From sequence record NC_028248.1: 64,000 bases of DNA. One strand, given 5' to 3'. Position 1 is the first letter of the stretch; each line of letters begins with the position of its first letter. The notes below the pieces were generated by a model, which saw nothing but the letters and a program-made list of their open reading frames with translations, was not told where the DNA came from and ran no database searches. This document shows, one piece after another, positions 1-64,000 of this stretch. The DNA comes from Escherichia phage slur16. The position numbers and the translations under genes are program-made.

Positions 1-789
1 GGGAAACTTACCCTTCATTTCACCAGTGTATACCTTCTCTGGGGCGTTGATGGCATCATAGAACCTTCTGTTCACTTCCTCTGCTTGTTTGTTGGTGGCG
101 CAAATTGTGAGAGCATCTGTTGGTACACCACCTTTGTAACAGCGAGCATTAAGTTCTGCTACAACCTCTTTTATGCGACGACCCTCACGAACACAGTTGA
201 GCATTGTGGCAAATCGAATAGACTCCTGTCGGAACTGATCTATTAGGGCTATGTTGTGGAGGTCAAGCTCTTTCCAAGATTCGGTATAGCAACACAGGTC
301 CGTATGGTAGAAGTTGAAATAGGCCTCCTTCTCCATAAAAGAGACAACAGGAGGAGCCTGGTAAAAATCGCCAAACAATATGACCTGTATGCCTCCGAAA
401 GGTTTGTCATTTTTTCGAAGGAAGCGGAGTTTCCTATCCATCTCTATAAACTTATCAGCACGGATCATAGAGATTTCATCGATAATTAGGATGGTAAATG
501 CCTTGCTTTTCAAAGGCTTTGCTGTTTTTGCCCTTATTGCGGTCCAGTCTGACTCCATGCTCACACCTGCTGCAAGATCGAAGGTTCGGTGTGCTGTTGC
601 TCCATTAACGTTTAAAGCGGCTACCCCTGTCGGGGCAACCGTTATGCAAGAGTCTCCATACATTGACTGGATCATGTTGATGAGGTACGTCTTCCCACAA
701 CCTGCGGGTCCTGAAACGAAGACATTCTCACCACTCATGATTGCAACGAGGGCAGCATCTGTGCCTACATCATACTGCCCTTTTTCCAT
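1..789 (-). CDS. SF1B helicase, Pif1/Dda/RecD-like (3' end beyond window start)
   Basis: Manual translation of minus strand from ATG at 789..787 gives Walker A GPAGCGKTY, Walker B IIDEISM and ILFGDFYQAPPV, typical of Pif1/Dda helicases. GGAGG RBS upstream; TAATG stop/start overlap with the upstream gene. No stop within window. Confidence 0.75.
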   Translation of the reverse strand, partial: MEKGQYDVGTDAALVAIMSGENVFVSGPAGCGKTYLINMIQSMYGDSCITVAPTGVAALNVNGATAHRTFDLAAGVSMESDWTAIRAKTAKPLKSKAFTILIIDEISMIRADKFIEMDRKLRFLRKNDKPFGGIQVILFGDFYQAPPVVSFMEKEAYFNFYHTDLCCYTESWKELDLHNIALIDQFRQESIRFATMLNCVREGRRIKEVVAELNARCYKGGVPTDALTICATNKQAEEVNRRFYDAINAPEKVYTGEMKGKFP

Positions 790-1994
790 TACGCCTCCTC
801 GTAAAGAATGTCGATAGTGTTACCGTCACGATCAACTACATATTCAATAGGGTCTCCATCTTTGCGTGCTTCCGGAGCTACCACAATCTCATAGCGGCAT
901 GCACGGCACTTAGCGCTATTGTGTTGGTATGGCACACTAACCACATCTGCAGGGTCAACCATAACAGTCATTACAGTGCCGTAGCTCTTTGCATACTCTT
1001 TGCTGGCGCAGTGTAAGCCATAGGAGCACGCAGCTTCAGGATCATCCTCTACAAAGTTACGAGGCATGGATACAAAAGCACCTTGGTATTGTGGGACTTT
1101 ACCACTGTGCCAATCCACCCACTTGCTGCCGTTAAACTGAACCCCTTTGTAGCAAATGATTCGACCATCTTCTGCAATCTGGATATCGTTGGCCTGCATA
1201 AAGTCGTAGAGCATGTTTACAGATTTTGCAGAAGGATTGCGTAGCAGGCGAACGAGGAATTTCACATAGCGGTCATCCAGTGTTCCGTCTGCATAATCTT
1301 TCTCAATTTTCTTTGCAATGGTGGATCGCATCTCTACACCGTAGTAGTAGAGCTTACCATCTTTCATGATCAGGTTGTCTGCAAGTGTGGTGAACTCATT
1401 CTTGCGTTCCAGCCAGACAAGGATTTCACCAATTGCCTCATCATATTCCTGAACAGAGATATGGTCGAAGACTTTCTGGTAAACTTCCTCACTTTCGCTG
1501 CGGCGAATTTCAAAAATGCCTTCGTTGCAGGTGATCTGGAGGAGTTCCCCGCAAATAACTACCAAAGGTTCGATGCTTCGAGTCTGTTGCTGAGACACAC
1601 TACTCACCACTTCCAGCACCGGATCTTTGACTTCTACTAAAGGTTCTTCTGACTTGATTGCTACTCCAGTGAACCCCACACCGTGAACAACACACAGTGG
1701 GTATACCACGCCCCAACGTTTAACGGAACCTTCGCCTAAATCTAAGATCATGGCGTACTTACCGTTATCTTCCAGACCGTATCGAAATAAACGGGCTTCT
1801 TCGCGGGTTTCAAAATCCTCACGGGTGTAGCAGACGCTGTCACGGTCAGGATCGAACAACTCTGGGGCACCCACTGCCAGTGTCCAGGTTGTGTCGCCTT
1901 TCTCAATAGTACATGTGAAACCCTTCTTCTCAAGTTCTGCACGGCGGTCGCGTGCTTCTTTACGAGTTTTGAAGTGTTCGTAGATGAAAATCAT
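789..1994 (-). CDS. hypothetical protein (~401 aa)
   Basis: ORF 789..2030; start moved to ATG at 1994 (MIFIYEHF) which has an AAGGAGA RBS and removes overlap with the upstream gene. No motif recognised. Confidence 0.55.
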   Translation of the reverse strand: MIFIYEHFKTRKEARDRRAELEKKGFTCTIEKGDTTWTLAVGAPELFDPDRDSVCYTREDFETREEARLFRYGLEDNGKYAMILDLGEGSVKRWGVVYPLCVVHGVGFTGVAIKSEEPLVEVKDPVLEVVSSVSQQQTRSIEPLVVICGELLQITCNEGIFEIRRSESEEVYQKVFDHISVQEYDEAIGEILVWLERKNEFTTLADNLIMKDGKLYYYGVEMRSTIAKKIEKDYADGTLDDRYVKFLVRLLRNPSAKSVNMLYDFMQANDIQIAEDGRIICYKGVQFNGSKWVDWHSGKVPQYQGAFVSMPRNFVEDDPEAACSYGLHCASKEYAKSYGTVMTVMVDPADVVSVPYQHNSAKCRACRYEIVVAPEARKDGDPIEYVVDRDGNTIDILYEEA

Positions 1995-2004
1995 AACTGT
2001 CTCC

Positions 2005-3987
2005 TTATTTGGTGTTATTCTTTGTATCAATCAGCTCACGGTATTCAATCATAGCAGGGGTGTCCCAATATTTCAAGCCTACATGCTTCAAAAGTGGATA
2101 TTTCTTTTCCAATCTTGCAATATAGGCCTTCCCGCATTTGACTCGGTTGGCGATTAAGATTTTGGCACGATGATTTAGCTCACTATGCTTCCACGCGGTG
2201 TTACCTTCCCACTTGTGGAAATGTGGCCGATAATTTCCAAAATCTTGCATGGGGATAATTTTCCCCAATTGTCTATACAGGCTGTCATATGAAGTTTCAT
2301 TTGCTGCGCGAGTCAGTAAGAATTTCCAAGCATCCTCTTTCAACAAATGTTCCACACTCTTCTCTGTAACATACTGGCAATCAGGATCAGTCCAAAGCAG
2401 ACGAGATTCTGATACCAGGTACAGATCTTCCCCTTCAGGAATCTGAAGTGCCGCACGCACACGGTCATAATTTTGCTGGTAGATGTTACTCAGCTGTCCC
2501 AGCCAACAACTTCCACGTTGGATATCACCCTCATAAGGGATGCAGTGTTTAATCTTCCGGAACTCTGCCTTAGTAATACGCTCACGGCGAAAGTAACCAT
2601 CCTTCTCAAGTTTTTTAACCCAATAACCTGGCTCATAACGAGTTTTTGTTTCACCTTTCTTGACAGGTCGGCGAGGGAGCTCTGATAACAATTTGACCGT
2701 ATCTGCAAAGAACGGGTGGTGTGCCGCTTCTTTAAACTCTTCCACCAGATCCGTGTTACGGCAATAGAAAACGTTGCGTCCGGTGATCTCGCTTAAGTAG
2801 TTACACTTATTTCGGTTATATTTGCCGTCTCCGTCGTTAAATACTAAATAGACTCCCCGCAAAAACTCTGACTTTCCATAACGAGCATAGCCTATGCGGC
2901 CTTTATTTAAGCCGCCAGCGAAAATTTCACAATCGCCTAAGTCTCCAAGTCCTGTTTCTTCCCAACGGTTCCACATAAAGTTTTTGCCGAAGATGTGTCC
3001 GAACACCCCACTATTCTTCATCATTTCACGTGCTTCTGCGGAGGTTTTTGCCGTCTCCAGTTCTGCAACAACTTCTGCCCCGCGAAGACGTATACCTTCT
3101 TTGACAAAGGCCTCCAGGCGATCCTGGAATCCACCGTCGTCATGGCCCTCTATGGTCCATTCACGCCCAGGGTTAATATTGCAATCCCCAATAGGAATTT
3201 CCACGCAGATTGCAGGGTAATCGGTCAATGTCTCCAGGAACTTAGAGCGGTAAGGTTGGTGACCCATCACAACACGGCTCTCATCAGAGCTGGTATAACC
3301 TTTCAGGATAGTCATTTTCCAACCATCTTTCTCGTAGCGATACTGCGCCTCAACCTTGTCACCTTCCAGCATCTTACTGGTCATAGGGTCGGTAACGGTA
3401 AACGGAAACTTTGCATAGCGTAGGCATGACGCAATAGCAGTGCGATATTTCAGAACATGCTCTTTCTTAACATGGAACTGAACTTTTACCCCGTTGTGCT
3501 CTTCAGTCTTCCGCTCGCGGATCTTGGTAACGTTTGGGATACCCTGATCCAAGAACAATAGATATGTGCTTTCAACACCGTTGTGCACACTGATCACATC
3601 GAAAGTGTCCACCATGCTGAACGGGGCCTTTGAACCTACACCTTTATTACCTACCAGAGCGTTGCTGTTGCGCTTGGTTGACTCCCCGAGGTTCATGAAA
3701 GTGTTGCGGACCATCTCTTCTGACATACCCAATCCAACGTCCTGCACAAAGAAGTATGGTTCAAGGTCTGTAGGGGAGTGAATGATGATCGGTACATCAC
3801 CCCGTCCAGACTCAACATGGGAGTCCACAGCATTGAAGATTGGTTCACGGCAGCTTGCCAGCACCTTATCTTCGTAAATCCCTTTAATGATTAGCCCAAA
3901 AGTCTCTTTGTTCAGAGAAATTGAGCCCCTGGTGACCTCCATATTTCCGGTTAGTACTGCTTTAGTTTCATTACTGTTTACAATCAT
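2005..3987 (-). CDS. GHKL (Bergerat-fold) ATPase-domain protein with large uncharacterised C-terminal region
   Basis: N-terminal motifs EPIFNAVDS (N box), DVGLGMS (G1, Hsp90/MutL-like DxGxG) and GNKGVGSKA (G2). No Toprim EGDSA motif, so not a GyrB-type topoisomerase subunit. C-terminal ~450 aa unassigned. Confidence 0.6.
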   Translation of the reverse strand: MIVNSNETKAVLTGNMEVTRGSISLNKETFGLIIKGIYEDKVLASCREPIFNAVDSHVESGRGDVPIIIHSPTDLEPYFFVQDVGLGMSEEMVRNTFMNLGESTKRNSNALVGNKGVGSKAPFSMVDTFDVISVHNGVESTYLLFLDQGIPNVTKIRERKTEEHNGVKVQFHVKKEHVLKYRTAIASCLRYAKFPFTVTDPMTSKMLEGDKVEAQYRYEKDGWKMTILKGYTSSDESRVVMGHQPYRSKFLETLTDYPAICVEIPIGDCNINPGREWTIEGHDDGGFQDRLEAFVKEGIRLRGAEVVAELETAKTSAEAREMMKNSGVFGHIFGKNFMWNRWEETGLGDLGDCEIFAGGLNKGRIGYARYGKSEFLRGVYLVFNDGDGKYNRNKCNYLSEITGRNVFYCRNTDLVEEFKEAAHHPFFADTVKLLSELPRRPVKKGETKTRYEPGYWVKKLEKDGYFRRERITKAEFRKIKHCIPYEGDIQRGSCWLGQLSNIYQQNYDRVRAALQIPEGEDLYLVSESRLLWTDPDCQYVTEKSVEHLLKEDAWKFLLTRAANETSYDSLYRQLGKIIPMQDFGNYRPHFHKWEGNTAWKHSELNHRAKILIANRVKCGKAYIARLEKKYPLLKHVGLKYWDTPAMIEYRELIDTKNNTK

Positions 3988-4484
3988 TTATTGCGCTCCT
4001 TGTAGTAGATATGACTCCCGAATTGAGCTGTCCTCTGCATCTTTTTTGCCCATTTCGGTCGTACTTTGGTTGTATGGTAGTGTGTTGCTCCACCTGTTAT
4101 GTCCATAGCCATGTATGCAACATGGTTGTTATTATAGACCTTTAGAAGCATCTTTGCAAGACTTTTAGCGTGATCCCATGAATCTTTTTCTGTCACCTTA
4201 AAAGTTTTGCCGTGGTTTGTCCACGAAAACTGGTTAGGTTGGTAGACAATCTTTCTTATAGTGTCTGGGTATTTGGGGTGAGATTTCCTGTTTAGTGTGG
4301 CAAATCCTGATGCCAGCATACCCATCGTGCCATCCCCTCTAGCCTCCCTGTAGATATTGCATGCCAGAATGTTTTCCTTAGTATCTGAGGGCTTGCAAGT
4401 ATGATATACTTTTTGTTTTGGTGCTGCAACAACAGGCAGCGATAAAAATGCGCTCAAAATAATAGCAAAGATCTTAATTTTCAC
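3984..4484 (-). CDS. secreted cell-wall hydrolase, SleB/CwlJ-like (Hydrolase_2 family)
   Basis: N-terminal signal peptide MKIKIFAIILSAFLSLPVVAAP followed by YREARGDG...LNR...YQPNQFSW, matching the EARGE / NR / QFS hallmarks of SleB-type hydrolases. Confidence 0.55.
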   Translation of the reverse strand: MKIKIFAIILSAFLSLPVVAAPKQKVYHTCKPSDTKENILACNIYREARGDGTMGMLASGFATLNRKSHPKYPDTIRKIVYQPNQFSWTNHGKTFKVTEKDSWDHAKSLAKMLLKVYNNNHVAYMAMDITGGATHYHTTKVRPKWAKKMQRTAQFGSHIYYKERNK

Positions 4485-4491
4485 AATAACT

Positions 4492-4520
4492 CCAAATAGA
4501 AAATCCCCGCCGAAGCGGGG
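4492..4520 (-). terminator. rho-independent terminator candidate
   Basis: Plus-strand CCCCGC-cgaa-GCGGGG hairpin (4505-4520); on the minus-strand transcript it is followed by a U-rich run (revcomp of 4492-4504). Lies between gene ends 4534 and 4484. Confidence 0.5.
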
Positions 4521-4533
4521 GAGGTCTTAGAAA

Positions 4534-4914
4534 TCAATCGTAGTGTGCCAAAATCTCTCCATCGTTGCAAGTTCCCTCTACAAAGTTATGAAGATTCATG
4601 CACTCATCTTGATAGAAGAATTTACCGCTTTTCAGCCGTAAGCCAAACAACTCCGCATCTCCACGATGGCAAGCCTCTACAAGTTCATAGATTTCATACG
4701 GCAACTCTCCGTCGTCATGGAAGAACCCAGCCTTATCGTTGACATAGATGAAGAAATAATCACTGCTATCGCAAGCGTCCAATATTTCAAACCAGATTTC
4801 ATCTACATCTTTTTCTCGGATATCGATCACGCAAGTGGAGCTGCATTCGTACTCCTTCTCCGGCTCTTCGGTCAATACTACCAGGTAGTTTCCCCGCTTA
4901 CCTACTTTAGCCAT
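4534..4914 (-). CDS. hypothetical acidic protein
   Basis: 126-aa ORF, compact spacing with neighbours, no motif recognised. Confidence 0.45.
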   Translation of the reverse strand: MAKVGKRGNYLVVLTEEPEKEYECSSTCVIDIREKDVDEIWFEILDACDSSDYFFIYVNDKAGFFHDDGELPYEIYELVEACHRGDAELFGLRLKSGKFFYQDECMNLHNFVEGTCNDGEILAHYD

Positions 4915-4923
4915 ACAACCTCC

Positions 4924-6108
4924 TCAAGCTTTAGCCAAAATGGCGCTAAACTCTTCACCAAACTCTTTTACAATCTTCATCAGGTTTGGGTATGCTTTAA
5001 TCAGCTGAGCAACAATCTTGTCACGCCCTTTACCGATAAGCAAGGCATTTCCTAAGGCATTAGGTTTCATCATCGCCATAAAGACTGAGAATACAAAATC
5101 TCGGTTCTCGTCCTTGAAATTTTCCCAAAGGAAATCGAGGAAGTTTGCCACACAGCTAACAAGATCTTCGTCGGAGATACTTGCATTTTCCATCATATTA
5201 CGAATAGCGATACAACCTTCAGACCCAAGAATCCACAAGATGTCTGGCTGTTTAGGACCTATGTATTCTTTGCAACCCCCTGCCATAATCCGACCGATTT
5301 CCGGTAAGTTGCGTTTCTTGGTGTGGTAGGTCCAGATCTCTACCGCTGCAGTGTGACCAATAGCACCTTGCAGAAGAACACGGGCCATAGCGTCAGAAAT
5401 AATACCGCTGTCAAAATCGTGCAAGATGTCAGATGCAGCAACCCAAGATCGCGGTGTGGCAAAAGATGGACAATTAATCTCAGCCATAGCCTCATAATTA
5501 TCGATAGCTGATGGAACTCTTTTCAGATACCCAATTACAGAGGAGTGCACCCCATTGAGGAATGCGTAGTCCTCAATAAACACCTCTGCATTGCTTGTAA
5601 CCTCTACAATGATAAAGCGGTTAGCCAGAGGAGCTTCGAGCGCCGAAAGAACAGCACCATCTGTAGAACGGTTACCCGCAGCCACAAAAACAGAGCCTTT
5701 AGGGAATGCATAGGTGCCGCACTTGTGGTCGAGCATAATCTGCATTGCAACCTTTTGCAGATAGTTATCTGCATGAGTAAGCTCATCCAGAAAGATAATT
5801 CCACCCCAGTTCGGATCTGCAGGCCAAAATTCTGGAATTGCAAACACTGTACGTGTAGTTCCATCAGCTTCTACAGGGATAGGTAGCCCAGATAAGTCGG
5901 CAGGATCTTTATCTGACAGCCGCACGTCAACCAGGTTGTCATCTCGCTCACCGAACATATTATCGGCGATCTGCTTCATCACCTGGCTCTTTCCCACGCC
6001 CATTGGTCCTAAAATCAGGACAGATCGGTTATGACGCTGGGCAAACTGAATGATAGCTGGCAACTCACGGACAGTGATTTGACCACTTTCAAATACGTTT
6101 CTTGACAT
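4924..6108 (-). CDS. AAA+ ATPase, MoxR/CobS-like
   Basis: Walker A LILGPMGVGKSQ, Walker B IIFLDELTHA, downstream sensor region VFVAAGNRS; size (~394 aa) typical of MoxR/CobS (AAA_5) proteins. Confidence 0.7.
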   Translation of the reverse strand: MSRNVFESGQITVRELPAIIQFAQRHNRSVLILGPMGVGKSQVMKQIADNMFGERDDNLVDVRLSDKDPADLSGLPIPVEADGTTRTVFAIPEFWPADPNWGGIIFLDELTHADNYLQKVAMQIMLDHKCGTYAFPKGSVFVAAGNRSTDGAVLSALEAPLANRFIIVEVTSNAEVFIEDYAFLNGVHSSVIGYLKRVPSAIDNYEAMAEINCPSFATPRSWVAASDILHDFDSGIISDAMARVLLQGAIGHTAAVEIWTYHTKKRNLPEIGRIMAGGCKEYIGPKQPDILWILGSEGCIAIRNMMENASISDEDLVSCVANFLDFLWENFKDENRDFVFSVFMAMMKPNALGNALLIGKGRDKIVAQLIKAYPNLMKIVKEFGEEFSAILAKA

Positions 6109-6416
6109 TAGTAAAAGTCCTCTACTTGTGTGTAAGTGTTTTCAAAGTTTTCCAAAACAGATGCCACATCGGATCTGTCAATATCGTACACAACTTCCCA
6201 GTTGTATGCAACCCTTTCTGCTGTTGCTTCTTCAGGACTTAGCCGTCTACTGGGGTGAAAGAATGTTGGGGTACACCTTCTTAGTTGTCTTCCGGTTTTC
6301 CCATAACAATATCTGTGGATAACTTTGTCAAAATTTAACTCTTTTTCTGCACAAAGTTCGTGTTTCTGGTATAACATGTTTATTACTCTTCTAAGCGGCA
6401 TCCCTGCCACCACCAC
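6108..6416 (-). CDS. hypothetical protein
   Basis: 102-aa ORF, start/stop abutting neighbours in an operon-like array. Confidence 0.4.
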   Translation of the reverse strand: MVVAGMPLRRVINMLYQKHELCAEKELNFDKVIHRYCYGKTGRQLRRCTPTFFHPSRRLSPEEATAERVAYNWEVVYDIDRSDVASVLENFENTYTQVEDFY

Positions 6417-6419
6417 CTG

Positions 6420-6800
6420 CTAGAATGCAGTTCGAATCCAGACAAGGTTCTTATCTGCCCAATCATAGAGGCAAGTCATTGCGCTATTGAATTGCTCACA
6501 CGGAGGATAATCTTCTTCCATCTGGCGCATAGCAGAGCCTTGTGGGTAAAGCTCCCGTGCTGCAAGCCACGCATCGTAGTCATCCACGGTATCGAAGTAG
6601 TATACAACATCCTCCAACTCAGGATCGAACTTTGAATTATCAGGATCCAGTTGTTCAGGGAACTTGGAGCGTAACTTGCCAGCCACAATGCTTGCCAACT
6701 CGCTAACATGCTTATTGTCCCACTCTACTAGTTTCCCGTCTTCAGCGATGCGTCCTAACCACTGATCATGAAGGTCAACTGTTGTCTTCCACCGGGCCAT
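6420..6800 (-). CDS. hypothetical protein
   Basis: 126-aa ORF in a co-directional tightly packed array. Confidence 0.45.
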   Translation of the reverse strand: MARWKTTVDLHDQWLGRIAEDGKLVEWDNKHVSELASIVAGKLRSKFPEQLDPDNSKFDPELEDVVYYFDTVDDYDAWLAARELYPQGSAMRQMEEDYPPCEQFNSAMTCLYDWADKNLVWIRTAF

Positions 6801-6802
6801 TA

Positions 6803-7060
6803 TCAGTCCACCTCTTCTTCTCGTTGCAGTTCAAGATACCCGTAGGTCTGGATATCTTCAAGGGTGTGGAAATCCCCATCTGCCGCTAAGGCACGAACAA
6901 CTTGGCACAAAACTTTATGAGGAACTTCATCCAGACCCAGATTCAGTGCAGGGAACACCTTATCTAAGTCAACAAAATAAACGAACTGTAGCTCACCAGC
7001 TTCAAAAGGTGTATCTTCAATAAACATCTTCTCGGCATTAGTCAAGATCTGCACTTTCAT
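6803..7060 (-). CDS. hypothetical protein
   Basis: 85-aa ORF, abuts neighbours. Confidence 0.4.
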   Translation of the reverse strand: MKVQILTNAEKMFIEDTPFEAGELQFVYFVDLDKVFPALNLGLDEVPHKVLCQVVRALAADGDFHTLEDIQTYGYLELQREEEVD

Positions 7061-7437
7061 TATTCTGCCTCCTCTTCTTTTTCTTCGGCGTTAGTTTCAG
7101 TGCTACCCCACTCTGGAGTTTCCACCTCGATAGTAAACTCACGCACTACACGGTAATTGCCCATGAAGCGCTCCACCTCGTCAAGGCTTATGGCGAGGCC
7201 ATTGGAAACCAGGTCTGCAGCACCCTCTTCTACCAGATAGTCCAGATTGGCTTCCAAAGCTTCAGGCTCGAACCCTGTCAATGCAATCAGATAACCTTTC
7301 CCTTCATCAGGTAGGACAATACAGCCCAACTGATTTTCTTTAAAAAGGCAGTGACCATCATTATTGATGGGGTGTTCATTGCAGTAAATAGCTGCACGAT
7401 AAGTAGCTTTAGACATCGGTAAGGCCTCCTTAGGCAA
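7060..7437 (-). CDS. hypothetical protein with acidic C-terminus
   Basis: 125-aa ORF ending in EEKEEEAE; overlaps neighbours by 1-8 nt. Confidence 0.4.
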   Translation of the reverse strand: MPKEALPMSKATYRAAIYCNEHPINNDGHCLFKENQLGCIVLPDEGKGYLIALTGFEPEALEANLDYLVEEGAADLVSNGLAISLDEVERFMGNYRVVREFTIEVETPEWGSTETNAEEKEEEAE

Positions 7438-7708
7438 TTGTCATTTTACATTCTTGAAATTTTAACACAAGACGGTGATTGTGTCTAGTGTCTAAAAAGA
7501 TTTTTTCAACCATCAGGCACACGGTATAACCGTCCATCTTGTTAACAACAAAATCTCCAGGGTGAGGGAGGATGTCCCCTGGATTGGGGAAACATAACCC
7601 GCTCAAGAAGGCATCATCGGTGGTGGACTTAATGGATTTCCACACATTGTCTGCCTGAACATTTTCACCCACATAGTATACACTACCACATGCCTTCATC
7701 ATAGTCAA
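7430..7708 (-). CDS. hypothetical protein
   Basis: 92-aa ORF, overlapping start/stop with neighbours. Confidence 0.4.
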   Translation of the reverse strand: MTMMKACGSVYYVGENVQADNVWKSIKSTTDDAFLSGLCFPNPGDILPHPGDFVVNKMDGYTVCLMVEKIFLDTRHNHRLVLKFQECKMTIA

Positions 7709-8604
7709 ATCTCCGCGTAAATTAAACTGGAATCAGTATACTTCTTTAACGGGTAAATATCCTGTCCATAGATGCCGTCATTAAACACCTCATCTACCCA
7801 AAGGCTACACTTATATCCCATCATTTCTAAAACGCCCATCTCTTCTTCGGTGAACTTATCACCGCTCTTGCAAGATGTCAATACCTCATTCTGTACTCTT
7901 GCTACCTCGAAGCGGTTATTGGCAATATCACTATTGGCAATCAAATACTCACCTAAAGGGTGTGCAGCATTAAAGATGCACAGTGGACGGTTGACGTAAT
8001 AGTCTCCCGGTGTATAAAAATTGTTGAGATCCTTCACCAGAACATTCTTATCAGTCACTTCATTTATAACATCATGCATATCACACATCTTTATATGTTT
8101 GAGGATTCCATCCCCCATCACAAAATAAAAACTTGCTGAGACACTCTCGGCATAGATCTTACTAGATCCGTTGTAGTTGTATTTTACGCGAATGCTTACA
8201 GGGGTTTTGCCTGTCGCGTTAGCCATCATCCAAAGGAACGGAAGTTCAAACCTCTCCTCTGAGGAAACAAAAGGTGAAGTTGCCAGAGATCGGAAACCTC
8301 CAGAAAAGTTGAAAGTTACAGAGCCGCTCCGGCGGTATGATACCGCGTATTCTACTTTTATATCGACGTACCCATTGGAATAGGTGTGTCCTTCATTATC
8401 TAAATATGTCCACTTATCAGACCCAGATACCAATCTACGCTCAATAACCTTCATCACTACAGGAATTAGTGGGTTGGTACAAACCGCTTTTGAAGTAGCT
8501 TTATCATCTAAAGCCTCGTAAATTGCAGAAAGGATGTCCCCAGCTGAAAGATTGGTTGTTATGTCCTGTTTCCACCGCGTACTAAAACTGTTAAGATTTG
8601 CCAT
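7705..8604 (-). CDS. hypothetical protein, first gene of the leftward block
   Basis: 299-aa ORF; AGGAG RBS upstream of ATG at 8604; promoter candidate immediately upstream. Confidence 0.5.
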   Translation of the reverse strand: MANLNSFSTRWKQDITTNLSAGDILSAIYEALDDKATSKAVCTNPLIPVVMKVIERRLVSGSDKWTYLDNEGHTYSNGYVDIKVEYAVSYRRSGSVTFNFSGGFRSLATSPFVSSEERFELPFLWMMANATGKTPVSIRVKYNYNGSSKIYAESVSASFYFVMGDGILKHIKMCDMHDVINEVTDKNVLVKDLNNFYTPGDYYVNRPLCIFNAAHPLGEYLIANSDIANNRFEVARVQNEVLTSCKSGDKFTEEEMGVLEMMGYKCSLWVDEVFNDGIYGQDIYPLKKYTDSSLIYAEI

Positions 8605-8644
8605 AAGTAAGTGCTCCTATGTTAGTTTTCTTTCGAATGGGTGC

Positions 8645-8673
8645 ACTATATTGTGGAGTTAGAGTAAAGTCAA
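8645..8673 (-). promoter_or_regulatory. sigma70-like promoter for the leftward block
   Basis: On the minus strand: -35 TTGACT (8673..8668), 17-nt spacer, -10 TATAGT (8650..8645); ~40 nt upstream of the ATG at 8604. Confidence 0.5.
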
Positions 8674-8683
8674 CACGTTTTTG

Positions 8684-9724
8684 ATGTTGACATCTGTTGA
8701 GACAATTGATACGATTTCTTCACTTACAGAGCACGAGAGACGACTCATGAATCTTGAAAAATATTATACACCAGAAGAGTTAGAGCGCTTGCTCAAAAAA
8801 TATAGACGCAAACAGAATAACGCACGGAAACGAGATATAGAGTTCGACCTGTCATGGGAAGAATACCTCCTATTTGGTAAAAAACTTTTAGGGGAGGGGG
8901 TATGCGACTACACCCTTATACCTTTCGACATGCACACAGATGAAAACGGACTGGGAAATCCTTTCTACCCATCTCTGGAGCGGATAGATGATGAAGGTCC
9001 TTACGCAATTGATAATTGTTGTGTGGTAGGGTTGAGGTGCAATGCTCTGAAAGACTGTCTGGTAGATAAAAAGACTGCAATCCTGATTAAAGACAAAACT
9101 GATCGAAAAATTGTCCAGCAGATGATGCTCCACCTGAGCGAAGAGCGTATGGAGAAATTGAAAGGTGATTATACTTTTGAAGATTTCATCTTGCAATACG
9201 GGACAGAAGAAGATAAACTAGCACTATTTGACGAAGAGGAGGAAGATATGTCACCAATGCAGGACTTTAAAAATTTCATGGCTGATCGTGCAGCCAACAA
9301 ACACATTTCAGACATCGTAAACGAGACTGTGGCAGAAGAAATTGAAGAACAGAACTCTGAAGAGGAAAAAGATCCTCAGGAGGTCGAAGAGGAGATTGCA
9401 GAAGAAGTTCCTGCACTGCCTGATGATGTTGAGATTGCTAAGGCTTACACTTTCTATTGTCAAACGTTCTACGATGCAGGTATGAAAGTTGATCTGTCGT
9501 TCAGCCAATTTAAGAGTTCGTATATTCGCAAATGCTGTGCTTTAACTGGTGAACGTCTCGGAGCTGGACTTAAACCACTGTTGGTGACCGACTGGAATAA
9601 AGGTTTCACTAAAGGAAACTTTATGGTAGTATCTCCAATTATGGAGAAAGCTATGACAGATCTTATGAAGACCACCCGCATGACAATGACCGAGTTGGCA
9701 GGTATTTTCAAACACGTTAAATAA
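8684..9724 (+). CDS. hypothetical protein with acidic region
   Basis: ORF 8681..9724 (track start is TTG; first ATG at 8684; alternative start at 8747 downstream of the candidate promoter). Contains a Glu-rich stretch. Confidence 0.5.
   Translation: MLTSVETIDTISSLTEHERRLMNLEKYYTPEELERLLKKYRRKQNNARKRDIEFDLSWEEYLLFGKKLLGEGVCDYTLIPFDMHTDENGLGNPFYPSLERIDDEGPYAIDNCCVVGLRCNALKDCLVDKKTAILIKDKTDRKIVQQMMLHLSEERMEKLKGDYTFEDFILQYGTEEDKLALFDEEEEDMSPMQDFKNFMADRAANKHISDIVNETVAEEIEEQNSEEEKDPQEVEEEIAEEVPALPDDVEIAKAYTFYCQTFYDAGMKVDLSFSQFKSSYIRKCCALTGERLGAGLKPLLVTDWNKGFTKGNFMVVSPIMEKAMTDLMKTTRMTMTELAGIFKHVK
8687..8715 (+). promoter_or_regulatory. sigma70-like promoter candidate for the rightward block
   Basis: -35 TTGACA (8687-8692), 17-nt spacer, -10 TACGAT (8710-8715). 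It lies inside the called N-terminus of the next ORF, so the true start may be the ATG at 8747. Confidence 0.35.
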
Positions 9725-9736
9725 TGACAGGGGCCA

Positions 9737-11218
9737 ATGGCCCCTTCTGGAGTTTTAATGGATAGCAGAAGTTCAGAAATCATTGCCTCACAGAAAGATG
9801 ATGCCCTGAGAATGTTGCAGGCTGCACGTATGTATCTCCTTGAAAAGCTGCCGTTTTATGGCACACTGCTGTCAGGGTTGCAGTTCGTAGAAAACCACAC
9901 ATGGTGCTCCACCATGGCAACCGACCATAAACGCATTTATTACAGCCCTGAGTTCATTATGGGATTGGCTGATGAACGCAAGGCTATTCTTAAGGCTTCT
10001 CTAACTGACGAGCAGTTTGAGATGGCTGAAGTTTTCTATTCCCCAAAATCTGTGAAAGAGGTGGCCTTCCTTCTGTCACATGAGGTGGGGCATATTATCT
10101 GTGATCACCTGGTCCGTGGTAAAAGCTTTGAGCCGGAACTGTTCAATATTGCTTGTGATCACGTTATCAACACAGGTCTTGTGGTTGACTTTAGCAAGCC
10201 TCCTTGTGTTTTCTTCCCGAAGGGGAAAAGCACTACGTTCGTGAAAGGCAAGCCTTTTGGCTTCTTAGCTAACTGCTACTGCGACATGAAGTTTCATGGA
10301 TGGATTGCTGAGAACGTCTATGCAGTTCTTGATAAGCAAAGAGATCAGAATAACGGTAAAAGTAAGAGCGGTAAAGGTGAGAACTCTCAAGGAGATAAGC
10401 GACAAACCGATGATCACATGAGTGGGAACGGTGGCACCAGTGATGATCTTGGAAAGGCTATGGGGTATGATCAGCCACAACCTGTAATCAGCCAATCTGA
10501 TAAAGATCAGGCCATGCAGGACTCTGGCGATATGCTGGAGGCAGCAATGCAAGCGTCCGGAGGTCGTTGCCCTGAGGCGGTTCGTGAGTTTGTCAAGAAT
10601 AGAGGTAAGCCTGTAATCAATTATATAGACATCATCAAGCAGCGTATGTTGTCTAAAAGAAAGGCCGAACTGACCTACAGAAAACCTGGTCGCCGATCTG
10701 GGTCTTTGACCAGCACAATGCGAAAAGTCGGAGCTATAAACAAGAACCAGCACGTTATTGTTCCTGGTCGTAATCCGGAAAACACTATAGATATTGTGGT
10801 GGCTTTAGACGTTTCTGGCTCGATCTCTCAAAGAACTTTAAAGAAAATGTTCAATGAAATCACCGGATTGTGCAATCTGTATAAAGAATTTAAGGTTACA
10901 ATGTTCTGTTGGTCAACTGAGGTTGGAGAGGTTAAAGTATACACTCGCGGCAACATAGACGAAATGATCAACTATGAGGTCCACTCAACATGGGGAACAA
11001 CAGCTGCTTGCGTGTTCGAGTATCTGGATGCCAACATACCAAATGCAAAAGATGTCATCGTCCTGACCGACCTATACTTTGAGCATAACTTTGAACAAAA
11101 GGCTGTTGACAACAAGTGGAAAAAGTACGATACTTTATGGGTTCTAACCGAAGGGTATAATAAAAATTATATCCCTAGCTTTGGTAAAACTGTGGAATTA
11201 ATCGAGTACGCTAAGTAA
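9737..11218 (+). CDS. VWA-domain protein with N-terminal HExxH metallopeptidase-like motif
   Basis: HEVGHIICDH (HExxH) in the N-terminal half; VALDVSGS (DxSGS MIDAS motif) in the C-terminal half. Alternative in-frame start at 9758 with GGAG RBS. Confidence 0.65.
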   Translation: MAPSGVLMDSRSSEIIASQKDDALRMLQAARMYLLEKLPFYGTLLSGLQFVENHTWCSTMATDHKRIYYSPEFIMGLADERKAILKASLTDEQFEMAEVFYSPKSVKEVAFLLSHEVGHIICDHLVRGKSFEPELFNIACDHVINTGLVVDFSKPPCVFFPKGKSTTFVKGKPFGFLANCYCDMKFHGWIAENVYAVLDKQRDQNNGKSKSGKGENSQGDKRQTDDHMSGNGGTSDDLGKAMGYDQPQPVISQSDKDQAMQDSGDMLEAAMQASGGRCPEAVREFVKNRGKPVINYIDIIKQRMLSKRKAELTYRKPGRRSGSLTSTMRKVGAINKNQHVIVPGRNPENTIDIVVALDVSGSISQRTLKKMFNEITGLCNLYKEFKVTMFCWSTEVGEVKVYTRGNIDEMINYEVHSTWGTTAACVFEYLDANIPNAKDVIVLTDLYFEHNFEQKAVDNKWKKYDTLWVLTEGYNKNYIPSFGKTVELIEYAK

Positions 11219-11224
11219 GAGAGG

Positions 11225-11491
11225 ATGTTATTTATGGCAACAGAGGTAGTAATTAAAGCTGAACGCCCAGTTAAAAAAGCTATCAACACGTTCCCTGTGG
11301 GAACCATTGTGAGCATGATCACAGAGTCAGGTCGTGTATCTACGCTGCTGATTGTGAAATCTGCATGTTCTTCTTGTGTGTGGGCTTACGATCTGGACGA
11401 GAAAGAACTAAAAGATTTTGTTGGGGAGCTGAAAGCAACCGAGCTCGATGCTCGTATCGAAGTATTTGGTGAAACTATGGAGGAAGAGTAA
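11225..11491 (+). CDS. small hypothetical protein, paralog 1 of a tandem trio
   Basis: 88 aa; shares an F-x-x-G-x-[IV]-V ... C pattern with the next two ORFs. Confidence 0.45.
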   Translation: MLFMATEVVIKAERPVKKAINTFPVGTIVSMITESGRVSTLLIVKSACSSCVWAYDLDEKELKDFVGELKATELDARIEVFGETMEEE

Positions 11492-11754
11492 TGACCACGA
11501 AAATCACTATTGCAGAACCGAAAGCTAACACTCAACCCATCGAAAAGTTTAAATGCGGTGAGGTGGTAACATTTACGCCAGATAATGAAGATGCTAAGAT
11601 TTTCGCCATGGTCACAGCTGAGTGGATGTGTGACAACACCACACAGGTTCTGCGTTTTGACACCTACCTTACAGATGAAATCAGGAACGATAAGATCGTG
11701 ACTGGTGTAGATACTGAAATTATTTTCTACAAGAGCTTTTTAGAGGGTTTCTAA
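11491..11754 (+). CDS. small hypothetical protein, paralog 2
   Basis: 87 aa; ATGA overlap with the upstream gene; KFKCGEVVTF motif. Confidence 0.45.
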   Translation: MTTKITIAEPKANTQPIEKFKCGEVVTFTPDNEDAKIFAMVTAEWMCDNTTQVLRFDTYLTDEIRNDKIVTGVDTEIIFYKSFLEGF

Positions 11755-11755
11755 T

Positions 11756-11992
11756 ATGGCGAAAATTCGTAAATTATCCAACAATCAGGTTGTTAAAGAT
11801 TTTGAACCCGGGGAGATTCTGTATGTTCGTGATGCAGATGACGAAGGAGAAGATCTTGTTATGCTGCTAGGACACGCTGCTGAGGACGGATGCATCCAGG
11901 CTGTTTTTCTTGAAACAGCTATGGTGCACTGGATAGAGCTGGACATGAAAGCACGAAAACCTAAAGCAGAAATCCTGATTTACGAAGATTAA
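11756..11992 (+). CDS. small hypothetical protein, paralog 3
   Basis: 78 aa; DFEPGEILYV motif. Confidence 0.45.
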   Translation: MAKIRKLSNNQVVKDFEPGEILYVRDADDEGEDLVMLLGHAAEDGCIQAVFLETAMVHWIELDMKARKPKAEILIYED

Positions 11993-12008
11993 CAAAAAGG
12001 AGAGAGCC

Positions 12009-12458
12009 GTGTTGAGCAAACGTGAATGCGACAGCATTAGCCTGAATTCTTATAAGAAACAATGGTTTGGGGTAGAAGTTTGCCGACTGCGGCTAGGCTC
12101 CTACCTGAACTTCGTTTATTACGAGAGCGACAGTCGTATCGTTTCTTATGAAGTGTTCTACACTAAGAACACATTCGAACTGCGCCGTAAAGTAGAGGGA
12201 GGGAGAACTACCACCCAGAATAATTGGGAAACTATTCTGCCTCCAGATGTTATAGGAAGTCCCCTGAATGTATCTGAAGATGAAAATCTTATGGTTCATG
12301 CTATGATGGGACTTGACAGCTTAGAGCTGGCGATCTATGATATGTCCATCGAAGCAGTTAAGCTGGACTACATCGAAAACACTTTAGAGGAAGGTATCAA
12401 GAAGTTTCTCAGTGAGAAATTAAAAGATCACTTTCATAAGGAGCTATACCTGTTATGA
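12009..12458 (+). CDS. hypothetical protein
   Basis: 149-aa ORF, GTG start with AGGAGAG RBS. Confidence 0.4.
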   Translation: MLSKRECDSISLNSYKKQWFGVEVCRLRLGSYLNFVYYESDSRIVSYEVFYTKNTFELRRKVEGGRTTTQNNWETILPPDVIGSPLNVSEDENLMVHAMMGLDSLELAIYDMSIEAVKLDYIENTLEEGIKKFLSEKLKDHFHKELYLL

Positions 12459-12700
12459 AGACCCGTAAAGAACGTAACAAAATTTTACCTGGGGCTCTCG
12501 AACACCTGATGAAGTGCAGATCTATTTGGCACTCTGCCAAGGAAGGGCAGAAGGTGGTTGTGGTTAGTGACAATACCAACCCGTTTGGAGATTATACCAC
12601 CATGATGGCCCCATATGTCCGTGATGGCGTTGTGGAAGTGGTCCCTTACAACGGTCTGCATGAACGTCACTTTGAAAGCACTTTGCTAGTGGAGCTATAG
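12455..12700 (+). CDS. hypothetical protein
   Basis: 81-aa ORF, 4-nt overlap with the upstream gene. Confidence 0.4.
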   Translation: MKTRKERNKILPGALEHLMKCRSIWHSAKEGQKVVVVSDNTNPFGDYTTMMAPYVRDGVVEVVPYNGLHERHFESTLLVEL

Positions 12701-12702
12701 TC

Positions 12703-13269
12703 ATGGCGGTCAATGTGGCTTACAACACAGGAAAGCTTGACAGAGACATTGGGTGTCTTGTCCTTTCAGATACAGAAGAGTATTGGGGTCATGGGTTGCT
12801 GTCAGACCCACACCCGAGCAACCTTGTATCAACAGTGCTATACCGCTACGACCCTGTGCCAACGGTACACGACAAAGACATTCACGACCTTCGGATCAAG
12901 TGTCTGGAAGATCTGCTGAACAATGGTTGCAACGATCTGCGGGTAGCCAAAGAGAAGCTTACAAACATTCACAAAGAGGAAGTGATGAGCACCATCAGTA
13001 AGAGATCAGTGCACAAAAAGATGATGCTGAACTTTGCAATGGGTATCTACATGGACGGGTATAAGGGGGGTGATCCGATTCTCAAGCTTCGCTGCCCAAC
13101 ACTGTGGGAAAGAGTGGTTGACAGTAAGGACGGCACTGCCCTGCTCGAACTCCACACCGCAGGTTGGATTTGGCGGTATGTAGACGGATACCCTCTGTGG
13201 GCATGTGGACCTGGGGAATTTGTTGACAGACCTAGCGCGGTAGTGGACTTGCTATTACAGTTTGAATAA
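12703..13269 (+). CDS. hypothetical protein
   Basis: 188-aa ORF. Confidence 0.45.
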   Translation: MAVNVAYNTGKLDRDIGCLVLSDTEEYWGHGLLSDPHPSNLVSTVLYRYDPVPTVHDKDIHDLRIKCLEDLLNNGCNDLRVAKEKLTNIHKEEVMSTISKRSVHKKMMLNFAMGIYMDGYKGGDPILKLRCPTLWERVVDSKDGTALLELHTAGWIWRYVDGYPLWACGPGEFVDRPSAVVDLLLQFE

Positions 13270-13328
13270 AAGGTGAGTTATAAGGTATTCATGCACCTAC
13301 CAACAACAATACAACAGGAGAGACTGAG

Positions 13329-13604
13329 ATGACGAAAGAAGAGGCCGACGTATTAGATTTTGCACTAGAGGCTACGCAGGAGGCTTTGGTGTTAGCTTGG
13401 AAAATGAACCAGCGTGCTGCAGAATGCAACCGCCGCATCAATGAGATTCTGGGCATGTCTATGTATGATTTTACCATGCATGCCGGAGAGATTCCTGAAT
13501 TAACTGCAGAGATGAATGATCTTGACAATAAAATTAATATCATTCTGAAGACAGCAGAAACAACTCACCAAACCGCCCGTAAATTTATCAACGAGAAGGT
13601 GTGA
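13329..13604 (+). CDS. hypothetical protein
   Basis: 91-aa ORF, helical-looking composition. Confidence 0.4.
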   Translation: MTKEEADVLDFALEATQEALVLAWKMNQRAAECNRRINEILGMSMYDFTMHAGEIPELTAEMNDLDNKINIILKTAETTHQTARKFINEKV

Positions 13605-14071
13605 ATATGGACTACAGCTACTGCGGGGAAGAAGTTCCTTTTAACTACAGCAATCTTACCACGAGCAATCCATATGAGACTCGCCACGGCACGCACATCA
13701 TCGCCATTGACTTTGATGGAACGTTTAATGCGAGCCCTTTCATCTTCTCCCGCCTGATCAGGGATCTGAAGAAAGAGGGGTGGACAGTCTACCTTGTGAC
13801 TTTCCGATTCATTACTCAAGACAATGTAGACATCGAGTATTGGCGCAAGGAGCTCAATGTTGGTGTGTTTTATACTGGTGGTGTTCAGAAGGCAGCCTAT
13901 CTGGCGCAGTTTGATATCTACCCAGATATCTGGATTGATGATTCTCCGGCATGTATTCCGGCTAAGAATCAGTTAGAGTTTGCAATGAAGGAGATCGAGT
14001 ATAAGTCTGAGGCTAAGCGGAACGGATGGCCCTTTATTATTGAAGATTACCCAGATCCTGAACCGGAGTAA
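13601..14071 (+). CDS. HAD-superfamily phosphatase-like protein
   Basis: HIIAIDFDGTF matches HAD motif I (hhhhDxDGT); size ~156 aa. Confidence 0.45.
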   Translation: MNMDYSYCGEEVPFNYSNLTTSNPYETRHGTHIIAIDFDGTFNASPFIFSRLIRDLKKEGWTVYLVTFRFITQDNVDIEYWRKELNVGVFYTGGVQKAAYLAQFDIYPDIWIDDSPACIPAKNQLEFAMKEIEYKSEAKRNGWPFIIEDYPDPEPE

Positions 14072-14076
14072 GAGCC

Positions 14077-14247
14077 ATGAGGCGAAGATATCATTACCTG
14101 ATGTGGAAGTTATATCAAAATGCTGCCAAAGCCTATCATACCATGTTTGGCAATGACGATCACTACATCATGCTACATCTCACCGCTATTGAGCATCACA
14201 ATGAGTGGATTCATGCAATCGTGGCAGGTGATAAAGACTTTAAGTAA
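14077..14247 (+). CDS. small ORF (56 aa) absent from the ORF track
   Basis: ATG at 14077 preceded by GGAG 8 nt upstream; translates to MRRRYHYLMWKLYQNAAKAYHTMFGNDDHYIMLHLTAIEHHNEWIHAIVAGDKDFK; stop at 14245-14247. Confidence 0.35.
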   Translation: MRRRYHYLMWKLYQNAAKAYHTMFGNDDHYIMLHLTAIEHHNEWIHAIVAGDKDFK

Positions 14248-14374
14248 GATATGACTTAAAACGCAACAGGAGCCCCTGCAGCGCACTTAACTCACCGCAG
14301 GTATAAGATTGCATTGCTAGGTAGTTTTGTGCGTCATTTTTAGTTACATAGCTTTCTAGACGGAGACTGATTAA

Positions 14375-14755
14375 ATGTGCAAGTGTAAATCCTATAATTG
14401 GAAAGTGAAAGGTGCCAAGCATCCAAATGTTATCGTTGATGTGCCTAAAAAGCTCCGTGACGGCAAAAAACGTGTGTGCCTTGATAAGTGCATGGTTAAG
14501 CCTATTATGAGTCTATGGGCAGCAGGATTGAAAACTCTAAACTGCTGCTGTGGTCACAACAAAGATGTTCCAAGCATCATTATCCCAGAAGATGCAGACC
14601 CTAAAGCTTATGCCAAAATACTGACCCGCTACCCAAGCACCTTTCTGATCGGAAAATGGTGTCACGATGAACTTCAATGGTGGATAGCGTACGGTAGTGT
14701 AGGTGCTGCTTTTGGCTTCCCAGCTTTGTCAGAGCGCTACGTCAAAGCGTCATAA
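14375..14755 (+). CDS. Cys-rich hypothetical protein
   Basis: 126 aa with MCKCK...C..C...CCCGH clusters suggesting metal binding. Confidence 0.4.
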   Translation: MCKCKSYNWKVKGAKHPNVIVDVPKKLRDGKKRVCLDKCMVKPIMSLWAAGLKTLNCCCGHNKDVPSIIIPEDADPKAYAKILTRYPSTFLIGKWCHDELQWWIAYGSVGAAFGFPALSERYVKAS

Positions 14756-14764
14756 TCTGTTTTA

Positions 14765-14782
14765 AGGCCTCAAACGAGGCCT
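14765..14782 (+). terminator. hairpin (possible attenuator/terminator)
   Basis: AGGCCTC-aaac-GAGGCCT perfect 7-bp stem directly after the stop at 14755; no clear U-tract. Confidence 0.3.
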
Positions 14783-14860
14783 GTGCCTTCATAAATTGCC
14801 CTACCTTATGTGATTACCCTCCTGAACAAAATACCTCCCCAAAATCGTTTAAAATTAAGC

Positions 14861-14889
14861 TTGACCCCAACATCAGATCTATGTATGAT
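14861..14889 (+). promoter_or_regulatory. sigma70-like promoter candidate
   Basis: -35 TTGACC (14861-14866), 17-nt spacer, -10 TATGAT (14884-14889); overlaps the track start (14881) of the next ORF. Confidence 0.4.
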
Positions 14890-14919
14890 TATCTCACCAA
14901 CCAAACAGGGGAGATCGTC

Positions 14920-15327
14920 ATGGATAATCTTGCAAATGTGAACGTCGAAATTGTTAAACTAAAGTTTTTGGGATTTCGAGACCCTAATTCTTTAACAGCC
15001 ATACTAATGGATACCCACTTCACGCCAGGGAAAGAGTACACTGCCTTCCGTTATATTTGCGGAGATCACGAATCAGCTTACAGTGTGAATACAAACCTCG
15101 GCGAGGGATATTTCATCAGAGATATCACAGATCACTTGTGGGGTATGTGGGAGTTGGTGGAGGAAGAGAATAAATCCCTTCCTAAAGAGATTTGGGTGCA
15201 CACCTTCCACACAGGTAAGTTTGGAGGTACGGAACATAAGTCTATCCACTATGATGAAGAAAGTGCCATCAAACAACAAGCTGTGCTTGGTGGATCTATA
15301 GAAAAATTTGTTAAATGCGAGGACTGA
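14920..15327 (+). CDS. hypothetical protein
   Basis: ORF 14881..15327, start moved to ATG at 14920 which follows the promoter candidate and an AGGGGAGA RBS. Confidence 0.45.
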   Translation: MDNLANVNVEIVKLKFLGFRDPNSLTAILMDTHFTPGKEYTAFRYICGDHESAYSVNTNLGEGYFIRDITDHLWGMWELVEEENKSLPKEIWVHTFHTGKFGGTEHKSIHYDEESAIKQQAVLGGSIEKFVKCED

Positions 15328-15330
15328 GAA

Positions 15331-15531
15331 ATGGCTGATTTTTGTAAAGATTGCTCTGAAGAGTTGTTTGGCTTTGACTGCAAAGATTTGGAAGGTCTGA
15401 TCACTGAGGATCAGTGGAAGGAAGGCTATGCAGCACCTGTTATTTGTGAAGGTTGTGGCTATACCTATGTTGACCATAAAGGTAAGCGCGTCAAGCCGTC
15501 TGAAGATGGGGCATGTTGGGAGTATTACTAA
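15331..15531 (+). CDS. small zinc-ribbon-like protein
   Basis: 66 aa with CKDC...C...CEGC spacing typical of a CxxC..CxxC zinc ribbon. Confidence 0.4.
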   Translation: MADFCKDCSEELFGFDCKDLEGLITEDQWKEGYAAPVICEGCGYTYVDHKGKRVKPSEDGACWEYY

Positions 15532-15541
15532 CTATAAAAAG

Positions 15542-15563
15542 AAAGGGGCCGTTTGGCCCCTTT
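15542..15563. terminator. bidirectional rho-independent terminator
   Basis: AAAGGGGCC-gttt-GGCCCCTTT hairpin with T-runs on both sides, between the convergent genes ending at 15531 (+) and 15579 (-). Confidence 0.65.
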
Positions 15564-15578
15564 TTATTTACCCCCTTG

Positions 15579-18500
15579 TTAACGAGAAAAGGTTGCGTAG
15601 GCTTCTAGACGATACTGCTGGTCACCAGGGAACATAACACCTATAGAGGCTGTCCCTAGAATCCTGCCTTCCTTTCCAGACTCCATTCTGAACCCTACCC
15701 ATCCTGAACTCCTTGCAGCCTCGATGTTGTCGCTATACCCGAAAGTGGCAAGATCGTCAACACCAGCCCCAAACAGCAACTGAAGCTGACTTCTCGGAAG
15801 CCCTATAATTTCAGGAATATACGCACCAAAGTACACCATCTGCCCTACCTTAGGACCGCTGCCGTACTCCATCGGTTTGCTTGTAGAGAAAGTCTTCATA
15901 CCAGAAGTACCTGCCGGATTAGGGTATGCCCCGTTTGTTGCTGTACCTATCCACATTCTCCACTGTGGTGCCATCTGTTTGACAGTAAAAGATGTTGAAG
16001 ACGTTTTGCGCCCTGCATCATCTGTAACTACAAACTTTATGGTGACATTCCCAGTAGCTTTAAATGTTACCAGTCCTGTGGTGGCATCCACTGTTGCAAT
16101 GTTGGTATTACTACTTTCCCAAGTCTTTCTAATCCCGGATACGTTGGAAGGGGTAATAGAAGGTTCCTGCATCTGCAGTTTACCACCCACAATCCCTATG
16201 CCGTTGCCCGGATTATACAGCACACCAACCTCGTCTATAATGTTCCCTGCTTTGAGACTATACTTCCTTGAGAAGTTGTAGGTTCCGTTATAAGTGTGTG
16301 TCCCTGAGAAGGTGACATCTGCCTTCCCGTAAGAGATGCAAACCAAAGCATACTTCCTGTCAGGCAACGTTTCTCCAGTCTCTGGGTGAGTTTTACCTAC
16401 CTGGAACACACTCGGGTCAGTAGAGTCGTGACTATCACTAACGGAGCTTGGACCGCCCATCAACTGTGACAAACAATTCCTTACCCATGTCCAGTTATTA
16501 TCGCTGGAGAAGTCCACAGTCAAATCAAACACAACCCACTCATTTGGCTTCCACACAGGTGTTGTAATGGACTTGCCTACACCACCTCCTTGGAGTGTTG
16601 CCGACTGTTCAGTGATCAGGGCCGCATAGGCCAGAGTTCCTAAACTCAAAGTCTGGCTTGCTGTCCTCACTACCTTAGAATCAGCATCTGTGAAGTTGTT
16701 GATGATCTGGAATGTGCCATAAGTGTTTTTACAGGTAATTCTGGCGTTCAGCGTGTCAATCTTCCTCACATCTGCCATAGCAGTGTTAGACACAGAGAAG
16801 TCAGAAGCTTTAGCTGAGTTTGCCGCAACAGCAGGATCAACGTTAAGAGTTGCGTTGAACTGACAGGCAGGGGTAACCAGCAGCTTGTTATCACCTATTT
16901 GCTTCCATGAAATACTTTGGACAGGTAGATTCCATTTAATGCCTGAGAAAACTTTAGCAACCCGTGGCCCCAAAGCTCCAGTCCTGTTGTCTTTACAGCA
17001 CATAGACATGGTGATCGTTGACGGAGTTGCCTGACCAAATAATTGCTGTGCTTTTGCAGAGGACATAGTGTAGAAATTGTCCTTAACAAACTCATCAGCA
17101 GCTAAAGATCCATCAGCTCTCCACCACTGAACCTGGTACCCTGTTTTGTCCCAACCACCGACCTGCTTCAAGTCCTCCCAGGAGATTTCTAGATCCCCAG
17201 TGGTAGGGTTGATTGCAGCAGTTCCCGGTGTTCCGGGTGACCACAATGGAATATCGAACCACGCTGGTTTAACCGACTGCACTGCGCTGGGACCTATTGC
17301 GGCAGCAAGTTGCTGGCCCATCAATACGCGAGCATCTTTCACCAGACCCCACTCGATCATAGACCCAGAGTAACCTTCTTTCTTGTAGGCTGAGGATCCG
17401 TTCAAATGGATGAGTCGGCTTGTGCCAAAGTTATGTGCTCCACCACCGTTGTCGTCTGCAAAATTGGTTATGATTCTATCCCTGATATTTTTCCATGCCC
17501 TGCCCCCAATCTCATAGTCATGGTCATAACATCTTTGCAGTGTTGTCCAGCAAATGATCGCCATCCTTCTACCATCGCTGAATCCAAAGGCCTGATCGTT
17601 AAGCTCTCTCCACAAGTAGCAGTTAGTGGTCCACATGGCCCTATGAATGTTAAACCAGTTTATAGATTTGGCTGAGTTGTCCCACTGAGTCCCAGGTAAT
17701 TCAGGCCATACTGCATTAACCAGCATGTCTTCTGTTCCTGCATCAACCAAGAACCCTCTTACCTTCTTACCCATGCCTACCCTATCTTTTGCAATCCAAC
17801 TGCCAAACAATCTCAGTTTTGGACCATAGACAACATCTTCCGGATGCTCAAAAGAAATATATTTTAGGTATATTGTAGGGTCACCATAGGTGCCATCACA
17901 AACAGCTTTGTGCATGTTCTCGCCAAGGTCTAGACGAAGTCCTGTTACAACTTTAGATGTGTCGGTGAATTTGTCTGTTAAATCAAACTCATACCACCAC
18001 CAACCTGCACCCAACAATACTTTCTTACAACGCTGTGCATCTGTATCAGATATTCTCTTATCACCTGCAAAAGGCGAGTCAGCAAACTGATAGTGCAGAG
18101 CAATCTCAAAAGGATGTGTGGATGTCCCGTTTTCTGCAAGAACTTGTTTACCTATTAAGTCGCACTTAATGATCATCACAACACGTTTGTACCCGTTTGT
18201 TACCGGAATTTGCATAGACATGGATGTCCCGTCCATGTTTGATCTCAGTGCAGTCATGATGATATAAGGGTCAACGGCATTGCCCAGAGTCTCAGGACCG
18301 GGGATTATCTTATACTTCTTGACCTGCCCCATGATGTAGTCACTGGCGTAAGTTGCCTCATTCAAGCAAGATCCTCCACCAGGTAACTCACCAGGTCCCC
18401 AGAAAAATGCGCCGTAACAGTTGTAGAACCACTTGTTAGGATCGTATTTATTCTTGAAGGTCTGAACCTCGTTGGCCTGTTTTGTCAAGAAAACCTGCGT

Positions 18501-21215
18501 ATCTGTGAAGATTGCAGGGTTTACTCTCGCCTGACGTGGAGGGTATCCTGTTGATTGGTTAAACCACTGATTACAAGAGTAATCCCTCATATAGTCATAA
18601 TCAGAGTATTTGTTTGCATCCTCGTTCCAACACATGTTCAGGTTGGTACCACCCATGCATACAATATATTCTGCGACATACTTATCACTTCTGGTAGGAA
18701 TACCTATGAACCATCTGTTAACAGGTTCATCCCAAGCTGTGCGCTCATCTTTAACGCAGATAGCAATCCAGTCATGTGTTCCTGTTTTCTTGCACACATC
18801 TCGCTTCATACCATAGTAGAACTCTTTAGTATTCGGCTCAGGTGCATTTATCAGGTAACTCCATGCCTGATTTGCATAAGTTCCATTGGTGCGTGGATCA
18901 TGATCAAAGGCATACATGATGATCCTTTCCCCACCAAGATGTTCGCCAAGAGTAACTTTGACATTCACATCGCCGTAACCATTGCGAACAACATCCATAT
19001 TATCAATAGAGATACCTCTGGGCGTGTAGGCAATTTTCAGCGAGTTATCTTCACTAGTGCCGCCAAGTGTAATCCCTATGTTGTTTGTTGTCCCGTCGAC
19101 ATATCTTACTGTAGCTTCCCAACGTATTCCGAAATATCCTGCATCATGGCTGACAATTTTCAGTGTACGAGCCCCAGAGTTAGGTTTTCCAGGATCAGGC
19201 CAAGGATCTGGATGTTCATGGACAGTCAACGATGTTCCGTTTTGCTCGTTGACCTGCAACATTTTACCGCCTCTGCCGTTAGGGTTGAACTCCCACAAGG
19301 CTTGTGTTTTCACAACATTGTCATACGTGGTACGTCTCTGATCGTAGATCTCTTGAGTCACATCGTAGGTTACAGACCCGGCATCCATTCTATGGAGTCG
19401 TACCATATACGATGTATCGCCTTCTACAACAGGTTGAGCTGCGTTAAGCCCGAAGTATACAGTATCGTTGACATGGAACTGTTTGTTTCTACCGACAGTA
19501 TGCCACTTGCCGTTGGACGGATACGCAGGAACTATGGTGTTCCAGTTCAAAGTTCTTGTCGTATGGGTTCTGCCTGTGCCATGCTTGTCATGATAGGTTA
19601 TTTTTACAGAGTACAGGCCACGTCTGTTAACATTTCTGTTATACTGGGTAACAACAACTTCGTTGGCCCCACCGTGGTTCCAGTTGGTGGAGAATTGGTA
19701 ATTTGCATCTGTAACAACCGTACCTGCAGCATTTACCAACTCAATCTTGTCAATAATGAACGTAGCCCCCTCTGGCTGAGGCTTCAATTTCATCTTGACC
19801 GTGTCACCAATGTAGATATTGCTAACACTACTAACACCATTAACGTCGAAAATATCATCAACGCCCCAACTGTCTACTGGGACATTTTTATACCAATTCT
19901 CAGGAACCTCTGTGAACCCCTGACTATTAAGTCTGCCGCCAAACAGGTTATTAGAGCCTGCAAAACTTCCCCTTGGGATGCCTGACCACCAAAGTTTGCC
20001 ATTAACAACAGTAAAGGTCCCTAAGAAACCTTCTCTGTGGATACCCTGGAAATAAACACTTTCTGTCCAGCTTACTGGCATCCGTTGCTCGACGTATTTA
20101 GCCGTAGCCAGAGCCTGATAGTGAATAAAATTAGCCCTAGGACTGTTGTTTGCAGATTGTGCACCAATATCATTGCACAGATTGCGAGAGAAGCCACGAT
20201 ACTGTTTGGTGCCATTATTGAAGAAAATGCCACTTGTGCCGTATCCACGAGCCATTATCACCTCATGGGTGTAGGTGATATTTAAGGAACGCCATGTGTC
20301 ATCTCCCCAGACGTCTTGCCCGTAGAATACGTTAACAAGCTGTTGGTCATCAGGTTTGTGCATCCTTTCTGTGGCTATAATTGCACCATTAGGTCCACAC
20401 ATAAACCCTTTCCACTCCTCATCTGCAGGAATGCCCCTCAAATCGTTACGAGTAATCTGCACAGGAGGCCAAACAAGGTCGTTTCTACTGTTATTTCTCA
20501 GAAAGTCGTATCCAGCAATCCAGAAACCTCTAGGACCACCGAAAATAACAGAGTTGTCATGCACCTCGCAGTTGATGCTTGGGTTTTTCCAAGGACCTGT
20601 TTCAGGATTTTCCGATGTCTCACCAATCTTTACAGGGGTTGCATGCTGATTTTTGTCAACATGAAGAGAGCCGTAAGTATTATTGCCAGAGCCGTACAGG
20701 TGAAGCATACCATCAGCCTCTGGTGCAGCAATTACCCACACTGTATTGTTTACGCCACCCATTACTTCAACAAGTCTCTCAGGATGGGTGTCCAAATGCA
20801 ACCCTGTTACGATCTGTTCCGGCAAAGGTGTCCACTCTCTGACACAAACATCGTTTCCACCTGCTGCCTCCGATCCGATAAGACCAGCTGTGCAACCAAT
20901 ATAGAAAAATTTATTATCGAATGTGCGGATTACAAATGCACGGTCAGCTCTCCAAACATGGTCTACGTTCCAAGCTGCCTCATTAGGATAGTTTATTGTA
21001 TCAAGATCTCCAGTCCGACACTCTCCGAACCTATTATAGCCAGTAATATTAAGCTGACCATCATCAAAAAGTATAGCTAAGCTATTTACATAGGATACTG
21101 TGTTGCTTGTACCATCACTGTTGTCTATTGGGTATGACAGAACAGCAAGTTCCTTAATTCCACCCCTCTTATCGAGGAAATGACGACCAAGTTTTAGCAA
21201 AGGGATTGGAAGCAT
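15579..21215 (-). CDS. giant virion-associated protein (1878 aa) with Big_2-like Ig domain; probable fibre/adhesin
   Basis: Uninterrupted 5.6-kb ORF. C-terminal segment TWESSNTNIATVDATTGLVTFKATGNVTIKFVVTDDAGRKTSSTSFTV resembles bacterial Ig-like group 2. N-terminus has RCC1/beta-propeller-like Gly-rich repeats. Sits at the distal end of the tail-fibre cluster. Confidence 0.6.
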   Translation of the reverse strand: MLPIPLLKLGRHFLDKRGGIKELAVLSYPIDNSDGTSNTVSYVNSLAILFDDGQLNITGYNRFGECRTGDLDTINYPNEAAWNVDHVWRADRAFVIRTFDNKFFYIGCTAGLIGSEAAGGNDVCVREWTPLPEQIVTGLHLDTHPERLVEVMGGVNNTVWVIAAPEADGMLHLYGSGNNTYGSLHVDKNQHATPVKIGETSENPETGPWKNPSINCEVHDNSVIFGGPRGFWIAGYDFLRNNSRNDLVWPPVQITRNDLRGIPADEEWKGFMCGPNGAIIATERMHKPDDQQLVNVFYGQDVWGDDTWRSLNITYTHEVIMARGYGTSGIFFNNGTKQYRGFSRNLCNDIGAQSANNSPRANFIHYQALATAKYVEQRMPVSWTESVYFQGIHREGFLGTFTVVNGKLWWSGIPRGSFAGSNNLFGGRLNSQGFTEVPENWYKNVPVDSWGVDDIFDVNGVSSVSNIYIGDTVKMKLKPQPEGATFIIDKIELVNAAGTVVTDANYQFSTNWNHGGANEVVVTQYNRNVNRRGLYSVKITYHDKHGTGRTHTTRTLNWNTIVPAYPSNGKWHTVGRNKQFHVNDTVYFGLNAAQPVVEGDTSYMVRLHRMDAGSVTYDVTQEIYDQRRTTYDNVVKTQALWEFNPNGRGGKMLQVNEQNGTSLTVHEHPDPWPDPGKPNSGARTLKIVSHDAGYFGIRWEATVRYVDGTTNNIGITLGGTSEDNSLKIAYTPRGISIDNMDVVRNGYGDVNVKVTLGEHLGGERIIMYAFDHDPRTNGTYANQAWSYLINAPEPNTKEFYYGMKRDVCKKTGTHDWIAICVKDERTAWDEPVNRWFIGIPTRSDKYVAEYIVCMGGTNLNMCWNEDANKYSDYDYMRDYSCNQWFNQSTGYPPRQARVNPAIFTDTQVFLTKQANEVQTFKNKYDPNKWFYNCYGAFFWGPGELPGGGSCLNEATYASDYIMGQVKKYKIIPGPETLGNAVDPYIIMTALRSNMDGTSMSMQIPVTNGYKRVVMIIKCDLIGKQVLAENGTSTHPFEIALHYQFADSPFAGDKRISDTDAQRCKKVLLGAGWWWYEFDLTDKFTDTSKVVTGLRLDLGENMHKAVCDGTYGDPTIYLKYISFEHPEDVVYGPKLRLFGSWIAKDRVGMGKKVRGFLVDAGTEDMLVNAVWPELPGTQWDNSAKSINWFNIHRAMWTTNCYLWRELNDQAFGFSDGRRMAIICWTTLQRCYDHDYEIGGRAWKNIRDRIITNFADDNGGGAHNFGTSRLIHLNGSSAYKKEGYSGSMIEWGLVKDARVLMGQQLAAAIGPSAVQSVKPAWFDIPLWSPGTPGTAAINPTTGDLEISWEDLKQVGGWDKTGYQVQWWRADGSLAADEFVKDNFYTMSSAKAQQLFGQATPSTITMSMCCKDNRTGALGPRVAKVFSGIKWNLPVQSISWKQIGDNKLLVTPACQFNATLNVDPAVAANSAKASDFSVSNTAMADVRKIDTLNARITCKNTYGTFQIINNFTDADSKVVRTASQTLSLGTLAYAALITEQSATLQGGGVGKSITTPVWKPNEWVVFDLTVDFSSDNNWTWVRNCLSQLMGGPSSVSDSHDSTDPSVFQVGKTHPETGETLPDRKYALVCISYGKADVTFSGTHTYNGTYNFSRKYSLKAGNIIDEVGVLYNPGNGIGIVGGKLQMQEPSITPSNVSGIRKTWESSNTNIATVDATTGLVTFKATGNVTIKFVVTDDAGRKTSSTSFTVKQMAPQWRMWIGTATNGAYPNPAGTSGMKTFSTSKPMEYGSGPKVGQMVYFGAYIPEIIGLPRSQLQLLFGAGVDDLATFGYSDNIEAARSSGWVGFRMESGKEGRILGTASIGVMFPGDQQYRLEAYATFSR

Positions 21216-21223
21216 TGTGTTCT

Positions 21224-21256
21224 CCAGATAAGAAAACCGCCCCGTCAGGAGCGGTT
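21224..21256 (-). terminator. rho-independent terminator candidate
   Basis: AACCGC...GCGGTT hairpin, followed on the minus transcript by UUUUCUU; between genes ending at 21266 and starting at 21215. Confidence 0.45.
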
Positions 21257-21265
21257 AGATATATA

Positions 21266-23011
21266 TTAACGTTGTGCAATTACTACGTCTACGATATCAC
21301 CAACACCACAATATGTTAATTGCAGCAAGGTAACACTATTAGCCTTGTTATTAATAACAGGCGTTGCCGACAGGATAGCATACTTATCGTGCAAAGTCAC
21401 GTTGTGACCTACAGCATCCTGAATGACATAGATAACCGCAGTGAATGGATAAGGTTTATCTTCCGCTGATGTACCAGGCCATTGTCCTATTGTAAAATCC
21501 CCTTTCGCGTGGACAACATACATACTGGCCTGCCCGTTAGGTGTCCATGTCCCACTGGACGCGTCAACCTCCTCTAAATCAAAATCTACCTTTCCTGCGT
21601 GGAAAGTAGGGGCAGTAATGGTTTTACCCGCCTCAATTTCTTGAGAGGTGGTTATCTTGCCACTGGAGTTAATGCCATTACAAACAAAGTTGACATTAGA
21701 GAAGTCTGGCAGCCACCCAGTCACTGTGCCGGATATTTCAAGGTTGTGAAGGTAGGTGGTGCCCGTCCCTGCTGCGTTTAAACTAACATCTCCATTTACC
21801 TGCAAGTTTCTGGTAACGTTGCAGTTTTCAGAGTTTGCAGTTGTTGCAGTTAAAGTAGTGGTTGTCAGCTCGGTAATTACACCTTTGTTGGCTGTAAGCC
21901 CTTCCCCTTCAAAAGTTGCACGCTCATTGACTCTTAGGGTATTCAGAGCTATGTTTTGGATAGAGGCTGTACCTCGAACAACTACAGATCCGCCAACTTC
22001 TAAATCACCATTTATTAATGCGTCCCCCGTGCTTTCAATATAGCTAGGGTAAATCATGGTGCCATCGACAGAGTAGGTTATCCCTGTAACAGTGCCTGTC
22101 ACCTCAAGGTTCTTAACCCTGGTGGTTCCATCTACCTGCAATGTCGGTTCGGTTGCTGCCTTCATGGCATTACCACGAATGTACACGTAGTCAAAAAAGT
22201 TATTACCTAGACCATCAAAATGCACATCGTTATTATTAGCCACTGGTTTCCCAGAAGTTATAGTGTCAGCTATAACCCTGTGGGTGGACACTTCATGAGG
22301 TTGCAGCTCTGTGCTTCTCCAGTCTGCATGCTTAGGATCACTCCACGCAAAAGTAAGTGTAGAAGTATTTGCCGTGAGGATTAGGTTCCTGAAGCGTGCA
22401 GTAGAATCTGCTCCATTAACAGGCCCATGTAAGGTGAGTGTGCCACCAACTATAGTGTTAGCAAGTTCTGTAAGACCTTTTACCACCAAAGACCCTACAG
22501 TAACTTTCATTCCCTCCATGGCTTCAAATATGCTATCCACATAGTCAACAACAAACTCTGTGTTTGCTATAGACTCGGATTTGTCGTCCATTGGAGGCGT
22601 AGGTACTCGCGGGTCACCTTCGAACCTCGGACTGTTAAGTTTTGCGTAGTATTTTGCCATTACTGCAGAGTCGGTATATAATCTCCAGTTTGGAGATTGT
22701 GAAGGATCTGCTGGCATTCTAACCGGGTTAGATTTTGATGCTGCGGGAGCGTACCACCACTGAGGGCCTGTGTCCCCTTTAAACTCGTACAGCTGGTTAA
22801 AAACTGTTGTGGATGCACCATACGCCCAAGGGATCGGTGGCGTTTTAAAATAAAGGTTGTCAAGCATGGCTTTTCGTACCGTAGGGATGGTGGTCCCATC
22901 CTCTACGACAACTTCATCCACAGCGTTACCGTTGACAACCAAGTGCAAACGTTCAGAATCAACAATTACTTGATCTACCGCCTGCTCAAAGCTTGTCATG
23001 TCTTGCGCCAT
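21266..23011 (-). CDS. putative tail fibre protein
   Basis: 581-aa ORF rich in Thr/Gly/Asn beta-type repeats (TGTVTGITYSVDGT, LTANKGVITELTTTTLTATTANS), within the fibre cluster. Confidence 0.5.
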   Translation of the reverse strand: MAQDMTSFEQAVDQVIVDSERLHLVVNGNAVDEVVVEDGTTIPTVRKAMLDNLYFKTPPIPWAYGASTTVFNQLYEFKGDTGPQWWYAPAASKSNPVRMPADPSQSPNWRLYTDSAVMAKYYAKLNSPRFEGDPRVPTPPMDDKSESIANTEFVVDYVDSIFEAMEGMKVTVGSLVVKGLTELANTIVGGTLTLHGPVNGADSTARFRNLILTANTSTLTFAWSDPKHADWRSTELQPHEVSTHRVIADTITSGKPVANNNDVHFDGLGNNFFDYVYIRGNAMKAATEPTLQVDGTTRVKNLEVTGTVTGITYSVDGTMIYPSYIESTGDALINGDLEVGGSVVVRGTASIQNIALNTLRVNERATFEGEGLTANKGVITELTTTTLTATTANSENCNVTRNLQVNGDVSLNAAGTGTTYLHNLEISGTVTGWLPDFSNVNFVCNGINSSGKITTSQEIEAGKTITAPTFHAGKVDFDLEEVDASSGTWTPNGQASMYVVHAKGDFTIGQWPGTSAEDKPYPFTAVIYVIQDAVGHNVTLHDKYAILSATPVINNKANSVTLLQLTYCGVGDIVDVVIAQR

Positions 23012-23020
23012 GATTTCTCC

Positions 23021-23287
23021 TTAAGCTTTTTGCTCTTCGTTTTTAACGTGGTCAGGGTGCTGGCAACCCCACCGGAGCGAGATGAATTTGCTAATAAGCT
23101 GGGGGCAAGCTACTGAAGGCGCGTATATCCACGCATACCATTCAGGAAGCGTATCATTATACCCCATATGAATAAACACCCCAGTCATCACCGCCATGCC
23201 TATGTTTGACCATAGCTTAGATTGGGACACTTTCGTAGGGTCATCAGATGCCGCAACCAGTCCCCATAAAAACTGAGTTAGTTTCAT
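23021..23287 (-). CDS. small membrane protein (holin-like candidate)
   Basis: 88 aa with two or three hydrophobic helices (FLWGLVAA, WSNIGMAVMTGVFIHMG, WYAWIYAPSVA) and a charged C-terminus. Confidence 0.35.
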   Translation of the reverse strand: MKLTQFLWGLVAASDDPTKVSQSKLWSNIGMAVMTGVFIHMGYNDTLPEWYAWIYAPSVACPQLISKFISLRWGCQHPDHVKNEEQKA

Positions 23288-23298
23288 TTACCCTCTTT

Positions 23299-24345
23299 TT
23301 AAGCATAAGATATAGTGATCCATTGACCATTTACAAGTTTTTGGATAGCACCTGTCCAGTAATCACCTTGATAAGGGTGTTTATAAGCGTAGTTACCAGA
23401 GCACATCACATGTCCAGGGTAGACTCTTGACTCTCTGTAGGTGGTTTTAAAACGGTTTGCTATCCTTACATCATCAACCCCTCTGCTAGGCATAGGGATA
23501 GTAAGGTTACCGCTACTGTCTGCGCCGTTACCATTTACCCTGCGGACCACGTTTCTTCCACCAACTGTTGCATATTGGCCCCTGACGGTTTCATCGTTAC
23601 AATCAACTCTTCCACCTATTTGAGCGCTTCCGCAGGATTGTTGTCCATTAACAGTGGCTCTTGGTATCGTGACCGCATTGGCATTTGCAGAGGAACTTTT
23701 TGCATCGTTGCATTCAAGATTTCCTTGGATAGCCAGTCTTGCACGGTTGGCAGTTATAGCATTGAGCTTCATAGCTGAAAACACAGGCTGCCCACCAGAA
23801 GGTTGAAATCTCCAACGGAACCCATCTATTTGGTGAGAAGGATCATCAAGGTCTGTGCCGTCAGCACCACCGATGTTGTCCATAATCCAGAAATCCATCG
23901 TCGTCTTGTCTGGAGTTATGGTGGTATATATTGCCGCACTGTCTGTTGACGCAGATGCAAACTCGATTCTTTGAAGACCTAAAGTTTGAGTCTGAGTCAT
24001 TATGTCTCCAGACTTGTCAACATATAGATCGTCCATTTCTTCAGGTGAGTATACATTGAGAACTTGACGTGCAGCAGCTTTGTCTGGAACGTCTGCTAGA
24101 TTATTAGTGACCCTTAAGAATCTATTATCCCATCCTGGGACAACATCTTCTGTTAAATGCTTCAACCACGCAGAAAGCATGTGAAGTTCAAAGTTAACAA
24201 CTTCACATGCCATTCTTTGTGTCATATCCCAACCTTTCAATCTCTCTTCTTTTTTTGGTTGAGATTTATTCAACTCTCCCGTATTTTCAAGCACAACATC
24301 CTGATTGGCCCAAATATCAAGAGGGATAACTGGTTTAGTCATCAC
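23299..24345 (-). CDS. tail fibre protein, paralog A
   Basis: 348 aa; N-terminus MMTKPVIPLDIWANQDVVLENTGE and C-terminus QKLVNGQWITISYA are homologous to 25357..26397. Confidence 0.55.
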   Translation of the reverse strand: MMTKPVIPLDIWANQDVVLENTGELNKSQPKKEERLKGWDMTQRMACEVVNFELHMLSAWLKHLTEDVVPGWDNRFLRVTNNLADVPDKAAARQVLNVYSPEEMDDLYVDKSGDIMTQTQTLGLQRIEFASASTDSAAIYTTITPDKTTMDFWIMDNIGGADGTDLDDPSHQIDGFRWRFQPSGGQPVFSAMKLNAITANRARLAIQGNLECNDAKSSSANANAVTIPRATVNGQQSCGSAQIGGRVDCNDETVRGQYATVGGRNVVRRVNGNGADSSGNLTIPMPSRGVDDVRIANRFKTTYRESRVYPGHVMCSGNYAYKHPYQGDYWTGAIQKLVNGQWITISYA

Positions 24346-24431
24346 GTTCTCCTGAGAAAATTCCTTAGGACTATTTTAACACTTTAGAGAACAAAATGCA
24401 AGAACGGAGTCCTTTCCGTTCTGACCTTTGT

Positions 24432-24746
24432 TTACCTTTTACTATGCTCTACGAGCATGTGCAAAATCTTTTGTACATCAGCTCGGATGCCGGAGACATC
24501 TGTCCTGACATCCTGCTTAAGGTCGTTAATATCGGCCTCTAGCTTGCTTAACCGAGTCTCGATAACGGAATCAAGTCTATCTTTTGTAACCATACTGTTT
24601 TTCACTAAGATGAGGTCTTTCTCCAGCTCATCCAACCTCTTGGAAATGCCTTTCCATTTGGTGTGCCACTGGTTGAAAGCCCATACACAGATCGGGACAA
24701 CGGTACCCATGCAGATACCGTACAATGCCGCCAAATCCAACTCCAC
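24432..24746 (-). CDS. membrane-anchored coiled-coil protein
   Basis: 104 aa; N-terminal hydrophobic helix (LAALYGICMGTVVPICVWAF) then a heptad-like charged region. Confidence 0.35.
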   Translation of the reverse strand: MELDLAALYGICMGTVVPICVWAFNQWHTKWKGISKRLDELEKDLILVKNSMVTKDRLDSVIETRLSKLEADINDLKQDVRTDVSGIRADVQKILHMLVEHSKR

Positions 24747-24757
24747 AACACCTCCTC

Positions 24758-25342
24758 TTAGAGGGTAGGTCGCTCCGGGAAGAAAATGTCAGGGGCTTTA
24801 GATGTATCTATTTCAAGAAGTTTTACCCTGTACATTTTCAAATCTCTGATGTTACGTTTCTGGTCATCAGTAAGATCATATTCAAGGTCAATCATGTCTT
24901 GATAGGCACCAATTCTAGCAGTAGCCCAAGCAAGTTCTGTCTCTATGACACCCTCTGCCTGTTGAACAAAGAATTCATTGTCTGTGACAAATCCATCACC
25001 AACTAAACGCAAAGCGTCGTGGTGAAGCATAATGTTTTCTGGTACCTCTTCTTTTTTGGCGATAACCACACGAAGACCTGGAGCAGGCCATAAGGCATCA
25101 GGTTCTTCTGTAGATGTCTTAAGAATTCCCTTCTCGTCAACAAGCAGGAAGATACAACCTGGATTTTCTTGTCGTAATGTTCGTGACTGCACATACCAAT
25201 CGCCATCATCATTACGTAAAAAATACCCGGTGTATGCGGTGTAATCCTCAACCTCTTGAGGGGTCAGCTCTTTGGTTTCCTTGTTGGCGTGGTATTCGCC
25301 AGATCCCGGTTGGTAAAGTTTAAACTCTTGAAGTATTTTCAT
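24758..25342 (-). CDS. tail fibre assembly chaperone (Tfa-like)
   Basis: 194 aa; C-terminal DDQKRNIRDLKMYRVKLLEIDTSKAPDIFFPERP resembles the conserved C-terminal motif of Tfa/gpG-type chaperones; sits directly downstream of a fibre gene. Confidence 0.5.
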   Translation of the reverse strand: MKILQEFKLYQPGSGEYHANKETKELTPQEVEDYTAYTGYFLRNDDGDWYVQSRTLRQENPGCIFLLVDEKGILKTSTEEPDALWPAPGLRVVIAKKEEVPENIMLHHDALRLVGDGFVTDNEFFVQQAEGVIETELAWATARIGAYQDMIDLEYDLTDDQKRNIRDLKMYRVKLLEIDTSKAPDIFFPERPTL

Positions 25343-25356
25343 GCTAGTCCTCCGAT

Positions 25357-26397
25357 CTATGCATAATTAACAGTGATCCATTGACCATTTACAAGTTTTT
25401 GTAAAGGTCCTGCCCAGTAGGTTGAACCACGCATCTCTTTTTTGTCACCGAAATGCCAGCCTGTGACAACGTAGCCGTTGCGGATTGGAGATTCAGAAAC
25501 GCCGTCCACAAGTCTTGCACCGATTCTGATGTCTTGCACACCTGTCTGCGGGATAGTGATCGTTACATCACCGTTACCGTTAGCCGTCACTCCGTTCACA
25601 GAGCGAACCACATTTCTGTTACCTACAACACAGTGCTGGCTTCTTACAACCATACTGTCACAACTTGCACCACCATTAACATATACTGACCCAGCCGTCA
25701 ACTGACTGGCCACATTACAGTTGGTGAATGTTGCGGTATTGCTGATAGTAAGGTTATTGCACCTCATGTTATCGACAACTTCAACATTGCCTACCACTTT
25801 CAACAGCGCACGGTTAGCCGTGATCGCGTTAAGGTACATCAAAGTGAACTCCGGATTAATATCCGGCTGAGTTGGCTGGAATCTCCAACGAAACGCATCT
25901 ATTGTAGATGTGCCACCATCATCAAACGCCCCAGTATTATCACTTAACCCAAAGTCGAGAGTTGTCTTATCTGGGCCAATAGTTGTCTCTATCCAAGCCT
26001 TATCTGTCTCGGCAGCTTTAAAGTTGATACGTTGCAAACCCAATGGGCCTGTCATTGTATCACCTGTAACTTTTACATACCTGGCGTCTGCCTCTTCCTT
26101 AGTAATAATCCCAAGGTTTCTACGGGCAACAGGAATGTTCAAAAGATCACTCAAGTTATTATCACGTACCAGATAACGGCCTTCTTGAGCGGGGATCTGC
26201 TCGTCAGCAATGTATTTTGCCCAAGTTCCGAGCATATTGAAAATATAGTTAAGTTCTTCACATGAGGGCTTTTGACCAAGATCCCAACCTTTTCTCCACA
26301 AATCATCAATCGGGCGTAGCCTGTTCTGTCTGTGGGTGTTAGGCAGAACCTGATCCTCCTCTGCCCAAATCTCTAATGGAAAACTAGGTTTTGACAT
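25357..26397 (-). CDS. tail fibre protein, paralog B
   Basis: 346 aa; N-terminus MSKPSFPLEIWAEEDQVLPNT and C-terminus QKLVNGQWITVNYA; last ~29 nt of coding sequence identical to paralog A. Confidence 0.55.
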   Translation of the reverse strand: MSKPSFPLEIWAEEDQVLPNTHRQNRLRPIDDLWRKGWDLGQKPSCEELNYIFNMLGTWAKYIADEQIPAQEGRYLVRDNNLSDLLNIPVARRNLGIITKEEADARYVKVTGDTMTGPLGLQRINFKAAETDKAWIETTIGPDKTTLDFGLSDNTGAFDDGGTSTIDAFRWRFQPTQPDINPEFTLMYLNAITANRALLKVVGNVEVVDNMRCNNLTISNTATFTNCNVASQLTAGSVYVNGGASCDSMVVRSQHCVVGNRNVVRSVNGVTANGNGDVTITIPQTGVQDIRIGARLVDGVSESPIRNGYVVTGWHFGDKKEMRGSTYWAGPLQKLVNGQWITVNYA

Positions 26398-26409
26398 TTT
26401 ATCTCCTGA

Positions 26410-28482
26410 TTATGAGAAGTCTGGCGGGACAACATCTTCTACATACCCTTTCAGAGCAACCTGCCCCATATGAAGCACGGTAGAATCTCTAGCGGTAACA
26501 GTGATGCTGTCAGACATTACTTGCGGATATGCCCATACATACTGTTTTACCTCAGGGTATCTATACTCTATAGTTGCCATGTTTCCGCAAATACATCTCC
26601 ATAAAAATTCTTGGTAATTCCTAGTTGGGTCGTAGCCATATACCGGAGCAAGCTCTTTACTAGGAACGAACCCTGCAAGGTATTGTATTTCAGACGGTTG
26701 CCAACCTAACTTAACGATAGGTATGTTTACAGACTCTTTTGCCTTTTCAATACCTCCCTGCATCACCCAATCGTAGCACTCAGTACAGAAGAAATCAAGA
26801 GCACCTGCTTCCTTTTTATATTGGTCAGCAAGGTTCAGCTTTTGCGTAAGCTCGGTTTCCATAATGGTTGGGAAAAACAGCAAAGCTGTCATCTGAGCTG
26901 ATGCAGCGTGTGCCTTTACTGCCTTTGAAATAGCCGCAATACGAGCGCCAAGCTTACCACGACAAAATGCTACATACTTGTCGTAAACACCGCCAGTTTT
27001 AGGATCGTCAATAGTCCCAATATCTAATGCATACTCACCTGTCTCATCATAAAACGCCTGCTTTGTAGGGTAATCATAAATACAAGGTCTACGAGTATCG
27101 GTATTGTACCACCACCACGGTTCACCAACCTGCATAATCACTGGCAGGTTGTTTCTCATAGCGGCTGATGCAAAATTCTTAAATACTGCAGTAAGGAAAT
27201 TCATACCCTCTTCAATGGTTGGAGACAGGAGGTAGCTACAAGGTGTATACCCTGTTTTAGCGTAGTTATCGTTCCAGTCTCTTTGGGTCCATTCCAACGG
27301 GCAGGCATCGCTGAAAAGCTCAAAACTTACAGATTGCATAACGTCGAAGTTATGTCGTTTGGCATTGTACATAAAATCATCATGCCATTTATAAGCTGCA
27401 GCGTTTAGCGCTCCTGTTCTGTTTATAGACCATTGAGTTCCTGACCATGTGTAGTCATAATAATGACTCATACCAACATAATGGTTTATGGTTCCGGTAT
27501 AGCCCAGACGCTTGATATTGTTCAACACCCTTAAAGGAGACACGTTCCACATATCGTCATATGCTGTGCAGATCCCAACGTCGTGTTCTTTCACCTGAAT
27601 ATTGTTAAGTTGCATCATTTTCCAGCCTGTGTCTGGCTGAAGCAGATCTAGGCGCAACTCACACTCTACATTTTCCGTTCTTGGGTTTGTGCTATTGCTT
27701 ACCCAATCTTTAGGCATAAGCGGTATTAAAATCCTTCTCACCTGTCGAGGATCAACACCCATCATATTGTTGTTCTGGTCCATCCCGACGCAGTCCTCGA
27801 AATCAATATGAATTTCTGCAACATTCTTATCCTCTGAGATGCTGACAGCATATTGAGCTAAAGGAACATAGATGATTGTGCCATCAACAAGGTCTACAGT
27901 CATAATCATCTTTTCAGGAGTGGAGAAGTTGCTGGCGTTGGTTATTGACATTCTGAACCAAAGCTTGGTATTTCTCATCTCATAATGATCATCAAACCCA
28001 ATACCGAAATGGTCATACTTGTCAACTGTTTCCCAAATGCACCCAGCCATACCTCCATATGTTCTTGACACTAAACGGTTAATACAACAGTTATTATCTG
28101 CAACAATACAGGTGCTTTCAGTCTGCTGGGTAGTTGTAACCCAATATCTTGGGTGAAACATTCTCTCCTCGACAGTATCCCAAGATATCCTGTCAAGATT
28201 CTCATCTGAAACTATTGTACATTTCGCCCTTTGTGTTCCAATCATCACCCCTTGAGATTTTGATGAAAACTCCATAAAGAAGCTTCTTGGCAACCTGTTG
28301 GGTAATTTGTCAACAATTTCCACTGGGATCTCAATACTGGTTGCCCCAATTGGGATAGTTACATCACCCTCAACATGATTATAATCCCTACCAGGAACGG
28401 CAGTATCCTGAACTGTGCGGTAATGAAACCGTGCAGCCATTGTAGAGTAATCACGGTAAGGTTTAAAAATAGCTGTTGCCAT
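26410..28482 (-). CDS. putative tail fibre/spike protein
   Basis: 690-aa ORF in the fibre cluster; N-terminal GRDYNHVEGDVTIPIGATSIEIPVEIVDK is Calx-beta-like; remainder unassigned. Confidence 0.45.
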   Translation of the reverse strand: MATAIFKPYRDYSTMAARFHYRTVQDTAVPGRDYNHVEGDVTIPIGATSIEIPVEIVDKLPNRLPRSFFMEFSSKSQGVMIGTQRAKCTIVSDENLDRISWDTVEERMFHPRYWVTTTQQTESTCIVADNNCCINRLVSRTYGGMAGCIWETVDKYDHFGIGFDDHYEMRNTKLWFRMSITNASNFSTPEKMIMTVDLVDGTIIYVPLAQYAVSISEDKNVAEIHIDFEDCVGMDQNNNMMGVDPRQVRRILIPLMPKDWVSNSTNPRTENVECELRLDLLQPDTGWKMMQLNNIQVKEHDVGICTAYDDMWNVSPLRVLNNIKRLGYTGTINHYVGMSHYYDYTWSGTQWSINRTGALNAAAYKWHDDFMYNAKRHNFDVMQSVSFELFSDACPLEWTQRDWNDNYAKTGYTPCSYLLSPTIEEGMNFLTAVFKNFASAAMRNNLPVIMQVGEPWWWYNTDTRRPCIYDYPTKQAFYDETGEYALDIGTIDDPKTGGVYDKYVAFCRGKLGARIAAISKAVKAHAASAQMTALLFFPTIMETELTQKLNLADQYKKEAGALDFFCTECYDWVMQGGIEKAKESVNIPIVKLGWQPSEIQYLAGFVPSKELAPVYGYDPTRNYQEFLWRCICGNMATIEYRYPEVKQYVWAYPQVMSDSITVTARDSTVLHMGQVALKGYVEDVVPPDFS

Positions 28483-29168
28483 TAACCCTCCTGTCTAGTT
28501 GCGTTTACTGTAATACTTTCACAATAAATGGTTGTGGTGTCCCAATCAGGTCTTACGTCAGGAACATACAGCAAAGTAGCCAGCCCACCAACTCCGAATT
28601 GGTTTTCTTCCCACACTGATCCGAAGCCAAGAGCTGTATGGTCCCCTTCAAAACCAAAAGCTTGCCCTTGCGATTCTGTAAGACGCAAATGACAAGGCAA
28701 TGGTAGCATATCTAAGATCTGATCGATAGACTGCAATATGTCAAAGCAAGTTTTTCTAATATTTATGTCAAACCTGAAGTTGTCTCCTTTCCACGTATCG
28801 AAATTGTTTCTTCCGAACAATTGTCGCAAGGTGGAGATGACATCTTCGCGAGTCCCGCCCCTTGATGCTGCGGCCTGCTGAATAATTAGTGTGGCACGAA
28901 AATCAGCATCTGAAAGTCCATTCCTAAGAATACCAAGTTGATTACCAACTTCGTCAAGGTATCTTCCGCTGGCATTGTTAAGCAATCTTCCTTCAGCCAA
29001 ACCTACCAGCATCTTATCAACATCCTCCAACCTTTTAAGGTACACGGTTAAGAATGTGACCAAATTAACCTTCTCAGCCAGAAAATCTCCAGGCAGGTAG
29101 TCAAGACCTCCCTGAACAAAATCTGGCAGAGTGTGGATGTGGTTAACATCCGACTTAATCTCTGCCAT
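28482..29168 (-). CDS. putative baseplate/tail protein
   Basis: 228-aa ORF, start overlaps the stop of the upstream gene; position only. Confidence 0.4.
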   Translation of the reverse strand: MAEIKSDVNHIHTLPDFVQGGLDYLPGDFLAEKVNLVTFLTVYLKRLEDVDKMLVGLAEGRLLNNASGRYLDEVGNQLGILRNGLSDADFRATLIIQQAAASRGGTREDVISTLRQLFGRNNFDTWKGDNFRFDINIRKTCFDILQSIDQILDMLPLPCHLRLTESQGQAFGFEGDHTALGFGSVWEENQFGVGGLATLLYVPDVRPDWDTTTIYCESITVNATRQEG

Positions 29169-29179
29169 ATCTCGCCGCC

Positions 29180-30670
29180 TTAAATAGTTTGTTGGAAAGT
29201 TATATTACTTTCGTCGAGGTCAAACACCTCGGTCATGTTCGCAACAATATCGTTTGTAGTGTAAGCTTCATCAGAAGCTCCTACTGGTTTAACTTGAATT
29301 ACCAGTCTATTAAATCTGCCTATTGATACAGCAGCAGATGCAGCGCCGACCAATTGGATATTATACAACGTATCTGCAACATCCAGTCCGTTAACAACCT
29401 GCAAAAGAGCCTCTACAATGGCATCTTTTTCGGTTGTGGAAAGTGCGGCACCGGAGTAGGTAATTCTTACATCTAGGCGGTAGGTATTTGCCTTGGAGTA
29501 ATAAATTCTTTCAGTTTGACCATCAGATGTAGTGACATCGTAGAAAATATTACCATAAGTCCTGTTAGTACAGGCTATAGTTTGGTAAAGTGCTTGGCAA
29601 ATGTCCTCCGTTGCACCACCAAACACAACCACTTGGAACTTGTAAGGAGGTATACCTTTAGCATCAGTTTTATCGGTGTTGTTGGAGAACACCCTCACTT
29701 TCTCAACACCTTTCACCTCGCTTACAGCGCTAAGGATTGCAGGACGGGTAGCCTTAGATGTTAACTGTTTTGTGCTGGAAGCTCTTAAGCGATACTCTGA
29801 GTCTTTCTCAACATCCCTGCCCTCATTGAATCTTTCTCGGTTGGTAAGCTTGATAAATCCACTGGGAGTAGGTGACATTGTTGTCACGGTTTCTGCCTCT
29901 CTTGACAGCTCACCAGCCTCGTTAGCGATAACATCCAGGGTGATAGTTCTTTCCCCTACAATCGGGGATACTCTGAAATCTACTCTACTATTAAGTCCAA
30001 CTTGATCAAGATTCGAATTGTACCCTATCCACAACGTTCCTGTCAACATATCGACCTGAATCAAATCGTCGTTCAACAGGGTTGTATTATCGACAATGAA
30101 TTGCTTAATCTCTCCGTAAAAGCTTGGCAAATCAGAAGAGTCCAGAGACTTATCTGTTAAAACCAGACTTTTTGTTTTGATACTTCCATCTGTCTGGTTG
30201 GTAATTTGAAAGTTGTATTTACCAATCCTTAGGTCTGGAGCATTTATTCTGTGAGCAATAAGATTCCCTGCTACTTGCACATCGTTGCTAAGAACAAAGT
30301 TGCCACTGTCCAGCGTATAAGTTTTGGAATCATAAATCATATTGTACGGCACAGTTGTGTTGATTGTCAACTGGCAGGTACCTGATGATTTAGAACGGCC
30401 TCTTCGGTAAATACCCTGTCTTCCAAGAAGCTCATCCAGGTAAATACCTTCTGCCCCATACAGCGTCTGTGATGCGTATACAGATGCTGCCATAAGAATA
30501 AGTTGATACTCTCGCTCGTTGAAGATAGTGGTCAGCTTATCTGCAACGGAGTTACTCTGTACGTTGAAGTTTTCGCCAAAAGCACGGATCAGGCTTTGCT
30601 TAGTTTCAACGATTAGGTCATTTAGGGTTGGTATAACGAAACCAGCCTCTGTCAATCCATACTTAGCCAC
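29180..30670 (-). CDS. putative baseplate wedge-type protein
   Basis: 496-aa ORF, first gene after a promoter candidate; GGAGG RBS. Function from position and size only. Confidence 0.4.
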   Translation of the reverse strand: MAKYGLTEAGFVIPTLNDLIVETKQSLIRAFGENFNVQSNSVADKLTTIFNEREYQLILMAASVYASQTLYGAEGIYLDELLGRQGIYRRGRSKSSGTCQLTINTTVPYNMIYDSKTYTLDSGNFVLSNDVQVAGNLIAHRINAPDLRIGKYNFQITNQTDGSIKTKSLVLTDKSLDSSDLPSFYGEIKQFIVDNTTLLNDDLIQVDMLTGTLWIGYNSNLDQVGLNSRVDFRVSPIVGERTITLDVIANEAGELSREAETVTTMSPTPSGFIKLTNRERFNEGRDVEKDSEYRLRASSTKQLTSKATRPAILSAVSEVKGVEKVRVFSNNTDKTDAKGIPPYKFQVVVFGGATEDICQALYQTIACTNRTYGNIFYDVTTSDGQTERIYYSKANTYRLDVRITYSGAALSTTEKDAIVEALLQVVNGLDVADTLYNIQLVGAASAAVSIGRFNRLVIQVKPVGASDEAYTTNDIVANMTEVFDLDESNITFQQTI

Positions 30671-30703
30671 GTCACTCCTCCGGTATGAAAATCTCTACAA
30701 GGT

Positions 30704-30732
30704 ATTTTACCAAATTTTGTAACAATAGTCAA
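30704..30732 (-). promoter_or_regulatory. sigma70-like promoter with extended -10
   Basis: Minus strand: -35 TTGACT (30732..30727), 17-nt spacer ending in TGG, -10 TAAAAT (30709..30704); 34 nt upstream of the ATG at 30670. Confidence 0.55.
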
Positions 30733-30740
30733 TCTGAGCA

Positions 30741-30766
30741 TAAAAATAAACCCCGCCGAAGCGGGG
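30741..30766 (-). terminator. rho-independent terminator
   Basis: CCCCGC-cgaa-GCGGGG hairpin, followed on the minus transcript by UUUAUUUUU; directly downstream of the 1279-aa gene. Confidence 0.6.
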
Positions 30767-30775
30767 CTTTAAAGG

Positions 30776-33700
30776 TTAGTCGTGAGACTCGTTCCAAGGT
30801 CCTTGGAAACTAGAGTTAGAACGGCTTACCACAACAGTAGGACAGGATATTGCGACCCCTGTTACAGAAGACGTTGACCATGGTGTGTAGATTTCAACAA
30901 CAATATCTATGGTTTGTTCACCAAGACCCGTTATCCCTACCGCACACATGCCGTTGTTGTCGTTTCCGTACTTCTTACCTGCAAGGATTTGATGTCCGGC
31001 TATCCAAACGTTAAGCTGGGAGCTGGCAAGAGTACCATTCAGTTTAAAGAAGAATGTTACGTTCTTACCCTGACCTGAAACGTTATCTACGTATCTCCAC
31101 CTCCAACGGCAAACCCTTTGCTGGGAGTTATATACTGGAGCACAATCTCCGTAAGTCCTGTGTGCAACAATTGCACCTTCGAACTGGTTAGCGCGGATAA
31201 CAGAAGCTTCTACACGACCACGGAAGGTACCTCCGGTTGCATCTATGGTGCCTCTAAAGCTACCATTATTGGCATAAACATCCCCACGGAAGGTACCACT
31301 AGTGGCGTTAACTGCCCCTGTGAAGTTACCAGAACTGGCGTTGATGTTGCCTTTCACCCACACATCCATAAATTGGGCGTGCCCGTTCTTGTTAATATAC
31401 CAACCGTATTTATGGTACCCGTTGCCATCGTAGTTGTTTGACGAAATTTCTTGTGCAATCTTGGCAGAGGAGATCGTGCCATTCTCTATAAAAGCGTCTT
31501 TCAAGAACGCTTGGTTGTTCTTGATTGCGAAAGCAAGGGTTGCTGTTCCATTGCCAGGGTTGTATACCGCAAAATTGTTTGCGCTAACCATGAAGTAGGA
31601 TTGAACTTGGCCTCCAGACCCTTCCATCCCCAACTGAATACCTGCAACATATTTATTCCCTGCGGAGTCTACCTGTATTTTTGTGCCCCATTGAGCATTT
31701 ACTTTACCCTCTAAGTCGGTTACAGCCTTAGATGTTGTAGCTACTGCAGCCCTGATCTCAGACACATCCCCAACATCATCAATGATCTCCTGCTTAGCAA
31801 CAGCAAGTTCTTGACGAATAGCTGACGCTGTGCCGTTGATAAGGTCCACAGTGGCTTTATTGGTATCGGAAATTGTAGCATCCAGCGCTGTTTTTGTGGA
31901 GGTCAGTTTTCCATCCAAAGCATCAATCGCTTGCTTGTTGGTAGAAATCTCCCCACGTGCAGAAGTTATCTGCTCTGACAGTGCAGATGTTTTCTGATTC
32001 AACAAGTCAGTGGTGGCCTTGTTGGTATTGGCAATCAAGGTGTTGAGGTCAGTTTTTGCGGTAGTTATCTTGCCGTCAAGGGTGGTATAGTTTTTAGATA
32101 CCGTCGCGTTTGTCTGACTAATCTTTTGATCCAGAGTTTCAGATGTCCTGTTCAAAAGATCCACAGTGGCCTGGTTAGTGCTCAAGATGCTTGCGTCAAG
32201 TTCTGTTCTCTGAGTATTGATCTTACCATCCAGAGTTTTATCTCCGGCTAAATACCCGCTCTCAACTCCCTCTATCTGCTCTACCAGCTCACCTTTGGCG
32301 GCAACCAATTTCTCATCTAAAGCCTCTGTCTTTTTGTTCAGAAGATCAGTAGTTGCTTTATTGGTTGTCTCAATCAGGGATGCCAATCTTCCACTTTCAG
32401 TGTTCAGATCGTTGGTGAACTTGTTCTGTGCAGCAACAAGTTTCCTATCCAGCGCTGTGATATTGCCATTGACATCCTCAAACTTCTGAGTTGTCTCTGT
32501 AACTACCGCACCTATTCTGTCTCCAAGTTGCTGGAATGCCTCATCTACCCTACCATCCATGTACCTGTTAAGTTCTGTGACACGATTTTCAACCTCTTCA
32601 ATAGAGGAATCCAAAGTGCTCATCAACTCTTTATAAGTTTCTGTCTTTTTGAATTCAGCATCTATCTGAGGCATCAAATCCTCAATAGAGGTGTAGCAGC
32701 GTGCAGCGCATTCTACAAACTGAGAACTACCAAAAGCGTTTGTGGTTCGAATATACCAATAATAAACCTTATCGTTCTGCAGACCTTCAGATGTCCAAGT
32801 TGAACCAACACCCATACGGGTGGCGTTTGAAGTAACGGTTGCATCACTGGTGTCGGGCAACCTTGTCATACCGGATGTCCAAAAGTCATACTGGGTGCTA
32901 ACACTTGCTAAATCCCTACTATGCGGAATCAAGGTGATAGCAAAGTATCCTTGCTTAACCTCTACAGAAACCGGAGCTTCAGGTGCCTGAATGTTAAACT
33001 CACAATACGCTTCTGGAGATACACCACCTTTATAAGATGTTGCAACAACAGTGGCTGTGTAGGAACCTTTAGTCAGACCTTCAACACGGACAAACTGCTC
33101 AACTGTCTGTGCTGTCCAAACAATCTCTCCGTTCTTTCTTACCTGCACAATATTTTGAGCGTAAGTCCCAACGTTGTCCCAGGCCAAAACACCGTGAGTT
33201 ACTTCCCCAGCTTGGAGAACGGAGTATCTGAAGTTTTGCGGCTGAGCTACACCGGACGGGGATATCGGAATATCTACATCGCCGGAATCCGGAAGTTGCC
33301 CTGTGGCATCATTCCACTCTTTAGCATCTTGACGAAGTTTTACCTTGACACCGCCCTTTTTGGTGAACTCCCATTCAAGAACCCTCATTTCTTGGCCCAC
33401 GATACCAATACTTGGGAGGTCCATTGTAACATAACGGCCAGGCTTAAATTTAAAACCTCGCATATTGCAGGTGACTTCAATAATCCTGCCAGCTCTAGCA
33501 CGTCTTAGGAAGATTGCAGAAACACGCTGAGCTTGATAAGGACTGGTAACAAAGCGATAATCTATATCGATTATCTTTCTTTCTCCATCCTTCTCTATCC
33601 ACTCTGGGACAAACACTGATGGAAAATCTGTTTCAGAATACCCTTTGGTCGGGCTAGTGAATCTGCCAGTTATTGTGTTGGATCTTTTGTCAAATGAGGC

Positions 33701-34615
33701 TTCCGGATAGATCTTAACCTCACCACAGACACAGTCCTCACTAAGTGTCATTGTTGCTGGGCCATAGTATGCACCAACCAGCAAACCATACTTACCAGCA
33801 ACATAACTAAGATCTGCACCGCAAGCTTTCAGCATTTCTGCCATAATACTTGCTGGGGCCTCATCCATGTCAAACTCACCGTTAATGGTGTAACGGCGCT
33901 CACTGGTTCCGTCTGCGTTTTTTACCGCCTCGTCGCATATGTTGGCAGCCTCCTTGAAGGACTCCCAGTTGATGGTTTCGTCAGGACATTTAAGGTACGT
34001 TCTTAAATAGTCTAGGATCACCAAGGCAGCGTTATTGGTGTACACCTCTTTACTGATACGAGGATCATAGCATTTTTTACCAATCTTGACGAGTGTAACG
34101 TTTGGCAACCCAAAAGGAAACTTGTTAGGGTCAAACCTGAAGCTGGCACGTAGCCAACTGATCCCTCTACCTATCATGTCAGGTGACCATGATGGGCAGT
34201 GTGTACCCATGAAAGGATCAGATGTTTTTCTGTCGTTATGTAGCTCCCACGATACCAGATCTCCATACGAGGAAATAGGATTACCGTCGATAAGTATATC
34301 TTCTATACCTTCCAGAGGGTGATTGGCAAGAACAATAGCACAATGGAGGGTTCTGTCGCTATCCTGCTCCAAAAACGCAAGCAATCCAGATGTGCGTGTC
34401 TTTCCATACACTACAGAGCAAGGTGCAGCAGAAGATCTGAGAAGCTTTTGTCTATCTTGCTGACTTCTGTAAGATTTGTTGCCCTCAAAAATCTTATCCA
34501 AAGTTCTGGTGGTCACAGTGTTCAGGCTGTCAGCCAGAGCTGCCTTGGATGCGTTCCAGTCATAACTTGAAGATCTTGCAGAAGCAACGATGTTATCAAT
34601 CATTGCAATTGGCAT
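30776..34615 (-). CDS. tail fibre / host-specificity-type protein with coiled-coil tandem repeats
   Basis: 1279 aa; N-terminal region followed by a fibronectin-III-like segment, then tandem ~50-60-aa repeats (TNKATTDLLN / TNQATVDLLN / TNKATVDLIN), then a Gly-rich C-terminal domain. Confidence 0.6.
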   Translation of the reverse strand: MPIAMIDNIVASARSSSYDWNASKAALADSLNTVTTRTLDKIFEGNKSYRSQQDRQKLLRSSAAPCSVVYGKTRTSGLLAFLEQDSDRTLHCAIVLANHPLEGIEDILIDGNPISSYGDLVSWELHNDRKTSDPFMGTHCPSWSPDMIGRGISWLRASFRFDPNKFPFGLPNVTLVKIGKKCYDPRISKEVYTNNAALVILDYLRTYLKCPDETINWESFKEAANICDEAVKNADGTSERRYTINGEFDMDEAPASIMAEMLKACGADLSYVAGKYGLLVGAYYGPATMTLSEDCVCGEVKIYPEASFDKRSNTITGRFTSPTKGYSETDFPSVFVPEWIEKDGERKIIDIDYRFVTSPYQAQRVSAIFLRRARAGRIIEVTCNMRGFKFKPGRYVTMDLPSIGIVGQEMRVLEWEFTKKGGVKVKLRQDAKEWNDATGQLPDSGDVDIPISPSGVAQPQNFRYSVLQAGEVTHGVLAWDNVGTYAQNIVQVRKNGEIVWTAQTVEQFVRVEGLTKGSYTATVVATSYKGGVSPEAYCEFNIQAPEAPVSVEVKQGYFAITLIPHSRDLASVSTQYDFWTSGMTRLPDTSDATVTSNATRMGVGSTWTSEGLQNDKVYYWYIRTTNAFGSSQFVECAARCYTSIEDLMPQIDAEFKKTETYKELMSTLDSSIEEVENRVTELNRYMDGRVDEAFQQLGDRIGAVVTETTQKFEDVNGNITALDRKLVAAQNKFTNDLNTESGRLASLIETTNKATTDLLNKKTEALDEKLVAAKGELVEQIEGVESGYLAGDKTLDGKINTQRTELDASILSTNQATVDLLNRTSETLDQKISQTNATVSKNYTTLDGKITTAKTDLNTLIANTNKATTDLLNQKTSALSEQITSARGEISTNKQAIDALDGKLTSTKTALDATISDTNKATVDLINGTASAIRQELAVAKQEIIDDVGDVSEIRAAVATTSKAVTDLEGKVNAQWGTKIQVDSAGNKYVAGIQLGMEGSGGQVQSYFMVSANNFAVYNPGNGTATLAFAIKNNQAFLKDAFIENGTISSAKIAQEISSNNYDGNGYHKYGWYINKNGHAQFMDVWVKGNINASSGNFTGAVNATSGTFRGDVYANNGSFRGTIDATGGTFRGRVEASVIRANQFEGAIVAHRTYGDCAPVYNSQQRVCRWRWRYVDNVSGQGKNVTFFFKLNGTLASSQLNVWIAGHQILAGKKYGNDNNGMCAVGITGLGEQTIDIVVEIYTPWSTSSVTGVAISCPTVVVSRSNSSFQGPWNESHD
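31840..32360 (-). repeat. imperfect in-frame tandem repeats (~155-185 bp period) within the fibre gene
   Basis: Plus-strand motif cagtggc(c/t)tt(g/a)ttggt recurs near 31851, 32011, 32161 and 32341, matching the repeated peptide motif. Confidence 0.5.
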
Positions 34616-35052
34616 TAATACCTCCAGACATCAACAACGATAGAATCTTTCATGTCGAACATAAAGACCCCTTTATCACCTTTCGCCCAAATCTGGTTGT
34701 TCCAGAACACACCAGCGGTGAGCCCGTTCAGACCTTCGAAAATAACAATATCGCCACGCTGAACCTGTTTAGGAGTATCCAGTCGAGTCATAAAGAGATC
34801 AAAAATAGTAGGCAGGTGTGTAGTTTTGAAACGAAGCATGCACCATCTTTTGCTTTCCAACTCTGTTTTATACGTTCCTTCGAAGTTGGAAAGAAAATCT
34901 GTTCCGTATTGGGCATCAACACACTTAGCCGCAAAGGTGCAACAATCGTGGAATCCCCATTCAAAAGGTATGGTGGCCTCTTCGTCAAACACTTTCCACA
35001 ATCTTTCTTGCCAATCCACTAAACGAGGGTGTGTGCTCATTAAACCTCCCAA
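34615..35052 (-). CDS. tail-associated protein, possible NlpC/P60-like cysteine peptidase fold
   Basis: 145 aa; FHDCCTFAAKCV and RGDIVIFEG loosely resemble the Cys and downstream elements of NlpC/P60 domains; stop overlaps the start of the downstream fibre gene. Confidence 0.3.
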   Translation of the reverse strand: MGGLMSTHPRLVDWQERLWKVFDEEATIPFEWGFHDCCTFAAKCVDAQYGTDFLSNFEGTYKTELESKRWCMLRFKTTHLPTIFDLFMTRLDTPKQVQRGDIVIFEGLNGLTAGVFWNNQIWAKGDKGVFMFDMKDSIVVDVWRY

Positions 35053-35606
35053 ATGATCGGGCGGCTCGCCACCTGATCCACATATTTAAAAAATCTGTCA
35101 TTATCGTTTCTTGAGCTGTGGCTTTCCTCCGTGTACCGATAAGGAAAACCTCTTAACCAACTGTTGAAGATGGAAGAGATGGATATGGACAGAGCACTGT
35201 TCTCACCTGTCTGAATAGCCATATCTGTTATAAGGCCGTCAAACAAGCCATTAGTTGTAACAGGCAGACCATTCTCCATAGCGGTAATATACAACGTGGC
35301 ACGACAACCAGAATACTCCGTCTTCAGTAGATCACCAACATACTTAGGATCAAACCCGTTCAATGTTGCTACCACAGATCCGAAGTTGGTGGCATCTTTC
35401 TCAGACACAGCAGTTAATGTTGCTGATCCACCTATCCCTATAAAATGTTGCCCCTCAATTACTACAACACCAGTGCCTGAGCACACCCTGACAGTTCCTG
35501 TCGGTAGCTCCAGCTTTGCAGCAATTAAGATCTCAACACCATCAAGCTCCAGCTTTTCAAGAAATAAATTATCTAATGGCGCTCTGATCATCTTAGAAAT
35601 CCTCAA
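35040..35606 (-). CDS. putative tail/baseplate protein
   Basis: 188-aa ORF overlapping both neighbours. Confidence 0.4.
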   Translation of the reverse strand: MRISKMIRAPLDNLFLEKLELDGVEILIAAKLELPTGTVRVCSGTGVVVIEGQHFIGIGGSATLTAVSEKDATNFGSVVATLNGFDPKYVGDLLKTEYSGCRATLYITAMENGLPVTTNGLFDGLITDMAIQTGENSALSISISSIFNSWLRGFPYRYTEESHSSRNDNDRFFKYVDQVASRPIIWEV

Positions 35607-36183
35607 AGAAGTTGATAACTATATTATCACCTTTTTGCATAGCATCGACTTTTTGCTTAATTTTATAAATATCTCTGATATGAAACCTACCCTTCGGGGA
35701 TTGAGTTATTATCTTCATAGTGTCCCCTGCGGCAATAGGTTTTCTAAGTCTTGGAGATATGCTTATAACAGCAGACCCAACACCATCGCTACGCACTGGA
35801 GCTGTTACCACTTTCAATTCATCATTGACAGATATTTTATCCCCAGCTCTAGCTATATCCCTGTTCGGCTCCCAACCAACCGTCTTCAAAAAATCGTCGT
35901 TACCAGTAGGCCCAAGGGCGATTGGCTCATTAGCTGTAACTGAGTGACCGTAAGTTTTAATAAGAAAGATGTTTCCATCTTTATACACCTGATCAACAAA
36001 GCTCTTAAGCTCTAGCAACTGTGACTCGCTGATATTGGAAACCGTCAAAGTGCCTTTCCAGTTAGGTGTGGCATAGGTTACTTTTTGCGTTTTACCTGTA
36101 AACGGACTTTTAAACGTAACAATATCTGCCAGCAGCTCCAATCTAATATCTGGAAGGTATCTAGGCCTTTCCCATAAAAACAT
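35593..36183 (-). CDS. putative tail/baseplate protein
   Basis: 196-aa ORF with GGAGG RBS, first gene after a promoter candidate. Confidence 0.4.
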   Translation of the reverse strand: MFLWERPRYLPDIRLELLADIVTFKSPFTGKTQKVTYATPNWKGTLTVSNISESQLLELKSFVDQVYKDGNIFLIKTYGHSVTANEPIALGPTGNDDFLKTVGWEPNRDIARAGDKISVNDELKVVTAPVRSDGVGSAVISISPRLRKPIAAGDTMKIITQSPKGRFHIRDIYKIKQKVDAMQKGDNIVINFFEDF

Positions 36184-36214
36184 TGTGCCTCCAGGTTAAA
36201 CAATCATGATAGCT

Positions 36215-36243
36215 ATTTTACCAGATTTTGAGTTAATACGCAA
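36215..36243 (-). promoter_or_regulatory. sigma70-like promoter with extended -10
   Basis: Minus strand: -35 TTGCGT (36243..36238), 17-nt spacer ending in TGG, -10 TAAAAT (36220..36215). Confidence 0.5.
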
Positions 36244-36245
36244 TA

Positions 36246-36275
36246 CAAACAAAAAGCCCCCGCCGAAGCGAGGGC
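36246..36275 (-). terminator. rho-independent terminator
   Basis: GC-rich hairpin GCCCCCGCCGAAGCGAGGGC with one mismatch, followed on the minus transcript by UUUUUGUUUG. Confidence 0.5.
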
Positions 36276-36282
36276 AGAACAG

Positions 36283-39200
36283 TTACTTCAGTTTCTCTTG
36301 CAATCCAGTAACAACCTCTGTCAATTTTTTAACCTGCTCCTCAAGGGCGGTTATTTTATCGTCCTGTTCCCTGCAAACCTGGACAAGCAAGCCTGTTACA
36401 GCTGCGTAGTCAACGTTATAGAACCTTTCCTCGGTCATCAGAGGAATACCGTCTTGAGTAGGACCTTCTATTTCCTTCCTTTTCACGAAAGATCCTACTG
36501 CCTCTGGCAATGCTTCCATAACCTCTTGAGCAATCACGCCTGCATAAGGCATACCATTCTCTTTCAAGGTGTAGGTATAGCCTTTCATCTTTCTAATTGC
36601 TTCCAGAGCGTTAGGTATGACCTCTATATTATCCTTCAGGTCTCTATCGGAACTTTGGCTAACAGTGGTACATTCTACCGTGCCGTTGACAGCAAAATAT
36701 CTTGATTTAGCCTCATCTGTCTTAGCTCCGCAGTGGAATACCCAGCTGGCGGCTGTTGAGTTATCACTTATCTGAAACTCAAGCACATTCTTCCTATCAG
36801 CGCCATTACCCCAATAGTACAACCTGCCTGTATTAGAAGGCATGTTCGAAGTGTTGGTAACATCAGCACCACCACCTGTGTGTATTGTGAACTCAGGTTC
36901 AAGATTGGACCCTTGAGTTTTTAAAGTGATACCCTTACCGCCAAGCTGCTGCCAATGGCCCCATGTGAAAACACCACCTATCGTTGTTCCATAACGCAGG
37001 AATTTTTCTCCAAGATATGTTGTATATTCCTGTACGCAACTCTCTGGAACGTTGGCATAGTTTCTATAGACAAGGAGAGTACCTGCCTGAGAGCATGGGT
37101 AGTTTCTATCAAGTGCGGCTTGAGCATTGGTCTCCTGATGATAAAAACCCTCTCTATCTCCTTTGTAGTCGTTAAGGTCATTAGTTCCCAACCCTTGACC
37201 ACGGTGCTGAATAACTTTGTTCCACGCTCTGTGGTTTCCCTGCTCTATGGAACGAGTGTACAGCTGGTCTAAACGACCTGCCATCTGGAAAGCGTAGTTT
37301 CCAGAAAAACCAACCGACAACCCTGCTACAACCATGGAACCTTCAGGTCCGTTGACGTTACCAGCCATTATTTTAGAAGGGTTGTTATTCCCGAACTGGT
37401 TGTTCCAGTCTGCACCTGTGTGGCATACAAAACCACCAGGAGCTGAGAAAGTGCCATCTTTGTTGAAGTTGTAGAATCTGTGAGCAGAACCTACAACATC
37501 ACGAACAATAACTTGACCAGCCTCTGGAGTAGATCTGAACTCTGCCTGACCTTTGAGACCAGCACCATTACCGCATTTAGAGGTAAACGTACCGTTAGTC
37601 AGATCCTCTGTCCCATCTGATGCACACTGGAAGCCTGCATTAGAGAATAACGCCTTTCTAGGACTGCCGTAGCACAAATAGTCAAGACCGTCTGCCCATA
37701 GCTCGACTTTTGGCATATTCATTTTGCTCATCACAGCATAGCGTTCAGCAGTGCCTATATAGTGCCACTGTGTGCCGCCACCAGTGTAGAACCCTGAAGT
37801 ACCTTTGAAGTCAACAATAGGTCTGGTATTGGTGTTATTATCTCCAAGAATAGCAAGATTCAAATCTGCTGACTGAAGAGGTGCAACGAACTTAACCCCA
37901 TCCTGATTGTCTGTTACAGCCCCAACCTGGTAATCTTGCTCTCTGGTAAACACTTCGACAACATTTCTACTTGCGTATATGCTGACAGGGAAAGCACGAG
38001 CCTCCACATAGAAAGCAACATACTCTTGTTTACCCCTTGTTGGAGCAATCATCCCAAGAAGTGCTTTTTCATTCTGGTAGAAATTTACTACCCCGTAGAA
38101 AGAGTCTCCCCTGTCCGTCCAGCCGCCAGTTCTATAGTGACACTGCAGGGTGGCACAGTTCATAGGGTCATTTCCAGATGAAGACCTGGTGACTATAGTA
38201 ATATCTGTACCTGTCGAAGGGGCGTAATACGGATCTGTTCTAACGATGATTGGGTAGTATTTCCCATCTTCCATCCCTGCGGTTCTTGGTAGTGTTAAGA
38301 AGTCTTTTACACCTGCTGCTATAGGAACTTTGAACAGATTCTGAGCATCTGCTAAAGTTGTAGCCCCGGTGCCACCTGCGGCTTGAGGTAGAGGTTCCCA
38401 CTTGGCCTTCCGGTTGTTATAAACACCCCATTCCAGAGTGCCGTTACCGGATTCGTCCATCCCACCATCCCAGATAACCATCTTGGCGGCTTTCTTGGAC
38501 CCCCAGAAGCCTCTTTCTGCTCCTGAACTACGAATCCACTCTCCAAGTCCCCAGTTTGTCAGCTGACCAGTAAGATCCCCAACCTGCATGTATTTAGGGC
38601 AGTCTAACACGCCGTCTTCGCGGAAACCTAAATATCTATGGGTTTCAGATCCTTTTGCACCTTTGTGCAGGTGGATTGTCAACCAAGCCTTATTGTCGTT
38701 TCTTACCTCAGAGTAGATCCTATATCCATGCTCAAGGACACCGTCAGCGCTGTATTTGTCCCCGTTAACAATACCTGATGCTGACTTAACATCAGCAGAA
38801 CTTTGAGACAGGTAAAGGTGCCCGAAGGTAGGGGAGTTTCTAGACCCGAGACCGATGTGCGATCTAAAGGTATCATCGTTACGAGGTCTGACCATTGGCT
38901 GCCATGCAGTCCACTGGTTTGTGTTGGCCTGATAGGTTCTCAAATACCAAACATCCACGTTAGAGAATGGATAGTATTCCTGACGACAACCTGTACCGCC
39001 GTTAGCATTGTTCTGCCAAACAATCAAGTGACCAGCACCAGAACCTGCAGGGTAACCATTTGCCTCAGTTGCATAAGCAGTCATCGGCTGGTAGTATACA
39101 CCATCCTGATTACCAGTCAAGTTATTGATATTGAAATTTGGCTCAAGGGCTGCACGTTGCTTATAGAAAGCCCCGATATTGATACGGACTCCAGCGGCAT

Positions 39201-40083
39201 CTCTGGCCCCCGTACCGCCTTGCTCTATAGCAAGAGGTTGCCACGAGGCTGTTTGTTGGTTCCACATGCCCCAACGGCCTGTTGCGTCAAGCTGCAAGTA
39301 CCCTGCCGTGTTTAAATCATCTCCAGCACGGATAACTGTTCTTGTTGGGTTGTTTGCCTCCAGGCGTTTAAATTCATCACGAAGTGCTATTCTTTTTGTT
39401 GTTGCTACACCGTTGGTTACTGCGATGGTATACATGGCTCCGGATGTAGCGCCACGGAAAATACCATCAACAGTTGTAGTATCACGACGAGATACCACAC
39501 CGTTCAGAAATTTTTCACCAGCTGCTACAGAAGGGTAGTTGGTGGTTCTTCCCTCTTCAATAACTGCAGGACCCACAAAGTTATCAAGGTGAATAACATC
39601 ACCTACAGTGTGCACCGTACCAAAATCTACACGCTGTGCAAGTGCTTTAGCATCGTTAGCTGTCTGAACAGTAACATCCATTACATCCTGGACAGACTGC
39701 CCTTCGGCTGTCATGATCATAGATGCGCCAATGGTAGATTCCAGCTCCTCCCTTAGGGACGGGTCAGTATATACCATCCATGCAGCGTCAGTAATCCCAC
39801 CATCGGAGTACGGTGAAGATAGTGCAGGAACAGTGTGTGGAAATTCGCCTTTCCAACGCAGGTAGAGATCTTCCTCTTCGAAATAGGCAAAATCCATTGG
39901 GCCGTTTAACTTACCACCTTCCTTAAAGGAGATTACATGAGAAACAGTCCCATCCACATGGACAACATCGCCAATTTTTACACGACGGGTCAGGTCTGGT
40001 TGTTGAACAACCAGGTAATCATCCTCTGTCACTGCGGTAGTGGCAGGAAGAGATTCAATTCTGACAACTTTAATATCAGCCAT
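36283..40083 (-). CDS. large tail fibre/tailspike protein (1266 aa)
   Basis: N-terminal ~90 aa (DYLVVQQPDLTRRVKIGDVVHV...FKEGGKL...DFAYFEE) homologous to the stand-alone 222-aa protein at 42718..43386; long Gly/Asn/Thr-rich body. Confidence 0.6.
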   Translation of the reverse strand: MADIKVVRIESLPATTAVTEDDYLVVQQPDLTRRVKIGDVVHVDGTVSHVISFKEGGKLNGPMDFAYFEEEDLYLRWKGEFPHTVPALSSPYSDGGITDAAWMVYTDPSLREELESTIGASMIMTAEGQSVQDVMDVTVQTANDAKALAQRVDFGTVHTVGDVIHLDNFVGPAVIEEGRTTNYPSVAAGEKFLNGVVSRRDTTTVDGIFRGATSGAMYTIAVTNGVATTKRIALRDEFKRLEANNPTRTVIRAGDDLNTAGYLQLDATGRWGMWNQQTASWQPLAIEQGGTGARDAAGVRINIGAFYKQRAALEPNFNINNLTGNQDGVYYQPMTAYATEANGYPAGSGAGHLIVWQNNANGGTGCRQEYYPFSNVDVWYLRTYQANTNQWTAWQPMVRPRNDDTFRSHIGLGSRNSPTFGHLYLSQSSADVKSASGIVNGDKYSADGVLEHGYRIYSEVRNDNKAWLTIHLHKGAKGSETHRYLGFREDGVLDCPKYMQVGDLTGQLTNWGLGEWIRSSGAERGFWGSKKAAKMVIWDGGMDESGNGTLEWGVYNNRKAKWEPLPQAAGGTGATTLADAQNLFKVPIAAGVKDFLTLPRTAGMEDGKYYPIIVRTDPYYAPSTGTDITIVTRSSSGNDPMNCATLQCHYRTGGWTDRGDSFYGVVNFYQNEKALLGMIAPTRGKQEYVAFYVEARAFPVSIYASRNVVEVFTREQDYQVGAVTDNQDGVKFVAPLQSADLNLAILGDNNTNTRPIVDFKGTSGFYTGGGTQWHYIGTAERYAVMSKMNMPKVELWADGLDYLCYGSPRKALFSNAGFQCASDGTEDLTNGTFTSKCGNGAGLKGQAEFRSTPEAGQVIVRDVVGSAHRFYNFNKDGTFSAPGGFVCHTGADWNNQFGNNNPSKIMAGNVNGPEGSMVVAGLSVGFSGNYAFQMAGRLDQLYTRSIEQGNHRAWNKVIQHRGQGLGTNDLNDYKGDREGFYHQETNAQAALDRNYPCSQAGTLLVYRNYANVPESCVQEYTTYLGEKFLRYGTTIGGVFTWGHWQQLGGKGITLKTQGSNLEPEFTIHTGGGADVTNTSNMPSNTGRLYYWGNGADRKNVLEFQISDNSTAASWVFHCGAKTDEAKSRYFAVNGTVECTTVSQSSDRDLKDNIEVIPNALEAIRKMKGYTYTLKENGMPYAGVIAQEVMEALPEAVGSFVKRKEIEGPTQDGIPLMTEERFYNVDYAAVTGLLVQVCREQDDKITALEEQVKKLTEVVTGLQEKLK

Positions 40084-40118
40084 TCTTTCTCCTGAAAGGG
40101 GGCAAACAGCCCCCTATG

Positions 40119-42716
40119 TTAAAGGTACAATCCACGGTATTGAGCATAAAGGCCCAGACCGCGAAGGATTTCGCCAGAGTGATAGCCCACCGGATCAGAA
40201 ACTGCCCAGCAGCCGTTTAAAACATTATCCCCATTGATGAAGTGGTGCTTTTGCAGTAGCTTCATACAGGCTTCTACAACAATGTCTATTTGAGGTATTG
40301 TCTCTGAATACCCGCACAGACCTAGCCAGCAGCAACCTGCAAGCCATTCACCTACCACCCACATCCTGTCCCCCCTGTCTTGATAAGAATATCCCCCAGA
40401 GGTGTTAAAGTCTGTAGGCAGATTTCCTGAATGAGATGACTGGAATCTGTTGAGGAACCATGCCCATTTCTGGCAGAACAGGAATAATCTTTCATCAACA
40501 GGTTCTTTATGTTTCTTGAGCTCATAGATTGTGCGGCACGCAGCAACAAAAGATCTTGACTGGAGCTTAGAGTTATCTACCATCTCCCACCAACCAGTCA
40601 GCCCTTCATTACCTCTCTGCCATACATAACGCGAGGCAACTGGACCCTCTGTCTTAAATGTATTATTATACCAGACTTGAGCGTCATACAGAAAGCCTAT
40701 TGTATTTGACAATCTATGGCGATCTATGTTTTCTGCACCCATGCAGTATACTGCTGGGTATTGCATGCCAGGGTAGGGCCAATTTGGCTTTTCCTCTAAG
40801 AGATAGTTTTCCTTATCTATCACCTTTCCGGCAGGGAACACACCTGGTGTGTGCCTGTATGCACCTTGCTTGTAGTTTCTGACATAGCAATCACCAACCT
40901 TAGCGGTTGATTCTGTCTTGCTTGCCATCCATACGCTAAACCATATTAGATAAGCATCCCTATCTGCAATATAGAACTGCGGCAGCGTGTTTACGCAGTA
41001 CAGATCAAACAAGCCATTACCTATCTGCCTGTCGCTTAGGCTGAAATCTACAGAGGTGAGCCCCTTAGGATTAGCAAAGAAAGGTTTAATCTCTTCTTCG
41101 GTGTGATGAGGTTGTGTCGGATCTAGTTTGAAATCTCCTAGAGTAAGAGTTTCTGTTATCCATTGTCCATTAGTGGCATATAGATCAGCATACCATAACC
41201 ACCTATCTTTGTCAAGAAATTTGACCCTTACCATCTCATCATCTGATCGATAAGTTACTGAGTTTAAAGAAATCTCTCTCCCAAAATTGAAAGTTACTTT
41301 ACCTCTTGCTATATTACAACGGGTGAAGTTGTCAGAGTGGTTGTAAATGTCGGTATCATACTGCATACTAACACTAGCGCCACCGCTTACGACAATGTTT
41401 TCCTCTTTAGGTAAGAGATACGGATTACCGTCTTTACCAACTACCTCTACGAAATCAGTAACCTTGGCAACTATTTCTGTTACCTCTGCCCCTCCAAAAG
41501 GAACCCCTATCCTGTACTGTTTTTTGTTATTGTTGCCATCATTAAGGATGAAATGTGGCTGGAACAGAACCCCTTCTCCTCCGAAATTCATAACAATTTC
41601 AGCATCTCTGCCTATTTTGTATGTAGTCCCTTTTTGAATTATTTCGCAAGGCTGGCGTGCGTTCATTCTAAAATTGATATACCCGTCACTGTCCCTGCTC
41701 ATGGCAGGAACTGTTCCTGCAACAAGGCAAGTACCATCTGTAAACGGTGCCTTAATCAACGTGGTCTTCCTAAACAGTTTGTCGTAGGCGTTTATATCAC
41801 TGAAATTAAGCAATTTGTTGTAAGACTGTTTAAACGCGGTGTAATACTTTTCCTCACCTGTCAAGGTGTAGAGTTGATAACAAGCGTCACACCACATTTC
41901 TTCCCCGTCCAACTCTGGGGCCTGATTATCTGCAACCACGTTTATAGGATTTACAATTACAGGGGATCCTGCAGGTATCACCGATCCGCCCTGCTCTTGA
42001 GGTAATCTTACACAATAGGTCACCTTGTGGCTGCCTGTAACACCCTTATCTTGTAATTGGATTGTGCCGAACTCTACAGACGTATGACCACTGTCGGCTA
42101 TGCTACCGTTAGCCCAATAGCGGTTACCATCCCATGCTATGTACCACTCAACCCACCAACTTAATCCGGATGTTGTCCAATCTGGGTTAGCATCTGTGCC
42201 ACCGTAAACATCAGAGTCTACAGTGTTTCTTCCTAACACACCGTTATACGCTTGGAATGCCTTGTCAAGGTATTCTCCCCATGTCGGAGATCCAGCTGGG
42301 ATTTTTCCTCTACCGTTGGTAAAAGACACCACCACATCTTTAAACCCACCATGTGATGGAACCCCATCTGTGGATAGGGGGTAGTGGGACAATCTTTGCA
42401 TTTTACTTTCTACTGCATATGCACCCAGAAGATGGCTATTGTAAGCTTCCCAAGCATCTTTTGCCCTACCCAGATAGAAATCGCTTTTCGATGCCCTGTA
42501 TGCTTCAATGTATCCCAGAATCAACACAGCTTGGGACTCATGCATTGCCCAATCATTATTTATCTTATTACCTGCCCACCCTGCAGCTATAAGACCATCA
42601 GGGTTTACTAGCTTATTTTGTGTAGGGGTGTTGGTAATACCTGTGTTGTTATCGAGGCACTTCCTGTGCCCCTCAATCATCTGAAATACGTTATCAATGT
42701 TATGTTGAATACGCAT
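40119..42716 (-). CDS. putative tailspike catalytic/receptor-binding protein
   Basis: 865 aa, Trp/Tyr-rich, glycosidase-like composition; starts 2 nt after the stop of the anchor-domain protein with its own AGGAG RBS. Confidence 0.45.
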   Translation of the reverse strand: MRIQHNIDNVFQMIEGHRKCLDNNTGITNTPTQNKLVNPDGLIAAGWAGNKINNDWAMHESQAVLILGYIEAYRASKSDFYLGRAKDAWEAYNSHLLGAYAVESKMQRLSHYPLSTDGVPSHGGFKDVVVSFTNGRGKIPAGSPTWGEYLDKAFQAYNGVLGRNTVDSDVYGGTDANPDWTTSGLSWWVEWYIAWDGNRYWANGSIADSGHTSVEFGTIQLQDKGVTGSHKVTYCVRLPQEQGGSVIPAGSPVIVNPINVVADNQAPELDGEEMWCDACYQLYTLTGEEKYYTAFKQSYNKLLNFSDINAYDKLFRKTTLIKAPFTDGTCLVAGTVPAMSRDSDGYINFRMNARQPCEIIQKGTTYKIGRDAEIVMNFGGEGVLFQPHFILNDGNNNKKQYRIGVPFGGAEVTEIVAKVTDFVEVVGKDGNPYLLPKEENIVVSGGASVSMQYDTDIYNHSDNFTRCNIARGKVTFNFGREISLNSVTYRSDDEMVRVKFLDKDRWLWYADLYATNGQWITETLTLGDFKLDPTQPHHTEEEIKPFFANPKGLTSVDFSLSDRQIGNGLFDLYCVNTLPQFYIADRDAYLIWFSVWMASKTESTAKVGDCYVRNYKQGAYRHTPGVFPAGKVIDKENYLLEEKPNWPYPGMQYPAVYCMGAENIDRHRLSNTIGFLYDAQVWYNNTFKTEGPVASRYVWQRGNEGLTGWWEMVDNSKLQSRSFVAACRTIYELKKHKEPVDERLFLFCQKWAWFLNRFQSSHSGNLPTDFNTSGGYSYQDRGDRMWVVGEWLAGCCWLGLCGYSETIPQIDIVVEACMKLLQKHHFINGDNVLNGCWAVSDPVGYHSGEILRGLGLYAQYRGLYL

Positions 42717-42717
42717 C

Positions 42718-43386
42718 TTAGATAGCTCCTGCGATAATCAGTGCCCCGTACCAAGTTAACCCGTTGTCGTAGGTTTCCAACTTGAAAATATCTGTTGCAC
42801 CAGCTGTAAATGTTAGGATAGGATCTCTTCCGTAGGACCATTTAACATTACCAGGCCAATAGACTTTGTTGCCGCCAGAGGTCTGAGTAATGCATACGGT
42901 TATAGTTCTCGCCACTCCTTCAAGACCTTCTGTTTGATTTTCAAAAGAGATTGTGGTATTTGAAGTTAGTCGAACCTTAAAGGTATCCGCAACTTCAAGA
43001 TCCATATCAAGCTGACCACCGATAGATCCGTAATCAACTATTCTGCCAGAAGAAGTTGCAGCAAGCTCACCAAAAACAGACCAGGCATTTGCAGACACAC
43101 CCCCAGCACCCTCTACAGTGGAGTCTGGGAGGATTATTTTAGGATAATCCCCGTTCCACGTGTAGTAGCGCTTAGTTTCTGGGTCATAAGCAAAGTCCTT
43201 CTTGCTCTTAAGATAACCACCCTCTGTGAAATAGACTATCTTAGTAATGCTAAGATCGTTGACAACATCGTCAATCTTAGCCTTTCTTGTCCCATCAGTC
43301 TGGTTGACAACCAAGAAGTCATCACTCAAGACTGTTTCTGCATCTTCAAGATCTGGAATTGGTATTGTAGGATAAGCTACAGCCAT
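42718..43386 (-). CDS. tail fibre N-terminal anchor-domain protein (stand-alone)
   Basis: 222 aa; motif DFLVVNQTDGTRKAKIDDVVN...FTEGGYLKSKKDFAYDPE parallels the N-terminus of the 1266-aa fibre. Confidence 0.5.
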   Translation of the reverse strand: MAVAYPTIPIPDLEDAETVLSDDFLVVNQTDGTRKAKIDDVVNDLSITKIVYFTEGGYLKSKKDFAYDPETKRYYTWNGDYPKIILPDSTVEGAGGVSANAWSVFGELAATSSGRIVDYGSIGGQLDMDLEVADTFKVRLTSNTTISFENQTEGLEGVARTITVCITQTSGGNKVYWPGNVKWSYGRDPILTFTAGATDIFKLETYDNGLTWYGALIIAGAI

Positions 43387-43395
43387 GATTTCTCC

Positions 43396-44112
43396 TTAGT
43401 TAACATCAATAGCACGACCAGACTGGTTGGCAATAGCCTCATCATTGGAGGTAGCAATAACACCAGAGTATTCGCGCTCATCTGGAGCAAGCGTCCAGGT
43501 ATTGCGGTTAATGGTTTGTTCTGCCTCAGTCATCAGCAGATCTTTATCCTGAGTCAACAGAGAGCCTACAGGGATCGGGTTTTCCATCTCAGGGCCAGCA
43601 TACTGGTTCCACCATGTGGCATCTCCTGTTCTAGGCAATCTGAAGTTGATCAGATAGTACAGTTTATTAGCCCACTTAATCCAACCCTCATCATCACAGA
43701 GAGAGGTTGTCCCAGAATCAGGCTGTGGGTAGGTGAACTGATCAAGACCTACGAAAGCCAGCCTTACAATCTCGTTCTCTTTGGTAACAACCTCGAAGAA
43801 CGCTTGGTATGTTCTCGATCTTCGGTCCATGGTAGACTGGAAGTTTATGATGTTTAGCACATCCGGCTCTTGTCTTGCCACTTCCATGATCTTGTTATCA
43901 AGAACAGTCTTCATGACCTTCTTGCTGAGAAAGTCCATATAAGGGAAGCCAAACAGCTCGTCAAAGTACCAGCTCCCCTTCCACGTATTAAACCTCATCC
44001 ACAAGCGCTGGCGCAGACTTACCTGGTTTGAATCTATCAACTCAAGACCTTTGTCTATCGCCAAATCGCCTGTCTGTGGGTCCATCAATATATCACTATA
44101 AAGCGTAGCCAT
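43396..44112 (-). CDS. putative baseplate protein
   Basis: 238-aa ORF immediately downstream of the spike gene. Confidence 0.4.
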   Translation of the reverse strand: MATLYSDILMDPQTGDLAIDKGLELIDSNQVSLRQRLWMRFNTWKGSWYFDELFGFPYMDFLSKKVMKTVLDNKIMEVARQEPDVLNIINFQSTMDRRSRTYQAFFEVVTKENEIVRLAFVGLDQFTYPQPDSGTTSLCDDEGWIKWANKLYYLINFRLPRTGDATWWNQYAGPEMENPIPVGSLLTQDKDLLMTEAEQTINRNTWTLAPDEREYSGVIATSNDEAIANQSGRAIDVN

Positions 44113-44124
44113 GAAAGCCCTCTA

Positions 44125-44802
44125 TTAGTGCGGTCCACTTGTCTCGCCATCAGGGCAAGAGTGGGTATGACCTTTATATTCTGCATAGAATGAATCCAAA
44201 TCCACGCCAGCAGCAGTTATAATTCTACCAGATGGGTCTATTGTAGCACCATTCATTCTGATATTCCCATCCACAGCAGCTCGCAAATTGGCAGCCCCGT
44301 TAGTGAAAGAAAACTCCCCGCTGCTGTCGCACCGTAATGTCCCACCAGGTGTTTGAAGCTCAAAATCGCCAGAAGGTGTCAGTTTAAAATAAACCCTATC
44401 ATTCCATAACTCTACGTTATCAGGATCGATCTGTAAGGCGTTTGAGTCTGAATGAACAGAGGTGATTGCCCACCCCGGAAACAGGCCGTGAGTTTGTTGA
44501 TCGTCGTTATTGTTTTCATTTCTCTCTGAAAACTGCAATCCTACAACATCTCCAGCCTTAATAGGGAGTGTTAACCTTGCCTTTCCGCTGTTTGCAGACA
44601 TCACCTGAATTGGAACGTCATAGATAAGAGGGTATCTCTCCACATCTCCGTCATCAAACGTAGTTTCAGCTATTGGCTGCACGGCTGCAGAAGGTATACT
44701 GTAGTCTACACTGACAACTCTGGCCCTGATACTGGTGTGGTAGTCCCTCATTATTTTTTCTATAAAAGATCTTACAGCAGCATCTTTCCTATTTATTGCC
44801 AT
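44125..44802 (-). CDS. baseplate central spike protein (gpV/gp5-like)
   Basis: 225 aa; C-terminal YKGHTHSCPDGETSGPH (HxH apex motif); position in the baseplate block. Confidence 0.5.
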   Translation of the reverse strand: MAINRKDAAVRSFIEKIMRDYHTSIRARVVSVDYSIPSAAVQPIAETTFDDGDVERYPLIYDVPIQVMSANSGKARLTLPIKAGDVVGLQFSERNENNNDDQQTHGLFPGWAITSVHSDSNALQIDPDNVELWNDRVYFKLTPSGDFELQTPGGTLRCDSSGEFSFTNGAANLRAAVDGNIRMNGATIDPSGRIITAAGVDLDSFYAEYKGHTHSCPDGETSGPH

Positions 44803-45806
44803 TATACCTCCTCAGTTTTGTCAACAACTCCACCCACTGTTTCCCCAAGGCCAAGCTCTGTAGTGTAATCACCACCTTCTATGGTGCCCTTATGATGCAC
44901 CGTGATCACCTTATAGAAGCCTGTATATTGCTTGCTTTTAAGATAAATAGTGGACTCTGGGAGGATAGCTCCGTTAAGGCATGTGGTTACAGTAAGGCCA
45001 ACATCCTCTCTCGGGTTTTTCTTTTTCTTTTTAGATGTCGAACCACCTTTGGCAGCAGCTTTAGCTTTTCGTTTTTTAGCAGGTTCTGGGTTTTTAGGGG
45101 TAGGAGATCCGTGCATCCCAGACTCTGCACTTATTTCAAACACAGAGTCTTTGAACCTTTTTCCAACCTTGGTCCAATACAAAGCCCCATCCTGAACGCT
45201 AAATGTTGAGTTGGTCAGCCTTGCAAACCTGCGGAGGTTCTCTGCAGTGTTTCCAGAGAAAGCCATAGAGTATTGCAAAGTCTGGTTTCCAAAACCAACA
45301 ACCCTACCTTTTGGCAAGTTCATATCCTTCAGTAGGTCATTAAGCACAGAGTTCAGAGGTGTACCTTTCTGATAAGATCTTGTGCTTTGGCACTTAATGA
45401 TGTTCTCAGTGCCATCCCCAAAGATGAACTTAGTTTTTCTGGTCGGACCTTCCCACCTGTCTTCAACAAACTCCACAGTTCCGGAGAATATCAACTGGTT
45501 CTCATTATCATAGCCAGCTTCAAACATAACTGCAAGGGCATCAGCCTGATGCATATCCAGATAGTTAACTGTATCGTCAGACAGGTTGTAAACTGTCACA
45601 TAACCTTTGTTTGGCTCTTTGGTATTGTCCTTTTGTATGTCAAACTCTATATTGGCAGCACCAGTGTCTGAGCTAACTTCATAAACTCCGGAATCACTCT
45701 CCCCTTTCTTTTCAACAGATTTTGGGATATTGGTTTTTGATTTACCGCCATGTTCTACAGGACGACCAAACAATAATCGCCATGTTCTACGTCTGTACTC
45801 TGCCAT
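44802..45806 (-). CDS. putative baseplate hub protein
   Basis: 334-aa ORF with a Lys-rich low-complexity segment, directly upstream of the spike gene. Confidence 0.35.
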   Translation of the reverse strand: MAEYRRRTWRLLFGRPVEHGGKSKTNIPKSVEKKGESDSGVYEVSSDTGAANIEFDIQKDNTKEPNKGYVTVYNLSDDTVNYLDMHQADALAVMFEAGYDNENQLIFSGTVEFVEDRWEGPTRKTKFIFGDGTENIIKCQSTRSYQKGTPLNSVLNDLLKDMNLPKGRVVGFGNQTLQYSMAFSGNTAENLRRFARLTNSTFSVQDGALYWTKVGKRFKDSVFEISAESGMHGSPTPKNPEPAKKRKAKAAAKGGSTSKKKKKNPREDVGLTVTTCLNGAILPESTIYLKSKQYTGFYKVITVHHKGTIEGGDYTTELGLGETVGGVVDKTEEV

Positions 45807-46186
45807 TATTCTAACCCTTGCTGTTCCTTGTAAAGATCAACCGGGGTGCCGTATACAAGTTGTAGCTCAGATCTCGCCCCAAGGTTATATCTTCCAACCC
45901 TGCCCCAATATTGATCGTCTTTAAACGACAGCGCCATCAATCTACCTTTCGGTAAATCGTCTCTGTAATGCAGTCCGTCTAAAATATCTTGACAAGCTGT
46001 TACTTTTCTGGTTACTAAAGGGCTGTCACCTACCGGACCAAGAGATAACCACCAGGACTCATCCCTCTCATTCCATTGCATACGCATTTCATACGTCTCA
46101 TTGTCTAAAACAACACGCATGGTTTGATCAGGAAAGCCGTCAATGTCCCACACAAAGGTGATTATGCACCAATCTTTAAGTTCCAT
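45806..46186 (-). CDS. putative tail protein
   Basis: 126-aa ORF, ATGA-type overlap with the downstream gene. Confidence 0.35.
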   Translation of the reverse strand: MELKDWCIITFVWDIDGFPDQTMRVVLDNETYEMRMQWNERDESWWLSLGPVGDSPLVTRKVTACQDILDGLHYRDDLPKGRLMALSFKDDQYWGRVGRYNLGARSELQLVYGTPVDLYKEQQGLE

Positions 46187-46198
46187 TACACGCTCCCC

Positions 46199-47110
46199 TT
46201 ATTTTCCGTTAACTTTGTTGTAGTTTCCCTGCTCAGATGGGACTATGGTAGAAGGTCTTCCATATTCCTGATAATACCAATCCGCAGCAGATTGAGTAAC
46301 ACCGTTTTCATCCGTCCACATCATAGATTTGTAGGGCTGCCACTCTTCTGCGGCATTTGTTGATGCAGTGTCTGCAAATGCCCCTGTGTCCCTCTTGTTA
46401 CCTACGTTACTGCCATTCTTACAGTCGTTGACAGCACCTTTTTGCTGGGTCTTGCCTACTTTCTTAGGGTTGCTGTATACAGTTGCATTAACAACCTTGT
46501 TCAAGTAGAATGTGCGGAACTCTGTAAGTTCTACATCAAACACCATCGCAGCACCTTCACCAACAGACTTGTTGGCAGAAAGGCTGGTTATGATGTAGTT
46601 CTCAAGGAGTCTCTCCTCGGTAACCAAAGAAACCAACTGGCGCTTATTAATGATCTCAGTCAAAGCCTCCAGTGCAGCGCCTGGTCGCATAGACGCTGCA
46701 GGGTTTTTAGAGTCAGTATTCCTGTCAATGTAGTTTTGCTCATAGATTATATGTGGTGATGTATTTACCCTACCAGTAAAAGAAAATACACCATCTTTAA
46801 TTACAGCGTGGTCTGACAGGGTAGATTTATCTTCCACCGCAAACCCAGTCTTATCAACAGAATGTTTGAAAGAGTAATTCTCAACCTGATCGAAGATGAT
46901 GGCAAGATCGTTAGTAAAGTTTTTACCCTTCATCTCCGTATTGCGACCACCATAGTTAAGACCGCTGACAAACATAGTGTACTTTACATCGCTTTCAGTT
47001 TGCTGTTCTGCCTTTTCAGCCTTTGGAGATTTAACCTCTTGAGGCTTGTACAGGTCTTTTTCATCAACTATATTGCTTGGCATAACCTCTCCAGGACACT
47101 CCGATACCAT
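46199..47110 (-). CDS. putative tail protein
   Basis: 303-aa ORF; an internal ATG at 47083 has a better RBS (GGAGAGG) and may be the true start. Confidence 0.4.
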   Translation of the reverse strand: MVSECPGEVMPSNIVDEKDLYKPQEVKSPKAEKAEQQTESDVKYTMFVSGLNYGGRNTEMKGKNFTNDLAIIFDQVENYSFKHSVDKTGFAVEDKSTLSDHAVIKDGVFSFTGRVNTSPHIIYEQNYIDRNTDSKNPAASMRPGAALEALTEIINKRQLVSLVTEERLLENYIITSLSANKSVGEGAAMVFDVELTEFRTFYLNKVVNATVYSNPKKVGKTQQKGAVNDCKNGSNVGNKRDTGAFADTASTNAAEEWQPYKSMMWTDENGVTQSAADWYYQEYGRPSTIVPSEQGNYNKVNGK

Positions 47111-47116
47111 CTAAAT

Positions 47117-47145
47117 ATTGTATCATAAAATAGCCGTTTTTACAA
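47117..47145 (-). promoter_or_regulatory. sigma70-like promoter candidate
   Basis: Minus strand: -35 TTGTAA (47145..47140), 17-nt spacer, -10 TACAAT (47122..47117); follows the terminator downstream of the tape measure gene. Confidence 0.35.
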
Positions 47146-47149
47146 CACC

Positions 47150-47176
47150 GATAAAATAAAGGGGGCCGGAGCCCCC
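47150..47176 (-). terminator. rho-independent terminator
   Basis: GGGGGC-cgga-GCCCCC hairpin, followed on the minus transcript by UUUAUUUUAU; 14 nt downstream of the tape measure stop. Confidence 0.6.
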
Positions 47177-47189
47177 TATGTGCTGTTTA

Positions 47190-49526
47190 TTACCAAAGAT
47201 CTGTTGACATAAAGTTAATATCTTTGTTATTCTCCCACTCAAGTTTTGCATCAAGTATTTTGCTAAACTCACCCTCATCTATTGAAATCGTGATTTTCCC
47301 ATCACTAATCTCTAAAGGTAGCATTTCCATAGTTCTTAATTGAGAAGCAAAACCAGGGCCACCTGGCAACGGAAGAGTACCGCCCGGTAAGGTGTCCAAA
47401 GGATTAACAAATCCGTTACCTCCCGATATGATATCTTTGCGAATCATATCGCTGATAGTATCCAGCTGCTGATTTCTTTCACTTAGTGGGTTGTAACGGT
47501 CATTAAATAATTCCCCGGCGCTTAGTATTGTACCGATAATACCCAGCTTACCGAGCAGACCAACTTTGCCACCAGGTGTCTTGAGGCCACCTCCCCCTTT
47601 TCCTGCCGGAGCGCCACCACCAGATCCTTCTGTAGTAGCGGCACCTGCTACTCCAGCTGCACCCCTTAGAGAGCTAAGGAATTTAAAGGTTTTTACAAGC
47701 ATAGATGCCATGACAAAACCTTTTGTTAGGGCGTTGACGACCAGCATGATGGCAGCAGCAAACCCTGCCCATTTAGCATAGCTAAAGGTGTCATGGAGCT
47801 CTTCAGAATATTCCTTCGTCTTAGCTGTTATGAACCCCCATTTAATCCCCCATTCAAGGAAAAACATGCGGATCTTGACTATAGTGTTGTTCAGTTCACC
47901 AACTACCCAGTTAAGGCCTCTCACAAACCCGCTAACAAAATCACCAGAGGCATCCCACACAAATTGCAGAGTCTCACCAGTGCGGATTAGTGTATAATAG
48001 AACTCTGTTAGTTCGTCAGACCAACGGGTGAACAGTTTCTGACGAGTCAGTTCGATAAAGGTTTTCAGTCTGTTTTCTGCCAGCACGTTAGACTTCTGCA
48101 TTCTTTCATAACCAGCTGCAGATGCCTCGTTCATGTACTTAGCCACATACTTCATGATCTTGGCTGTTTTAACCTCACCTTTCTTCATCATGTCCATGAA
48201 CTGATCCATGGAGAGTTCAGAAAGACCAAAAGCCTCTTTGGTGGCCTTGATAAAAGGTTCGTATGCACCAGGCAATGCTTCAGCAAGTTGTTGCTTCAGT
48301 TCTTCGGACATTACCTGTCCTTTCCCGAGCATCTGTTGGATTGCCATAATACCGCGCTGGTATTTTACCTCATCGGCACCATAAGCAGCAGCATACTGGG
48401 AGTATGCAGAAAACAGCTCATGCACTTCCTGATTTGTCATCTGGTTTTTGGCGTTTACCGACATCTGGGCGTAACCTTGAAGACCAGATTTGAGATCAAA
48501 ACCAAGACGCATAGCCTCTTGCTGGACAAACGCAACCTCACTGTTGGCTTTGTTTGGATCTCCAGTAACAGCAGTAAGAGCAGCACTTGCCCCCTCCATC
48601 ATGTGACCGGATCTGTTAACCGCAGCAAATCCAGAAAAAGCTGTATACGCAGCTGTTGCATTAATAACAGATCTACGTAAGTCTCTCATGGCATCGCCTA
48701 GTGTAAGCGTTTGGCTGGTGGCGCTTTTAAACCCAGACTGCAGCGCTGACAGGTGGGCGTTAAAGGTTGACTTCTTCATCTCCCCGCGAGCAAACCTGGA
48801 CTCTAACTCTGAGTATCCTGGCAAGCTTCCACGGAATCCGGCCCCATACTTGGCAGAAAGTCTTATCGCGGAGTTGTAGAGGTGGGTTCTCCTTGCCTCA
48901 CGATCCGACATAAGCCTATTATCCATACCAGCTTTACTGTCTCTTCTTAGCTGTCTATGATAACGATTCATAGCGGCTGTCTGAGCTTTCACAAGGTTAG
49001 GGTCGGAAGCCACACCACCCATATTAGGGTTACCGGGGATATATTTGAAAGATTTGGCATTAGCCAAAACTCTTGCCTTAGGTGCCTTATAACCACCGTA
49101 AGACACTGGTGCAGATTTGGCAGCCTTTTTGGCCTCTTTAGCTTGCTGCTGGTAGAACTTACGCATCCTAGCCATTTCTGGATTTTTAGCGGTAAGATTA
49201 CCTACAGCTTGTTTACGTCTCGCATTCTCCCTACGTTCTATTGCAGCCCTTACTGCAGCCTCTTTCTTGGCCTGTGCTACGCTCTCTCTGTGCAGTTTAG
49301 CATTTGCCTGAGATTGCTGTCTGGCAACCCTCTGCATTGTCTGCTGGGTTTTAACAGCTACCGCCTGCCATCTACTCATTGGGTTGGCTGAGTTAAAATC
49401 CTCGCCCAGTTTCCTGAACTCCCTCCCAATACTGCGAATTTTCTCTACAGCTTTTTTGTAGGAGGAGTTCTCTATCTCAAAGCCAATCTTGTTGACTGTT
49501 GTGGCAACTATTTTGTTTGTAGCCAT
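47190..49526 (-). CDS. tail tape measure protein
   Basis: 778 aa, Ala/Gln/Lys-rich with long helical segments and a Gly-rich stretch (GAAGVAGAATTEGSGGGAPAGKGGGG); downstream of tube and chaperone-like genes. Confidence 0.6.
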   Translation of the reverse strand: MATNKIVATTVNKIGFEIENSSYKKAVEKIRSIGREFRKLGEDFNSANPMSRWQAVAVKTQQTMQRVARQQSQANAKLHRESVAQAKKEAAVRAAIERRENARRKQAVGNLTAKNPEMARMRKFYQQQAKEAKKAAKSAPVSYGGYKAPKARVLANAKSFKYIPGNPNMGGVASDPNLVKAQTAAMNRYHRQLRRDSKAGMDNRLMSDREARRTHLYNSAIRLSAKYGAGFRGSLPGYSELESRFARGEMKKSTFNAHLSALQSGFKSATSQTLTLGDAMRDLRRSVINATAAYTAFSGFAAVNRSGHMMEGASAALTAVTGDPNKANSEVAFVQQEAMRLGFDLKSGLQGYAQMSVNAKNQMTNQEVHELFSAYSQYAAAYGADEVKYQRGIMAIQQMLGKGQVMSEELKQQLAEALPGAYEPFIKATKEAFGLSELSMDQFMDMMKKGEVKTAKIMKYVAKYMNEASAAGYERMQKSNVLAENRLKTFIELTRQKLFTRWSDELTEFYYTLIRTGETLQFVWDASGDFVSGFVRGLNWVVGELNNTIVKIRMFFLEWGIKWGFITAKTKEYSEELHDTFSYAKWAGFAAAIMLVVNALTKGFVMASMLVKTFKFLSSLRGAAGVAGAATTEGSGGGAPAGKGGGGLKTPGGKVGLLGKLGIIGTILSAGELFNDRYNPLSERNQQLDTISDMIRKDIISGGNGFVNPLDTLPGGTLPLPGGPGFASQLRTMEMLPLEISDGKITISIDEGEFSKILDAKLEWENNKDINFMSTDLW

Positions 49527-49535
49527 GGTTTCCTC

Positions 49536-49575
49536 ATAATAAAAAGGGCCAGATCCCAGAAAAGGAATCCGGCCC
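49536..49575 (-). terminator. hairpin plus U-tract (attenuator/terminator candidate)
   Basis: Imperfect GGGCC...GGCCC hairpin, followed on the minus transcript by UUUUUAUUAUG just before the tape measure RBS. Confidence 0.35.
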
Positions 49576-49580
49576 TTAGA

Positions 49581-49829
49581 TTATCCTCTCCTGCGCTTAG
49601 CTTTCGCAGCAGCTGCGGCAGCCTTCTGCTCCCGCTCCATTTCCCTGTTTTGGACGGTATCTAGGAATTCTTCGATATCAAGATACTCACAGAGCTTCAG
49701 GAAATACGCCATATCTGCAAGATTTAGCGATTCAAAATTTTCCCCTTTGAAATTCTTGAGCACCCTGCACCAAAGAAAGTCGAACCAATTGAGTGAACTG
49801 TTCTTGGCTGCCCACTCACTGGCCCTCAC
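49581..49829 (-). CDS. small protein, possible tail assembly chaperone
   Basis: 82 aa, GTG start; between tube and tape measure genes. Confidence 0.35.
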   Translation of the reverse strand: MRASEWAAKNSSLNWFDFLWCRVLKNFKGENFESLNLADMAYFLKLCEYLDIEEFLDTVQNREMEREQKAAAAAAKAKRRRG

Positions 49830-49840
49830 AACAACCTTGC

Positions 49841-50314
49841 TTATTCCTGCTCTTCCGGAGTCTGATCCAGATTGTTCACCTGCTGAATCATACCCATCTG
49901 CTGTAACATCTCCAGAAGGCTTCCTAAACCGTCTTGTGTGAAAAAACAGCCGTAGTTAACCTCCAGAACCTTACCTGCCAGCTTAATCATCTCCAGCAGA
50001 TGCCCTGCAAACACAACATCCGGGTTAAGCCTATCCACACCATCTACGGTAATATCTTCGAACAAGATTTTAAATAGCTCTTCAATGGAGTTATCATCAA
50101 GTTCTTGGAACAGGTAAGCCAGGGCTGTAGGAAGGACCTCTGCCATATTCTGACCACCTGAGAGAATAGATCCACCGATAGCACCTAGCGGGACAGCCAC
50201 AATCTTACCGATTTTAGGCATGTTTTTCATTGCTTTCATCGGCCCCCAGTGGGTGATCACAAAGTTGTGCCCTGCTAAATCAATCTCTGTTGTAGGTCTA
50301 AAGTTTACAGCCAT
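49841..50314 (-). CDS. putative tail assembly chaperone
   Basis: 157 aa, acidic C-terminus; tube-to-tape-measure position. Confidence 0.4.
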   Translation of the reverse strand: MAVNFRPTTEIDLAGHNFVITHWGPMKAMKNMPKIGKIVAVPLGAIGGSILSGGQNMAEVLPTALAYLFQELDDNSIEELFKILFEDITVDGVDRLNPDVVFAGHLLEMIKLAGKVLEVNYGCFFTQDGLGSLLEMLQQMGMIQQVNNLDQTPEEQE

Positions 50315-50341
50315 TTTATAGCATCCTTATTAGTCATGTTG

Positions 50342-50386
50342 TGCACCATATTTGTGTATTTTACCATGATTATGGTGCATTGTCAA
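50342..50386 (-). promoter_or_regulatory. sigma70-like extended -10 promoter flanked by a 9-bp inverted repeat
   Basis: Minus strand: -35 TTGACA (50386..50381), 17-nt spacer ending in TGG, -10 TAAAAT (50363..50358). Inverted repeat TGCACCATA (50342-50350) / TATGGTGCA (50371-50379) is centred on the -10. Confidence 0.55.
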
Positions 50387-50426
50387 TTTAACCTTTCAAG
50401 CAATTCAAGAACGTGTGTCAAAACCA

Positions 50427-50460
50427 TAAAAGCAAAAAGCCCCACCCGAAGGTGAGGCTT
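50427..50460 (-). terminator. rho-independent terminator candidate
   Basis: AGCCCCACC-cgaa-GGTGAGGCT hairpin with internal bubble, followed on the minus transcript by UUUUUGCUUUU; downstream of the tube gene. Confidence 0.45.
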
Positions 50461-50476
50461 ATGCTAAAGTGTGCCC

Positions 50477-50950
50477 TTAGATAATACCTGCAAGACCTGC
50501 GAGGCCAGTAAGAGCACCAGTGATGTTATCACGGTTGAGCCATGCATCCAGAATACCGATATCCCAGTCCAGCTGACCTACTTCGGTTCCGTAAGTCAGG
50601 TCAGGCTGTTTCTGGATCCAACCAATTGTGGAAATACCAGGGCCCTGGCTACCTTCCAGCAGAACCGGGAAGAATACCAGGCCAGTAATCGATGCCTGTT
50701 TCTGCCAGTCAGAAAGGTAAGCGTTCCATACAGAAGTGTTCTGCAAAGATACAGTCATAACACCAGATTGGTTACGAGACAGGGCAGCAGACATTTCGCC
50801 ATCCACACCAACGTGAGGGTAGATGTTGTCTTCGTTTCTTGAAACAACGATCTTGGTGTCAGCAGCGAAGCCAGTGACACGCTGCTGCATCAGATACAGT
50901 TTGACCTTTTTAGGATCATAAGCATAAGGAGTTAAAATTTGAGTTTCCAT
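50477..50950 (-). CDS. putative tail tube protein
   Basis: 157 aa, immediately downstream of the sheath-like gene and upstream of chaperones and tape measure. Confidence 0.5.
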   Translation of the reverse strand: METQILTPYAYDPKKVKLYLMQQRVTGFAADTKIVVSRNEDNIYPHVGVDGEMSAALSRNQSGVMTVSLQNTSVWNAYLSDWQKQASITGLVFFPVLLEGSQGPGISTIGWIQKQPDLTYGTEVGQLDWDIGILDAWLNRDNITGALTGLAGLAGII

Positions 50951-50960
50951 CTAGTCTTCC

Positions 50961-52337
50961 TTATTCAGTCATTGCAACAGCATTGGTGGATTTAGAACCA
51001 ACTTTGTCCAGAAGGACGTTGATCCGGATACGAACGAAGTGCAGGGCGTTGTTATACACCAGTTCTACTTTCACACCTTCCAGAACACGAGCAGCCAACT
51101 GATTGGTTGGAATCTCTGCACGTTTAGGAACTGTGATGATCGGGTCGTAGAACACATTGTTGTCTTCGTCAAAACCTGTCAGGATCGCACCATTCTTAAT
51201 GCCAGTGTTGATTGGGTTGTTCATCAGGACAGACTTGATAACCGGAAGATCATCATCAGACATCTTCATGCTTAAACCCATGTTGGAGCGACGATGCATG
51301 TACCCAAACATAGATTCTTCAGATCTGAACTTGATCCAGTGTGCAAAACGAATAGCGTCTGCATACTGACCTGAAGCACACTTACCTTCCCAGAAAGCGC
51401 CAACACCGTTAATCATTCTGTAGAAGTTAACGTGGTTTTCCCAAATAGCCATACGCTGAGTTAAAGTCAGAGACGGTGCAATCACACCTGGCATCTGTTT
51501 TAAGTGCAAGCTGTCGCCGTAGGACGGATCGTTGGATGCCATAGCACCTATGATACCACCCTCCGGGAAGTCCTTATCTGCACGAGGATCGTACATGCCA
51601 ACACTGTCATATTGTGCAGCTTTCAGTTTGGTAGCGATGTTACTATCTTTGCCAGTCACATCTTCTGCAGTAGAGTAGACGTGCAGCTTGTAGTTGGCCT
51701 GAGCCCACTTAGCACATGCTTCAATGTCGGTGTGGTCTTCATGGCACAGGAAGTACCAATTGTCCCGCTCAGCATTGATCTTATCAACTACTGTAGAAGG
51801 TTTTTCAGCATTGGCGATATTTTTAATTGTATAGTTACCAGTATGATAACCTACAGTGCAGTCACCAGTGATGGTGATAACACCGTCTTCAGCCGCTACA
51901 GTGATATCGTCCAAGTTATCATCTGCTTCGATTTTAGTCTTCATGGACTCTGCGATCTGAGTTGCAGCTGTCCCACCAGAGATAGGAACTATCAAAGAGG
52001 TATTGTAGCCACCTTTTGCAATAGTCATTACTACATCGGTATCAGCTGCGGCAGCAATACCTTTAAAATCTACAGTGGTTTTTTCTTTGGCCTGTCTGCC
52101 GATCATAACATATTGTGGAGGGAATACACCACCAAAAGCTTTTGCTGCAAACTCATACGCTGCAGAGCCTTGTGCGAAACCATCTTCCACCATCTGATCC
52201 AGCTCCGCATATACGCGAGCTCGCTCAGTAAAGTTGTTGTGGATAGCGATGAACAGGGGAGTTTCGAAACCTACAGTGTCAATAGGTTGGGTTCCGAGGT
52301 TAACTGTAACATCTACCACTTTATCTAAATATGGCAT
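50961..52337 (-). CDS. putative tail sheath protein
   Basis: 458 aa, first gene of the tail block directly upstream of the tube gene; assignment from gene order and size. Confidence 0.45.
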   Translation of the reverse strand: MPYLDKVVDVTVNLGTQPIDTVGFETPLFIAIHNNFTERARVYAELDQMVEDGFAQGSAAYEFAAKAFGGVFPPQYVMIGRQAKEKTTVDFKGIAAAADTDVVMTIAKGGYNTSLIVPISGGTAATQIAESMKTKIEADDNLDDITVAAEDGVITITGDCTVGYHTGNYTIKNIANAEKPSTVVDKINAERDNWYFLCHEDHTDIEACAKWAQANYKLHVYSTAEDVTGKDSNIATKLKAAQYDSVGMYDPRADKDFPEGGIIGAMASNDPSYGDSLHLKQMPGVIAPSLTLTQRMAIWENHVNFYRMINGVGAFWEGKCASGQYADAIRFAHWIKFRSEESMFGYMHRRSNMGLSMKMSDDDLPVIKSVLMNNPINTGIKNGAILTGFDEDNNVFYDPIITVPKRAEIPTNQLAARVLEGVKVELVYNNALHFVRIRINVLLDKVGSKSTNAVAMTE

Positions 52338-52377
52338 TTGTTTCCTCTTAATATCTGTGCACGGATATCAAACACGC

Positions 52378-52405
52378 AGTGTAATCATTACACTACACAA
52401 TTATA
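52378..52405 (-). promoter_or_regulatory. consensus -10 (TATAAT) with adjacent 17-bp palindrome upstream of the sheath gene
   Basis: Minus strand -10 TATAAT at 52405..52400 with no good -35; perfect palindrome AGTGTAAT-c-ATTACACT at 52378-52394 covers the expected transcription start. Confidence 0.4.
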
Positions 52406-52409
52406 ACGA

Positions 52410-52961
52410 TTACTGACCACTGTCTGTAACCGATTTATCAGAATTGGGTGAAGGGAAGTGTGTGGTTATTTCAGCCTTAATTCCCTGAAGATCCTCAAAA
52501 GCCCCAATGTCTGTCTCAACAAACCTTACGTTAAATGTCAGCATTACCGTGGCTCTATTTTCATACGTCTGCTTATTCAACGGCACTCTTTGAGGTGAGA
52601 TTGTTGAATTGTTAGAGTAGGCAAAGCACGATCCCAGAGGGAAATACTTGTCATAAAACATTGGAAGGTTTATTGCTTGCAATACTCTGCTAAGTGCAGC
52701 ATATGCCCTGCCGCGATAAGCTGTTAACAGATAAGTAACAGTGTAACTGTGGGTGACGTAAGCATTACCTTCCGCATCTTGAAACTCATTATCTTCCCAA
52801 GTGGTGGGATTGATCGCCAGGGTTTGCAAAAGTACAAACTCACCTTCCGGCTTCGGTATGGTAGAGCTTTCTGCCAGAACTACAGTTCTTCCTGTGGCAA
52901 CCTTGACAAGCTTAGCGATGGTTGTTTCAAGATCAGAAAAAACTTTTTCGAAAGCTTCCAT
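52410..52961 (-). CDS. putative neck/tail completion protein
   Basis: 183-aa ORF between capsid and tail genes. Confidence 0.4.
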   Translation of the reverse strand: MEAFEKVFSDLETTIAKLVKVATGRTVVLAESSTIPKPEGEFVLLQTLAINPTTWEDNEFQDAEGNAYVTHSYTVTYLLTAYRGRAYAALSRVLQAINLPMFYDKYFPLGSCFAYSNNSTISPQRVPLNKQTYENRATVMLTFNVRFVETDIGAFEDLQGIKAEITTHFPSPNSDKSVTDSGQ

Positions 52962-53386
52962 CAGTTTTCTCCTTCAGGCTCTTCTACCACAAAAAATCTA
53001 TATCTTCCACCACCAGACGTGACATAAGCATCACATTTTAAAACGGTAAACCACTTCAGGTCACCACGGATGTCAGGCAGTTGAATTTGATCAGCCATTG
53101 CATATGTTCCTTCGTCTGGACTATACAACTTGGTTGAGGAGTAAACTGTAAAAGCCTCGTACTGTCTGTCACCCTCAGGATTTATCTGGGAGGAGTAATC
53201 TTTAGCTGCCCTTCCTGTCAACGGCTGCACAACACACTCTAAGACATCAAACTCTTCATACTCAAGTTCTAACCCCTCGTTGGCAAAAGGGCCACCAACT
53301 GTTTTGTTATACACTCTGTGGCGACCTTTGAATGTTTTACGAGGTATTAGTCTGTTCTTTCCTATCAGCTTATAACCTGCTGCCAC
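52961..53386 (-). CDS. putative head-tail connector protein
   Basis: 141-aa ORF, ATGA-type overlap with the downstream gene. Confidence 0.4.
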   Translation of the reverse strand: MAAGYKLIGKNRLIPRKTFKGRHRVYNKTVGGPFANEGLELEYEEFDVLECVVQPLTGRAAKDYSSQINPEGDRQYEAFTVYSSTKLYSPDEGTYAMADQIQLPDIRGDLKWFTVLKCDAYVTSGGGRYRFFVVEEPEGEN

Positions 53387-53402
53387 TCAACCCCCCTTAT
53401 TT

Positions 53403-53873
53403 TTACTGTCCGATTTTAAAGGTTGCAGATTCAAGCAGCACATCGTAATGCCGCATAGCCTCGTTGAAGCCTTTCTCTTGTGCCCACTGCTCGCTAACAG
53501 TAGGATTACTAAACTGCCCAGCCTCAATAACAAACTGGATAGCTTTGGCCCCTGTGTCCCCCATCTGCTTAAGAATAGCCTCTGCACTCGATCCCCTAGC
53601 CATAGCTCTCAACAATTTTTCTGTCAAGGTCTGTAGTTGAGTACTATGAAATGCAAAAGCTGTCTCCATGAAATTGCGAACAGGCAGCCCGTTCCAACCG
53701 AAGTTGTGAATGGCTGCCAATGTTGCCATATTTAAGCCTGACGGGTGAGGTTCGTCATAAAAGCCGTAGGTTATTGTTTTACTTTCAAGTCTCACAAGCT
53801 CTTTGTAGAAGCGATCTAAACGCTTTAGGTTGAACCTTGTTTGACATTTAACCTTTAGCATTATATCCCTCAC
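53403..53873 (-). CDS. putative head-tail connector protein
   Basis: 156-aa ORF in the neck block. Confidence 0.4.
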   Translation of the reverse strand: MRDIMLKVKCQTRFNLKRLDRFYKELVRLESKTITYGFYDEPHPSGLNMATLAAIHNFGWNGLPVRNFMETAFAFHSTQLQTLTEKLLRAMARGSSAEAILKQMGDTGAKAIQFVIEAGQFSNPTVSEQWAQEKGFNEAMRHYDVLLESATFKIGQ

Positions 53874-53914
53874 TAATGTATTTTACCACAAAGATGCATC
53901 AAAAGCAACAATTT

Positions 53915-54592
53915 TTAAAAACTGCGTTTGCGTCTTGGGTGGCGAGGAGGTTGGTTATTTAGACCACTGATAGGTGTAATCCCCTGGACATCGAACGGTC
54001 CGTTGCTGTTTTCATTAAATTTAACCCGAATTCCTTCGTCTACACGAACACCACCAATGATAATCATTCTGCTGTAAGCATCTAACTCAGAATCTACATA
54101 GTCTGGGTGTGCCAGCAGCCAATCAAGAAAATCCTTCCATTGGGCGTAGGAAGATCCACCACGAATCTCTATGGTCTCATCACCTATTTTTTCCAGACGG
54201 GAAGTTATACTTGCATTACCACTGGACACTTCCTGCATCATCAGCCACCGCACAAGTTGCACAAGAACATTGTACTTAAGCAGCGGTAGCTTATCAGGAT
54301 CTGCCGGATAATTTAGTTTCAACTTCTCCATGTCAAGGAATGTTTTAATTACCTCATCAGGGAGAGTTTCCTCATCAACATTGCCAAGCAATAACCTCAT
54401 AATATCAATAAGAGGTTGGTCTGGATCAGGTTCCGGAGGCACAGGATCTTCTTTTGGTGGTTCTTCTGGGGTATCGACTACACCATCATGGTTAGGCGGT
54501 GACGGGATAATCTCTTCATCTTCATACCATGCCATTTGAAAATACCTCGTAAAAATAAAGCCCCATTCCTGATTTGGAAGGGGCCTTAACAA
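53915..54592 (-). CDS. hypothetical structural protein with Pro/Glu-rich segment
   Basis: 225-aa ORF with PEEPPKEDPVPPEPDPDQP low-complexity linker. Confidence 0.4.
   Translation of the reverse strand: MLRPLPNQEWGFIFTRYFQMAWYEDEEIIPSPPNHDGVVDTPEEPPKEDPVPPEPDPDQPLIDIMRLLLGNVDEETLPDEVIKTFLDMEKLKLNYPADPDKLPLLKYNVLVQLVRWLMMQEVSSGNASITSRLEKIGDETIEIRGGSSYAQWKDFLDWLLAHPDYVDSELDAYSRMIIIGGVRVDEGIRVKFNENSNGPFDVQGITPISGLNNQPPRHPRRKRSF
54547..54584 (-). terminator. hairpin plus U-tract
   Basis: GCCCC...GGGGC stem with inner TTCC/GGAA pairing, followed on the minus transcript by UUUAUUUUUAC. Confidence 0.4.
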
Positions 54593-54594
54593 AA

Positions 54595-55422
54595 TTATGC
54601 CAGTGCAGCCTCAAAATCTTTCATCATATTTTGGAAAGTTTTTGCCTTACTTAAGGTAACACCGTACTCTTTAGCGAAGGTTTGGAGTGCATCTTTTGAA
54701 CCACTTTTGTCATCTTCGTTGTTAAGAGCTGCGGCCTGTTTAAGGATTTCATCCTTATTCTCAACGGCTACAAATGAGGAAGAGGATACAGTCACATCTT
54801 GCGGATCTGCTACAGTAACTTCACCGTCACCACCAGGTTCAGTAGGACCTACAGGTGGCTCCGGCTCTGGTTCAGGCGGTGGAGCTATCGTAGAGACCAG
54901 TCCAAGATTTACAACCTGAGAACGTTTCTTAGGCCACTCAATGGTGAAAGTTTGGGTATCTTCTTCATAAACAATGTTGCATTGCTCATCGTTTATGGTC
55001 ACTTTTTTAGGCATCCCTACAGGGTCCCATAGATGGCCCTCTGCCACGGAAACTTGGAAAGCCGCATCTACCTCTTTAAACACTGACGGGGTGAGTGTGA
55101 TATTGACATCCCCGCTTTGCAGTGTTAAAGTGCTTTCATCAAGGTTCTCTGTGAAGAACAGAAGAATAACACCCATACGGATAGTTGAAATACCAGTATC
55201 AATTGGCAGGCCTGTGTGTTTTGCAATCTTCTCGAAGAAGTCTACAATCGTTCTGCACGGATAGTGAACACTGCCAATAACGAATTCTGTTGGTGGCAGC
55301 AGGGCTGATAAACCAACATTGATTTCTGGATTGTATTGTGATAAAAATTGATAAAAACTTAACTGATTGTTGAAAACTCTTAATAGAGGATCATACTCGA
55401 CTGGATATACAGCTCTCTTCAC
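54595..55422 (-). CDS. hypothetical structural protein
   Basis: 275 aa, GTG start with AGGAG RBS; PPPEPEPEPPVGPTEPGG linker; first gene after the capsid terminator. Confidence 0.4.
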   Translation of the reverse strand: MKRAVYPVEYDPLLRVFNNQLSFYQFLSQYNPEINVGLSALLPPTEFVIGSVHYPCRTIVDFFEKIAKHTGLPIDTGISTIRMGVILLFFTENLDESTLTLQSGDVNITLTPSVFKEVDAAFQVSVAEGHLWDPVGMPKKVTINDEQCNIVYEEDTQTFTIEWPKKRSQVVNLGLVSTIAPPPEPEPEPPVGPTEPGGDGEVTVADPQDVTVSSSSFVAVENKDEILKQAAALNNEDDKSGSKDALQTFAKEYGVTLSKAKTFQNMMKDFEAALA

Positions 55423-55442
55423 GGGACACTCCTGTTAAACCC

Positions 55443-55478
55443 TAATAAATAAAAAGGGGAGGGGAGAACCCCCTCCCC
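55443..55478 (-). terminator. strong rho-independent terminator after the capsid gene
   Basis: GGGGAGGGG-agaa-CCCCTCCCC hairpin, followed on the minus transcript by UUUUUAUUUAUU; 25 nt downstream of the capsid stop. Confidence 0.7.
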
Positions 55479-55502
55479 ATATGGGATGAATCACCTTAGT
55501 GA

Positions 55503-56510
55503 TTATTCACTTTTCAGAGTTACTTTAACAACCAGCTCTGGACGGGTGTTAACTGCCAGCATAGAAGTTTCAGATTCAATCTTCTCTTCACGCAGGTATG
55601 CAGAGTGTTTATACCACATGTACAGTTCCTGTGCTGGAGTGTTTGCTTCGTTAACATCGTCTGCCGGAGCAAAGTGCAGCTGGAACATCTGATCAATACC
55701 CATCGGCAGAATGCGAGCTTCTTTCTTAGGAATATTGCCAGAGATATCTTCGATAAAGGTGATACCTTTATGCTCAAACACACGGTATACGCTGTCTTGA
55801 CCGCCAGCACCCAGACGGCGACGCAGAGGTTCCTGAGCAGAGCCGTAATAGGTGTATGCCAGTTCTACCAGCGGGTGATGAGTAACAGCACTGAAGAACT
55901 CCGGTGAGCACAGGGCTACAATGCGATAGCCAGCTGCGTTATCACCAGCTTGCAGTGCGATGTGCAGACGAGCTTCTTCCAGAACCTCCATAGGATCCTG
56001 ATCTGCTTTTGCAGGGTCGATCTCAACAGACTTCTGAGACACACCCCACAGAGTGTAGTAATCATACTGGCAGGTAGCGTCACCAGGTGCATAGGATTTA
56101 CCCAGAATAGCCTGGAACAGCGCTTTCTCACGCAGTGCTTCATGGGAAACACGGATACGGCGAACAACGCGGGTCACTACGTCCTGAACAGTTTTCGGAG
56201 CATCAGGGGTGAAGTAACGACGGAAGTTCTGGACATCTGCAGCAGTGATGCCTTTATCCAGAGGGAAGAACGGGATGTTCAGGTTTTTAACCTGAGCACG
56301 TTCATTACCAACGTAGTTACGCTCACCACCACGACGGCGTGCTGGAATGTCGGTTACAACTTCATCAACACGCTCAATCTGAGCAATTGTTGAGGTGCCG
56401 AGACGAGTTTCGAACAGATCCATACCGGTAATCAGGCGAAATTGACGCGGAACAAGGTCCAGAGTAGCACCTAAATCGACAATGCCAAATTCATCTTTAC
56501 GAGTAATCAT
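55503..56510 (-). CDS. major capsid protein
   Basis: 335 aa, downstream of the scaffold and decoration-like genes and followed by a strong terminator; order and size typical of HK97-fold capsid genes. Confidence 0.65.
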   Translation of the reverse strand: MITRKDEFGIVDLGATLDLVPRQFRLITGMDLFETRLGTSTIAQIERVDEVVTDIPARRRGGERNYVGNERAQVKNLNIPFFPLDKGITAADVQNFRRYFTPDAPKTVQDVVTRVVRRIRVSHEALREKALFQAILGKSYAPGDATCQYDYYTLWGVSQKSVEIDPAKADQDPMEVLEEARLHIALQAGDNAAGYRIVALCSPEFFSAVTHHPLVELAYTYYGSAQEPLRRRLGAGGQDSVYRVFEHKGITFIEDISGNIPKKEARILPMGIDQMFQLHFAPADDVNEANTPAQELYMWYKHSAYLREEKIESETSMLAVNTRPELVVKVTLKSE

Positions 56511-56562
56511 TTATTTCTCCAAAGTAAAACTTAAATATTTTTCCCGAACAATTTAGGGCTTA

Positions 56563-56949
56563 TTATTCACCAATAGTCTGGACGTGAACTTTGTTACCTA
56601 AAGCTTCCAACTTATCCAGAATTCTTTGGTCTGCTTTAGCTCCATCTGCACCTAACAGCATGTCTTTTGCAAAGGTGACACCATGGACGGCAACAACCAG
56701 GTTATAGGATTGTCCTACTTCTAACGGTTTTGCAAGATGAACCGTACCAGCATCTTTGACAAGAGCACGGTCAACAAGAACGCCGTACACATCAGAACCG
56801 TCTGCGTTAGCGATGGTCCCGGTTTTTGTTACAACAGTGCCAGCGTGGTGATGCTCTGTCAGTGTTACCTTAATCTCTTTAAAATTGTAGCCAGCATCGC
56901 TAGAATCAACTTTGCCGAGCACGATATCAGAATATTGAGCGGTAATCAT
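56563..56949 (-). CDS. putative head decoration / capsid accessory protein
   Basis: 128 aa, Gly/Val/Ala-rich, between scaffold and capsid genes. Confidence 0.4.
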   Translation of the reverse strand: MITAQYSDIVLGKVDSSDAGYNFKEIKVTLTEHHHAGTVVTKTGTIANADGSDVYGVLVDRALVKDAGTVHLAKPLEVGQSYNLVVAVHGVTFAKDMLLGADGAKADQRILDKLEALGNKVHVQTIGE

Positions 56950-56969
56950 TTATTTCCCCCGTTAATGTC

Positions 56970-57947
56970 TTATTTGTTAGATTCTGCACGTGCACGAGCA
57001 AGTGCTTTTGCAACGTTTTCAGCAAGAATTTCTTCTGCGGATTTTGCAATATCATCCACAACAGGTTCGCCATCATTACCATGTTCAGTGGTGGCAAACT
57101 CTTCTTTGGTTTTATGCACCTCTGCTTCCAGCTCTTCAATTTTTGCTTGAGCTTTCTCCAGCATAGCTACGATAGGTTCGTTAGCTTTTTCCAGCATGAA
57201 GTCAACTAGGGTTGCATGATCTTCTTCACCAACAAAGCTTAAAGCTTGAGCCTTAGTCAGCATTTTAGCTTTTTCAACTTCAACCTGGGCCTTGATGATT
57301 TCTTCAGCTTTACTCTGGGTTGCTTTCAGCTCTTCTACTTGCTTCAGCAGATCCAGATACTCTTTAGTTTTGGTTACGTCCACCGGATTCTCCTCGGTAT
57401 TTGCGGATTTTGCAACATCATCCACCTCGGCAGTTTTATCCACCTCAGCAGGTTCCTGTACCGCCTTGATCAGGTTCCCTTCTTTATCGAAGAGATCAGC
57501 GGTTACTTGTTCAAAAATCTGTTGTGTTTTTAACAGGCTGTACTGATCTACCACGCTAAGCTGCTTACCTTCTTTTGCAGCTTTATGAATGGTCACGTTA
57601 TCACAACGCTCTTCCAGCCATGCAATACAAGACTCTGCGTCAGCTTGCGCCCATTCCCAATCAGGATGCTCTTTGGCCCAAGCCTCCTCTTCAATCTCAA
57701 AACCAAGCATGTGTGCAAGTGCTTTAGCATCATCATACCACATATCGAAGAAACGACGCAGGTATTCTTCAAAACTAAGCTCCACAGTAACTTGGCGAAG
57801 TGCCTTAACAATATCGTCTGTTAACTGCTCAGGCTTAAGATCACTCTTCATCAAAAGAGATACAGGTCTGTTGTTAGCGCTATAGCCTTGCGCCTTATGG
57901 CACAGGGCAATCCCCTTCTCTTTAATAGTAATCGTTTTTTCAGACAT
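56970..57947 (-). CDS. putative scaffolding protein
   Basis: 325 aa, Glu/Lys/Ala-rich with predicted long helices (e.g. KAQALSFVGEEDHATLVDFMLEKANEPIVAMLEKAQAKIEELEAEV); between portal/protease and capsid. Confidence 0.55.
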   Translation of the reverse strand: MSEKTITIKEKGIALCHKAQGYSANNRPVSLLMKSDLKPEQLTDDIVKALRQVTVELSFEEYLRRFFDMWYDDAKALAHMLGFEIEEEAWAKEHPDWEWAQADAESCIAWLEERCDNVTIHKAAKEGKQLSVVDQYSLLKTQQIFEQVTADLFDKEGNLIKAVQEPAEVDKTAEVDDVAKSANTEENPVDVTKTKEYLDLLKQVEELKATQSKAEEIIKAQVEVEKAKMLTKAQALSFVGEEDHATLVDFMLEKANEPIVAMLEKAQAKIEELEAEVHKTKEEFATTEHGNDGEPVVDDIAKSAEEILAENVAKALARARAESNK

Positions 57948-58522
57948 TATTCATTGCCCTCTTCTACAACACTGATCCCGAAGTTTACGTTGGTAATTTC
58001 ACCAGTTTCTTCATCAACATTACCTGTTGCCTGAATGCTTAGGCCACCAACAATGCCAGCCTTCTTAGCTTCCCATAATTCAGGATTATTGTATTTAACT
58101 TTAGCAACCCAAGAGCCAGCCTTGATGACCTGCTCAGTGCCAATTACTACAACATCAAACTCTTCTTGAATCCACGTCTTTTCAATAGTGAAAGCATCTG
58201 TAGAGGTCAAGTGAAAAAGGTTTTCAGAAACTAGGCCTGCGGCGTATGCTGCGTCCCAGTTATCTTTAGCCTTTTTGATGGTGTCTTTACTCATCCACTC
58301 ACCGTGAGCATCTTTAGTGTCAGGCTCGTAGATGATTTCGTAGGAAATCATTTCTTCCTGTGGCATCTTATTCCCCATGTGGATTATTTTATCACGCCAA
58401 AGGAGGTTTTGCAACCCCCTGTGTTGATAATTTTTAATTTTCCATGTTGGATATGGAATTATCTCTGGTTGATGACATCTTAGAAGTGCCGTTGCCAGTG
58501 GATCCTGCAGCCATTCCATCAC
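57947..58522 (-). CDS. putative prohead protease or head maturation protein
   Basis: 191-aa ORF between portal and scaffold, overlapping the portal 3' end; no catalytic motif recognised. Confidence 0.3.
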   Translation of the reverse strand: MMEWLQDPLATALLRCHQPEIIPYPTWKIKNYQHRGLQNLLWRDKIIHMGNKMPQEEMISYEIIYEPDTKDAHGEWMSKDTIKKAKDNWDAAYAAGLVSENLFHLTSTDAFTIEKTWIQEEFDVVVIGTEQVIKAGSWVAKVKYNNPELWEAKKAGIVGGLSIQATGNVDEETGEITNVNFGISVVEEGNE

Positions 58523-59990
58523 CAGCCCTACTAATGTCCTGGCCCAAGAGCTTCATCAGCTCTTCCTGATCCATGTCCTCGTCAAATCTTTCATCAAACC
58601 CGCCTACTTCAAGAATCTTATTAATTACTGCAGGAGTTTTTGGCAAGTAACCTACAGCACCGATCCTCTGGACAAACTTGGAGAAGCTCTCCATATCCAC
58701 TTCTTCAATCAGACCAGGTTTCAGTTTAGGCATATCATCATCTTCAAGGATGATACCATTCAATGCCAGAAGCTGCGGAATAAGATCTTTATTGAAGGCC
58801 TCAGTGATAATATCTATATCACGCTGAACAAAATGACCATGGATAGACTGTTTTGACTCAGACAGAGAGAAGGACCCAACGTTATCGTTACCGAGGTTAA
58901 TAAAGCCAGCACCGAAACGGTCAAGAATCGCCTTCTTACGGGCATCAATCAAATCTTTAGTGGAATACTGCTTACCCATACCGTCAACCCCCTTCAGGGT
59001 CATGGAGTAAAGCTCTTTACCAGACTTATCTCTATCAGACGGAAGTATAAAGAAACTTTGCTCACCACTATGGGCGTTTGCTGCGTCAAGCATAAGGTCT
59101 GCAACCATTCTCCCTTCCATTGAATTCGGGTCAATGCTGGCCTTGTTCAAAATATTGGAAGGAATTTTCAGCTCAAGCACACCACCAAGGTCTTTGGAAC
59201 AGCCAACAACCTCAAGGTTTTCAATCAGAACTTTCTCACGGAAAGATCTGTAGCAACCTATCATCGGTGACACACCTGCAGGGTTAGATTCTGTTCCTGA
59301 CAGGGTCATGAGCATAAGCTTTTTAGCAGGGATGAAAATTTCAGGCTCATTAAAGCCTTTTGAAGGCATTGCAGCAAGAGGTCCAGCCCAGCGTGCATTC
59401 TGAGTGTTTAGAAATGCATTAGGTGATTGATAAATACCTGTCAGTGTTCTACTATTCTTGTCAAAGACAAACGGCTCTGATCTGGACAAACTGGCCTGAG
59501 GTCGGAATGCAATTTTATCAATAAGAAGCATCCCGGCATATTTACCTTCTTTCTCTCTGCGGTATACTTTCTCAAACAGTGAAAAACCATACTCGTTAAA
59601 GGTAGCTGCACTTCTTGCAATATCTCGAAGAGTTTGTTGGTTTGCCAAATTACGCAAAGAATACTCTATAAGCTCGGCAGCTTTCTTAGAGTCTTCACTT
59701 TTAACATTATAAAGGATCTTAAAATCATTAAATGCTTTCGTGATGAAAACATATTTTGTATCTAAGGCAGTAGCAACTGTGGAATCACATTTCATAGTCT
59801 CCACTGTAGCAATCAGCTGAGGCCAACGCAATTCCTCAACCATCATAGATTGCGATTCTGCCATAATTTGGGAAAGTGCGCCAGAACCGATCTCACTCAT
59901 ACGAACATTATGAGTTGGTGCGCCTGCGTTCCCAGATTTATTCACAGTTTTGGCTGTGGCGTTGTGTTTCCTGCGGTTCTTTTTGGACAC
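58434..59990 (-). CDS. portal protein
   Basis: 518 aa immediately downstream of the terminase; GTG start with GAGGGG RBS; acidic C-terminus. Confidence 0.6.
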   Translation of the reverse strand: MSKKNRRKHNATAKTVNKSGNAGAPTHNVRMSEIGSGALSQIMAESQSMMVEELRWPQLIATVETMKCDSTVATALDTKYVFITKAFNDFKILYNVKSEDSKKAAELIEYSLRNLANQQTLRDIARSAATFNEYGFSLFEKVYRREKEGKYAGMLLIDKIAFRPQASLSRSEPFVFDKNSRTLTGIYQSPNAFLNTQNARWAGPLAAMPSKGFNEPEIFIPAKKLMLMTLSGTESNPAGVSPMIGCYRSFREKVLIENLEVVGCSKDLGGVLELKIPSNILNKASIDPNSMEGRMVADLMLDAANAHSGEQSFFILPSDRDKSGKELYSMTLKGVDGMGKQYSTKDLIDARKKAILDRFGAGFINLGNDNVGSFSLSESKQSIHGHFVQRDIDIITEAFNKDLIPQLLALNGIILEDDDMPKLKPGLIEEVDMESFSKFVQRIGAVGYLPKTPAVINKILEVGGFDERFDEDMDQEELMKLLGQDISRAGDGMAAGSTGNGTSKMSSTRDNSISNMEN

Positions 59991-60009
59991 AAGCTTTACC
60001 CCTCAAAAC

Positions 60010-60043
60010 AGTATAACAAAATAGCCCTCGTGTTAGAGGGCTA
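60010..60043 (-). terminator. hairpin plus U-tract after the terminase
   Basis: TAGCCCTC-gtgtta-GAGGGCTA hairpin, followed on the minus transcript by UUUUGUUAUACUGUUUUG. Confidence 0.45.
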
Positions 60044-60092
60044 GTATCTCCGATTACTCTATTCTACCACATCTAATTAAGATTGGCAACAC

Positions 60093-61214
60093 TTAGATAA
60101 AACGCTTGAACATAGAAGGTGATGAGATTGATGGAATCACACAAGGAAGTGCTACTTCCTCTTTCTCCAGGAAATTAATAGCAGAAGCTACACAGTCAGC
60201 CCAGTCGTCTTTTCTGTTAAATGTTGATCTTTCCCCGTTGAATTTTTCAAGTTCAGTCAGAAATGCTTCCAGAGTATCAGGATGGAAACTGGATTTTACA
60301 ATCCTCACCATTCCTTGTTGGGCAAGATTGGCAAAAGGTGAGAACCTTGTCAGTTTAGATTTGTTGGAAGGCATTGGGTCTTCTTCAACCCTAAACCCTT
60401 CGGCAAGCAAGGATCTGGAGGAGGTTAAGAACTCACTCTTACCTGCCTGACCGGGGTCCACAGAGAATACGATTATACAATCATCACCATCAAACTGCGC
60501 CTGTTTCCTGATGATCACATCTCGTTCACCAGCCTTTTTACAGAACTTGCCTTCTAGACCTGTGGAATACCTCCCGTCATCCACGTTCTCAGGACAATAA
60601 TCACCGGACAGGTAATAAAAGCCGTCGCTATCTTTACTTACCTTAACACTGGCGGTAAAGTCAGGAAATTTATTACCGGAAGTTCTCTCGGTTCCTGCCT
60701 TATCCCATGCCCTGCAAGATACTGATCCAAGGGGTACTCTATCGGCATCACGAAGGAAAGATCTTTGAAAATAGTTTGCGCCCTCAGGCTTTGCAAACCA
60801 GTTACCATGAAGAAGCTGAGCTTTTTCCAGTTCCGGCAGACCTTCAAGGAAAGCAAGGTATTCTGGGTTGTCTCTTAAGCAAACAGGATTATCGAATATT
60901 GTTGCGCCTATAAACGAGAATGACAACGGTCTTGGCTTGATCTCCACACCAAGTCCGTTAACCGTGGTGTATTTCTCTATCAACTCTTCTTTAGAGTCCC
61001 CCCAGATAAATTCACCGTCGCGTCGGATAAAATATCTTTTCTTACCGCATTTCTCCGGATCTGGATACCCTTCATCGTCCAACCACCACCTAACCAGTTT
61101 GGCAAGCATGTGTTCTGAATCGGGGTTACAGCTGATAACCATTCTTGATGGATACTTTGACTGAGATCGCAGACGAGACATCAGATAGTCTATCTGCTCC
61201 CATTCGAATTGTGT
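60093..61214 (-). CDS. terL: terminase large subunit, C-terminal (nuclease) part; putative exon 2
   Basis: ORF 60093..61181 extended upstream in-frame to 61214 (TQFEWEQIDYLMSRLRS...). Continues the ATPase domain and carries the nuclease region (IIVFSVDPGQAGKSE...). Confidence 0.6.
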   Translation of the reverse strand, partial: TQFEWEQIDYLMSRLRSQSKYPSRMVISCNPDSEHMLAKLVRWWLDDEGYPDPEKCGKKRYFIRRDGEFIWGDSKEELIEKYTTVNGLGVEIKPRPLSFSFIGATIFDNPVCLRDNPEYLAFLEGLPELEKAQLLHGNWFAKPEGANYFQRSFLRDADRVPLGSVSCRAWDKAGTERTSGNKFPDFTASVKVSKDSDGFYYLSGDYCPENVDDGRYSTGLEGKFCKKAGERDVIIRKQAQFDGDDCIIVFSVDPGQAGKSEFLTSSRSLLAEGFRVEEDPMPSNKSKLTRFSPFANLAQQGMVRIVKSSFHPDTLEAFLTELEKFNGERSTFNRKDDWADCVASAINFLEKEEVALPCVIPSISSPSMFKRFI

Positions 61215-61533
61215 CGTTTATGTTCGGGCAAGGTCGCTAGTCTTGCCCCGCCATTTTCAGGCAGCTGCATGTCTCCATGCAGACCAGACTATATCTTATA
61301 AGCGACAACAACCGCTTATCCTCCCGTTTCGAATCGCTTGATTCTACGTCTTTCGACTAGTCGTTGAACGTTCATCCTCTCGGATGCTTCGCTGCGGATT
61401 ATCTAAATTAACACACTGTTACCATACCTTCGATCTCTCTTCGAAGCCTCTATCATGTTACCATGACAGGTTGGTGGTATTAATAGTAAAGATTTCCCCG
61501 CAATTAGGGAGGTTTTACGAGAGCTACAAATTA
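61215..61533 (-). other. ~319-nt non-coding intervening sequence splitting terL; candidate self-splicing group I intron
   Basis: Exon 1 frame hits TAA right after the Walker B codons (..TGC TTC GAT GAG GGT | TAA); no ORF in the insert; hairpin-rich sequence. Proposed 5' splice after U at 61534 and 3' splice after G at 61215 restore the frame (..VCFDEG|TQFEWEQ..). Confidence 0.5.
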
Positions 61534-61959
61534 ACCCTCATCGAAGCAAACCATGGTGTACTCAAGCCCTTGATGGTTAAGCTTATCTTGTACATACTCC
61601 ATGTGGCAGTATTTTACAACAGCTCCCTTTTTGCTTCTATCCCACTTGCCAGTGTTCGGATCAAACCGTGGAAAAATGAACTTATGATCCTTCTCTCTGA
61701 ACTTTGGCTTAATGTTTTCAGGCAGATCACTATAAATAGCTACCGCTTTAGGCCATAGTCCACCCTCACCTTCCAACTGCGGGGTTGTTCTTCGGAACAT
61801 AACCACAGAGCTGTGGGGGTCATCAATAATTTTAAGTGGCATCAATTGCAAGAGGAACGACTTGCCAGACCCTGCGGCACCGCCGATTACCAAAATATCT
61901 GCATCGTTTTCGAGGATCATCTTCTGCTTTTCAGAACACGGTCCGTAAATCTTAGACAT
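61534..61959 (-). CDS. terL: terminase large subunit, N-terminal ATPase part; putative exon 1
   Basis: Walker A VIGGAAGSGKSFL and Walker B TMVCFDE, with a stop immediately after the DE(G). Confidence 0.65.
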
Positions 61960-62246
61960 TAACCGCTCTCCTTTGGAAACAGTGTTCTAATATAGTCTTG
62001 CAAAATGATCAATTTAGCTCTATCATTGCTACAAGACAGATTATTATCCCTCATAATGCCAGAATTCACTGCATCTGGCGCACCTTTCTTCAAAGGCATA
62101 GCTTTAGCAGGTGGTTTCATGGCACCTTCCGGGGGTTTAACAATCAACCTTCCTACATCCGGAGGGTCAATCTTGTATTCTCTCTCAACGTTGGTTGCAC
62201 ACCCACATAATAACAAGCACACAATAAACAGTGTAGCAACTCTCAT
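61959..62246 (-). CDS. outer-membrane spanin (Rz1-like lipoprotein) candidate
   Basis: 95 aa; N-terminal signal with lipobox-like LLLCGC; Pro-rich mature part; 4-nt overlap with the upstream i-spanin candidate. Confidence 0.45.
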   Translation of the reverse strand: MRVATLFIVCLLLCGCATNVEREYKIDPPDVGRLIVKPPEGAMKPPAKAMPLKKGAPDAVNSGIMRDNNLSCSNDRAKLIILQDYIRTLFPKESG

Positions 62247-62641
62247 CGATCCTCCTGATTGATACTCTCATTATAAATATCTATAAGCTGATCAGGGAGT
62301 GTTGACTTCTTGCCTTCAGGTGACTGGAGGTAGATAATCTGCTTTTCTTTACCTGCCTTCTCAGCCATATTTAATTTATCCTGCAGATCAGAAAGGGATT
62401 TTTCAAGGTTTTTAACCTCCTCTGCGTGGCCCATTTTAATTTTGTCGGCCTGCTTTTGTTGCTGATCAAGGATCCGTTCCCACTTTAACTCTGTTGCTGA
62501 CACACCCTCTTGGTAGGCTTCATTAAGCTTAAAGTTAAACCAATATACGGCTCCAAGATAAGCTGTACCTAGCGCAGCTGCAAAAACTAAACCTTTTATG
62601 ATCCCTCTATACCTACTCAGCCATGTTAAAACTGAAATCAT
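62243..62641 (-). CDS. inner-membrane spanin (Rz-like) candidate
   Basis: 132 aa; N-terminal transmembrane helix (GIIKGLVFAAALGTAYLGAVYWF) followed by a charged coiled-coil region. Confidence 0.45.
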   Translation of the reverse strand: MISVLTWLSRYRGIIKGLVFAAALGTAYLGAVYWFNFKLNEAYQEGVSATELKWERILDQQQKQADKIKMGHAEEVKNLEKSLSDLQDKLNMAEKAGKEKQIIYLQSPEGKKSTLPDQLIDIYNESINQEDR

Positions 62642-62654
62642 TTTAAGGCTCCAG

Positions 62655-62690
62655 AAACGAAAAAACCCCGCAGCTATACAGCTAACGGGG
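62655..62690 (-). terminator. hairpin plus U-tract
   Basis: CCCCG...CGGGG hairpin, followed on the minus transcript by UUUUUUCGUUUC; between 62747 and 62641. Confidence 0.4.
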
Positions 62691-62746
62691 CGGGTTAAAA
62701 TTGAGTAACCTAAATAGATCGAAACTAACTAAAAGGAGACTAATAC

Positions 62747-63016
62747 TTATCGAGGCACTCGGTGGATGATTCTAACAGTAACTGCATTTTCATTCATCAA
62801 GTATGCATCTACATCTCTGTAAATATAAAACTTCTGCTCACTATCAACAACACAAGCTACCGCCCCTTCAGAGTTGTCTTCAAAAAAGACCACCACTGCA
62901 TCGCAGCTGAGTTCATGATATGACTCTCGAAGATTTACAGCCAGAGGATTGAAATCGTCACGAAAATCTACGGTATGGGTTGGATTTACACGCTCTACAA
63001 TTTTAAGTGTATACAT
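62747..63016 (-). CDS. hypothetical protein (possible small terminase subunit by position)
   Basis: ORF 62747..63106 trimmed to ATG at 63016 because the longer N-terminus overlaps tRNA-Pro; 89 aa. Confidence 0.3.
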   Translation of the reverse strand: MYTLKIVERVNPTHTVDFRDDFNPLAVNLRESYHELSCDAVVVFFEDNSEGAVACVVDSEQKFYIYRDVDAYLMNENAVTVRIIHRVPR

Positions 63017-63062
63017 TTTAAAGGTTCCTTTTGTTTGTATATGTTTAAAGTATAACTGAAAG

Positions 63063-63139
63063 TGGTCTCCACGGAGTGATTCGAACACTCGACCTCCTGA
63101 TCCCAAATCAGGCGCTCTACCAAGCTGAGCTACGCGGAG
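63063..63139 (-). tRNA. tRNA-Pro (anticodon UGG)
   Basis: Hand-folded cloverleaf: acceptor CTCCGCG/CGTGGAG, anticodon loop TTTGGGA, T-loop TTCGAAT, encoded CCA. Confidence 0.8.
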
Positions 63140-63150
63140 TATTTATTATT

Positions 63151-63225
63151 TGGTGGCCCTGGGTGGAATTGAACCACCGTCTGGCGATTATGAGTCGCTT
63201 GCTTGAACCTTCCAGCTACAGGGCC
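63151..63225 (-). tRNA. tRNA-Met (anticodon CAU; elongator or Ile2-type not distinguished)
   Basis: Acceptor GGCCCTG/CAGGGCC, anticodon loop CTCATAA, T-arm GGTGG-TTCAATT-CCACC, encoded CCA. Confidence 0.75.
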
Positions 63226-63226
63226 A

Positions 63227-63302
63227 TGGTGCTGATGGCAGGACTTGAACCTGCAACCTATTGATTACAAATCAATTGCACTACCAATTGTGCTACATCA
63301 GC
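63227..63302 (-). tRNA. tRNA-Thr (anticodon UGU)
   Basis: Acceptor GCTGATG/CATCAGC, D-stem GCAC/GTGC, anticodon arm ATTGA-TTTGTAA-TCAAT, T-arm GCAGG-TTCAAGT-CCTGC, encoded CCA. Confidence 0.8.
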
Positions 63303-63308
63303 AAAAAA

Positions 63309-63407
63309 GGTGCTAGGTGATGGAATCGAACCACCTATGTATTCAACGACTACCTCGTCTATTTTCAGGATTAAAAATCCTCGCCCTTGCCAAAGGGCTT
63401 ACCTAGC
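63309..63407 (-). tRNA. atypical 99-nt tRNA-like gene (anticodon candidate UUU, oversized ~30-nt variable region)
   Basis: Perfect 7-bp acceptor GCTAGGT/ACCTAGC, D-arm GCCC-TTTGGCAA-GGGC, T-arm GGTGG-TTCGATT-CCATC; anticodon arm only 4 bp (AGGA/TCCT) around loop TTTTTAA; 30 nt between anticodon and T arms; 3' end ACC-U, so CCA not fully encoded. Confidence 0.45.
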
Positions 63408-63505
63408 TCAGTATGTTGACCATGTTGCTAGTCGGCGATGACGACTGTAACATTTGATAATCCGGTTCTGCTTCCGGCTTTCGCTTAATTACAAGGTCAA
63501 CAATA

Positions 63506-63596
63506 TGGCTGAGGGTAATGGAATCGAACCATCATCGAGTCATCCTCAACGGGACGGTTTTCAAGACCGCTTGAGCACCATTGCTCCCTACCCTCA
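63506..63596 (-). tRNA. tRNA-Ser (anticodon UGA), type II
   Basis: Acceptor TGAGGGT/ACCCTCA, anticodon arm GCGGT-CTTGAAA-ACCGT, ~19-nt variable arm, T-arm GATGG-TTCGATT-CCATT, encoded CCA; 91 nt. Confidence 0.75.
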
Positions 63597-63710
63597 TTTA
63601 TAAACAATACTGATAATGACACTGATTTTCGAGCAGTTAGTGACTAGTATAAACGACGATAAATATCAATGCCATTATCTGTATGATTTATGCATTTAAA
63701 ACTATAAATT

Positions 63711-63797
63711 TGGTGGGGAGTGGTGGAGTCGAACCACCCGAGTCGTAATGACAATAGATTTACAGTCTACACCGCTACCTCTACGGGATAACTCCCC
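63711..63797 (-). tRNA. tRNA-Tyr (anticodon GUA), type II
   Basis: Acceptor GGGGAGT/ACTCCCC, anticodon arm GTAGA-CTGTAAA-TCTAT, long variable arm, T-arm GGTGG-TTCGACT-CCACC, encoded CCA; 87 nt. Confidence 0.75.
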
Positions 63798-63801
63798 AAT
63801 T

Positions 63802-63876
63802 TGGCACCCCGTACTGGACTCGAACCAGTGTCAACGGCTTAGAAGGCCGCTGCTTTATCCACTAAGCTAACAGGGC
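63802..63876 (-). tRNA. tRNA-Arg (anticodon UCU)
   Basis: Acceptor GCCCTGT/ACGGGGT with two G-U pairs, anticodon arm GCGGC-CTTCTAA-GCCGT, T-arm ACTGG-TTCGAGT-CCAGT, encoded CCA. Confidence 0.7.
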
Positions 63877-63934
63877 ACTGGGTGGCTTTCTTTTACACCT
63901 TAGCCGCCAGAAAAGGTGGGAGACCATGTTTACA

Positions 63935-63963
63935 ATATTACACTGTTAAGCAAAGTTTGTCAA
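63935..63963 (-). promoter_or_regulatory. sigma70-like promoter upstream of the tRNA cluster
   Basis: Minus strand: -35 TTGACA (63963..63958), 17-nt spacer, -10 TAATAT (63940..63935); ~55 nt upstream of tRNA-Arg. Confidence 0.5.
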
Positions 63964-64000
63964 GAAAATATTTTAGCTATTGCTAACAGGTTGTATTTCT

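Follow-up and report, generated by a model that had tools for sequence, protein, structure and literature searches.

The rIIA-rIIB gene pair of a Vequintavirus and the helicase gene that follows it

Three genes lie tightly packed on the minus strand at the start of the window, by which we mean the whole 64,000-nt stretch analysed here (Escherichia phage slur16, NC_028248.1), and they raise the question of whether they form one functional unit and, if so, of what kind. An earlier note had described them as a translationally coupled trio, suggesting a "DNA-metabolism module" made up of a GHKL ATPase, an uncharacterised 401-aa protein and a Pif1/Dda-like helicase. The coordinates, the ribosome binding site and the TAATG overlap of the trio were all confirmed in the sequence, which is 100% identical to that of Escherichia phage slur12 (Vequintavirus). 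The features of the region are as follows.

1..789, minus strand: SF1B Pif1/Dda-like helicase, N-terminal 263 of 456 aa, clipped by the window edge
787..791, minus strand: overlap TAATG of the rIIB stop and the helicase start, with GAGGAGG ahead of it at 800-794; read from sequence
789..1994, minus strand: rIIB (assigned by homology), 401 aa, stop TAA at 791-789
879..1571, minus strand: conserved RIIB core, aa 142-372, with the motif C323-S-x-G326-L-H328 plus K283, R312, K362, R364 and Y368
1689..1988, minus strand: lineage-specific N-terminal module of RIIB, aa 3-102, modelled as two tandem beta-alpha-beta-beta repeats
1995..2007, minus strand: junction of the rIIA stop and the rIIB ribosome binding site, AAGGAG Shine-Dalgarno at 2006-2001, 6-nt spacer, ATG at 1994; read from sequence
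2005..3987, minus strand: rIIA (assigned by homology), 660 aa, stop TAA at 2007-2005
3133..3912, minus strand: predicted GHL-type ATPase module of RIIA, about aa 26-285, motifs I-III
3984..4484, minus strand: SleB/CwlJ-like cell-wall hydrolase (Pfam Hydrolase_2, E 2.1e-19) with a signal-peptide-like N-terminus
4505..4520, minus strand: intrinsic-terminator-like hairpin CCCCGCTTCGGCGGGG with a T-run, a short way upstream of the hydrolase gene

Far from being uncharacterised, the middle protein is identified on profile and alignment evidence as a RIIB homologue. It matched the RIIB profile phrog_609 over residues 132-375 (E 1.3e-61) and T4 RIIB by BLASTP over residues 172-371 (37% identity, E 4e-39), while tblastn returned homologues in 2876 phage records, most of them annotated as rIIB. 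All 28 named significant BFVD fold matches were RIIB proteins except for one "Transposase," and PF26926 is precomputed on every close homologue. Within the conserved core, C323, G326, H328, K283, R312, K362 and R364 are invariant, with S324 and L327 nearly so, and comparison of this core with the PDB gave no fold match.

In this protein the core of about 230 aa bears, according to the structural model, two N-terminal beta-alpha-beta-beta repeats (with the common motif F-x-[TS]-R-x-[ED]-A-R ... W) at the position where other RIIB proteins have a helix-turn-helix (HTH). No HTH was found when one was searched for in the RIIB proteins of the window and of GAP31. Elsewhere the RIIB N-terminus does carry such a module, at a sub-threshold score in T4 (E ~6e-5), as HTH_38 in Ackermannviridae (E 6e-8) and likewise in Felix-like phages, and of 40 family members sampled, several had an HTH-type domain. 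The exchange of repeats for HTH is an architectural variant, and membership in the RIIB core family stands.

The 660-aa protein, for its part, is identified by homology as RIIA: its residues 1-657 fall on positions 1-723 of the 725 in the profile phrog_612 (E 1.8e-124), and BLASTP aligned it with T4 RIIA over the N-terminal 198 aa only (28% identity, E 3e-21). That it is a GHKL ATPase was borne out (HATPase_c_3, E 1.8e-8), with motif I (ExxxNxxD) as E48-x3-N52-x2-D55, motif II (DxGxG) as D83-x-G85-x-G87 and motif III (GxxGxG) as G113-x2-G116-x-G118. This N-terminal GHKL/Bergerat ATPase is followed by a second, probably transducer-like domain with an invariant R275/E276 and then by a lineage-specific C-terminal region; the closest fold neighbours include TopoII, MutL and MORC. 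RIIA is predicted to be a GHL-type ATPase, with a Bergerat fold and a transducer-like domain, comparable to Hsp90, MutL and the type II topoisomerases. It has no conserved transmembrane segment, and in the defence and anti-defence libraries of PADLOC and NCBIfam it gave GHKL matches below threshold only; RIIB gave no meaningful match in either.

What is conserved across phages is the rIIA-rIIB pair and not the trio. In all 61 loci whose upstream flank extends to 3 kb or more, the gene immediately before rIIB, in the same orientation, encodes the RIIA GHKL domain, and RIIA and RIIB occur as a natural fusion of 1049 aa in RB43 (UniProt Q56C47), so that the pair can be regarded as a real module; the phrog_609 profile also covers both RIIA and RIIB. 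A helicase within 2 kb downstream of rIIB, on the other hand, is present at 15 of 79 loci, representing 5 of 32 RIIB clusters, and the trio is therefore not generally syntenic in relatives. The helicase-positive clusters are four of Vequintavirinae type and that of N4, and a profile HMM made from the sequences of five SF1B helicases recovered exactly the loci found by tblastn, which speaks against divergent helicases having been missed.

The rIIA and rIIB genes have been known since the 1950s and count among the best-known pairs of genes in genetics, and near-identical phages already annotate them as such, relatives' records naming rIIA, rIIB, helicase and cell wall hydrolase. Phage EdH4 is the closest point of reference for function, as its RIIA and RIIB are 98.6% and 97.3% identical to those of the window. 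According to the main text of Adler et al. (2025; PMC11879866), in which the anti-Rex result is given for five phages collectively, CRISPRi-ART knockdown of EdH4 RIIA or RIIB reduced plating on RexAB-expressing E. coli, and rII knockdown caused no plating loss when RexAB was absent. By analogy with EdH4, in which this role was demonstrated, RIIA and RIIB of the window would act as one unit that allows growth on hosts expressing lambda RexAB. RIIB by itself is toxic, and a gasdermin defence system detects it (PMC10312443), which suggests that it may have some activity besides partnering RIIA.

The coupling of the trio, by comparison, is real in its geometry and ordinary in its degree. The rIIA-rIIB spacer is 10 nt and the helicase ATG (789-787) has one base in common with the rIIB TAA (791-789), but across the 50 same-strand junctions of the whole genome the median gap is likewise 10 nt, 26 of the 50 are no wider than that and 14 overlap. 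The genes on either side of the trio overlap it as well, by an ATGA shared between the hydrolase stop and the rIIA start, and by 4 nt between the helicase and the gene beyond it; the coupled chain is thus longer than three genes, and its spacing is merely the default for this genome. Promoter-like and terminator-like sequences occurred as often as expected from shuffled sequence, the sole convincing signal being the hairpin at 4505-4520, which the EdH4 annotation gives as a terminator and which is likely the boundary of the preceding transcription unit.

The helicase itself was correctly called as Pif1/Dda-like, and its sequence places it in the SF1B Pif1/RecD/Dda-like group, with a predicted 5'-3' polarity. 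The fragment in the window matched Pfam PIF1 (PF05970) at E 1.2e-32, and the full-length protein, whose complete gene is L001:7419-8789, did so at 4e-32; further matches were to phrog_30356 (helicase), phrog_325 (Dda-like helicase) and T4 Dda (27% identity over 172 aa, E 9e-6). Walker A (GPAGCGKT) and Walker B (IIDEISM) motifs can be read in the sequence. Downstream of it come a methylase, a DnaB-like helicase and PolA, and the gene is the first of this replication cluster.

Taken together, the region is very probably a Vequintavirus rIIA-rIIB counter-defence pair followed by the helicase of an adjacent replication cluster. How the pair works can be proposed only tentatively, and the following scheme is possible and rather doubtful: RIIA, with motifs I-III intact and R275 as a candidate phosphate-sensing residue, would be an ATP-driven dimerising clamp that holds or remodels RIIB, and the complex would mask or remove either the intracellular signal by which RexA is activated or its consequence at the membrane. 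The helicase in all likelihood works in replication or recombination, separately from rII, and would be co-transcribed and coupled merely because the genome packs almost all of its early genes in this way.

A different possibility is that RIIA, RIIB and the helicase form one DNA-metabolism machine in the Vequintavirinae, in which coupling sets the stoichiometry and which might, for example, act on membrane-located intermediates of replication or recombination. All sampled Vequintavirinae-type loci do have the order rIIA-rIIB-helicase, including clades in which RIIB is only 35-50% identical, and in N4 an SF1B helicase lies 1.5 kb downstream of rIIB; from this adjacency and from N4, a lineage-specific functional link between rIIB and the helicase may exist. 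T4 rII, moreover, lies among topoisomerase II genes with dda less than 10 kb away, in classical T4 genetics rII mutations suppress DNA ligase defects, the fold neighbours of RIIA include DNA enzymes, and DNA-binding HTH domains occur in many RIIB proteins. Yet Felixounavirus-like phages, Ackermannviridae and most other loci lack any helicase closer to rIIB than 10 kb, in T4-like phages dda sits 7.5-9 kb upstream of rII, not adjacent to it, and at two loci (L012 and L014) a mobile-looking 227-aa ORF splits rIIB from the helicase. Overlapping junctions are common throughout the genome, and the lack of a phenotype on rII knockdown without RexAB, as the main text of PMC11879866 gives it, is unlike what a core DNA-metabolism factor would show. 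We therefore consider such a machine improbable, and "DNA-metabolism module" is unsupported as a description of the rII pair.

A related proposal starts from the Vequintavirinae RIIB, in which the HTH is swapped for tandem beta-alpha-beta-beta repeats and which stays translationally fused to the Pif1-like helicase even between clades with just 35-50% RIIB identity: the linkage would be functional, with the helicase or the DNA structures that it makes as client or partner of the RIIA/RIIB ATPase complex. Replication or recombination intermediates are thought to be the RexA trigger. We hold this to be quite unlikely; if true, it would tie rII to such intermediates and offer a tractable handle on a 70-year-old question about rII function.

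That RIIB is a DNA-binding transcription regulator (Iyer et al., 2021), with RIIA as its ATPase partner and an anti-Rex effect exerted indirectly via expression, appears very unlikely. T4 RIIB orthologues have been classed as specific transcription factors (PMC7824862), in keeping with the N-terminal HTH of T4 (sub-threshold), Ackermannviridae and several of the 40 sampled members, but the RIIB of the window has none, and the 97% identical EdH4 protein nevertheless counters RexAB, so that the HTH is dispensable for the conserved function. The N-terminal module must accordingly be interchangeable (HTH or beta-alpha-beta-beta) with no loss of anti-Rex activity, and the conserved core must be what provides it; there the invariant polar residues (C323, H328, K283, R312, K362 and R364) suggest a binding or catalytic site and not a DNA-reading head. 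Finally, it is hardly credible that the pair are literal "lysis inhibitors" (as in the PHROG and GenBank product names "RIIA/RIIB lysis inhibitor") which time lysis together with the SleB-like hydrolase overlapping the start of rIIA, by means of a SPOR-like RIIB N-terminus that binds peptidoglycan, since RIIB lacks both a signal peptide and a conserved transmembrane segment (its one hydrophobic stretch, 95-113, KD 1.69, is not kept in relatives) and peptidoglycan would be out of its reach, its SPOR match (PF05036) scores below the Pfam gathering threshold and recurs in only 2 of 25 relatives, no hydrolase-rIIA linkage exists in T4, N4, Felix-like or Ackermannviridae loci, and in the literature the rapid-lysis phenotype comes from prophage exclusion systems and not from lysis control (PMC8594841; PMC11879866).

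The trio as observed is real but of little weight, as it concerns an rIIA/rIIB locus that is annotated in sister phages and whose function was tested in the 97-99% identical EdH4. Its practical value lies in correcting the slur12 record, where both rII genes are labelled "hypothetical protein." To this the analysis makes small additions: a RIIA predicted to belong with the GHL ATPases (Hsp90/MutL/TopoII) and to have a transducer-like domain, an interchangeable RIIB N-terminal module, and, as mildly new observations, the modelled repeats in the HTH position and a RIIB core with no detectable structural relative in the PDB. What remains of interest is the biochemical mechanism of rII, which the literature calls "long-known yet poorly understood" (PMC8594841; PMC11879866).

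Compared with the T4 locus, the window has the two genes in the same order and strand, A directly ahead of B, with a homologous N-terminal GHKL ATPase in RIIA and a homologous RIIB core in which the invariant residues are identical; in contrast, RIIA cannot be aligned by BLASTP past about residue 200, RIIB has two modelled repeats and a disordered linker where T4 RIIB has its HTH, and the helicase takes the place that denB.1/denB occupy downstream of T4 rIIB. EdH4 (Vequintavirus) has the identical hydrolase-rIIA-rIIB-helicase layout with the upstream terminator, and only strain-level sequence differences. The core of the RB43 fusion matches the RIIB model of the window (Foldseek E 8.8e-16); although RB43 makes one polypeptide and the window has separate genes, the fusion speaks for A and B working as a single physical unit. 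With the GHL ATPases (Hsp90/HtpG, MutL, GyrB/ParE/TopoVI-B and MORC) RIIA shares motifs I-III, but just 9-19% sequence identity; it has no Toprim, endonuclease or Hsp90 C-terminal dimerisation domain, its C-terminal half is RIIA-specific, and its partner is RIIB. The helicase, in turn, has the PIF1 domain and Walker motifs of the T4 Dda/Pif1-RecD2 SF1B helicases, but only 27% identity to Dda over 172 aa, and it is in Vequintavirinae-type phages alone that such a helicase adjoins rIIB.

The locus is the well-known rIIA-rIIB pair with a neighbouring replication helicase. The 660-aa GHKL protein matches PHROG RIIA over its full length (phrog_612, E 1.8e-124) and shares 28% identity with T4 RIIA across its N-terminal 198 residues (E 3e-21). 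The 401-aa protein matches PHROG RIIB over residues 132-375 (phrog_609, E 1.3e-61) and shows 37% identity with T4 RIIB over residues 172-371 (E 4e-39). By tblastn, RIIB homologues occur in 2876 phage genomes from many host genera, the majority annotated rIIB, and 7639 family members (E<=1e-3) turned up among the 1.84 billion cluster representatives scanned. Taken together, these matches identify the GHKL ATPase as RIIA and the 401-aa protein as RIIB, which disposes of the "uncharacterised middle component" of the earlier note. The features of the locus are as follows:

3987 to 2005, minus strand: 660-aa ORF (rIIA), with its stop TAA at 2007-2005
2006-2001, minus strand: AAGGAG, overlapping the stop of the 660-aa ORF, 6-nt spacer before the ATG at 1994
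ATG 1994 to TAA 791-789, minus strand: 401-aa ORF (rIIB)
789-787, minus strand: helicase start ATG, sharing one base with the TAA of the 401-aa ORF (791-789), with GAGGAGG ahead of it
Minus strand: helicase gene, 263 of 456 codons inside the window and the remainder beyond its edge

The sequence bears out the ORF bounds, ribosome-binding site and stop/start overlap first reported here, and Pfam confirms both domain calls: the 660-aa protein contains HATPase_c_3 (E 1.8e-8), and the third protein has an SF1B helicase core of the PIF1 type (E 1.2e-32). The tight coupling is real as geometry but is not special. Across 50 kb of this genome, the 50 same-strand junctions examined have a median gap of 10 nt; genes overlap at 14 of them, and 26 measure at most 10 nt. 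The trio's junctions (10 nt and -1 nt) are exactly typical; the upstream hydrolase gene also overlaps the rIIA start (via ATGA), and the helicase gene shares 4 nt with the gene downstream of it.

That hydrolase (3984-4484, minus strand) is SleB/CwlJ-like with a signal-peptide-like N-terminus (MKIKIFAIILSAFLSLPVVAAP); since the Vequintavirus EdH4 encodes a separate lysozyme elsewhere, it may not be the main endolysin. A strong hairpin resembling an intrinsic terminator (CCCCGCTTCGGCGGGG and then a T-run; 4505-4520, minus strand) lies only about 20 nt ahead of the start codon of this hydrolase, with no obvious promoter between the two, and the hydrolase-rIIA-rIIB-helicase chain may thus need read-through or a non-sigma-70 promoter. 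Just upstream of the rII cluster is a 394-aa MoxR/AAA-like ATPase (4924-6108, minus strand; phrog_1297, E 3.5e-111).

Over bases 1-4000 the sequence shows 100% identity with Escherichia phage slur12 (LN881735.1), a Vequintavirus (rV5-like myovirus); the stretch has matches in 119 phage records, every one at 90% identity or more. Both rIIA and rIIB are labelled "hypothetical protein" in slur12; in inoa, navn, APECc02, the bov phages and the BASEL Vequintavirus isolates the four genes already carry the annotations cell-wall hydrolase, rIIA, rIIB and helicase. What is useful here is a corrected annotation for slur12, together with some descriptive observations on domain architecture. Sixteen "Campylobacter phage" records (MG0656xx) are 97% identical to this region, and their host labels look doubtful.

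The earlier note had proposed a three-gene DNA-metabolism module, an interpretation that is partly supported: the pair within it stands, and the helicase is probably independent. We surveyed 80 RIIB-encoding IMG/VR loci with 10-kb flanks plus four GenBank loci, used tblastn and an HMM to locate RIIA GHKL domains and SF1B helicases, and clustered RIIB at 70% identity. In all 61 loci whose upstream flank reaches 3 kb or more, rIIB is immediately preceded, on the same strand, by an rIIA GHKL domain: the pairing is obligate. A helicase lies within 2 kb downstream of rIIB in only 15 of 79 loci, representing 5 of 32 RIIB clusters (four Vequintavirinae-type and phage N4, where two small genes intervene and the helicase is 1.5 kb from rIIB). 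Neither search found an SF1B helicase within 10 kb in Felixounavirus-like, Ackermannviridae or most other loci. Adjacency is kept between clades with only 35-50% RIIB identity, which leaves some room for a functional RIIB-helicase link specific to Vequintavirinae, a link we consider very improbable. In slur12 the helicase is followed by a small ORF, a DNA methylase, a DnaB-like replicative helicase and a family A polymerase, so the simplest view is that it opens the replication cluster, and it would work in replication or recombination independently of rII.

Two Seunavirus-like contigs (L012 and L014) carry a 227-aa ORF between rIIB and the helicase (10711-11394 in both), stop and start still overlapping; it has no Pfam match and is possibly a free-standing homing endonuclease. 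The L014 helicase orthologue (11396-13681) is 761 aa, versus 436 aa in L012 (11396-12706), its extra length being an intein-like insertion inside the Walker A motif (GPGG|C...VTGN|SGKS).

The RIIB model (pLDDT 71 overall, 80-95 for most of residues 160-320) and the sequence give the following architecture:

Residues 3-42 and 54-102: two beta-alpha-beta-beta repeats, both with the motif F-x-[TS]-R-x-[ED]-A-R ... W
Residues 103-141: predicted disordered linker
Residues 142-372: conserved core
After the core: predicted short C-terminal beta unit

Matches to at least 80% of RIIB occur in only 128 of the 2876 phage records, so this N-terminal module is confined to Vequintavirinae-type phages. In other groups an HTH usually takes its place as the extra domain, as in several of 40 sampled relatives and in Ackermannviridae RIIB (HTH_38, E 6e-8); in T4 RIIB several HTH families match below threshold (E about 1e-4 to 6e-5), and 2 of the 40 relatives carry an acyl-carrier/phosphopantetheine-binding (PP-binding) domain. 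Many distant relatives (among P0152-P0298) have the core N-terminal and the extension C-terminal, the reverse of the order here. A 498-aa protein (P0005) that combines TPR repeats with an RIIB part of 99% identity appears chimeric.

In 23 RIIA sequences spanning 19-68% identity, motif I (E48, N52, D55, including the general-base glutamate position), motif II (D83, G85, G87), motif III (G113, G116, G118) and, in the second domain, R275/E276 are invariant. The ATPase motifs are thus intact at the sequence level, and RIIA is probably an active, dimerising GHL-type ATPase, with R275 a candidate phosphate sensor by analogy with Hsp90 R380 and GyrB K337.

Function comes from EdH4 (MK327930), which has the same layout, upstream terminator included, and near-identical proteins (RIIA 98.6%, RIIB 97.3%, helicase 99.3%). 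Adler et al. (Nat Microbiol 2025, PMC11879866), stating results for T4, MM02, EdH4, SUSP1 and N4 collectively, report that when RIIA or RIIB is knocked down with dCas13d, plating drops on cells that express RexAB, the lambda abortive-infection system, and is unaffected on Rex-free E. coli: a Rex-dependent rII phenotype in a near-identical phage. The 97% identical EdH4 RIIB has no HTH and still counters RexAB, so the activity against Rex must sit in the RIIB core, in RIIA, or in both. Tentatively, RIIA could be a clamp, driven by ATP, that works on RIIB or together with it, the complex removing or masking the RexA-activating signal or its membrane consequence.

The BASEL paper describes the rII locus as "long-known yet poorly understood" (PMC8594841). 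Expressed by itself, T6 RIIB is toxic, and a bacterial gasdermin system senses it as its trigger (Wein et al., PMC10312443). In a 330-aa protein (P0072), about 60 N-terminal RIIA residues run in frame into RIIB, which begins there at about residue 141; this is a natural deletion like the classical T4 r1589 rIIA-rIIB fusion, or else an assembly artefact. In T4-like phages dda lies 7.5-9 kb upstream of rIIA, unlike the rIIB-adjoining helicase here, and in T4 denB.1/denB follow rIIB where the window has the helicase. In RB43, in contrast to the separate genes here, the two are one 1049-aa "RIIA-RIIB" protein, and the structure predicted for it matches our RIIB model (Foldseek E 8.8e-16); because of this fusion, and because the phrog_609 profile spans both proteins (N-terminal columns matching RIIA, C-terminal columns RIIB), RIIA and RIIB appear to form a physical unit.

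Follow-up and report, generated by a model that had tools for sequence, protein, structure and literature searches.

A predicted Sec-exported SleB-type hydrolase gene overlapping rIIA in Escherichia phage slur16, the orthologue of rV5 gp2 and a candidate auxiliary lysin

The window, a 64,000-nucleotide stretch of the Escherichia phage slur16 genome (NC_028248.1), carries at positions 3984 to 4484 of the minus strand a gene for a 166-residue protein, the orthologue of rV5 gp2 and of slur12 CUL03211.1 'Cell Wall Hydrolase', called gp2 here. The slur12 genome (Vequintavirus, rV5-like) is 100% identical to the window and was used for genes beyond the window end. Orthologues of gp2 are 99–100% identical inside Vequintavirus and 44–53% identical in Mydovirus, Seunavirus and Certrevirus. 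The gene is real and, judging from its sequence, should encode a small enzyme that cuts the cell wall and bears an export signal. The finding is largely an ordinary one: rV5 gp2 already bears the GenBank label "cell wall hydrolase", it is 'endolysin' in RefSeq and PHROG, one or the other of these names is attached to the gene in over 100 GenBank records, and the phages that carry it encode a standard lysis enzyme at another genomic site. The annotation itself is nothing new, and the signal peptide and subfamily-wide conservation are already in print: for the homologue CB7_83, a signal peptide, conservation across the Vequintavirinae and toxicity to expressing E. coli cells were published in 2020 (PMC7344957). 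Added here are an upstream terminator hairpin and a weak GTG or TTG start, both kept across genera, and a holin-like gene encoding two TMDs (2-TMD) directly 3′ of the gene in sister genera, a place taken by rIIA in slur12. The features of the locus, and the spanin genes of the window, are as follows.

789..1994, minus strand: rIIB homologue, the next gene after rIIA (homology)
2005..3987, minus strand: rIIA homologue (HATPase_c_3), immediately downstream of the gp2 gene (profile match)
3984..3987, minus strand: ATGA overlap of the gp2 gene stop and the rIIA start (sequence)
3984..4484, minus strand: coding sequence of the SleB-like (Hydrolase_2) preprotein gp2, 166 aa, GTG start (open reading frame, profile and homology matches)
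3999..4373, minus strand: catalytic Hydrolase_2/SleB-type domain, residues ~38–162 (profile, alignment and model)
4344–4346, minus strand: codon of the catalytic Glu47, within the catalytic domain
4359..4397, minus strand: codons of Cys30 (4395–4397) and Cys42 (4359–4361) (comparison of homologues)
4425..4484, minus strand: predicted Sec signal peptide MKIKIFAIILSAFLSLPVVA, codons 1–20 (hydrophobicity, −3/−1 rule and homologues)
4490..4493, minus strand: Shine-Dalgarno GGAG, 5 nt 5′ of the GTG start (sequence)
4494..4520, minus strand: terminator-like hairpin CCCCGC-TTCG-GCGGGG then ATTTTCTATTT, the same as rV5 terminator t003 (Kropinski Table S4)
8645..8673, minus strand: predicted sigma70-type promoter TTGACT-17-TATAGT (rV5 P010)
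61959..62246, minus strand: o-spanin, 95 aa, lipobox LLCGC, adjoining the large terminase (lipobox and context)
62243..62641, minus strand: i-spanin, 132 aa, N-terminal TMD (TMD and context)

The HMM search that the earlier note had proposed matched gp2 to the Pfam family Hydrolase_2 (PF07486) over profile positions 2–100 of 100 (E = 2.1e-19; 70.4 bits against a cutoff of 27). The protein also matches PHROG 938 'endolysin' (E = 1.7e-27) and, at the sequence level, the SleB catalytic domains of PDB entries 4F55 and 4FET. With a 75-sequence alignment as input, AlphaFold gave a model of pLDDT 94.9 (a single-sequence model with a pLDDT of 47 was discarded), for which the only significant matches in the PDB are 4F55 and 4FET (TM-score of 0.72–0.79 and r.m.s.d. 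of 2.7 Å). Within the catalytic domain, Glu47 lies alongside N65-R66 and Q85-F86-S87. E47 is kept in 159 of the 161 family sequences, R66 in all 161, and W145 is invariant; N65, Q85, F86 and S87 each occur in at least 96% of them, and Y45 and R49 in at least 90%. The core motifs Y-x-E-A-R-G, N-R and Q-F-S-W are all intact in gp2, and the EARG, NR and QFS hallmarks noticed earlier rank as the most conserved columns of the family alignment.

Hydrolase_2 is placed among the lytic transglycosylases in PhaLP (PMC8310338). By analogy, gp2 most likely acts as a lytic transglycosylase, with Glu47 of the SleB-type domain cutting the MurNAc–GlcNAc bond of peptidoglycan. The SleB equivalog profile TIGR02869 is not reached (48.3 bits against a cutoff of 236.5), and its alignment comprises residues 31–162 only, to model positions 83–201 of 201. 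The N-terminal peptidoglycan-binding domain is absent from gp2, and residues 1–20 are a predicted signal peptide instead. Bacillus SleB requires muramic-δ-lactam, which E. coli peptidoglycan does not contain, so that the substrate specificity of SleB is not transferable to gp2.

The N-terminus of gp2 is predicted to be a classical three-part Sec signal peptide, composed of the n-region MKIK, a 12-residue h-region rich in Leu, Ile and Phe (IFAIILSAFLSL) and the c-region P-V-V-A, followed by A-P. A signal peptidase I site at A20|A21 agrees with the −3/−1 rule (V-x-A) and has Pro at −4; a cut after A21 would place Pro at +1 and is excluded for that reason. Among the 159 nearest homologues the N-terminus is hydrophobic in 141 and combined with a −3/−1 site in 131, an anatomy that recurs without conservation of the signal sequence as such and that bears out the cleavable-looking signal peptide of the earlier note. 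The basic preprotein of 19 kDa would be exported by Sec and cut by signal peptidase I after Ala20, giving a soluble periplasmic enzyme of ~146 residues with a pI near 10. Cys30 and Cys42, which probably form a periplasmic disulfide, are invariant in 17 of 17 nearest homologues; the invariant pair is found only in the exported subfamily and is missing from the cytoplasmic homologue of phage Tr60_Ab31.

The dose of gp2 appears to be low, given the terminator hairpin that sits between the upstream gene and the gp2 gene, and the GTG start; the restriction is seemingly deliberate. The hairpin ends 17–27 nt 5′ of the start in 16 of 19 nearest-subfamily loci compared with 1 of 56 distant loci, and its stem sequences differ from lineage to lineage. 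The gene starts with GTG or TTG in five lineages (non-ATG starts are 12% in the JES2013 genome). Because these lineages share ancestry, inheritance instead of independent selection may account for part of the start-codon and terminator patterns. Pairing of the Shine-Dalgarno with an upstream segment is a marginal prediction (z = −2.0).

The neighbours of the gene in slur12 are rIIA and a genus-specific hypothetical gene, not a holin or other lysis genes. An AGGAG located within the 3′ end of the gp2 gene, ahead of rIIA, together with the ATGA overlap makes translational coupling of the two genes likely. P010 is the sole predicted promoter upstream of the gene that feeds its leftward unit, and 17 matches resembling the late motif TGGTAAAATA were counted, with none within positions 1–8600. 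The sigma70-type promoter and the lack of a late-promoter motif agree with the non-late placement proposed earlier, and gp2 would be made with rIIA and rIIB from this leftward unit. The further claim that the gene occupies a block opposite to the late genes does not hold: the gene and the late structural genes share the minus strand, in separate transcription units with a rightward unit between them (cf. PMC3606486). The acidic protein encoded upstream (4534..4914) was considered as a conserved partner or inhibitor and rejected, as its homologues occur in Vequintavirus only; the T5-like locus checked did not bear out the 'T5.083' similarity that the rV5 table gives for it. A SPOR-domain match in rIIB (19.8 bits, below the cutoff of 21) is read as chance because rIIB has no export signal.

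The spanin genes lie 57.5 kb from the gp2 gene, close to the ~58 kb of the earlier note. In slur12 a soluble, TMD-free endolysin of 156 residues, with 63% identity to lambda R, is encoded ~8.7 kb past the window end; inside the window, tblastn found no lambda-R-like lysin. This enzyme is kept at ~98% identity across the genus, and its orthologue LysECP26 has been purified and degrades cell walls in vitro (PMC9728275). Because the same genome encodes this soluble endolysin, gp2 would be a second lysin. The earlier proposal of a secreted endolysin survives in the SleB fold, the intact catalytic Glu and the Sec signal, and fails in so far as gp2 was to be the endolysin of the phage. A canonical endolysin elsewhere in the genome, coupled with dispensability of gp2 for lysis, had been named as grounds for giving up a lytic role; the first half of this pair is supplied by the lambda-R-like enzyme, at 63% identity.

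A 75-residue 2-TMD holin candidate is encoded outside the window (slur12 scan; PMC3606486); according to PMC6658697, rV5-like phages have no positively identified holin. On the coding strand in or near the gp2 gene there is no credible small 2-TMD open reading frame. In Mydovirus and Seunavirus, by comparison, 8 of 9 loci have a holin-like 2-TMD gene (51–65 aa) directly downstream, as do 4 of 5 Certrevirus loci, and it starts within 4 nt of the gp2-type stop codon or overlaps it (cf. PMC7344957). The Seunavirus 4MG provides an example, with gp079 as the SleB-like protein and gp078 (57 aa) as the 2-TMD protein. A tblastn search of slur12 with these small 2-TMD proteins gave no match with E below 0.1. 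The holin link extends to the slur12 gene only by analogy with the sister genera, because rIIA replaces the 2-TMD gene there.

We favour, with moderate confidence, the reading that gp2 is a low-dose, Sec-exported periplasmic auxiliary lysin of the lytic-transglycosylase type that aids lysis independently of the holin. Delivered by Sec, gp2 would wait in the periplasm before the holin fires; the lambda-R-like endolysin and the spanins would then complete lysis, and gp2 would help or speed the destruction of the sacculus. Searches of the literature turned up neither transcription timing nor knock-outs nor biochemistry for gp2, its T5 homologue or any phage Hydrolase_2 enzyme with a signal peptide. 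Some observations run counter to an auxiliary lysin. Both lysins are probably transglycosylases, and no synergy is obvious when both cut the same bond. Production of a periplasmic hydrolase ahead of the late genes would equally suit a role other than lysis, and slur12 is without the adjacent 2-TMD gene.

A possible but clearly less probable role is peptidoglycan remodelling for a purpose other than lysis: as an early periplasmic enzyme, gp2 might loosen the sacculus for cell enlargement, change the envelope or vesicles in a way that limits superinfection, or act with rIIA and rIIB in envelope integrity. Such a role is suggested by the non-late unit with its sigma70-type promoter and no late motif, by the overlap with rIIA and by the seemingly deliberate low expression. 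T5-like phages, moreover, keep a signal-peptide homologue outside the hol-lys cassette, and the gene is inherited in all Vequintavirinae genera while the canonical endolysin differs among them, suggesting a distinct role (PMC7344957; PMC3352856). The position of the gene does not discriminate, however, because the recognised endolysin and holin candidate of rV5 are likewise encoded outside the late operon. In the sister genera the gene is coupled to one for a holin-like 2-TMD protein, Certrevirus keeps the gene although rII is absent (cf. PMC7344957), and literature searches found no known precedent for a remodelling enzyme of this kind.

It is unlikely that gp2 is a SAR endolysin, which an uncleaved N-terminus would keep inactive at the inner membrane until depolarisation by a pinholin. 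Lysins of Gram-negative phages that bear export signals are usually taken to have SAR domains (PMC8223927), the N-termini of distant marine homologues are SAR-like in being uncharged and rich in Gly and Ala, and a small 2-TMD gene lies 3′ of the gene in the sister genera. The hydrophobic core of gp2 is nevertheless a short one, of 12 residues ahead of Pro17 with a high content of Leu, Ile and Phe, with Lys residues before it and a textbook P-V-V-A|A site after it, the same cleavage-site anatomy being present in 131 of 159 homologues. The Gly/Ala/Ser/Thr fraction of the gp2 segment is 0.35 and its Kyte-Doolittle mean 2.5, compared with 0.55–0.65 and ~1.9–2.0 in the SAR segments of P1 Lyz and φ21 R.

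Equally doubtful is a wider scheme in which gp2 and the genes coupled to it constitute a second Sec-dependent circuit for lysis or envelope integrity, with rIIA and rIIB as partners here; in Mydovirus and Seunavirus the partners may be a pinholin-like 2-TMD protein and then rIIA/rIIB. Periplasmic gp2 would be restrained while the membrane is energised and released on loss of energy, with the rII proteins as a membrane-side safeguard against premature firing, and the terminator and weak start codon would provide the dose control that makes a dangerous enzyme tolerable. If true, this would give a concrete partner to the long-unexplained rII 'rapid lysis / membrane integrity' genes; the N4 lysis paper makes no mention of rII.

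Less likely again is that gp2 serves as the main endolysin of rV5-like phages, with the lambda-R-like enzyme in the accessory role. The 'endolysin' label in RefSeq and PHROG points this way, as does the conservation of gp2 as the lysin of the subfamily, in contrast to the exchange of the other lysin from genus to genus (PMC7344957; PMC3352856). The rV5-like holin has not been positively identified (PMC6658697), and a Sec-exported lysin needs no large-hole holin. Against this, the lambda-R-like enzyme is ~98% identical across the genus and active as LysECP26 (PMC9728275), a 75-residue 2-TMD holin candidate exists (PMC3606486), and expression that appears to be throttled is more in keeping with an auxiliary enzyme.

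A virion-associated lysin for cell-wall penetration at entry, a possibility raised in the earlier note and in keeping with the peptidoglycan hydrolase family of gp2, is highly improbable: virions are assembled in the cytoplasm, which is incompatible with a cleavable export signal, the accessible part of the rV5 virion mass-spectrometry supplement lists no gp2 peptides, CB7_83 is named in the lysis section only and not in the virion protein table of the CB7 paper as far as its available text goes, and baseplate gp25-like lysozyme candidates are already present (PMC7344957).

The auxiliary lysin that we favour would belong to a recurrent arrangement, as several unrelated groups of large virulent Gram-negative phages, including rV5-like, phi92/phAPEC8-like and T5-like phages, keep a signal-peptide Hydrolase_2 enzyme together with a standard endolysin. 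Two lytic proteins have been reported in Phapecoctavirus (PMC10793346), and T5-like phages carry a signal-peptide Hydrolase_2 homologue beside an L-Ala-D-Glu peptidase endolysin. An answer as to whether such enzymes are lysis accelerators, back-up export routes or early envelope modifiers would refine lysis models for therapeutic coliphages, and the role of gp2, once settled, would tell which of the pair makes the better antibacterial candidate.

Compared with known systems, rV5 gp2, CB7_83 of a Pectobacterium phage and CR3_087 (Cronobacter) are the same gene, all with Hydrolase_2 and a signal peptide, and the orthologues occupy a syntenic position upstream of rIIA or helicase (cf. PMC3606486; PMC7344957). 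The sister-genus orthologues are followed by the small 2-TMD gene, whereas in slur12 rIIA overlaps the stop codon; there is otherwise no substantive difference. The T5-like 'SleB putative cell wall hydrolase' (e.g. HildyBeyeler bas33_0077) shares ~40% identity and has a signal peptide (MKAALLLVAALTFSFNSHA then T), but it has an ATG start, no upstream terminator of the Vequintavirinae type and other neighbours; it would also be a second lysin, because it is encoded away from the real hol-lys genes of its phage.

Bacillus SleB (PDB entries 4F55 and 4FET), a germination-specific lytic transglycosylase, has a similar fold and shares the catalytic Glu in Y-x-E-[AS]-R-G, at 21–24% identity in the structural alignment. 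It differs in having a peptidoglycan-binding domain, which the phage protein lacks; the phage has no YpeB partner and its host no muramic-δ-lactam cortex. ORF65 of the Pseudomonas phage vB_PaeP_Tr60_Ab31, also with a Gram-negative host, has the same catalytic domain and motifs, but is leaderless and without the Cys pair. Its cassette runs Q, multi-TMD protein, ORF65 lysin, then Rz three genes later, and because of this classical setting ORF65 depends on a holin and appears to be the endolysin of the cassette. Judged from this cassette, the Hydrolase_2 family can perform lysis.

Lys44 of oenophage fOg44 is a Sec-exported signal-peptide endolysin of another catalytic family and the sole lysin of a phage with a Gram-positive host. 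Like gp2 as predicted here, it combines Sec export and a cleaved signal peptide with an enzyme in place before the lysis trigger; the host of the gp2 phage, by contrast, is Gram-negative, and a second soluble endolysin is present. Holin-independent secreted endolysins are described as a general class in PMC7143992. The SAR endolysins P1 Lyz, φ21 R21 and N4 gp61, with their pinholins, exemplify the Sec-dependent, holin-independent delivery proposed for gp2, the N-terminus of which is distinguished from theirs as a classical signal peptide in composition and cleavage site.

The SleB-like gene lies in a 3-kb region that is 100% identical to the genome of slur12 (LN881735.1), an rV5-like Vequintavirus, and over 100 further rV5-like genomes match it at 97-99% identity. 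A window coordinate w converts to 109771-w in slur12, with the strand reversed. The 166-residue ORF, which has a GTG start preceded by GGAG, is annotated and already known: rV5 gp2 was labelled "cell wall hydrolase, PF07486" in 2013 (PMC3606486), and other records name the gene "SleB cell wall hydrolase" or "endolysin". Window 3000-6000 is also matched at 97-98% identity by sixteen GenBank records titled 'Campylobacter phage' with C. jejuni given as host; these deposits match an rV5-like genome and seem likely to be mislabelled or contaminated. The relevant features are as follows.

3984..4484, minus strand: SleB-like ORF (slur12 CUL03211.1, "Cell Wall Hydrolase"; rV5 gp2 orthologue)
4520..4494, minus strand: GC hairpin CCCCGC-TTCG-GCGGGG followed by ATTTTCTATTT, ending 20 nt before the SleB-like start codon
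8673..8645, minus strand: unit promoter TTGACT-17-TATAGT, at the window position of the rV5 genes 10/11 promoter
61959..62246, minus strand: o-spanin, lipobox LLCGC
62243..62641, minus strand: i-spanin, N-terminal TMD
slur12 36596..37066: "Phage lysozyme" CUL03132.1, beside the DNA ligase gene, approximately 8.7 kb past the window end

The SleB-like protein is a member of the Pfam family Hydrolase_2 (70.4 bits, cutoff 27, whole profile covered), which upholds the family call of the earlier note. It also matches PHROG 938 "endolysin" (E = 1.7e-27), a label that is putative in the functional sense. Sequence comparison with the PDB finds only SleB catalytic domains, from Bacillus cereus and B. 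anthracis, in which the Glu of the Y-G-E-S-R-G motif aligns with E47. An AlphaFold model built from a 75-sequence alignment (pLDDT 94.9) matches only two PDB entries, the Bacillus SleB catalytic-domain structures 4F55 and 4FET (target TM-score 0.72-0.79). An exhaustive profile-free search returned 11,334 representative homologue clusters at E <= 0.001. In a conservation alignment of 160 retrieved homologues and the query, E47 is kept in 159 of the 161 sequences and R66 in all 161, with N65, Q85, F86 and S87 each at least 96% conserved; because these columns are near-invariant, the EARG, NR and QFS hallmarks picked out in the earlier note represent the true family core. The protein is no SleB equivalog (TIGR02869 score 48.3 bits, cutoff 236.5): unlike Bacillus SleB, it lacks the peptidoglycan-binding domain, and the model is matched only in its C-terminal catalytic part.

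Residues 1-20 (MKIK / IFAIILSAFLSL / PVVA) comprise a basic n-region, a 12-residue core rich in Leu, Ile and Phe, a helix breaker at -4, Val at -3 and Ala at -1. Cleavage after A21 is ruled out because Pro22 would occupy +1, and the predicted site is therefore A20|A21, giving a predicted mature protein of approximately 16.9 kDa and pI of approximately 10. Among the 159 closest representative homologues, 141 carry a strongly hydrophobic N-terminus before the domain, and in 131 of these a -3/-1 site is present as well. One relative, at 81% identity, keeps the initial mature residues unchanged and has a diverged signal sequence (MKKFILAILLGILVSLPSFAAT). Cys30 and Cys42 are invariant among the 17 nearest homologues and missing from a leaderless one, which fits a periplasmic disulfide. 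A signal peptide was reported for CB7_83, the homologue in Pectobacterium phage CB7, by Buttimer et al. 2020 (PMC7344957). The cleavable-looking signal peptide of the earlier note is thus borne out by the n/h/c anatomy, the V-x-A site and 131/159 homologues, and we infer from the sequence that the protein is exported and cleaved at A20|A21.

Both spanins are real; they adjoin a fragment of the large-terminase gene, and 57.5 kb separates them from the SleB-like gene, in agreement with the separation of about 58 kb noticed previously. The gene had also been assigned to a transcriptional block opposite to the late genes. It in fact shares the minus strand with the structural genes (about 15.5-62.6 kb of the window), but it does belong to a separate unit, with a rightward unit between. 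Kropinski et al. described this unit as rV5 genes 10-1-238-164, with its start in the bidirectional promoter region that separates genes 10 and 11 (PMC3606486). The late-promoter-like motif TGGTAAAATA, with one mismatch allowed, occurs 17 times against 6.5 expected, and 15 of the 17 matches are on the minus strand at 13467-61619, mostly in the structural-gene region, consistent with the earlier proposal of a T4-like late promoter motif in rV5. The motif at this stringency is absent from window 1-8600, and the SleB-like gene is therefore assigned to a non-late unit; literature searches found no transcription data for it.

Two further observations concern the far end of the window. The large terminase gene is in fragments (61531..61959, minus strand, and beyond), and in JES2013 an 'endonuclease VII' CDS lies between two such fragments, which agrees with published descriptions of rV5 and LL12, where an intron and a homing endonuclease interrupt the gene. 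ARAGORN predicts an unusual tRNA-like gene of 99 nt, whose anticodon (atcc) has four bases, at 63309..63407 (minus strand), recorded as tRNA-??? in slur12, within a seven-gene tRNA cluster (63063..63876) for whose counterpart region JES2013 has only four annotated tRNAs.

The hairpin upstream of the SleB-like gene is rV5 terminator t003 (deltaG -16 kcal/mol). Of 19 loci in the nearest subfamily (surveyed among L013-L031 and L038), 16 have a hairpin with a T-rich tract at the corresponding position, its end 17-27 nt from the start codon, versus 1 of 56 more distant loci; stem sequences vary by lineage. PAK_P1 also has a terminator-like hairpin upstream of its homologue, and phi92/phAPEC8-like phages have at this site a sigma70-like promoter with a TTGCAA -35 and an extended -10 element. 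Vequintavirus starts the gene with GTG; Mydovirus, Seunavirus, both Stephanstirmvirinae genera and two more uncultured lineages use TTG; Certrevirus and T5-like phages use ATG. These lineages are kin and so do not count as independent events; in JES2013, ATG opens 113 of the 128 annotated genes. The terminator and weak start codon together suggest a conserved low dosing of the secreted hydrolase, with which the expression toxicity reported for CB7_83 (PMC7344957) agrees.

In slur12 the SleB-like stop codon overlaps the rIIA start (ATGA), with AGGAG just upstream inside the SleB-like gene, and rIIB and a helicase follow. The upstream neighbour encodes a 126-residue acidic protein with homologues confined to Vequintavirus, and farther upstream lies a MoxR-type AAA ATPase. 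Among 80 related loci from uncultured viral genomes, those of Mydovirus and Seunavirus carry a gene for a 51-57-residue membrane protein 4 nt past the SleB-like stop (8 of 9 loci: L015-L018, L020-L022 and L027; annotated gp078 in 4MG), followed by rIIA wherever the locus is long enough. In Certrevirus, a 62-65-residue two-TMD gene overlaps the stop (4 of 5 loci: L023-L025 and L038) and is followed by the helicase with no rII; its product was proposed as a class II holin by Buttimer et al. (PMC7344957). These small proteins have two hydrophobic segments, with a basic C-terminus in the Seunavirus type, and are candidate pinholins or holins. No homologue of them was found in the slur12 genome, and Vequintavirus is without a small gene at this position; the ancestral order was likely SleB-like gene, small membrane protein, rIIA, rIIB, helicase. 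Residues 8-42 of rIIB (789..1994, minus strand) weakly match a SPOR domain (19.8 bits, below the cutoff of 21), probably by chance since rIIB has no export signal.

We propose that the SleB-like protein would be exported by Sec, cleaved by signal peptidase and stabilised by a disulfide as a periplasmic lytic transglycosylase of the SleB type. Produced in small amounts from its non-late unit, it would be a holin-independent auxiliary lysin, present in the periplasm before the holin fires, after which a soluble lambda-R-like endolysin and the spanins would complete lysis. That the protein is an exported, active peptidoglycan-cleaving enzyme is very probable; the full mechanism, contribution to lysis included, is modestly favoured. 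The same exported enzyme might instead remodel the envelope in a role outside lysis, which we consider rather unlikely. A SAR-type tethered lysin is improbable: Gly, Ala, Ser and Thr make up 55-65% of the SAR segments of P1 Lyz and phi21 R, which thus differ in composition from the SleB-like N-terminal segment, at 35%.

It is highly doubtful that the SleB-like enzyme is the principal endolysin of the phage. The earlier note had named a canonical endolysin elsewhere in the genome, together with dispensability for lysis, as evidence against its reading, and such an endolysin is found: no lambda-R-like sequence lies within the window, but slur12 carries CUL03132.1 (156 residues, 63% identity to lambda R, E = 3e-68), which has no hydrophobic segment. 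Its rV5 counterpart gp89 was termed the "obvious lysin" (PMC3606486), its purified orthologue LysECP26 lysed 29 of 29 Gram-negative strains tested (PMC9728275), and in LL12 the same gene is listed as endolysin, with the holin not identifiable (PMC6658697). The best holin candidate in the full slur12 genome, outside the window, is a 75-residue two-TMD protein whose C-terminus is charged (slur12 13950..14177, minus strand), the counterpart of the rV5 candidate gp129 (PMC3606486). Directly downstream of the lambda-R-like gene, approximately 8.9 kb past the window end, a 68-residue ORF (slur12 36326..36532; 6327..6533, minus strand, in locus L009) has a signal-peptide-like N-terminal segment (MKDFLLAILFMAACLACGVVFA|GE) and conserved-looking Cys residues, and may encode a small periplasmic lysis regulator. 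A virion entry enzyme is exceedingly improbable, as gp2 peptides do not appear in the available part of the rV5 virion mass-spectrometry data and the accessible text of the CB7 paper (PMC7344957) names CB7_83 only in its lysis section.

The signal peptide, Vequintavirinae-wide conservation and expression toxicity have been in print since 2020 (PMC7344957); the conserved terminator and weak-start layout, the systematic linkage, in sister genera, with a gene for a small membrane protein and the three export forms are incremental additions here. Homologues were detected by tblastn in 1,264 phage records, including Vequintavirinae, phi92/phAPEC8-like Stephanstirmvirinae, T5-like and PAK_P1-like phages, and the family seems to take three export forms. 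ORF65 of Pseudomonas phage Tr60_Ab31 is leaderless and is encoded behind a Q-like antiterminator and a multi-TMD protein, with Rz three genes farther on, a classical cassette indicating that members of the family can serve as true endolysins. The PAK_P1 homologue has a hydrophobic, anchor-like N-terminus, and homologues from uncultured marine phages show N-termini like MGVIAGAIGIAMLGAP...; in L043, L053, L058, L064 and other uncultured marine-type loci, uncharged, Gly/Ala-rich segments (for example, MGVIAGAIGIAMLGAPTVD) have a SAR-like appearance. The classical signal-peptide form is that of slur12, its sister genera, Stephanstirmvirinae and T5-like phages (MKAALLLVAALTFSFNSHA|T). Phages with this form consistently also encode a standard lysin of another type: rV5-like and Phapecoctavirus phages have Phage_lysozyme (PMC10793346), PVP-SE1 a modular lysin (PMC3352856), and CB7 and T5 an M15 peptidase (PMC7344957). 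The SleB-like gene is inherited subfamily-wide, at 44-53% identity to slur12, and the other lysin is swapped between genera.

Follow-up and report, generated by a model that had tools for sequence, protein, structure and literature searches.

The separated MoxR-type ATPase and VWA-zincin genes of an rV5-like phage: a probable N4 gp24/gp25-type pair split by inversion

In the 64,000-nucleotide stretch of Escherichia phage slur16 DNA analyzed here (NC_028248.1; hereafter, the window), a MoxR-clade AAA+ ATPase and a VWA protein with a putative zinc-peptidase (zincin) domain are encoded in divergent blocks. In our view the two are probably a cognate pair, orthologous to gp24/gp25 of phage N4, that was split by an inversion, is expressed from early-type promoters, and acts in trans. 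The layout of the window would therefore be an ordinary one, because the pair belongs to a known type whose genes are normally adjacent and were here set apart by an old local inversion. The split itself has no evident functional meaning.

Results

The window is rV5-like Vequintavirus DNA, identical (100%) to that of phage slur12 and about 97% identical to that of rV5-like phages; the Vequintavirus in question is a 137-kb, non-jumbo myovirus. Searches with family HMMs (E<=1) found one homologue each of the ATPase and of the VWA protein within the 64 kb. As originally predicted, both ORFs are present, on opposite strands and approximately 3.6 kb apart, with 3,649 nt from start to start, or 3,628 nt when the VWA start is taken at 9737. 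The predicted coordinates stood for the ATPase gene and for the end of the VWA gene, but for the start of the VWA gene ATG 9758 is more probable than 9737, because a GGAG lies 6-9 nt upstream of the former, the first ATG falls within a GC-rich hairpin, and the equivalent start is the one chosen by other annotators.

Table 1. Features of the ATPase and VWA-zincin region of the window (amino acids of the VWA protein are counted from the M at 9758)
Feature	Position	Strand	Remarks
MoxR-clade AAA+ ATPase gene, 394 aa	4924..6108	-	rV5 gene 4 equivalent; N4 gp24 homologue
Sensor-2 ATPR, aa 217-220	5449..5460	-	R220 invariant (43-sequence alignment)
Sensor-1 AAGN (aa 143-146) to PLANRF with arginine finger (aa 160-165)	5614..5682	-	N146, R164 invariant (43-sequence alignment)
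Walker B IIFLDE, aa 104-109	5782..5799	-	D108, E109 invariant (43-sequence alignment)
Walker A GPMGVGKS, aa 34-41	5986..6009	-	G37, G39, K40, S41 invariant (43 sequences)
Small ORF, 102 aa	6108..6416	-	upstream of ATPase gene; PHROG 13164
Back-to-back sigma70-type promoters	8645..8715	both	heads of the two divergent blocks
Minus-strand promoter TTGACT-17-TATAGT	8673->8645	-	
Srd-like (anti-sigma decoy) gene	8681..9724	+	heads plus block, directly 5' of VWA gene; PHROG 3118, 4592, 1400
Plus-strand promoter TTGACA-17-TACGAT	8687-8715	+	conserved in loci L005, L010, L011
GC-rich hairpin GGGGCC-AAT-GGCCCC	9729..9745	+	between Srd-like stop codon and VWA ribosome-binding site
Zincin-VWA protein gene, 486 aa	9758..11218	+	earlier ORF start 9737; N4 gp25 homologue
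HEVGH zinc-binding/catalytic motif, aa 108-112	10079..10093	+	profile and alignment
Gly/Ser/Asp/Lys-rich loop of variable length, aa 200-229	10355..10444	+	inside peptidase domain; pLDDT <50; gapped in alignment
MIDAS site: DVSGS aa 351-355 (10808-10822), T414 (10997-10999), D438 (11069-11071)	10808..11071	+	

The ATPase matches PHROG 1297 ("ATPase") with an E of 3.5e-111 and, judging from its Walker A, Walker B, sensor-1, arginine-finger and sensor-2 motifs, is catalytically intact. In Pfam it remains below the gathering threshold (AAA_5, 17.8 bits vs a cut-off of 22; AAA_3 not listed), and 19 of the 43 alignment members, homologues 31-36% identical to it, do carry AAA_3/AAA_5 (best E 2.4e-9). 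The beta-hairpin inserts of MoxR proteins, after helix 2 and before sensor 1, are present, the nearest structural neighbours are MoxR proteins, and the closest solved structures in the fold search are CbbQ and NorQ. Since the window protein scores under the Pfam thresholds, it is assigned to the MoxR clade through transitive homology and fold, and it is by the Pfam labels of its homologues and by its fold that the predicted MoxR type was upheld. The accompanying label "CobS-like" found no specific support. CobS is a member of that broad AAA+ clade too and has a VWA protein as its partner, but the Pfam and NCBIfam output contained no profile specific to CobS or CobT, and no chelatase genes were seen among the neighbours examined, so that identity with the CobS-CobT cobaltochelatase (the "cobS" of cyanophages) is not supported. 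Upstream, the stop codon of the 102-aa ORF overlaps the ATPase start (TAATG), and translation of the ATPase may be coupled to it; this ORF had no match in NCBIfam, and the label "ATPase" that it bears in some records comes without any P-loop support.

That the VWA protein carries an additional HExxH motif had also been predicted, and a profile search of its N-terminal part indeed returned Pfam DUF2201_N (PF13203; E 3.4e-28, 99.5 bits vs a cut-off of 23.2), followed by the VWA-like DUF2201 (PF09967; E 3.6e-11, 43.7 bits vs 26.4), both over the gathering thresholds and in the order of the standing Pfam architecture. Because of the DUF2201_N match and the conservation of HEVGH across homologues, the HExxH is a profile-supported active-site motif rather than a chance occurrence. 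Residues H108, E109, H112, H117 and D134 are invariant in seven diverse phage lineages and occur in no fewer than 90% of 29 homologues, with H117 and D134 as candidates for the third zinc ligand, and the MIDAS site is complete, its residues D351, S353, S355, T414 and D438 being invariant or nearly so in the same number of homologues. The protein matches PHROG 1314 at E 4e-123, and its AF2 model has a pLDDT of 80.5. The fold search bore out the VWA fold of the VWA domain, with the VWA domain of NorD among the matches; this domain dominated the lists, all the matches listed cover it, with no solved zincin structure among them, and the zincin fold of the N-terminal domain is thus a putative one. 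The name "HNH endonuclease", found in PHROG and RefSeq for the VWA-peptidase, is a propagated misannotation.

The likeness to CbbQ, NorQ and NorD could suggest that the pair is a chaperone for cofactor insertion or enzyme activation, in the manner of NorQ-NorD, CbbQ-CbbO or CobS-CobT, serving the maturation of a metalloenzyme of phage or host origin (ribonucleotide reductase, for example), with an HExxH that would bind a metal without cutting protein. The N4-like pair does adjoin nucleotide-metabolism genes, but no metalloenzyme is a conserved neighbour across the lineages examined, and there was no CobS_N, CobT or chelatase profile match in Pfam or NCBIfam. The invariance of the HExxH glutamate, general base of zincin peptidases, in the seven lineages would furthermore point to hydrolysis, and we regard a chaperone of this kind as very unlikely.

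As to the surroundings of the two genes, a palindrome at 8669-8691 holds both -35 boxes of the back-to-back promoters, and rIIA/rIIB and the Srd-like gene, whose real start is probably ATG 8747, share blocks with the ATPase and VWA genes. In rV5, gp11 was named an Srd homologue, and bidirectional promoters lie between genes 10 and 11 (PMC3606486). The two rank with the best-conserved genes of the region, at 72.5% and 61.5% identity vs 27-65% for neighbours. The hairpin region folds, over 61 nt, with -19.5 kcal/mol (z -2.5), and phage PBES02 has an analogous hairpin 5' of its VWA gene. There, a promoter-like site and the hairpin are found between adjacent ATPase and VWA genes, so that even in PBES02 the two may not be transcribed together.

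This setting bears on the timing of expression, as the same cognate pair could instead act late, as a virion-assembly chaperone and maturation peptidase for structural proteins. Iyer et al. proposed a role in virion assembly and processing for jumbo phages (PMC7824862), and MoxR-VWA proteins have been implicated in tail development of an archaeal virus, ATV (p618/p892). In an uncultivated sister lineage (L082/L083), moreover, the ATPase gene lies directly 3' of tail and baseplate genes, and in roseophage N4-likes a "second structural module" is found close to the gp24/gp25 homologues (PMC4193335). In the window, however, the two blocks are headed by sigma70-consensus promoters and shared with rIIA/rIIB and the Srd-like gene; in N4 the pair consists of middle genes, located between RNAPII and nucleotide-metabolism/replication genes (PMC4193335); and in locus L074 it is flanked by RNA polymerase and helicase/DNA polymerase genes. 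Neither product is among the rV5 virion proteins found by MS, although a chaperone need not be packaged. On balance, we find a late role unlikely, and we favour, as the presumed target of the pair, a non-structural host or phage protein over a virion protein.

The expectation that MoxR/VWA pairs are normally encoded adjacently was directly confirmed by the survey of homologues, which found the genes adjacent in most lineages, divergent in three genera, and far apart in an uncultivated sister lineage. The ATPase gene directly precedes the VWA gene and shares its strand in N4, an N4-like contig and jumbo phages (phiKp_21; a 578-kb jumbo contig), as well as in Certrevirus (PBES02), phage W70, a MAG of Paracoccaceae and a contig of an NCBI assembly. 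This adjacent, co-oriented order was not found in the window, where the order is probably derived by inversion, and the divergent layout, with a spacing of 3.4-5.1 kb, was seen only in Vequintavirus, Seunavirus and Mydovirus. PBES02 and W70 have HD...ATPase, VWA, with every gene on the plus strand; GAP31 and KB57 have ATPase(-)...HD(-), then Srd(+)...VWA(+). One inversion of the segment from the HD phosphohydrolase to the ATPase would explain the divergent layout, with outgroup parsimony as the only ground for calling it derived. A third arrangement occurs in the uncultivated sister lineage, where both genes are intact and at least 36 kb apart: in IMGVR_UViG_3300045988_163358 the VWA gene is at ~103.4-104.9 kb and the ATPase gene at ~4.2-5.4 kb, on the same strand, with the motifs of both intact. 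Linkage thus appears dispensable, although independent functions would predict the same.

Whether the two proteins work together despite their separation or each has a different partner had been left open by the original prediction, and our results favour the former. The tblastn matches to the VWA protein came from 724 phage records and those to the ATPase from 825, and the two agreed nearly perfectly at the genus level (VWA/ATPase: Escherichia 213/214, Pectobacterium 26/26, Cronobacter 17/17, Achromobacter 17/17). A VWA gene lies within 10 kb of the ATPase gene in 31 of 35 ATPase-anchored IMG/VR loci; the remaining four contigs stop 0.04-2.2 kb past the ATPase, and no single-gene contig was found in the sample among those with enough sequence. 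Divergence of the two proteins is tightly correlated across nine lineages (Spearman 0.93), and both genes have been kept through three gene orders with all catalytic and MIDAS residues intact. It is this co-retention, the co-occurrence in more than 700 phage genomes, the correlated divergence and the back-to-back sigma70-type promoters that, at the level of sequence, argue for joint function. Co-retention, co-occurrence, correlated divergence and the lack of single-gene contigs in the sample also speak against a partnership lost after the split, with each protein acting alone or with a host partner (for instance, the ATPase with ViaA or YehP, or the VWA-peptidase with RavA). E. coli does encode MoxR/VWA pairs of its own, and the genes are unlinked, on opposite strands, and in one lineage very distant from each other; we nevertheless hold such a loss to be most improbable.

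Discussion

If the two proteins are indeed a cognate pair acting in trans, the ATPase would be a MoxR-clade AAA+ protein, presumably hexameric, and the VWA protein its adaptor, whose MIDAS site would capture an acidic residue of the target while the fused HExxH zincin domain would cleave or process it. The ancestor of Vequintavirus, Seunavirus and Mydovirus would have inverted the segment from the HD phosphohydrolase to the ATPase, with one breakpoint exactly between the ATPase and VWA genes, so that the ATPase gene would have come to lie on the other strand, with a new divergent junction ahead of it. Each block would start at host-type (sigma70) promoters in the early region, beside rIIA/rIIB and the Srd-like anti-sigma gene, and because these promoters are shared back to back, ATPase and VWA protein could still be made together and assemble in trans.

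The main gain of this work is a tidier annotation, in which the apparent oddity of separated ATPase and VWA genes in rV5-like phages disappears. The family is large, with 7,284 cluster representatives of DUF2201_N/DUF2201 at E<=1e-30, and core in N4-like phages. In Vequintaviruses, including those of the BASEL collection, nature provides a "split operon" whose host, E. coli, is tractable, and either gene could be removed or tagged there with no polar effect on its partner. As a more specific speculation, which we consider quite unlikely as worded, the pair might be an early or middle, ATP-driven, MIDAS-targeted protease with which many virulent phages remodel and cleave one particular protein of the host, for instance one involved in defence, in transcription or in the envelope. 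Were that true, more than 700 sequenced phages, rV5-like and jumbo phages included, would carry a widespread host-takeover or counter-defence machine, and its action in trans would be robust, with break-up of the operon tolerated (genes 0 kb, about 4 kb, and at least 36 kb apart).

Comparison with known systems places the pair within a broader MoxR-VWA theme. E. coli RavA-ViaA and, as a viral example, ATV p618/p892 follow the same logic of a MoxR protein with a VWA cofactor; they have no peptidase domain, however, RavA has a LARA domain, and no close sequence relationship of the window pair to either system was detected. CbbQ-CbbO and NorQ-NorD, activases of the CGN subfamily, include the solved structures nearest to the window ATPase. 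The vWA-MoxR ternary conflict systems, reportedly described by Kaur et al. in 2020, are said to link a third component (VMAP or an equivalent) and effector domains to the core; we saw no conserved third gene beside the pair across the phage lineages compared, and only 7 of 43 ATPase homologues match Pfam bpMoxR. Cellular DUF2201_N/DUF2201 proteins, such as that of the Paracoccaceae MAG, share the two-domain architecture and have a MoxR gene immediately upstream, and their ATPases reach the AAA_3/AAA_5 thresholds, of which the Vequintavirus ATPase falls short.

The closest correspondence is with N4 gp24 (AAA ATPase) and gp25 (vWFA), which belong to the 14-gene core of N4-like phages (Schitoviridae) and are part of middle transcripts (PMC4193335). 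They are homologous to the window pair (tblastn E 5.8e-25 and 4.4e-18, 26% and 22% identity), and the family HMMs score 422 and 407 bits on the N4 locus. Domain architectures and invariant motifs are common to both, as is, if the timing suggested for the window holds, transcription apart from the late structural genes. The Vequintavirus proteins exceed those of N4-likes in length and have inserts in the peptidase domain, and the genes, which in N4-likes are adjacent, co-oriented and about 170 nt apart, are in the window on opposite strands. A MoxR AAA+/vWA pair with an N-terminal metallopeptidase was likewise described in group 2.2 jumbo phages (Iyer et al. 2021, Viruses 13:63; PMC7824862) and is of the same family, since proteins of PA5oct, K64-1, PBECO4-like phages and Alcyoneusvirus match by tblastn at 24-30% identity. 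The phage gene pair family was thus already known, and what is derived here is the gene order: that description concerned jumbo phages only, whereas the window pair is non-jumbo, split, and located in an early-type region.

Results

From position 4500 to 11500 the window matches Escherichia phage slur12 (LN881735.1) at 100% identity; with about 100 rV5-like Vequintavirus phages its identity is 96–97%. The original prediction, of a MoxR/CobS-like ATPase and a VWA protein with an additional HExxH motif encoded in divergent operons, was right about the geometry, in that the two genes lie on opposite strands and 3.6 kb apart; both ORFs are real, their motifs have profile support (Pfam, PHROG and alignments), and searches with family HMMs found neither gene a second time in the 64 kb.

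Gene order around the ATPase and VWA genes (positions in the window)
Feature	Position	Strand
rIIB	789-2030	-
rIIA	2005-3987	-
SleB-type wall hydrolase	3984-4484	-
Small ORF	between SleB-type hydrolase and ATPase	-
ATPase	4924-6108	-
Six further ORFs	beyond ATPase, up to 8604	-
Srd-like anti-sigma homologue	8681/8747-9724	+
VWA protein	9737/9758-11218	+
About a dozen small ORFs	after VWA gene, to ~15.6 kb	+

Three observations on the surrounding sequence are worth recording. Right after the bidirectional promoter, the minus block opens with a 299-aa ORF (7705-8604, minus; PHROG 12338, of unknown function) annotated in relatives as a "putative alpha 1-3 fucosyltransferase", a label with neither Pfam nor NCBIfam support. 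Seven tRNA calls cluster on the minus strand at 63063-63876 (Pro, Met, Thr, Ser, Tyr, Arg and one other), the seventh of which (63309-63407) is odd, being 99 nt long with a 4-nt anticodon, "atcc", and may represent a tRNA that either has an intron or is degenerate. Finally, 16 GenBank "Campylobacter phage" records with C. jejuni as host (including MG065646, MG065647, MG065658, MG065659, MG065661 and MG065682) are 96–97% identical over 7 kb to window 4500-11500, which suggests that coliphages were mislabelled in, or contaminate, that data set.

The ATPase matches PHROG 1297 (E 3.5e-111) and carries Walker A, Walker B, sensor 1, a PLANRF arginine-finger motif and sensor 2, with key residues invariant in a 43-sequence alignment where identity goes down to 31%. 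Its start codon and the stop codon of the small ORF before it (6108-6416) overlap as TAATG, and GAGGA provides the ribosome-binding site. A beta-hairpin after helix 2 and a short hairpin before sensor 1 are marks of the MoxR/dynein/midasin/chelatase clade, and both are present in the AF2 model, which is good (pLDDT 86, pTM 0.77); midasin also tops a profile search of PDB sequences (E 2.3e-10). The protein itself falls under the Pfam threshold (AAA_5, 17.8 bits against 22), while environmental homologues of 360 aa, with 31–36% identity over ~85% of the length, match AAA_3 and AAA_5 and in some cases bpMoxR. We therefore accept the predicted protein as MoxR-like on transitive homology and modelled fold, in spite of the failed direct Pfam test, and reject the CobS-like half of the description, because neither a CobS-specific profile (Pfam, NCBIfam) nor a CobS context was found. 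NCBIfam and PADLOC gave no meaningful match for either protein, so the pair fits no named equivalog and no known defence system. The neighbouring 102-aa ORF (6108-6416, minus; PHROG 13164), conserved only in Vequintavirus-level relatives, is labelled "ATPase" in PHROG and "MoxR ATPase" in phage nom; having no P-loop or ATPase-family support, it was rejected as an ATPase, and its label is probably spill-over from its neighbour.

In Pfam, the VWA protein clears the gathering cut-offs of both DUF2201_N ("putative metallopeptidase") and DUF2201 ("VWA-like") by a wide margin. Seven phage lineages, out to N4, show no variation at HExxH, H117, D134 or the MIDAS residues D351/S353/S355/T414/D438; in 29 database homologues these positions are either invariant or conserved to at least 90%, which bears out the description of a VWA protein with an HExxH motif. 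Two fold searches with the full-length model returned VWA-domain matches only, and the zincin fold is thus a predicted one. Cluster representatives number 27,313 at E<=1e-3 and 7,284 at E<=1e-30, which makes this a large family. Translation more likely starts at ATG 9758 than at 9737, because GGAG is well spaced from it, the upstream ATG lies within a GC-rich hairpin (9729-9745, just 5' of the ribosome-binding site), and other annotators chose the equivalent start. A similar hairpin precedes the VWA gene of phage PBES02 (L012:11915-11975), with a sigma70-like promoter before it and a T-run after it, so the VWA gene may have transcription signals of its own even where it adjoins the ATPase gene. 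As for annotation, PHROG 1314 (VWA plus zincin) and PHROG 3118 (Srd-like) are both named "HNH endonuclease", and the name has spread to RefSeq (GAP31_033, GAP31_031, PA5oct gp144); an HNH domain was not detected in the proteins so named (window 9758-11218 and 8681-9724, L010:11986-13422, and L014:4965-6149 of PA5oct).

In a tblastn search of 50,697 phage records, the VWA protein matched 724 and the ATPase 825, and the breakdown by genus was nearly the same for both. Scans for loci took the narrower alignment A3 and single proteins as queries; HMMs from the ATPase and VWA alignments were run over annotated loci, IMG/VR loci and metagenome contigs. Homologues occur in three layouts: adjacent and co-oriented (ATPase then VWA; layout 1), divergent (layout 2), and distant on the same strand (layout 3).

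Layouts 1 and 2 by lineage (L numbers are the homologous loci compared)
Lineage	Layout	Detail
N4 gp24/gp25	1	also one N4-like contig
Alcyoneusvirus phiKp_21	1	also a 578-kb jumbo contig
Certrevirus PBES02	1	gap 67 nt; four IMG/VR relatives, L031-L034, likewise
Phage W70	1	
NCBI assembly contig	1	
Paracoccaceae MAG	1	ATPase meets Pfam AAA_3/AAA_5
Vequintavirus	2	window, L001-L008, L016-L021
Seunavirus	2	GAP31, L022-L025
Mydovirus	2	KB57, L026-L030, L035

In some layout 1 lineages orientation is kept with 0.4–2.9 kb of genes inserted. PA5oct (L014:963-6149), in which four genes, one of them a putative homing endonuclease, separate the co-oriented pair, is an independent break-up, by insertion instead of inversion. 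A single locus, L042, has the reversed order, VWA then ATPase. The divergent layout, with 3.4–5.1 kb between the genes, was found only in Vequintavirus, Seunavirus and Mydovirus.

Layout 3 is seen in the 136,426-bp contig IMGVR_UViG_3300045988_163358, where the VWA gene (~103.4-104.9 kb, 46% identical) follows a Srd-like gene and the ATPase gene (~4.2-5.4 kb, 59% identical) has tail genes before it and rIIA-rIIB after it; this puts 98 kb between them in the contig as a linear molecule, or 35.7 kb should the genome be circularly permuted. The contig comes from an uncultivated pig-gut lineage (with Logan SRR16894747_3803 and loci L082:1-9942, L083 and L009) in which the whole Srd/VWA early block is missing from the place it has in rV5, after the tail genes and before the ATPase, and is found 36 kb or more away on the same strand, so the block behaves as a relocatable module. 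In L009, whose VWA gene has no ATPase nearby, a 413-aa ORF upstream of that gene was considered as a divergent ATPase and rejected, as it gave no HMM match even with filters off; the ATPase of L009 was located elsewhere on the same contig via protein P0034.

As to how the divergent layout arose, the plus-strand block of PBES02 and W70 runs from an HD phosphohydrolase gene to the ATPase and VWA genes, while GAP31 and KB57 have ATPase and HD on the minus strand and Srd and VWA on the plus strand, with HD proteins 45–57% identical between the two layouts. An inversion of the HD-to-ATPase segment, one end of it falling between the ATPase gene and the VWA gene, would turn one layout into the other, the Srd-like and other genes being added afterwards at the new junction. 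Because ATPase precedes VWA in all outgroups, cellular genomes included (adjacency of the cellular pairs rests on two examples and general knowledge), parsimony would make the adjacent order ancestral and the divergent order derived. Vequintavirus later lost the HD gene from the ATPase block; ORF 6420-6800, a GAP31_026 homologue, remains on the upstream side of the ATPase, with only the small ORF 6108-6416 between.

The 76-nt junction between the divergent blocks holds back-to-back sigma70-consensus promoters, in agreement with the divergent transcription units and bidirectional promoters published for rV5 in 2013 (PMC3606486). Their -35 boxes (TTGACT minus, TTGACA plus; 8669-8691) form a palindrome as the arms of an 8-bp inverted repeat, GTCAACAC-N7-GTGTTGAC, which could be a shared regulator site or the mere outcome of setting two consensus boxes back to back. 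In sister genera a near-consensus promoter, TTGACA-17-GATAAT (or TAATGT), also heads the Srd/VWA block. Because of the back-to-back arrangement, expression of the two blocks can, judging from sequence, stay coordinated.

Between the two readings first offered, that the proteins work together despite their separation or that each has a different partner, four comparative lines support the former. All catalytic and MIDAS residues are kept in both genes in all three layouts. Against the sister group L005 (~60–70% identity), few genes of the region are as well conserved as those for the ATPase and the VWA protein, at 72.5% and 61.5% identity, with neighbours at 27–65%. Identities to the two window proteins drop in parallel across nine lineages (Spearman 0.93), which fits co-inheritance, although much of this correlation is also expected from shared phylogeny alone. 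Lastly, among sampled contigs with enough sequence, none carried only one of the genes.

Discussion

Parts of this system were already known. The 14 core genes of N4-like phages include gp24 and gp25, of unknown function (PMC4193335), the MoxR-vWA-metallopeptidase pair was explicitly described in jumbo phages in 2021 (PMC7824862), and close relatives of the window phage are annotated "MoxR ATPase" and "metallopeptidase"; we found nothing useful in the literature on DUF2201 or on MoxR in rV5, and the PA5oct omics paper, which uses a different gene numbering, is silent on the pair. What our analysis adds is that the rV5-type genes are the N4/jumbo-phage pair, that it has been split by an inversion confined to three Vequintavirinae genera, and that a related uncultivated lineage tolerates its full unlinking. 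What the window holds is thus not a new system but a known one in which the gene order is derived. Because it is split here in a tractable coliphage, this widespread phage MoxR-VWA-peptidase pair is conveniently placed for tests of its role.

For the jumbo-phage homologues, Iyer et al. (2021; PMC7824862) proposed a role in virion maturation. The host-type promoters at our locus, the neighbouring genes (rIIA/rIIB and Srd-like here; RNA polymerase, nucleotide-metabolism and replication genes in N4-likes) and the middle-class transcription of N4 gp24/gp25 (PMC4193335) argue instead for a non-structural host or phage target in early or middle infection. Our preference for such a target is a weak one, because the ATPase comes after tail genes in the pig-gut sister lineage, and absence from the rV5 virion proteome is compatible with an assembly chaperone.

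Whichever the client, analogy with CbbQ-CbbO, NorQ-NorD, RavA-ViaA and midasin suggests that one VWA protein would dock on a MoxR hexamer, that its MIDAS ion would bind an acidic residue of the client, and that ATP hydrolysis by the hexamer would remodel the latter. The pair differs from these systems in that its adaptor has a predicted zincin active site with a conserved catalytic glutamate, so that the client would be cleaved or processed.
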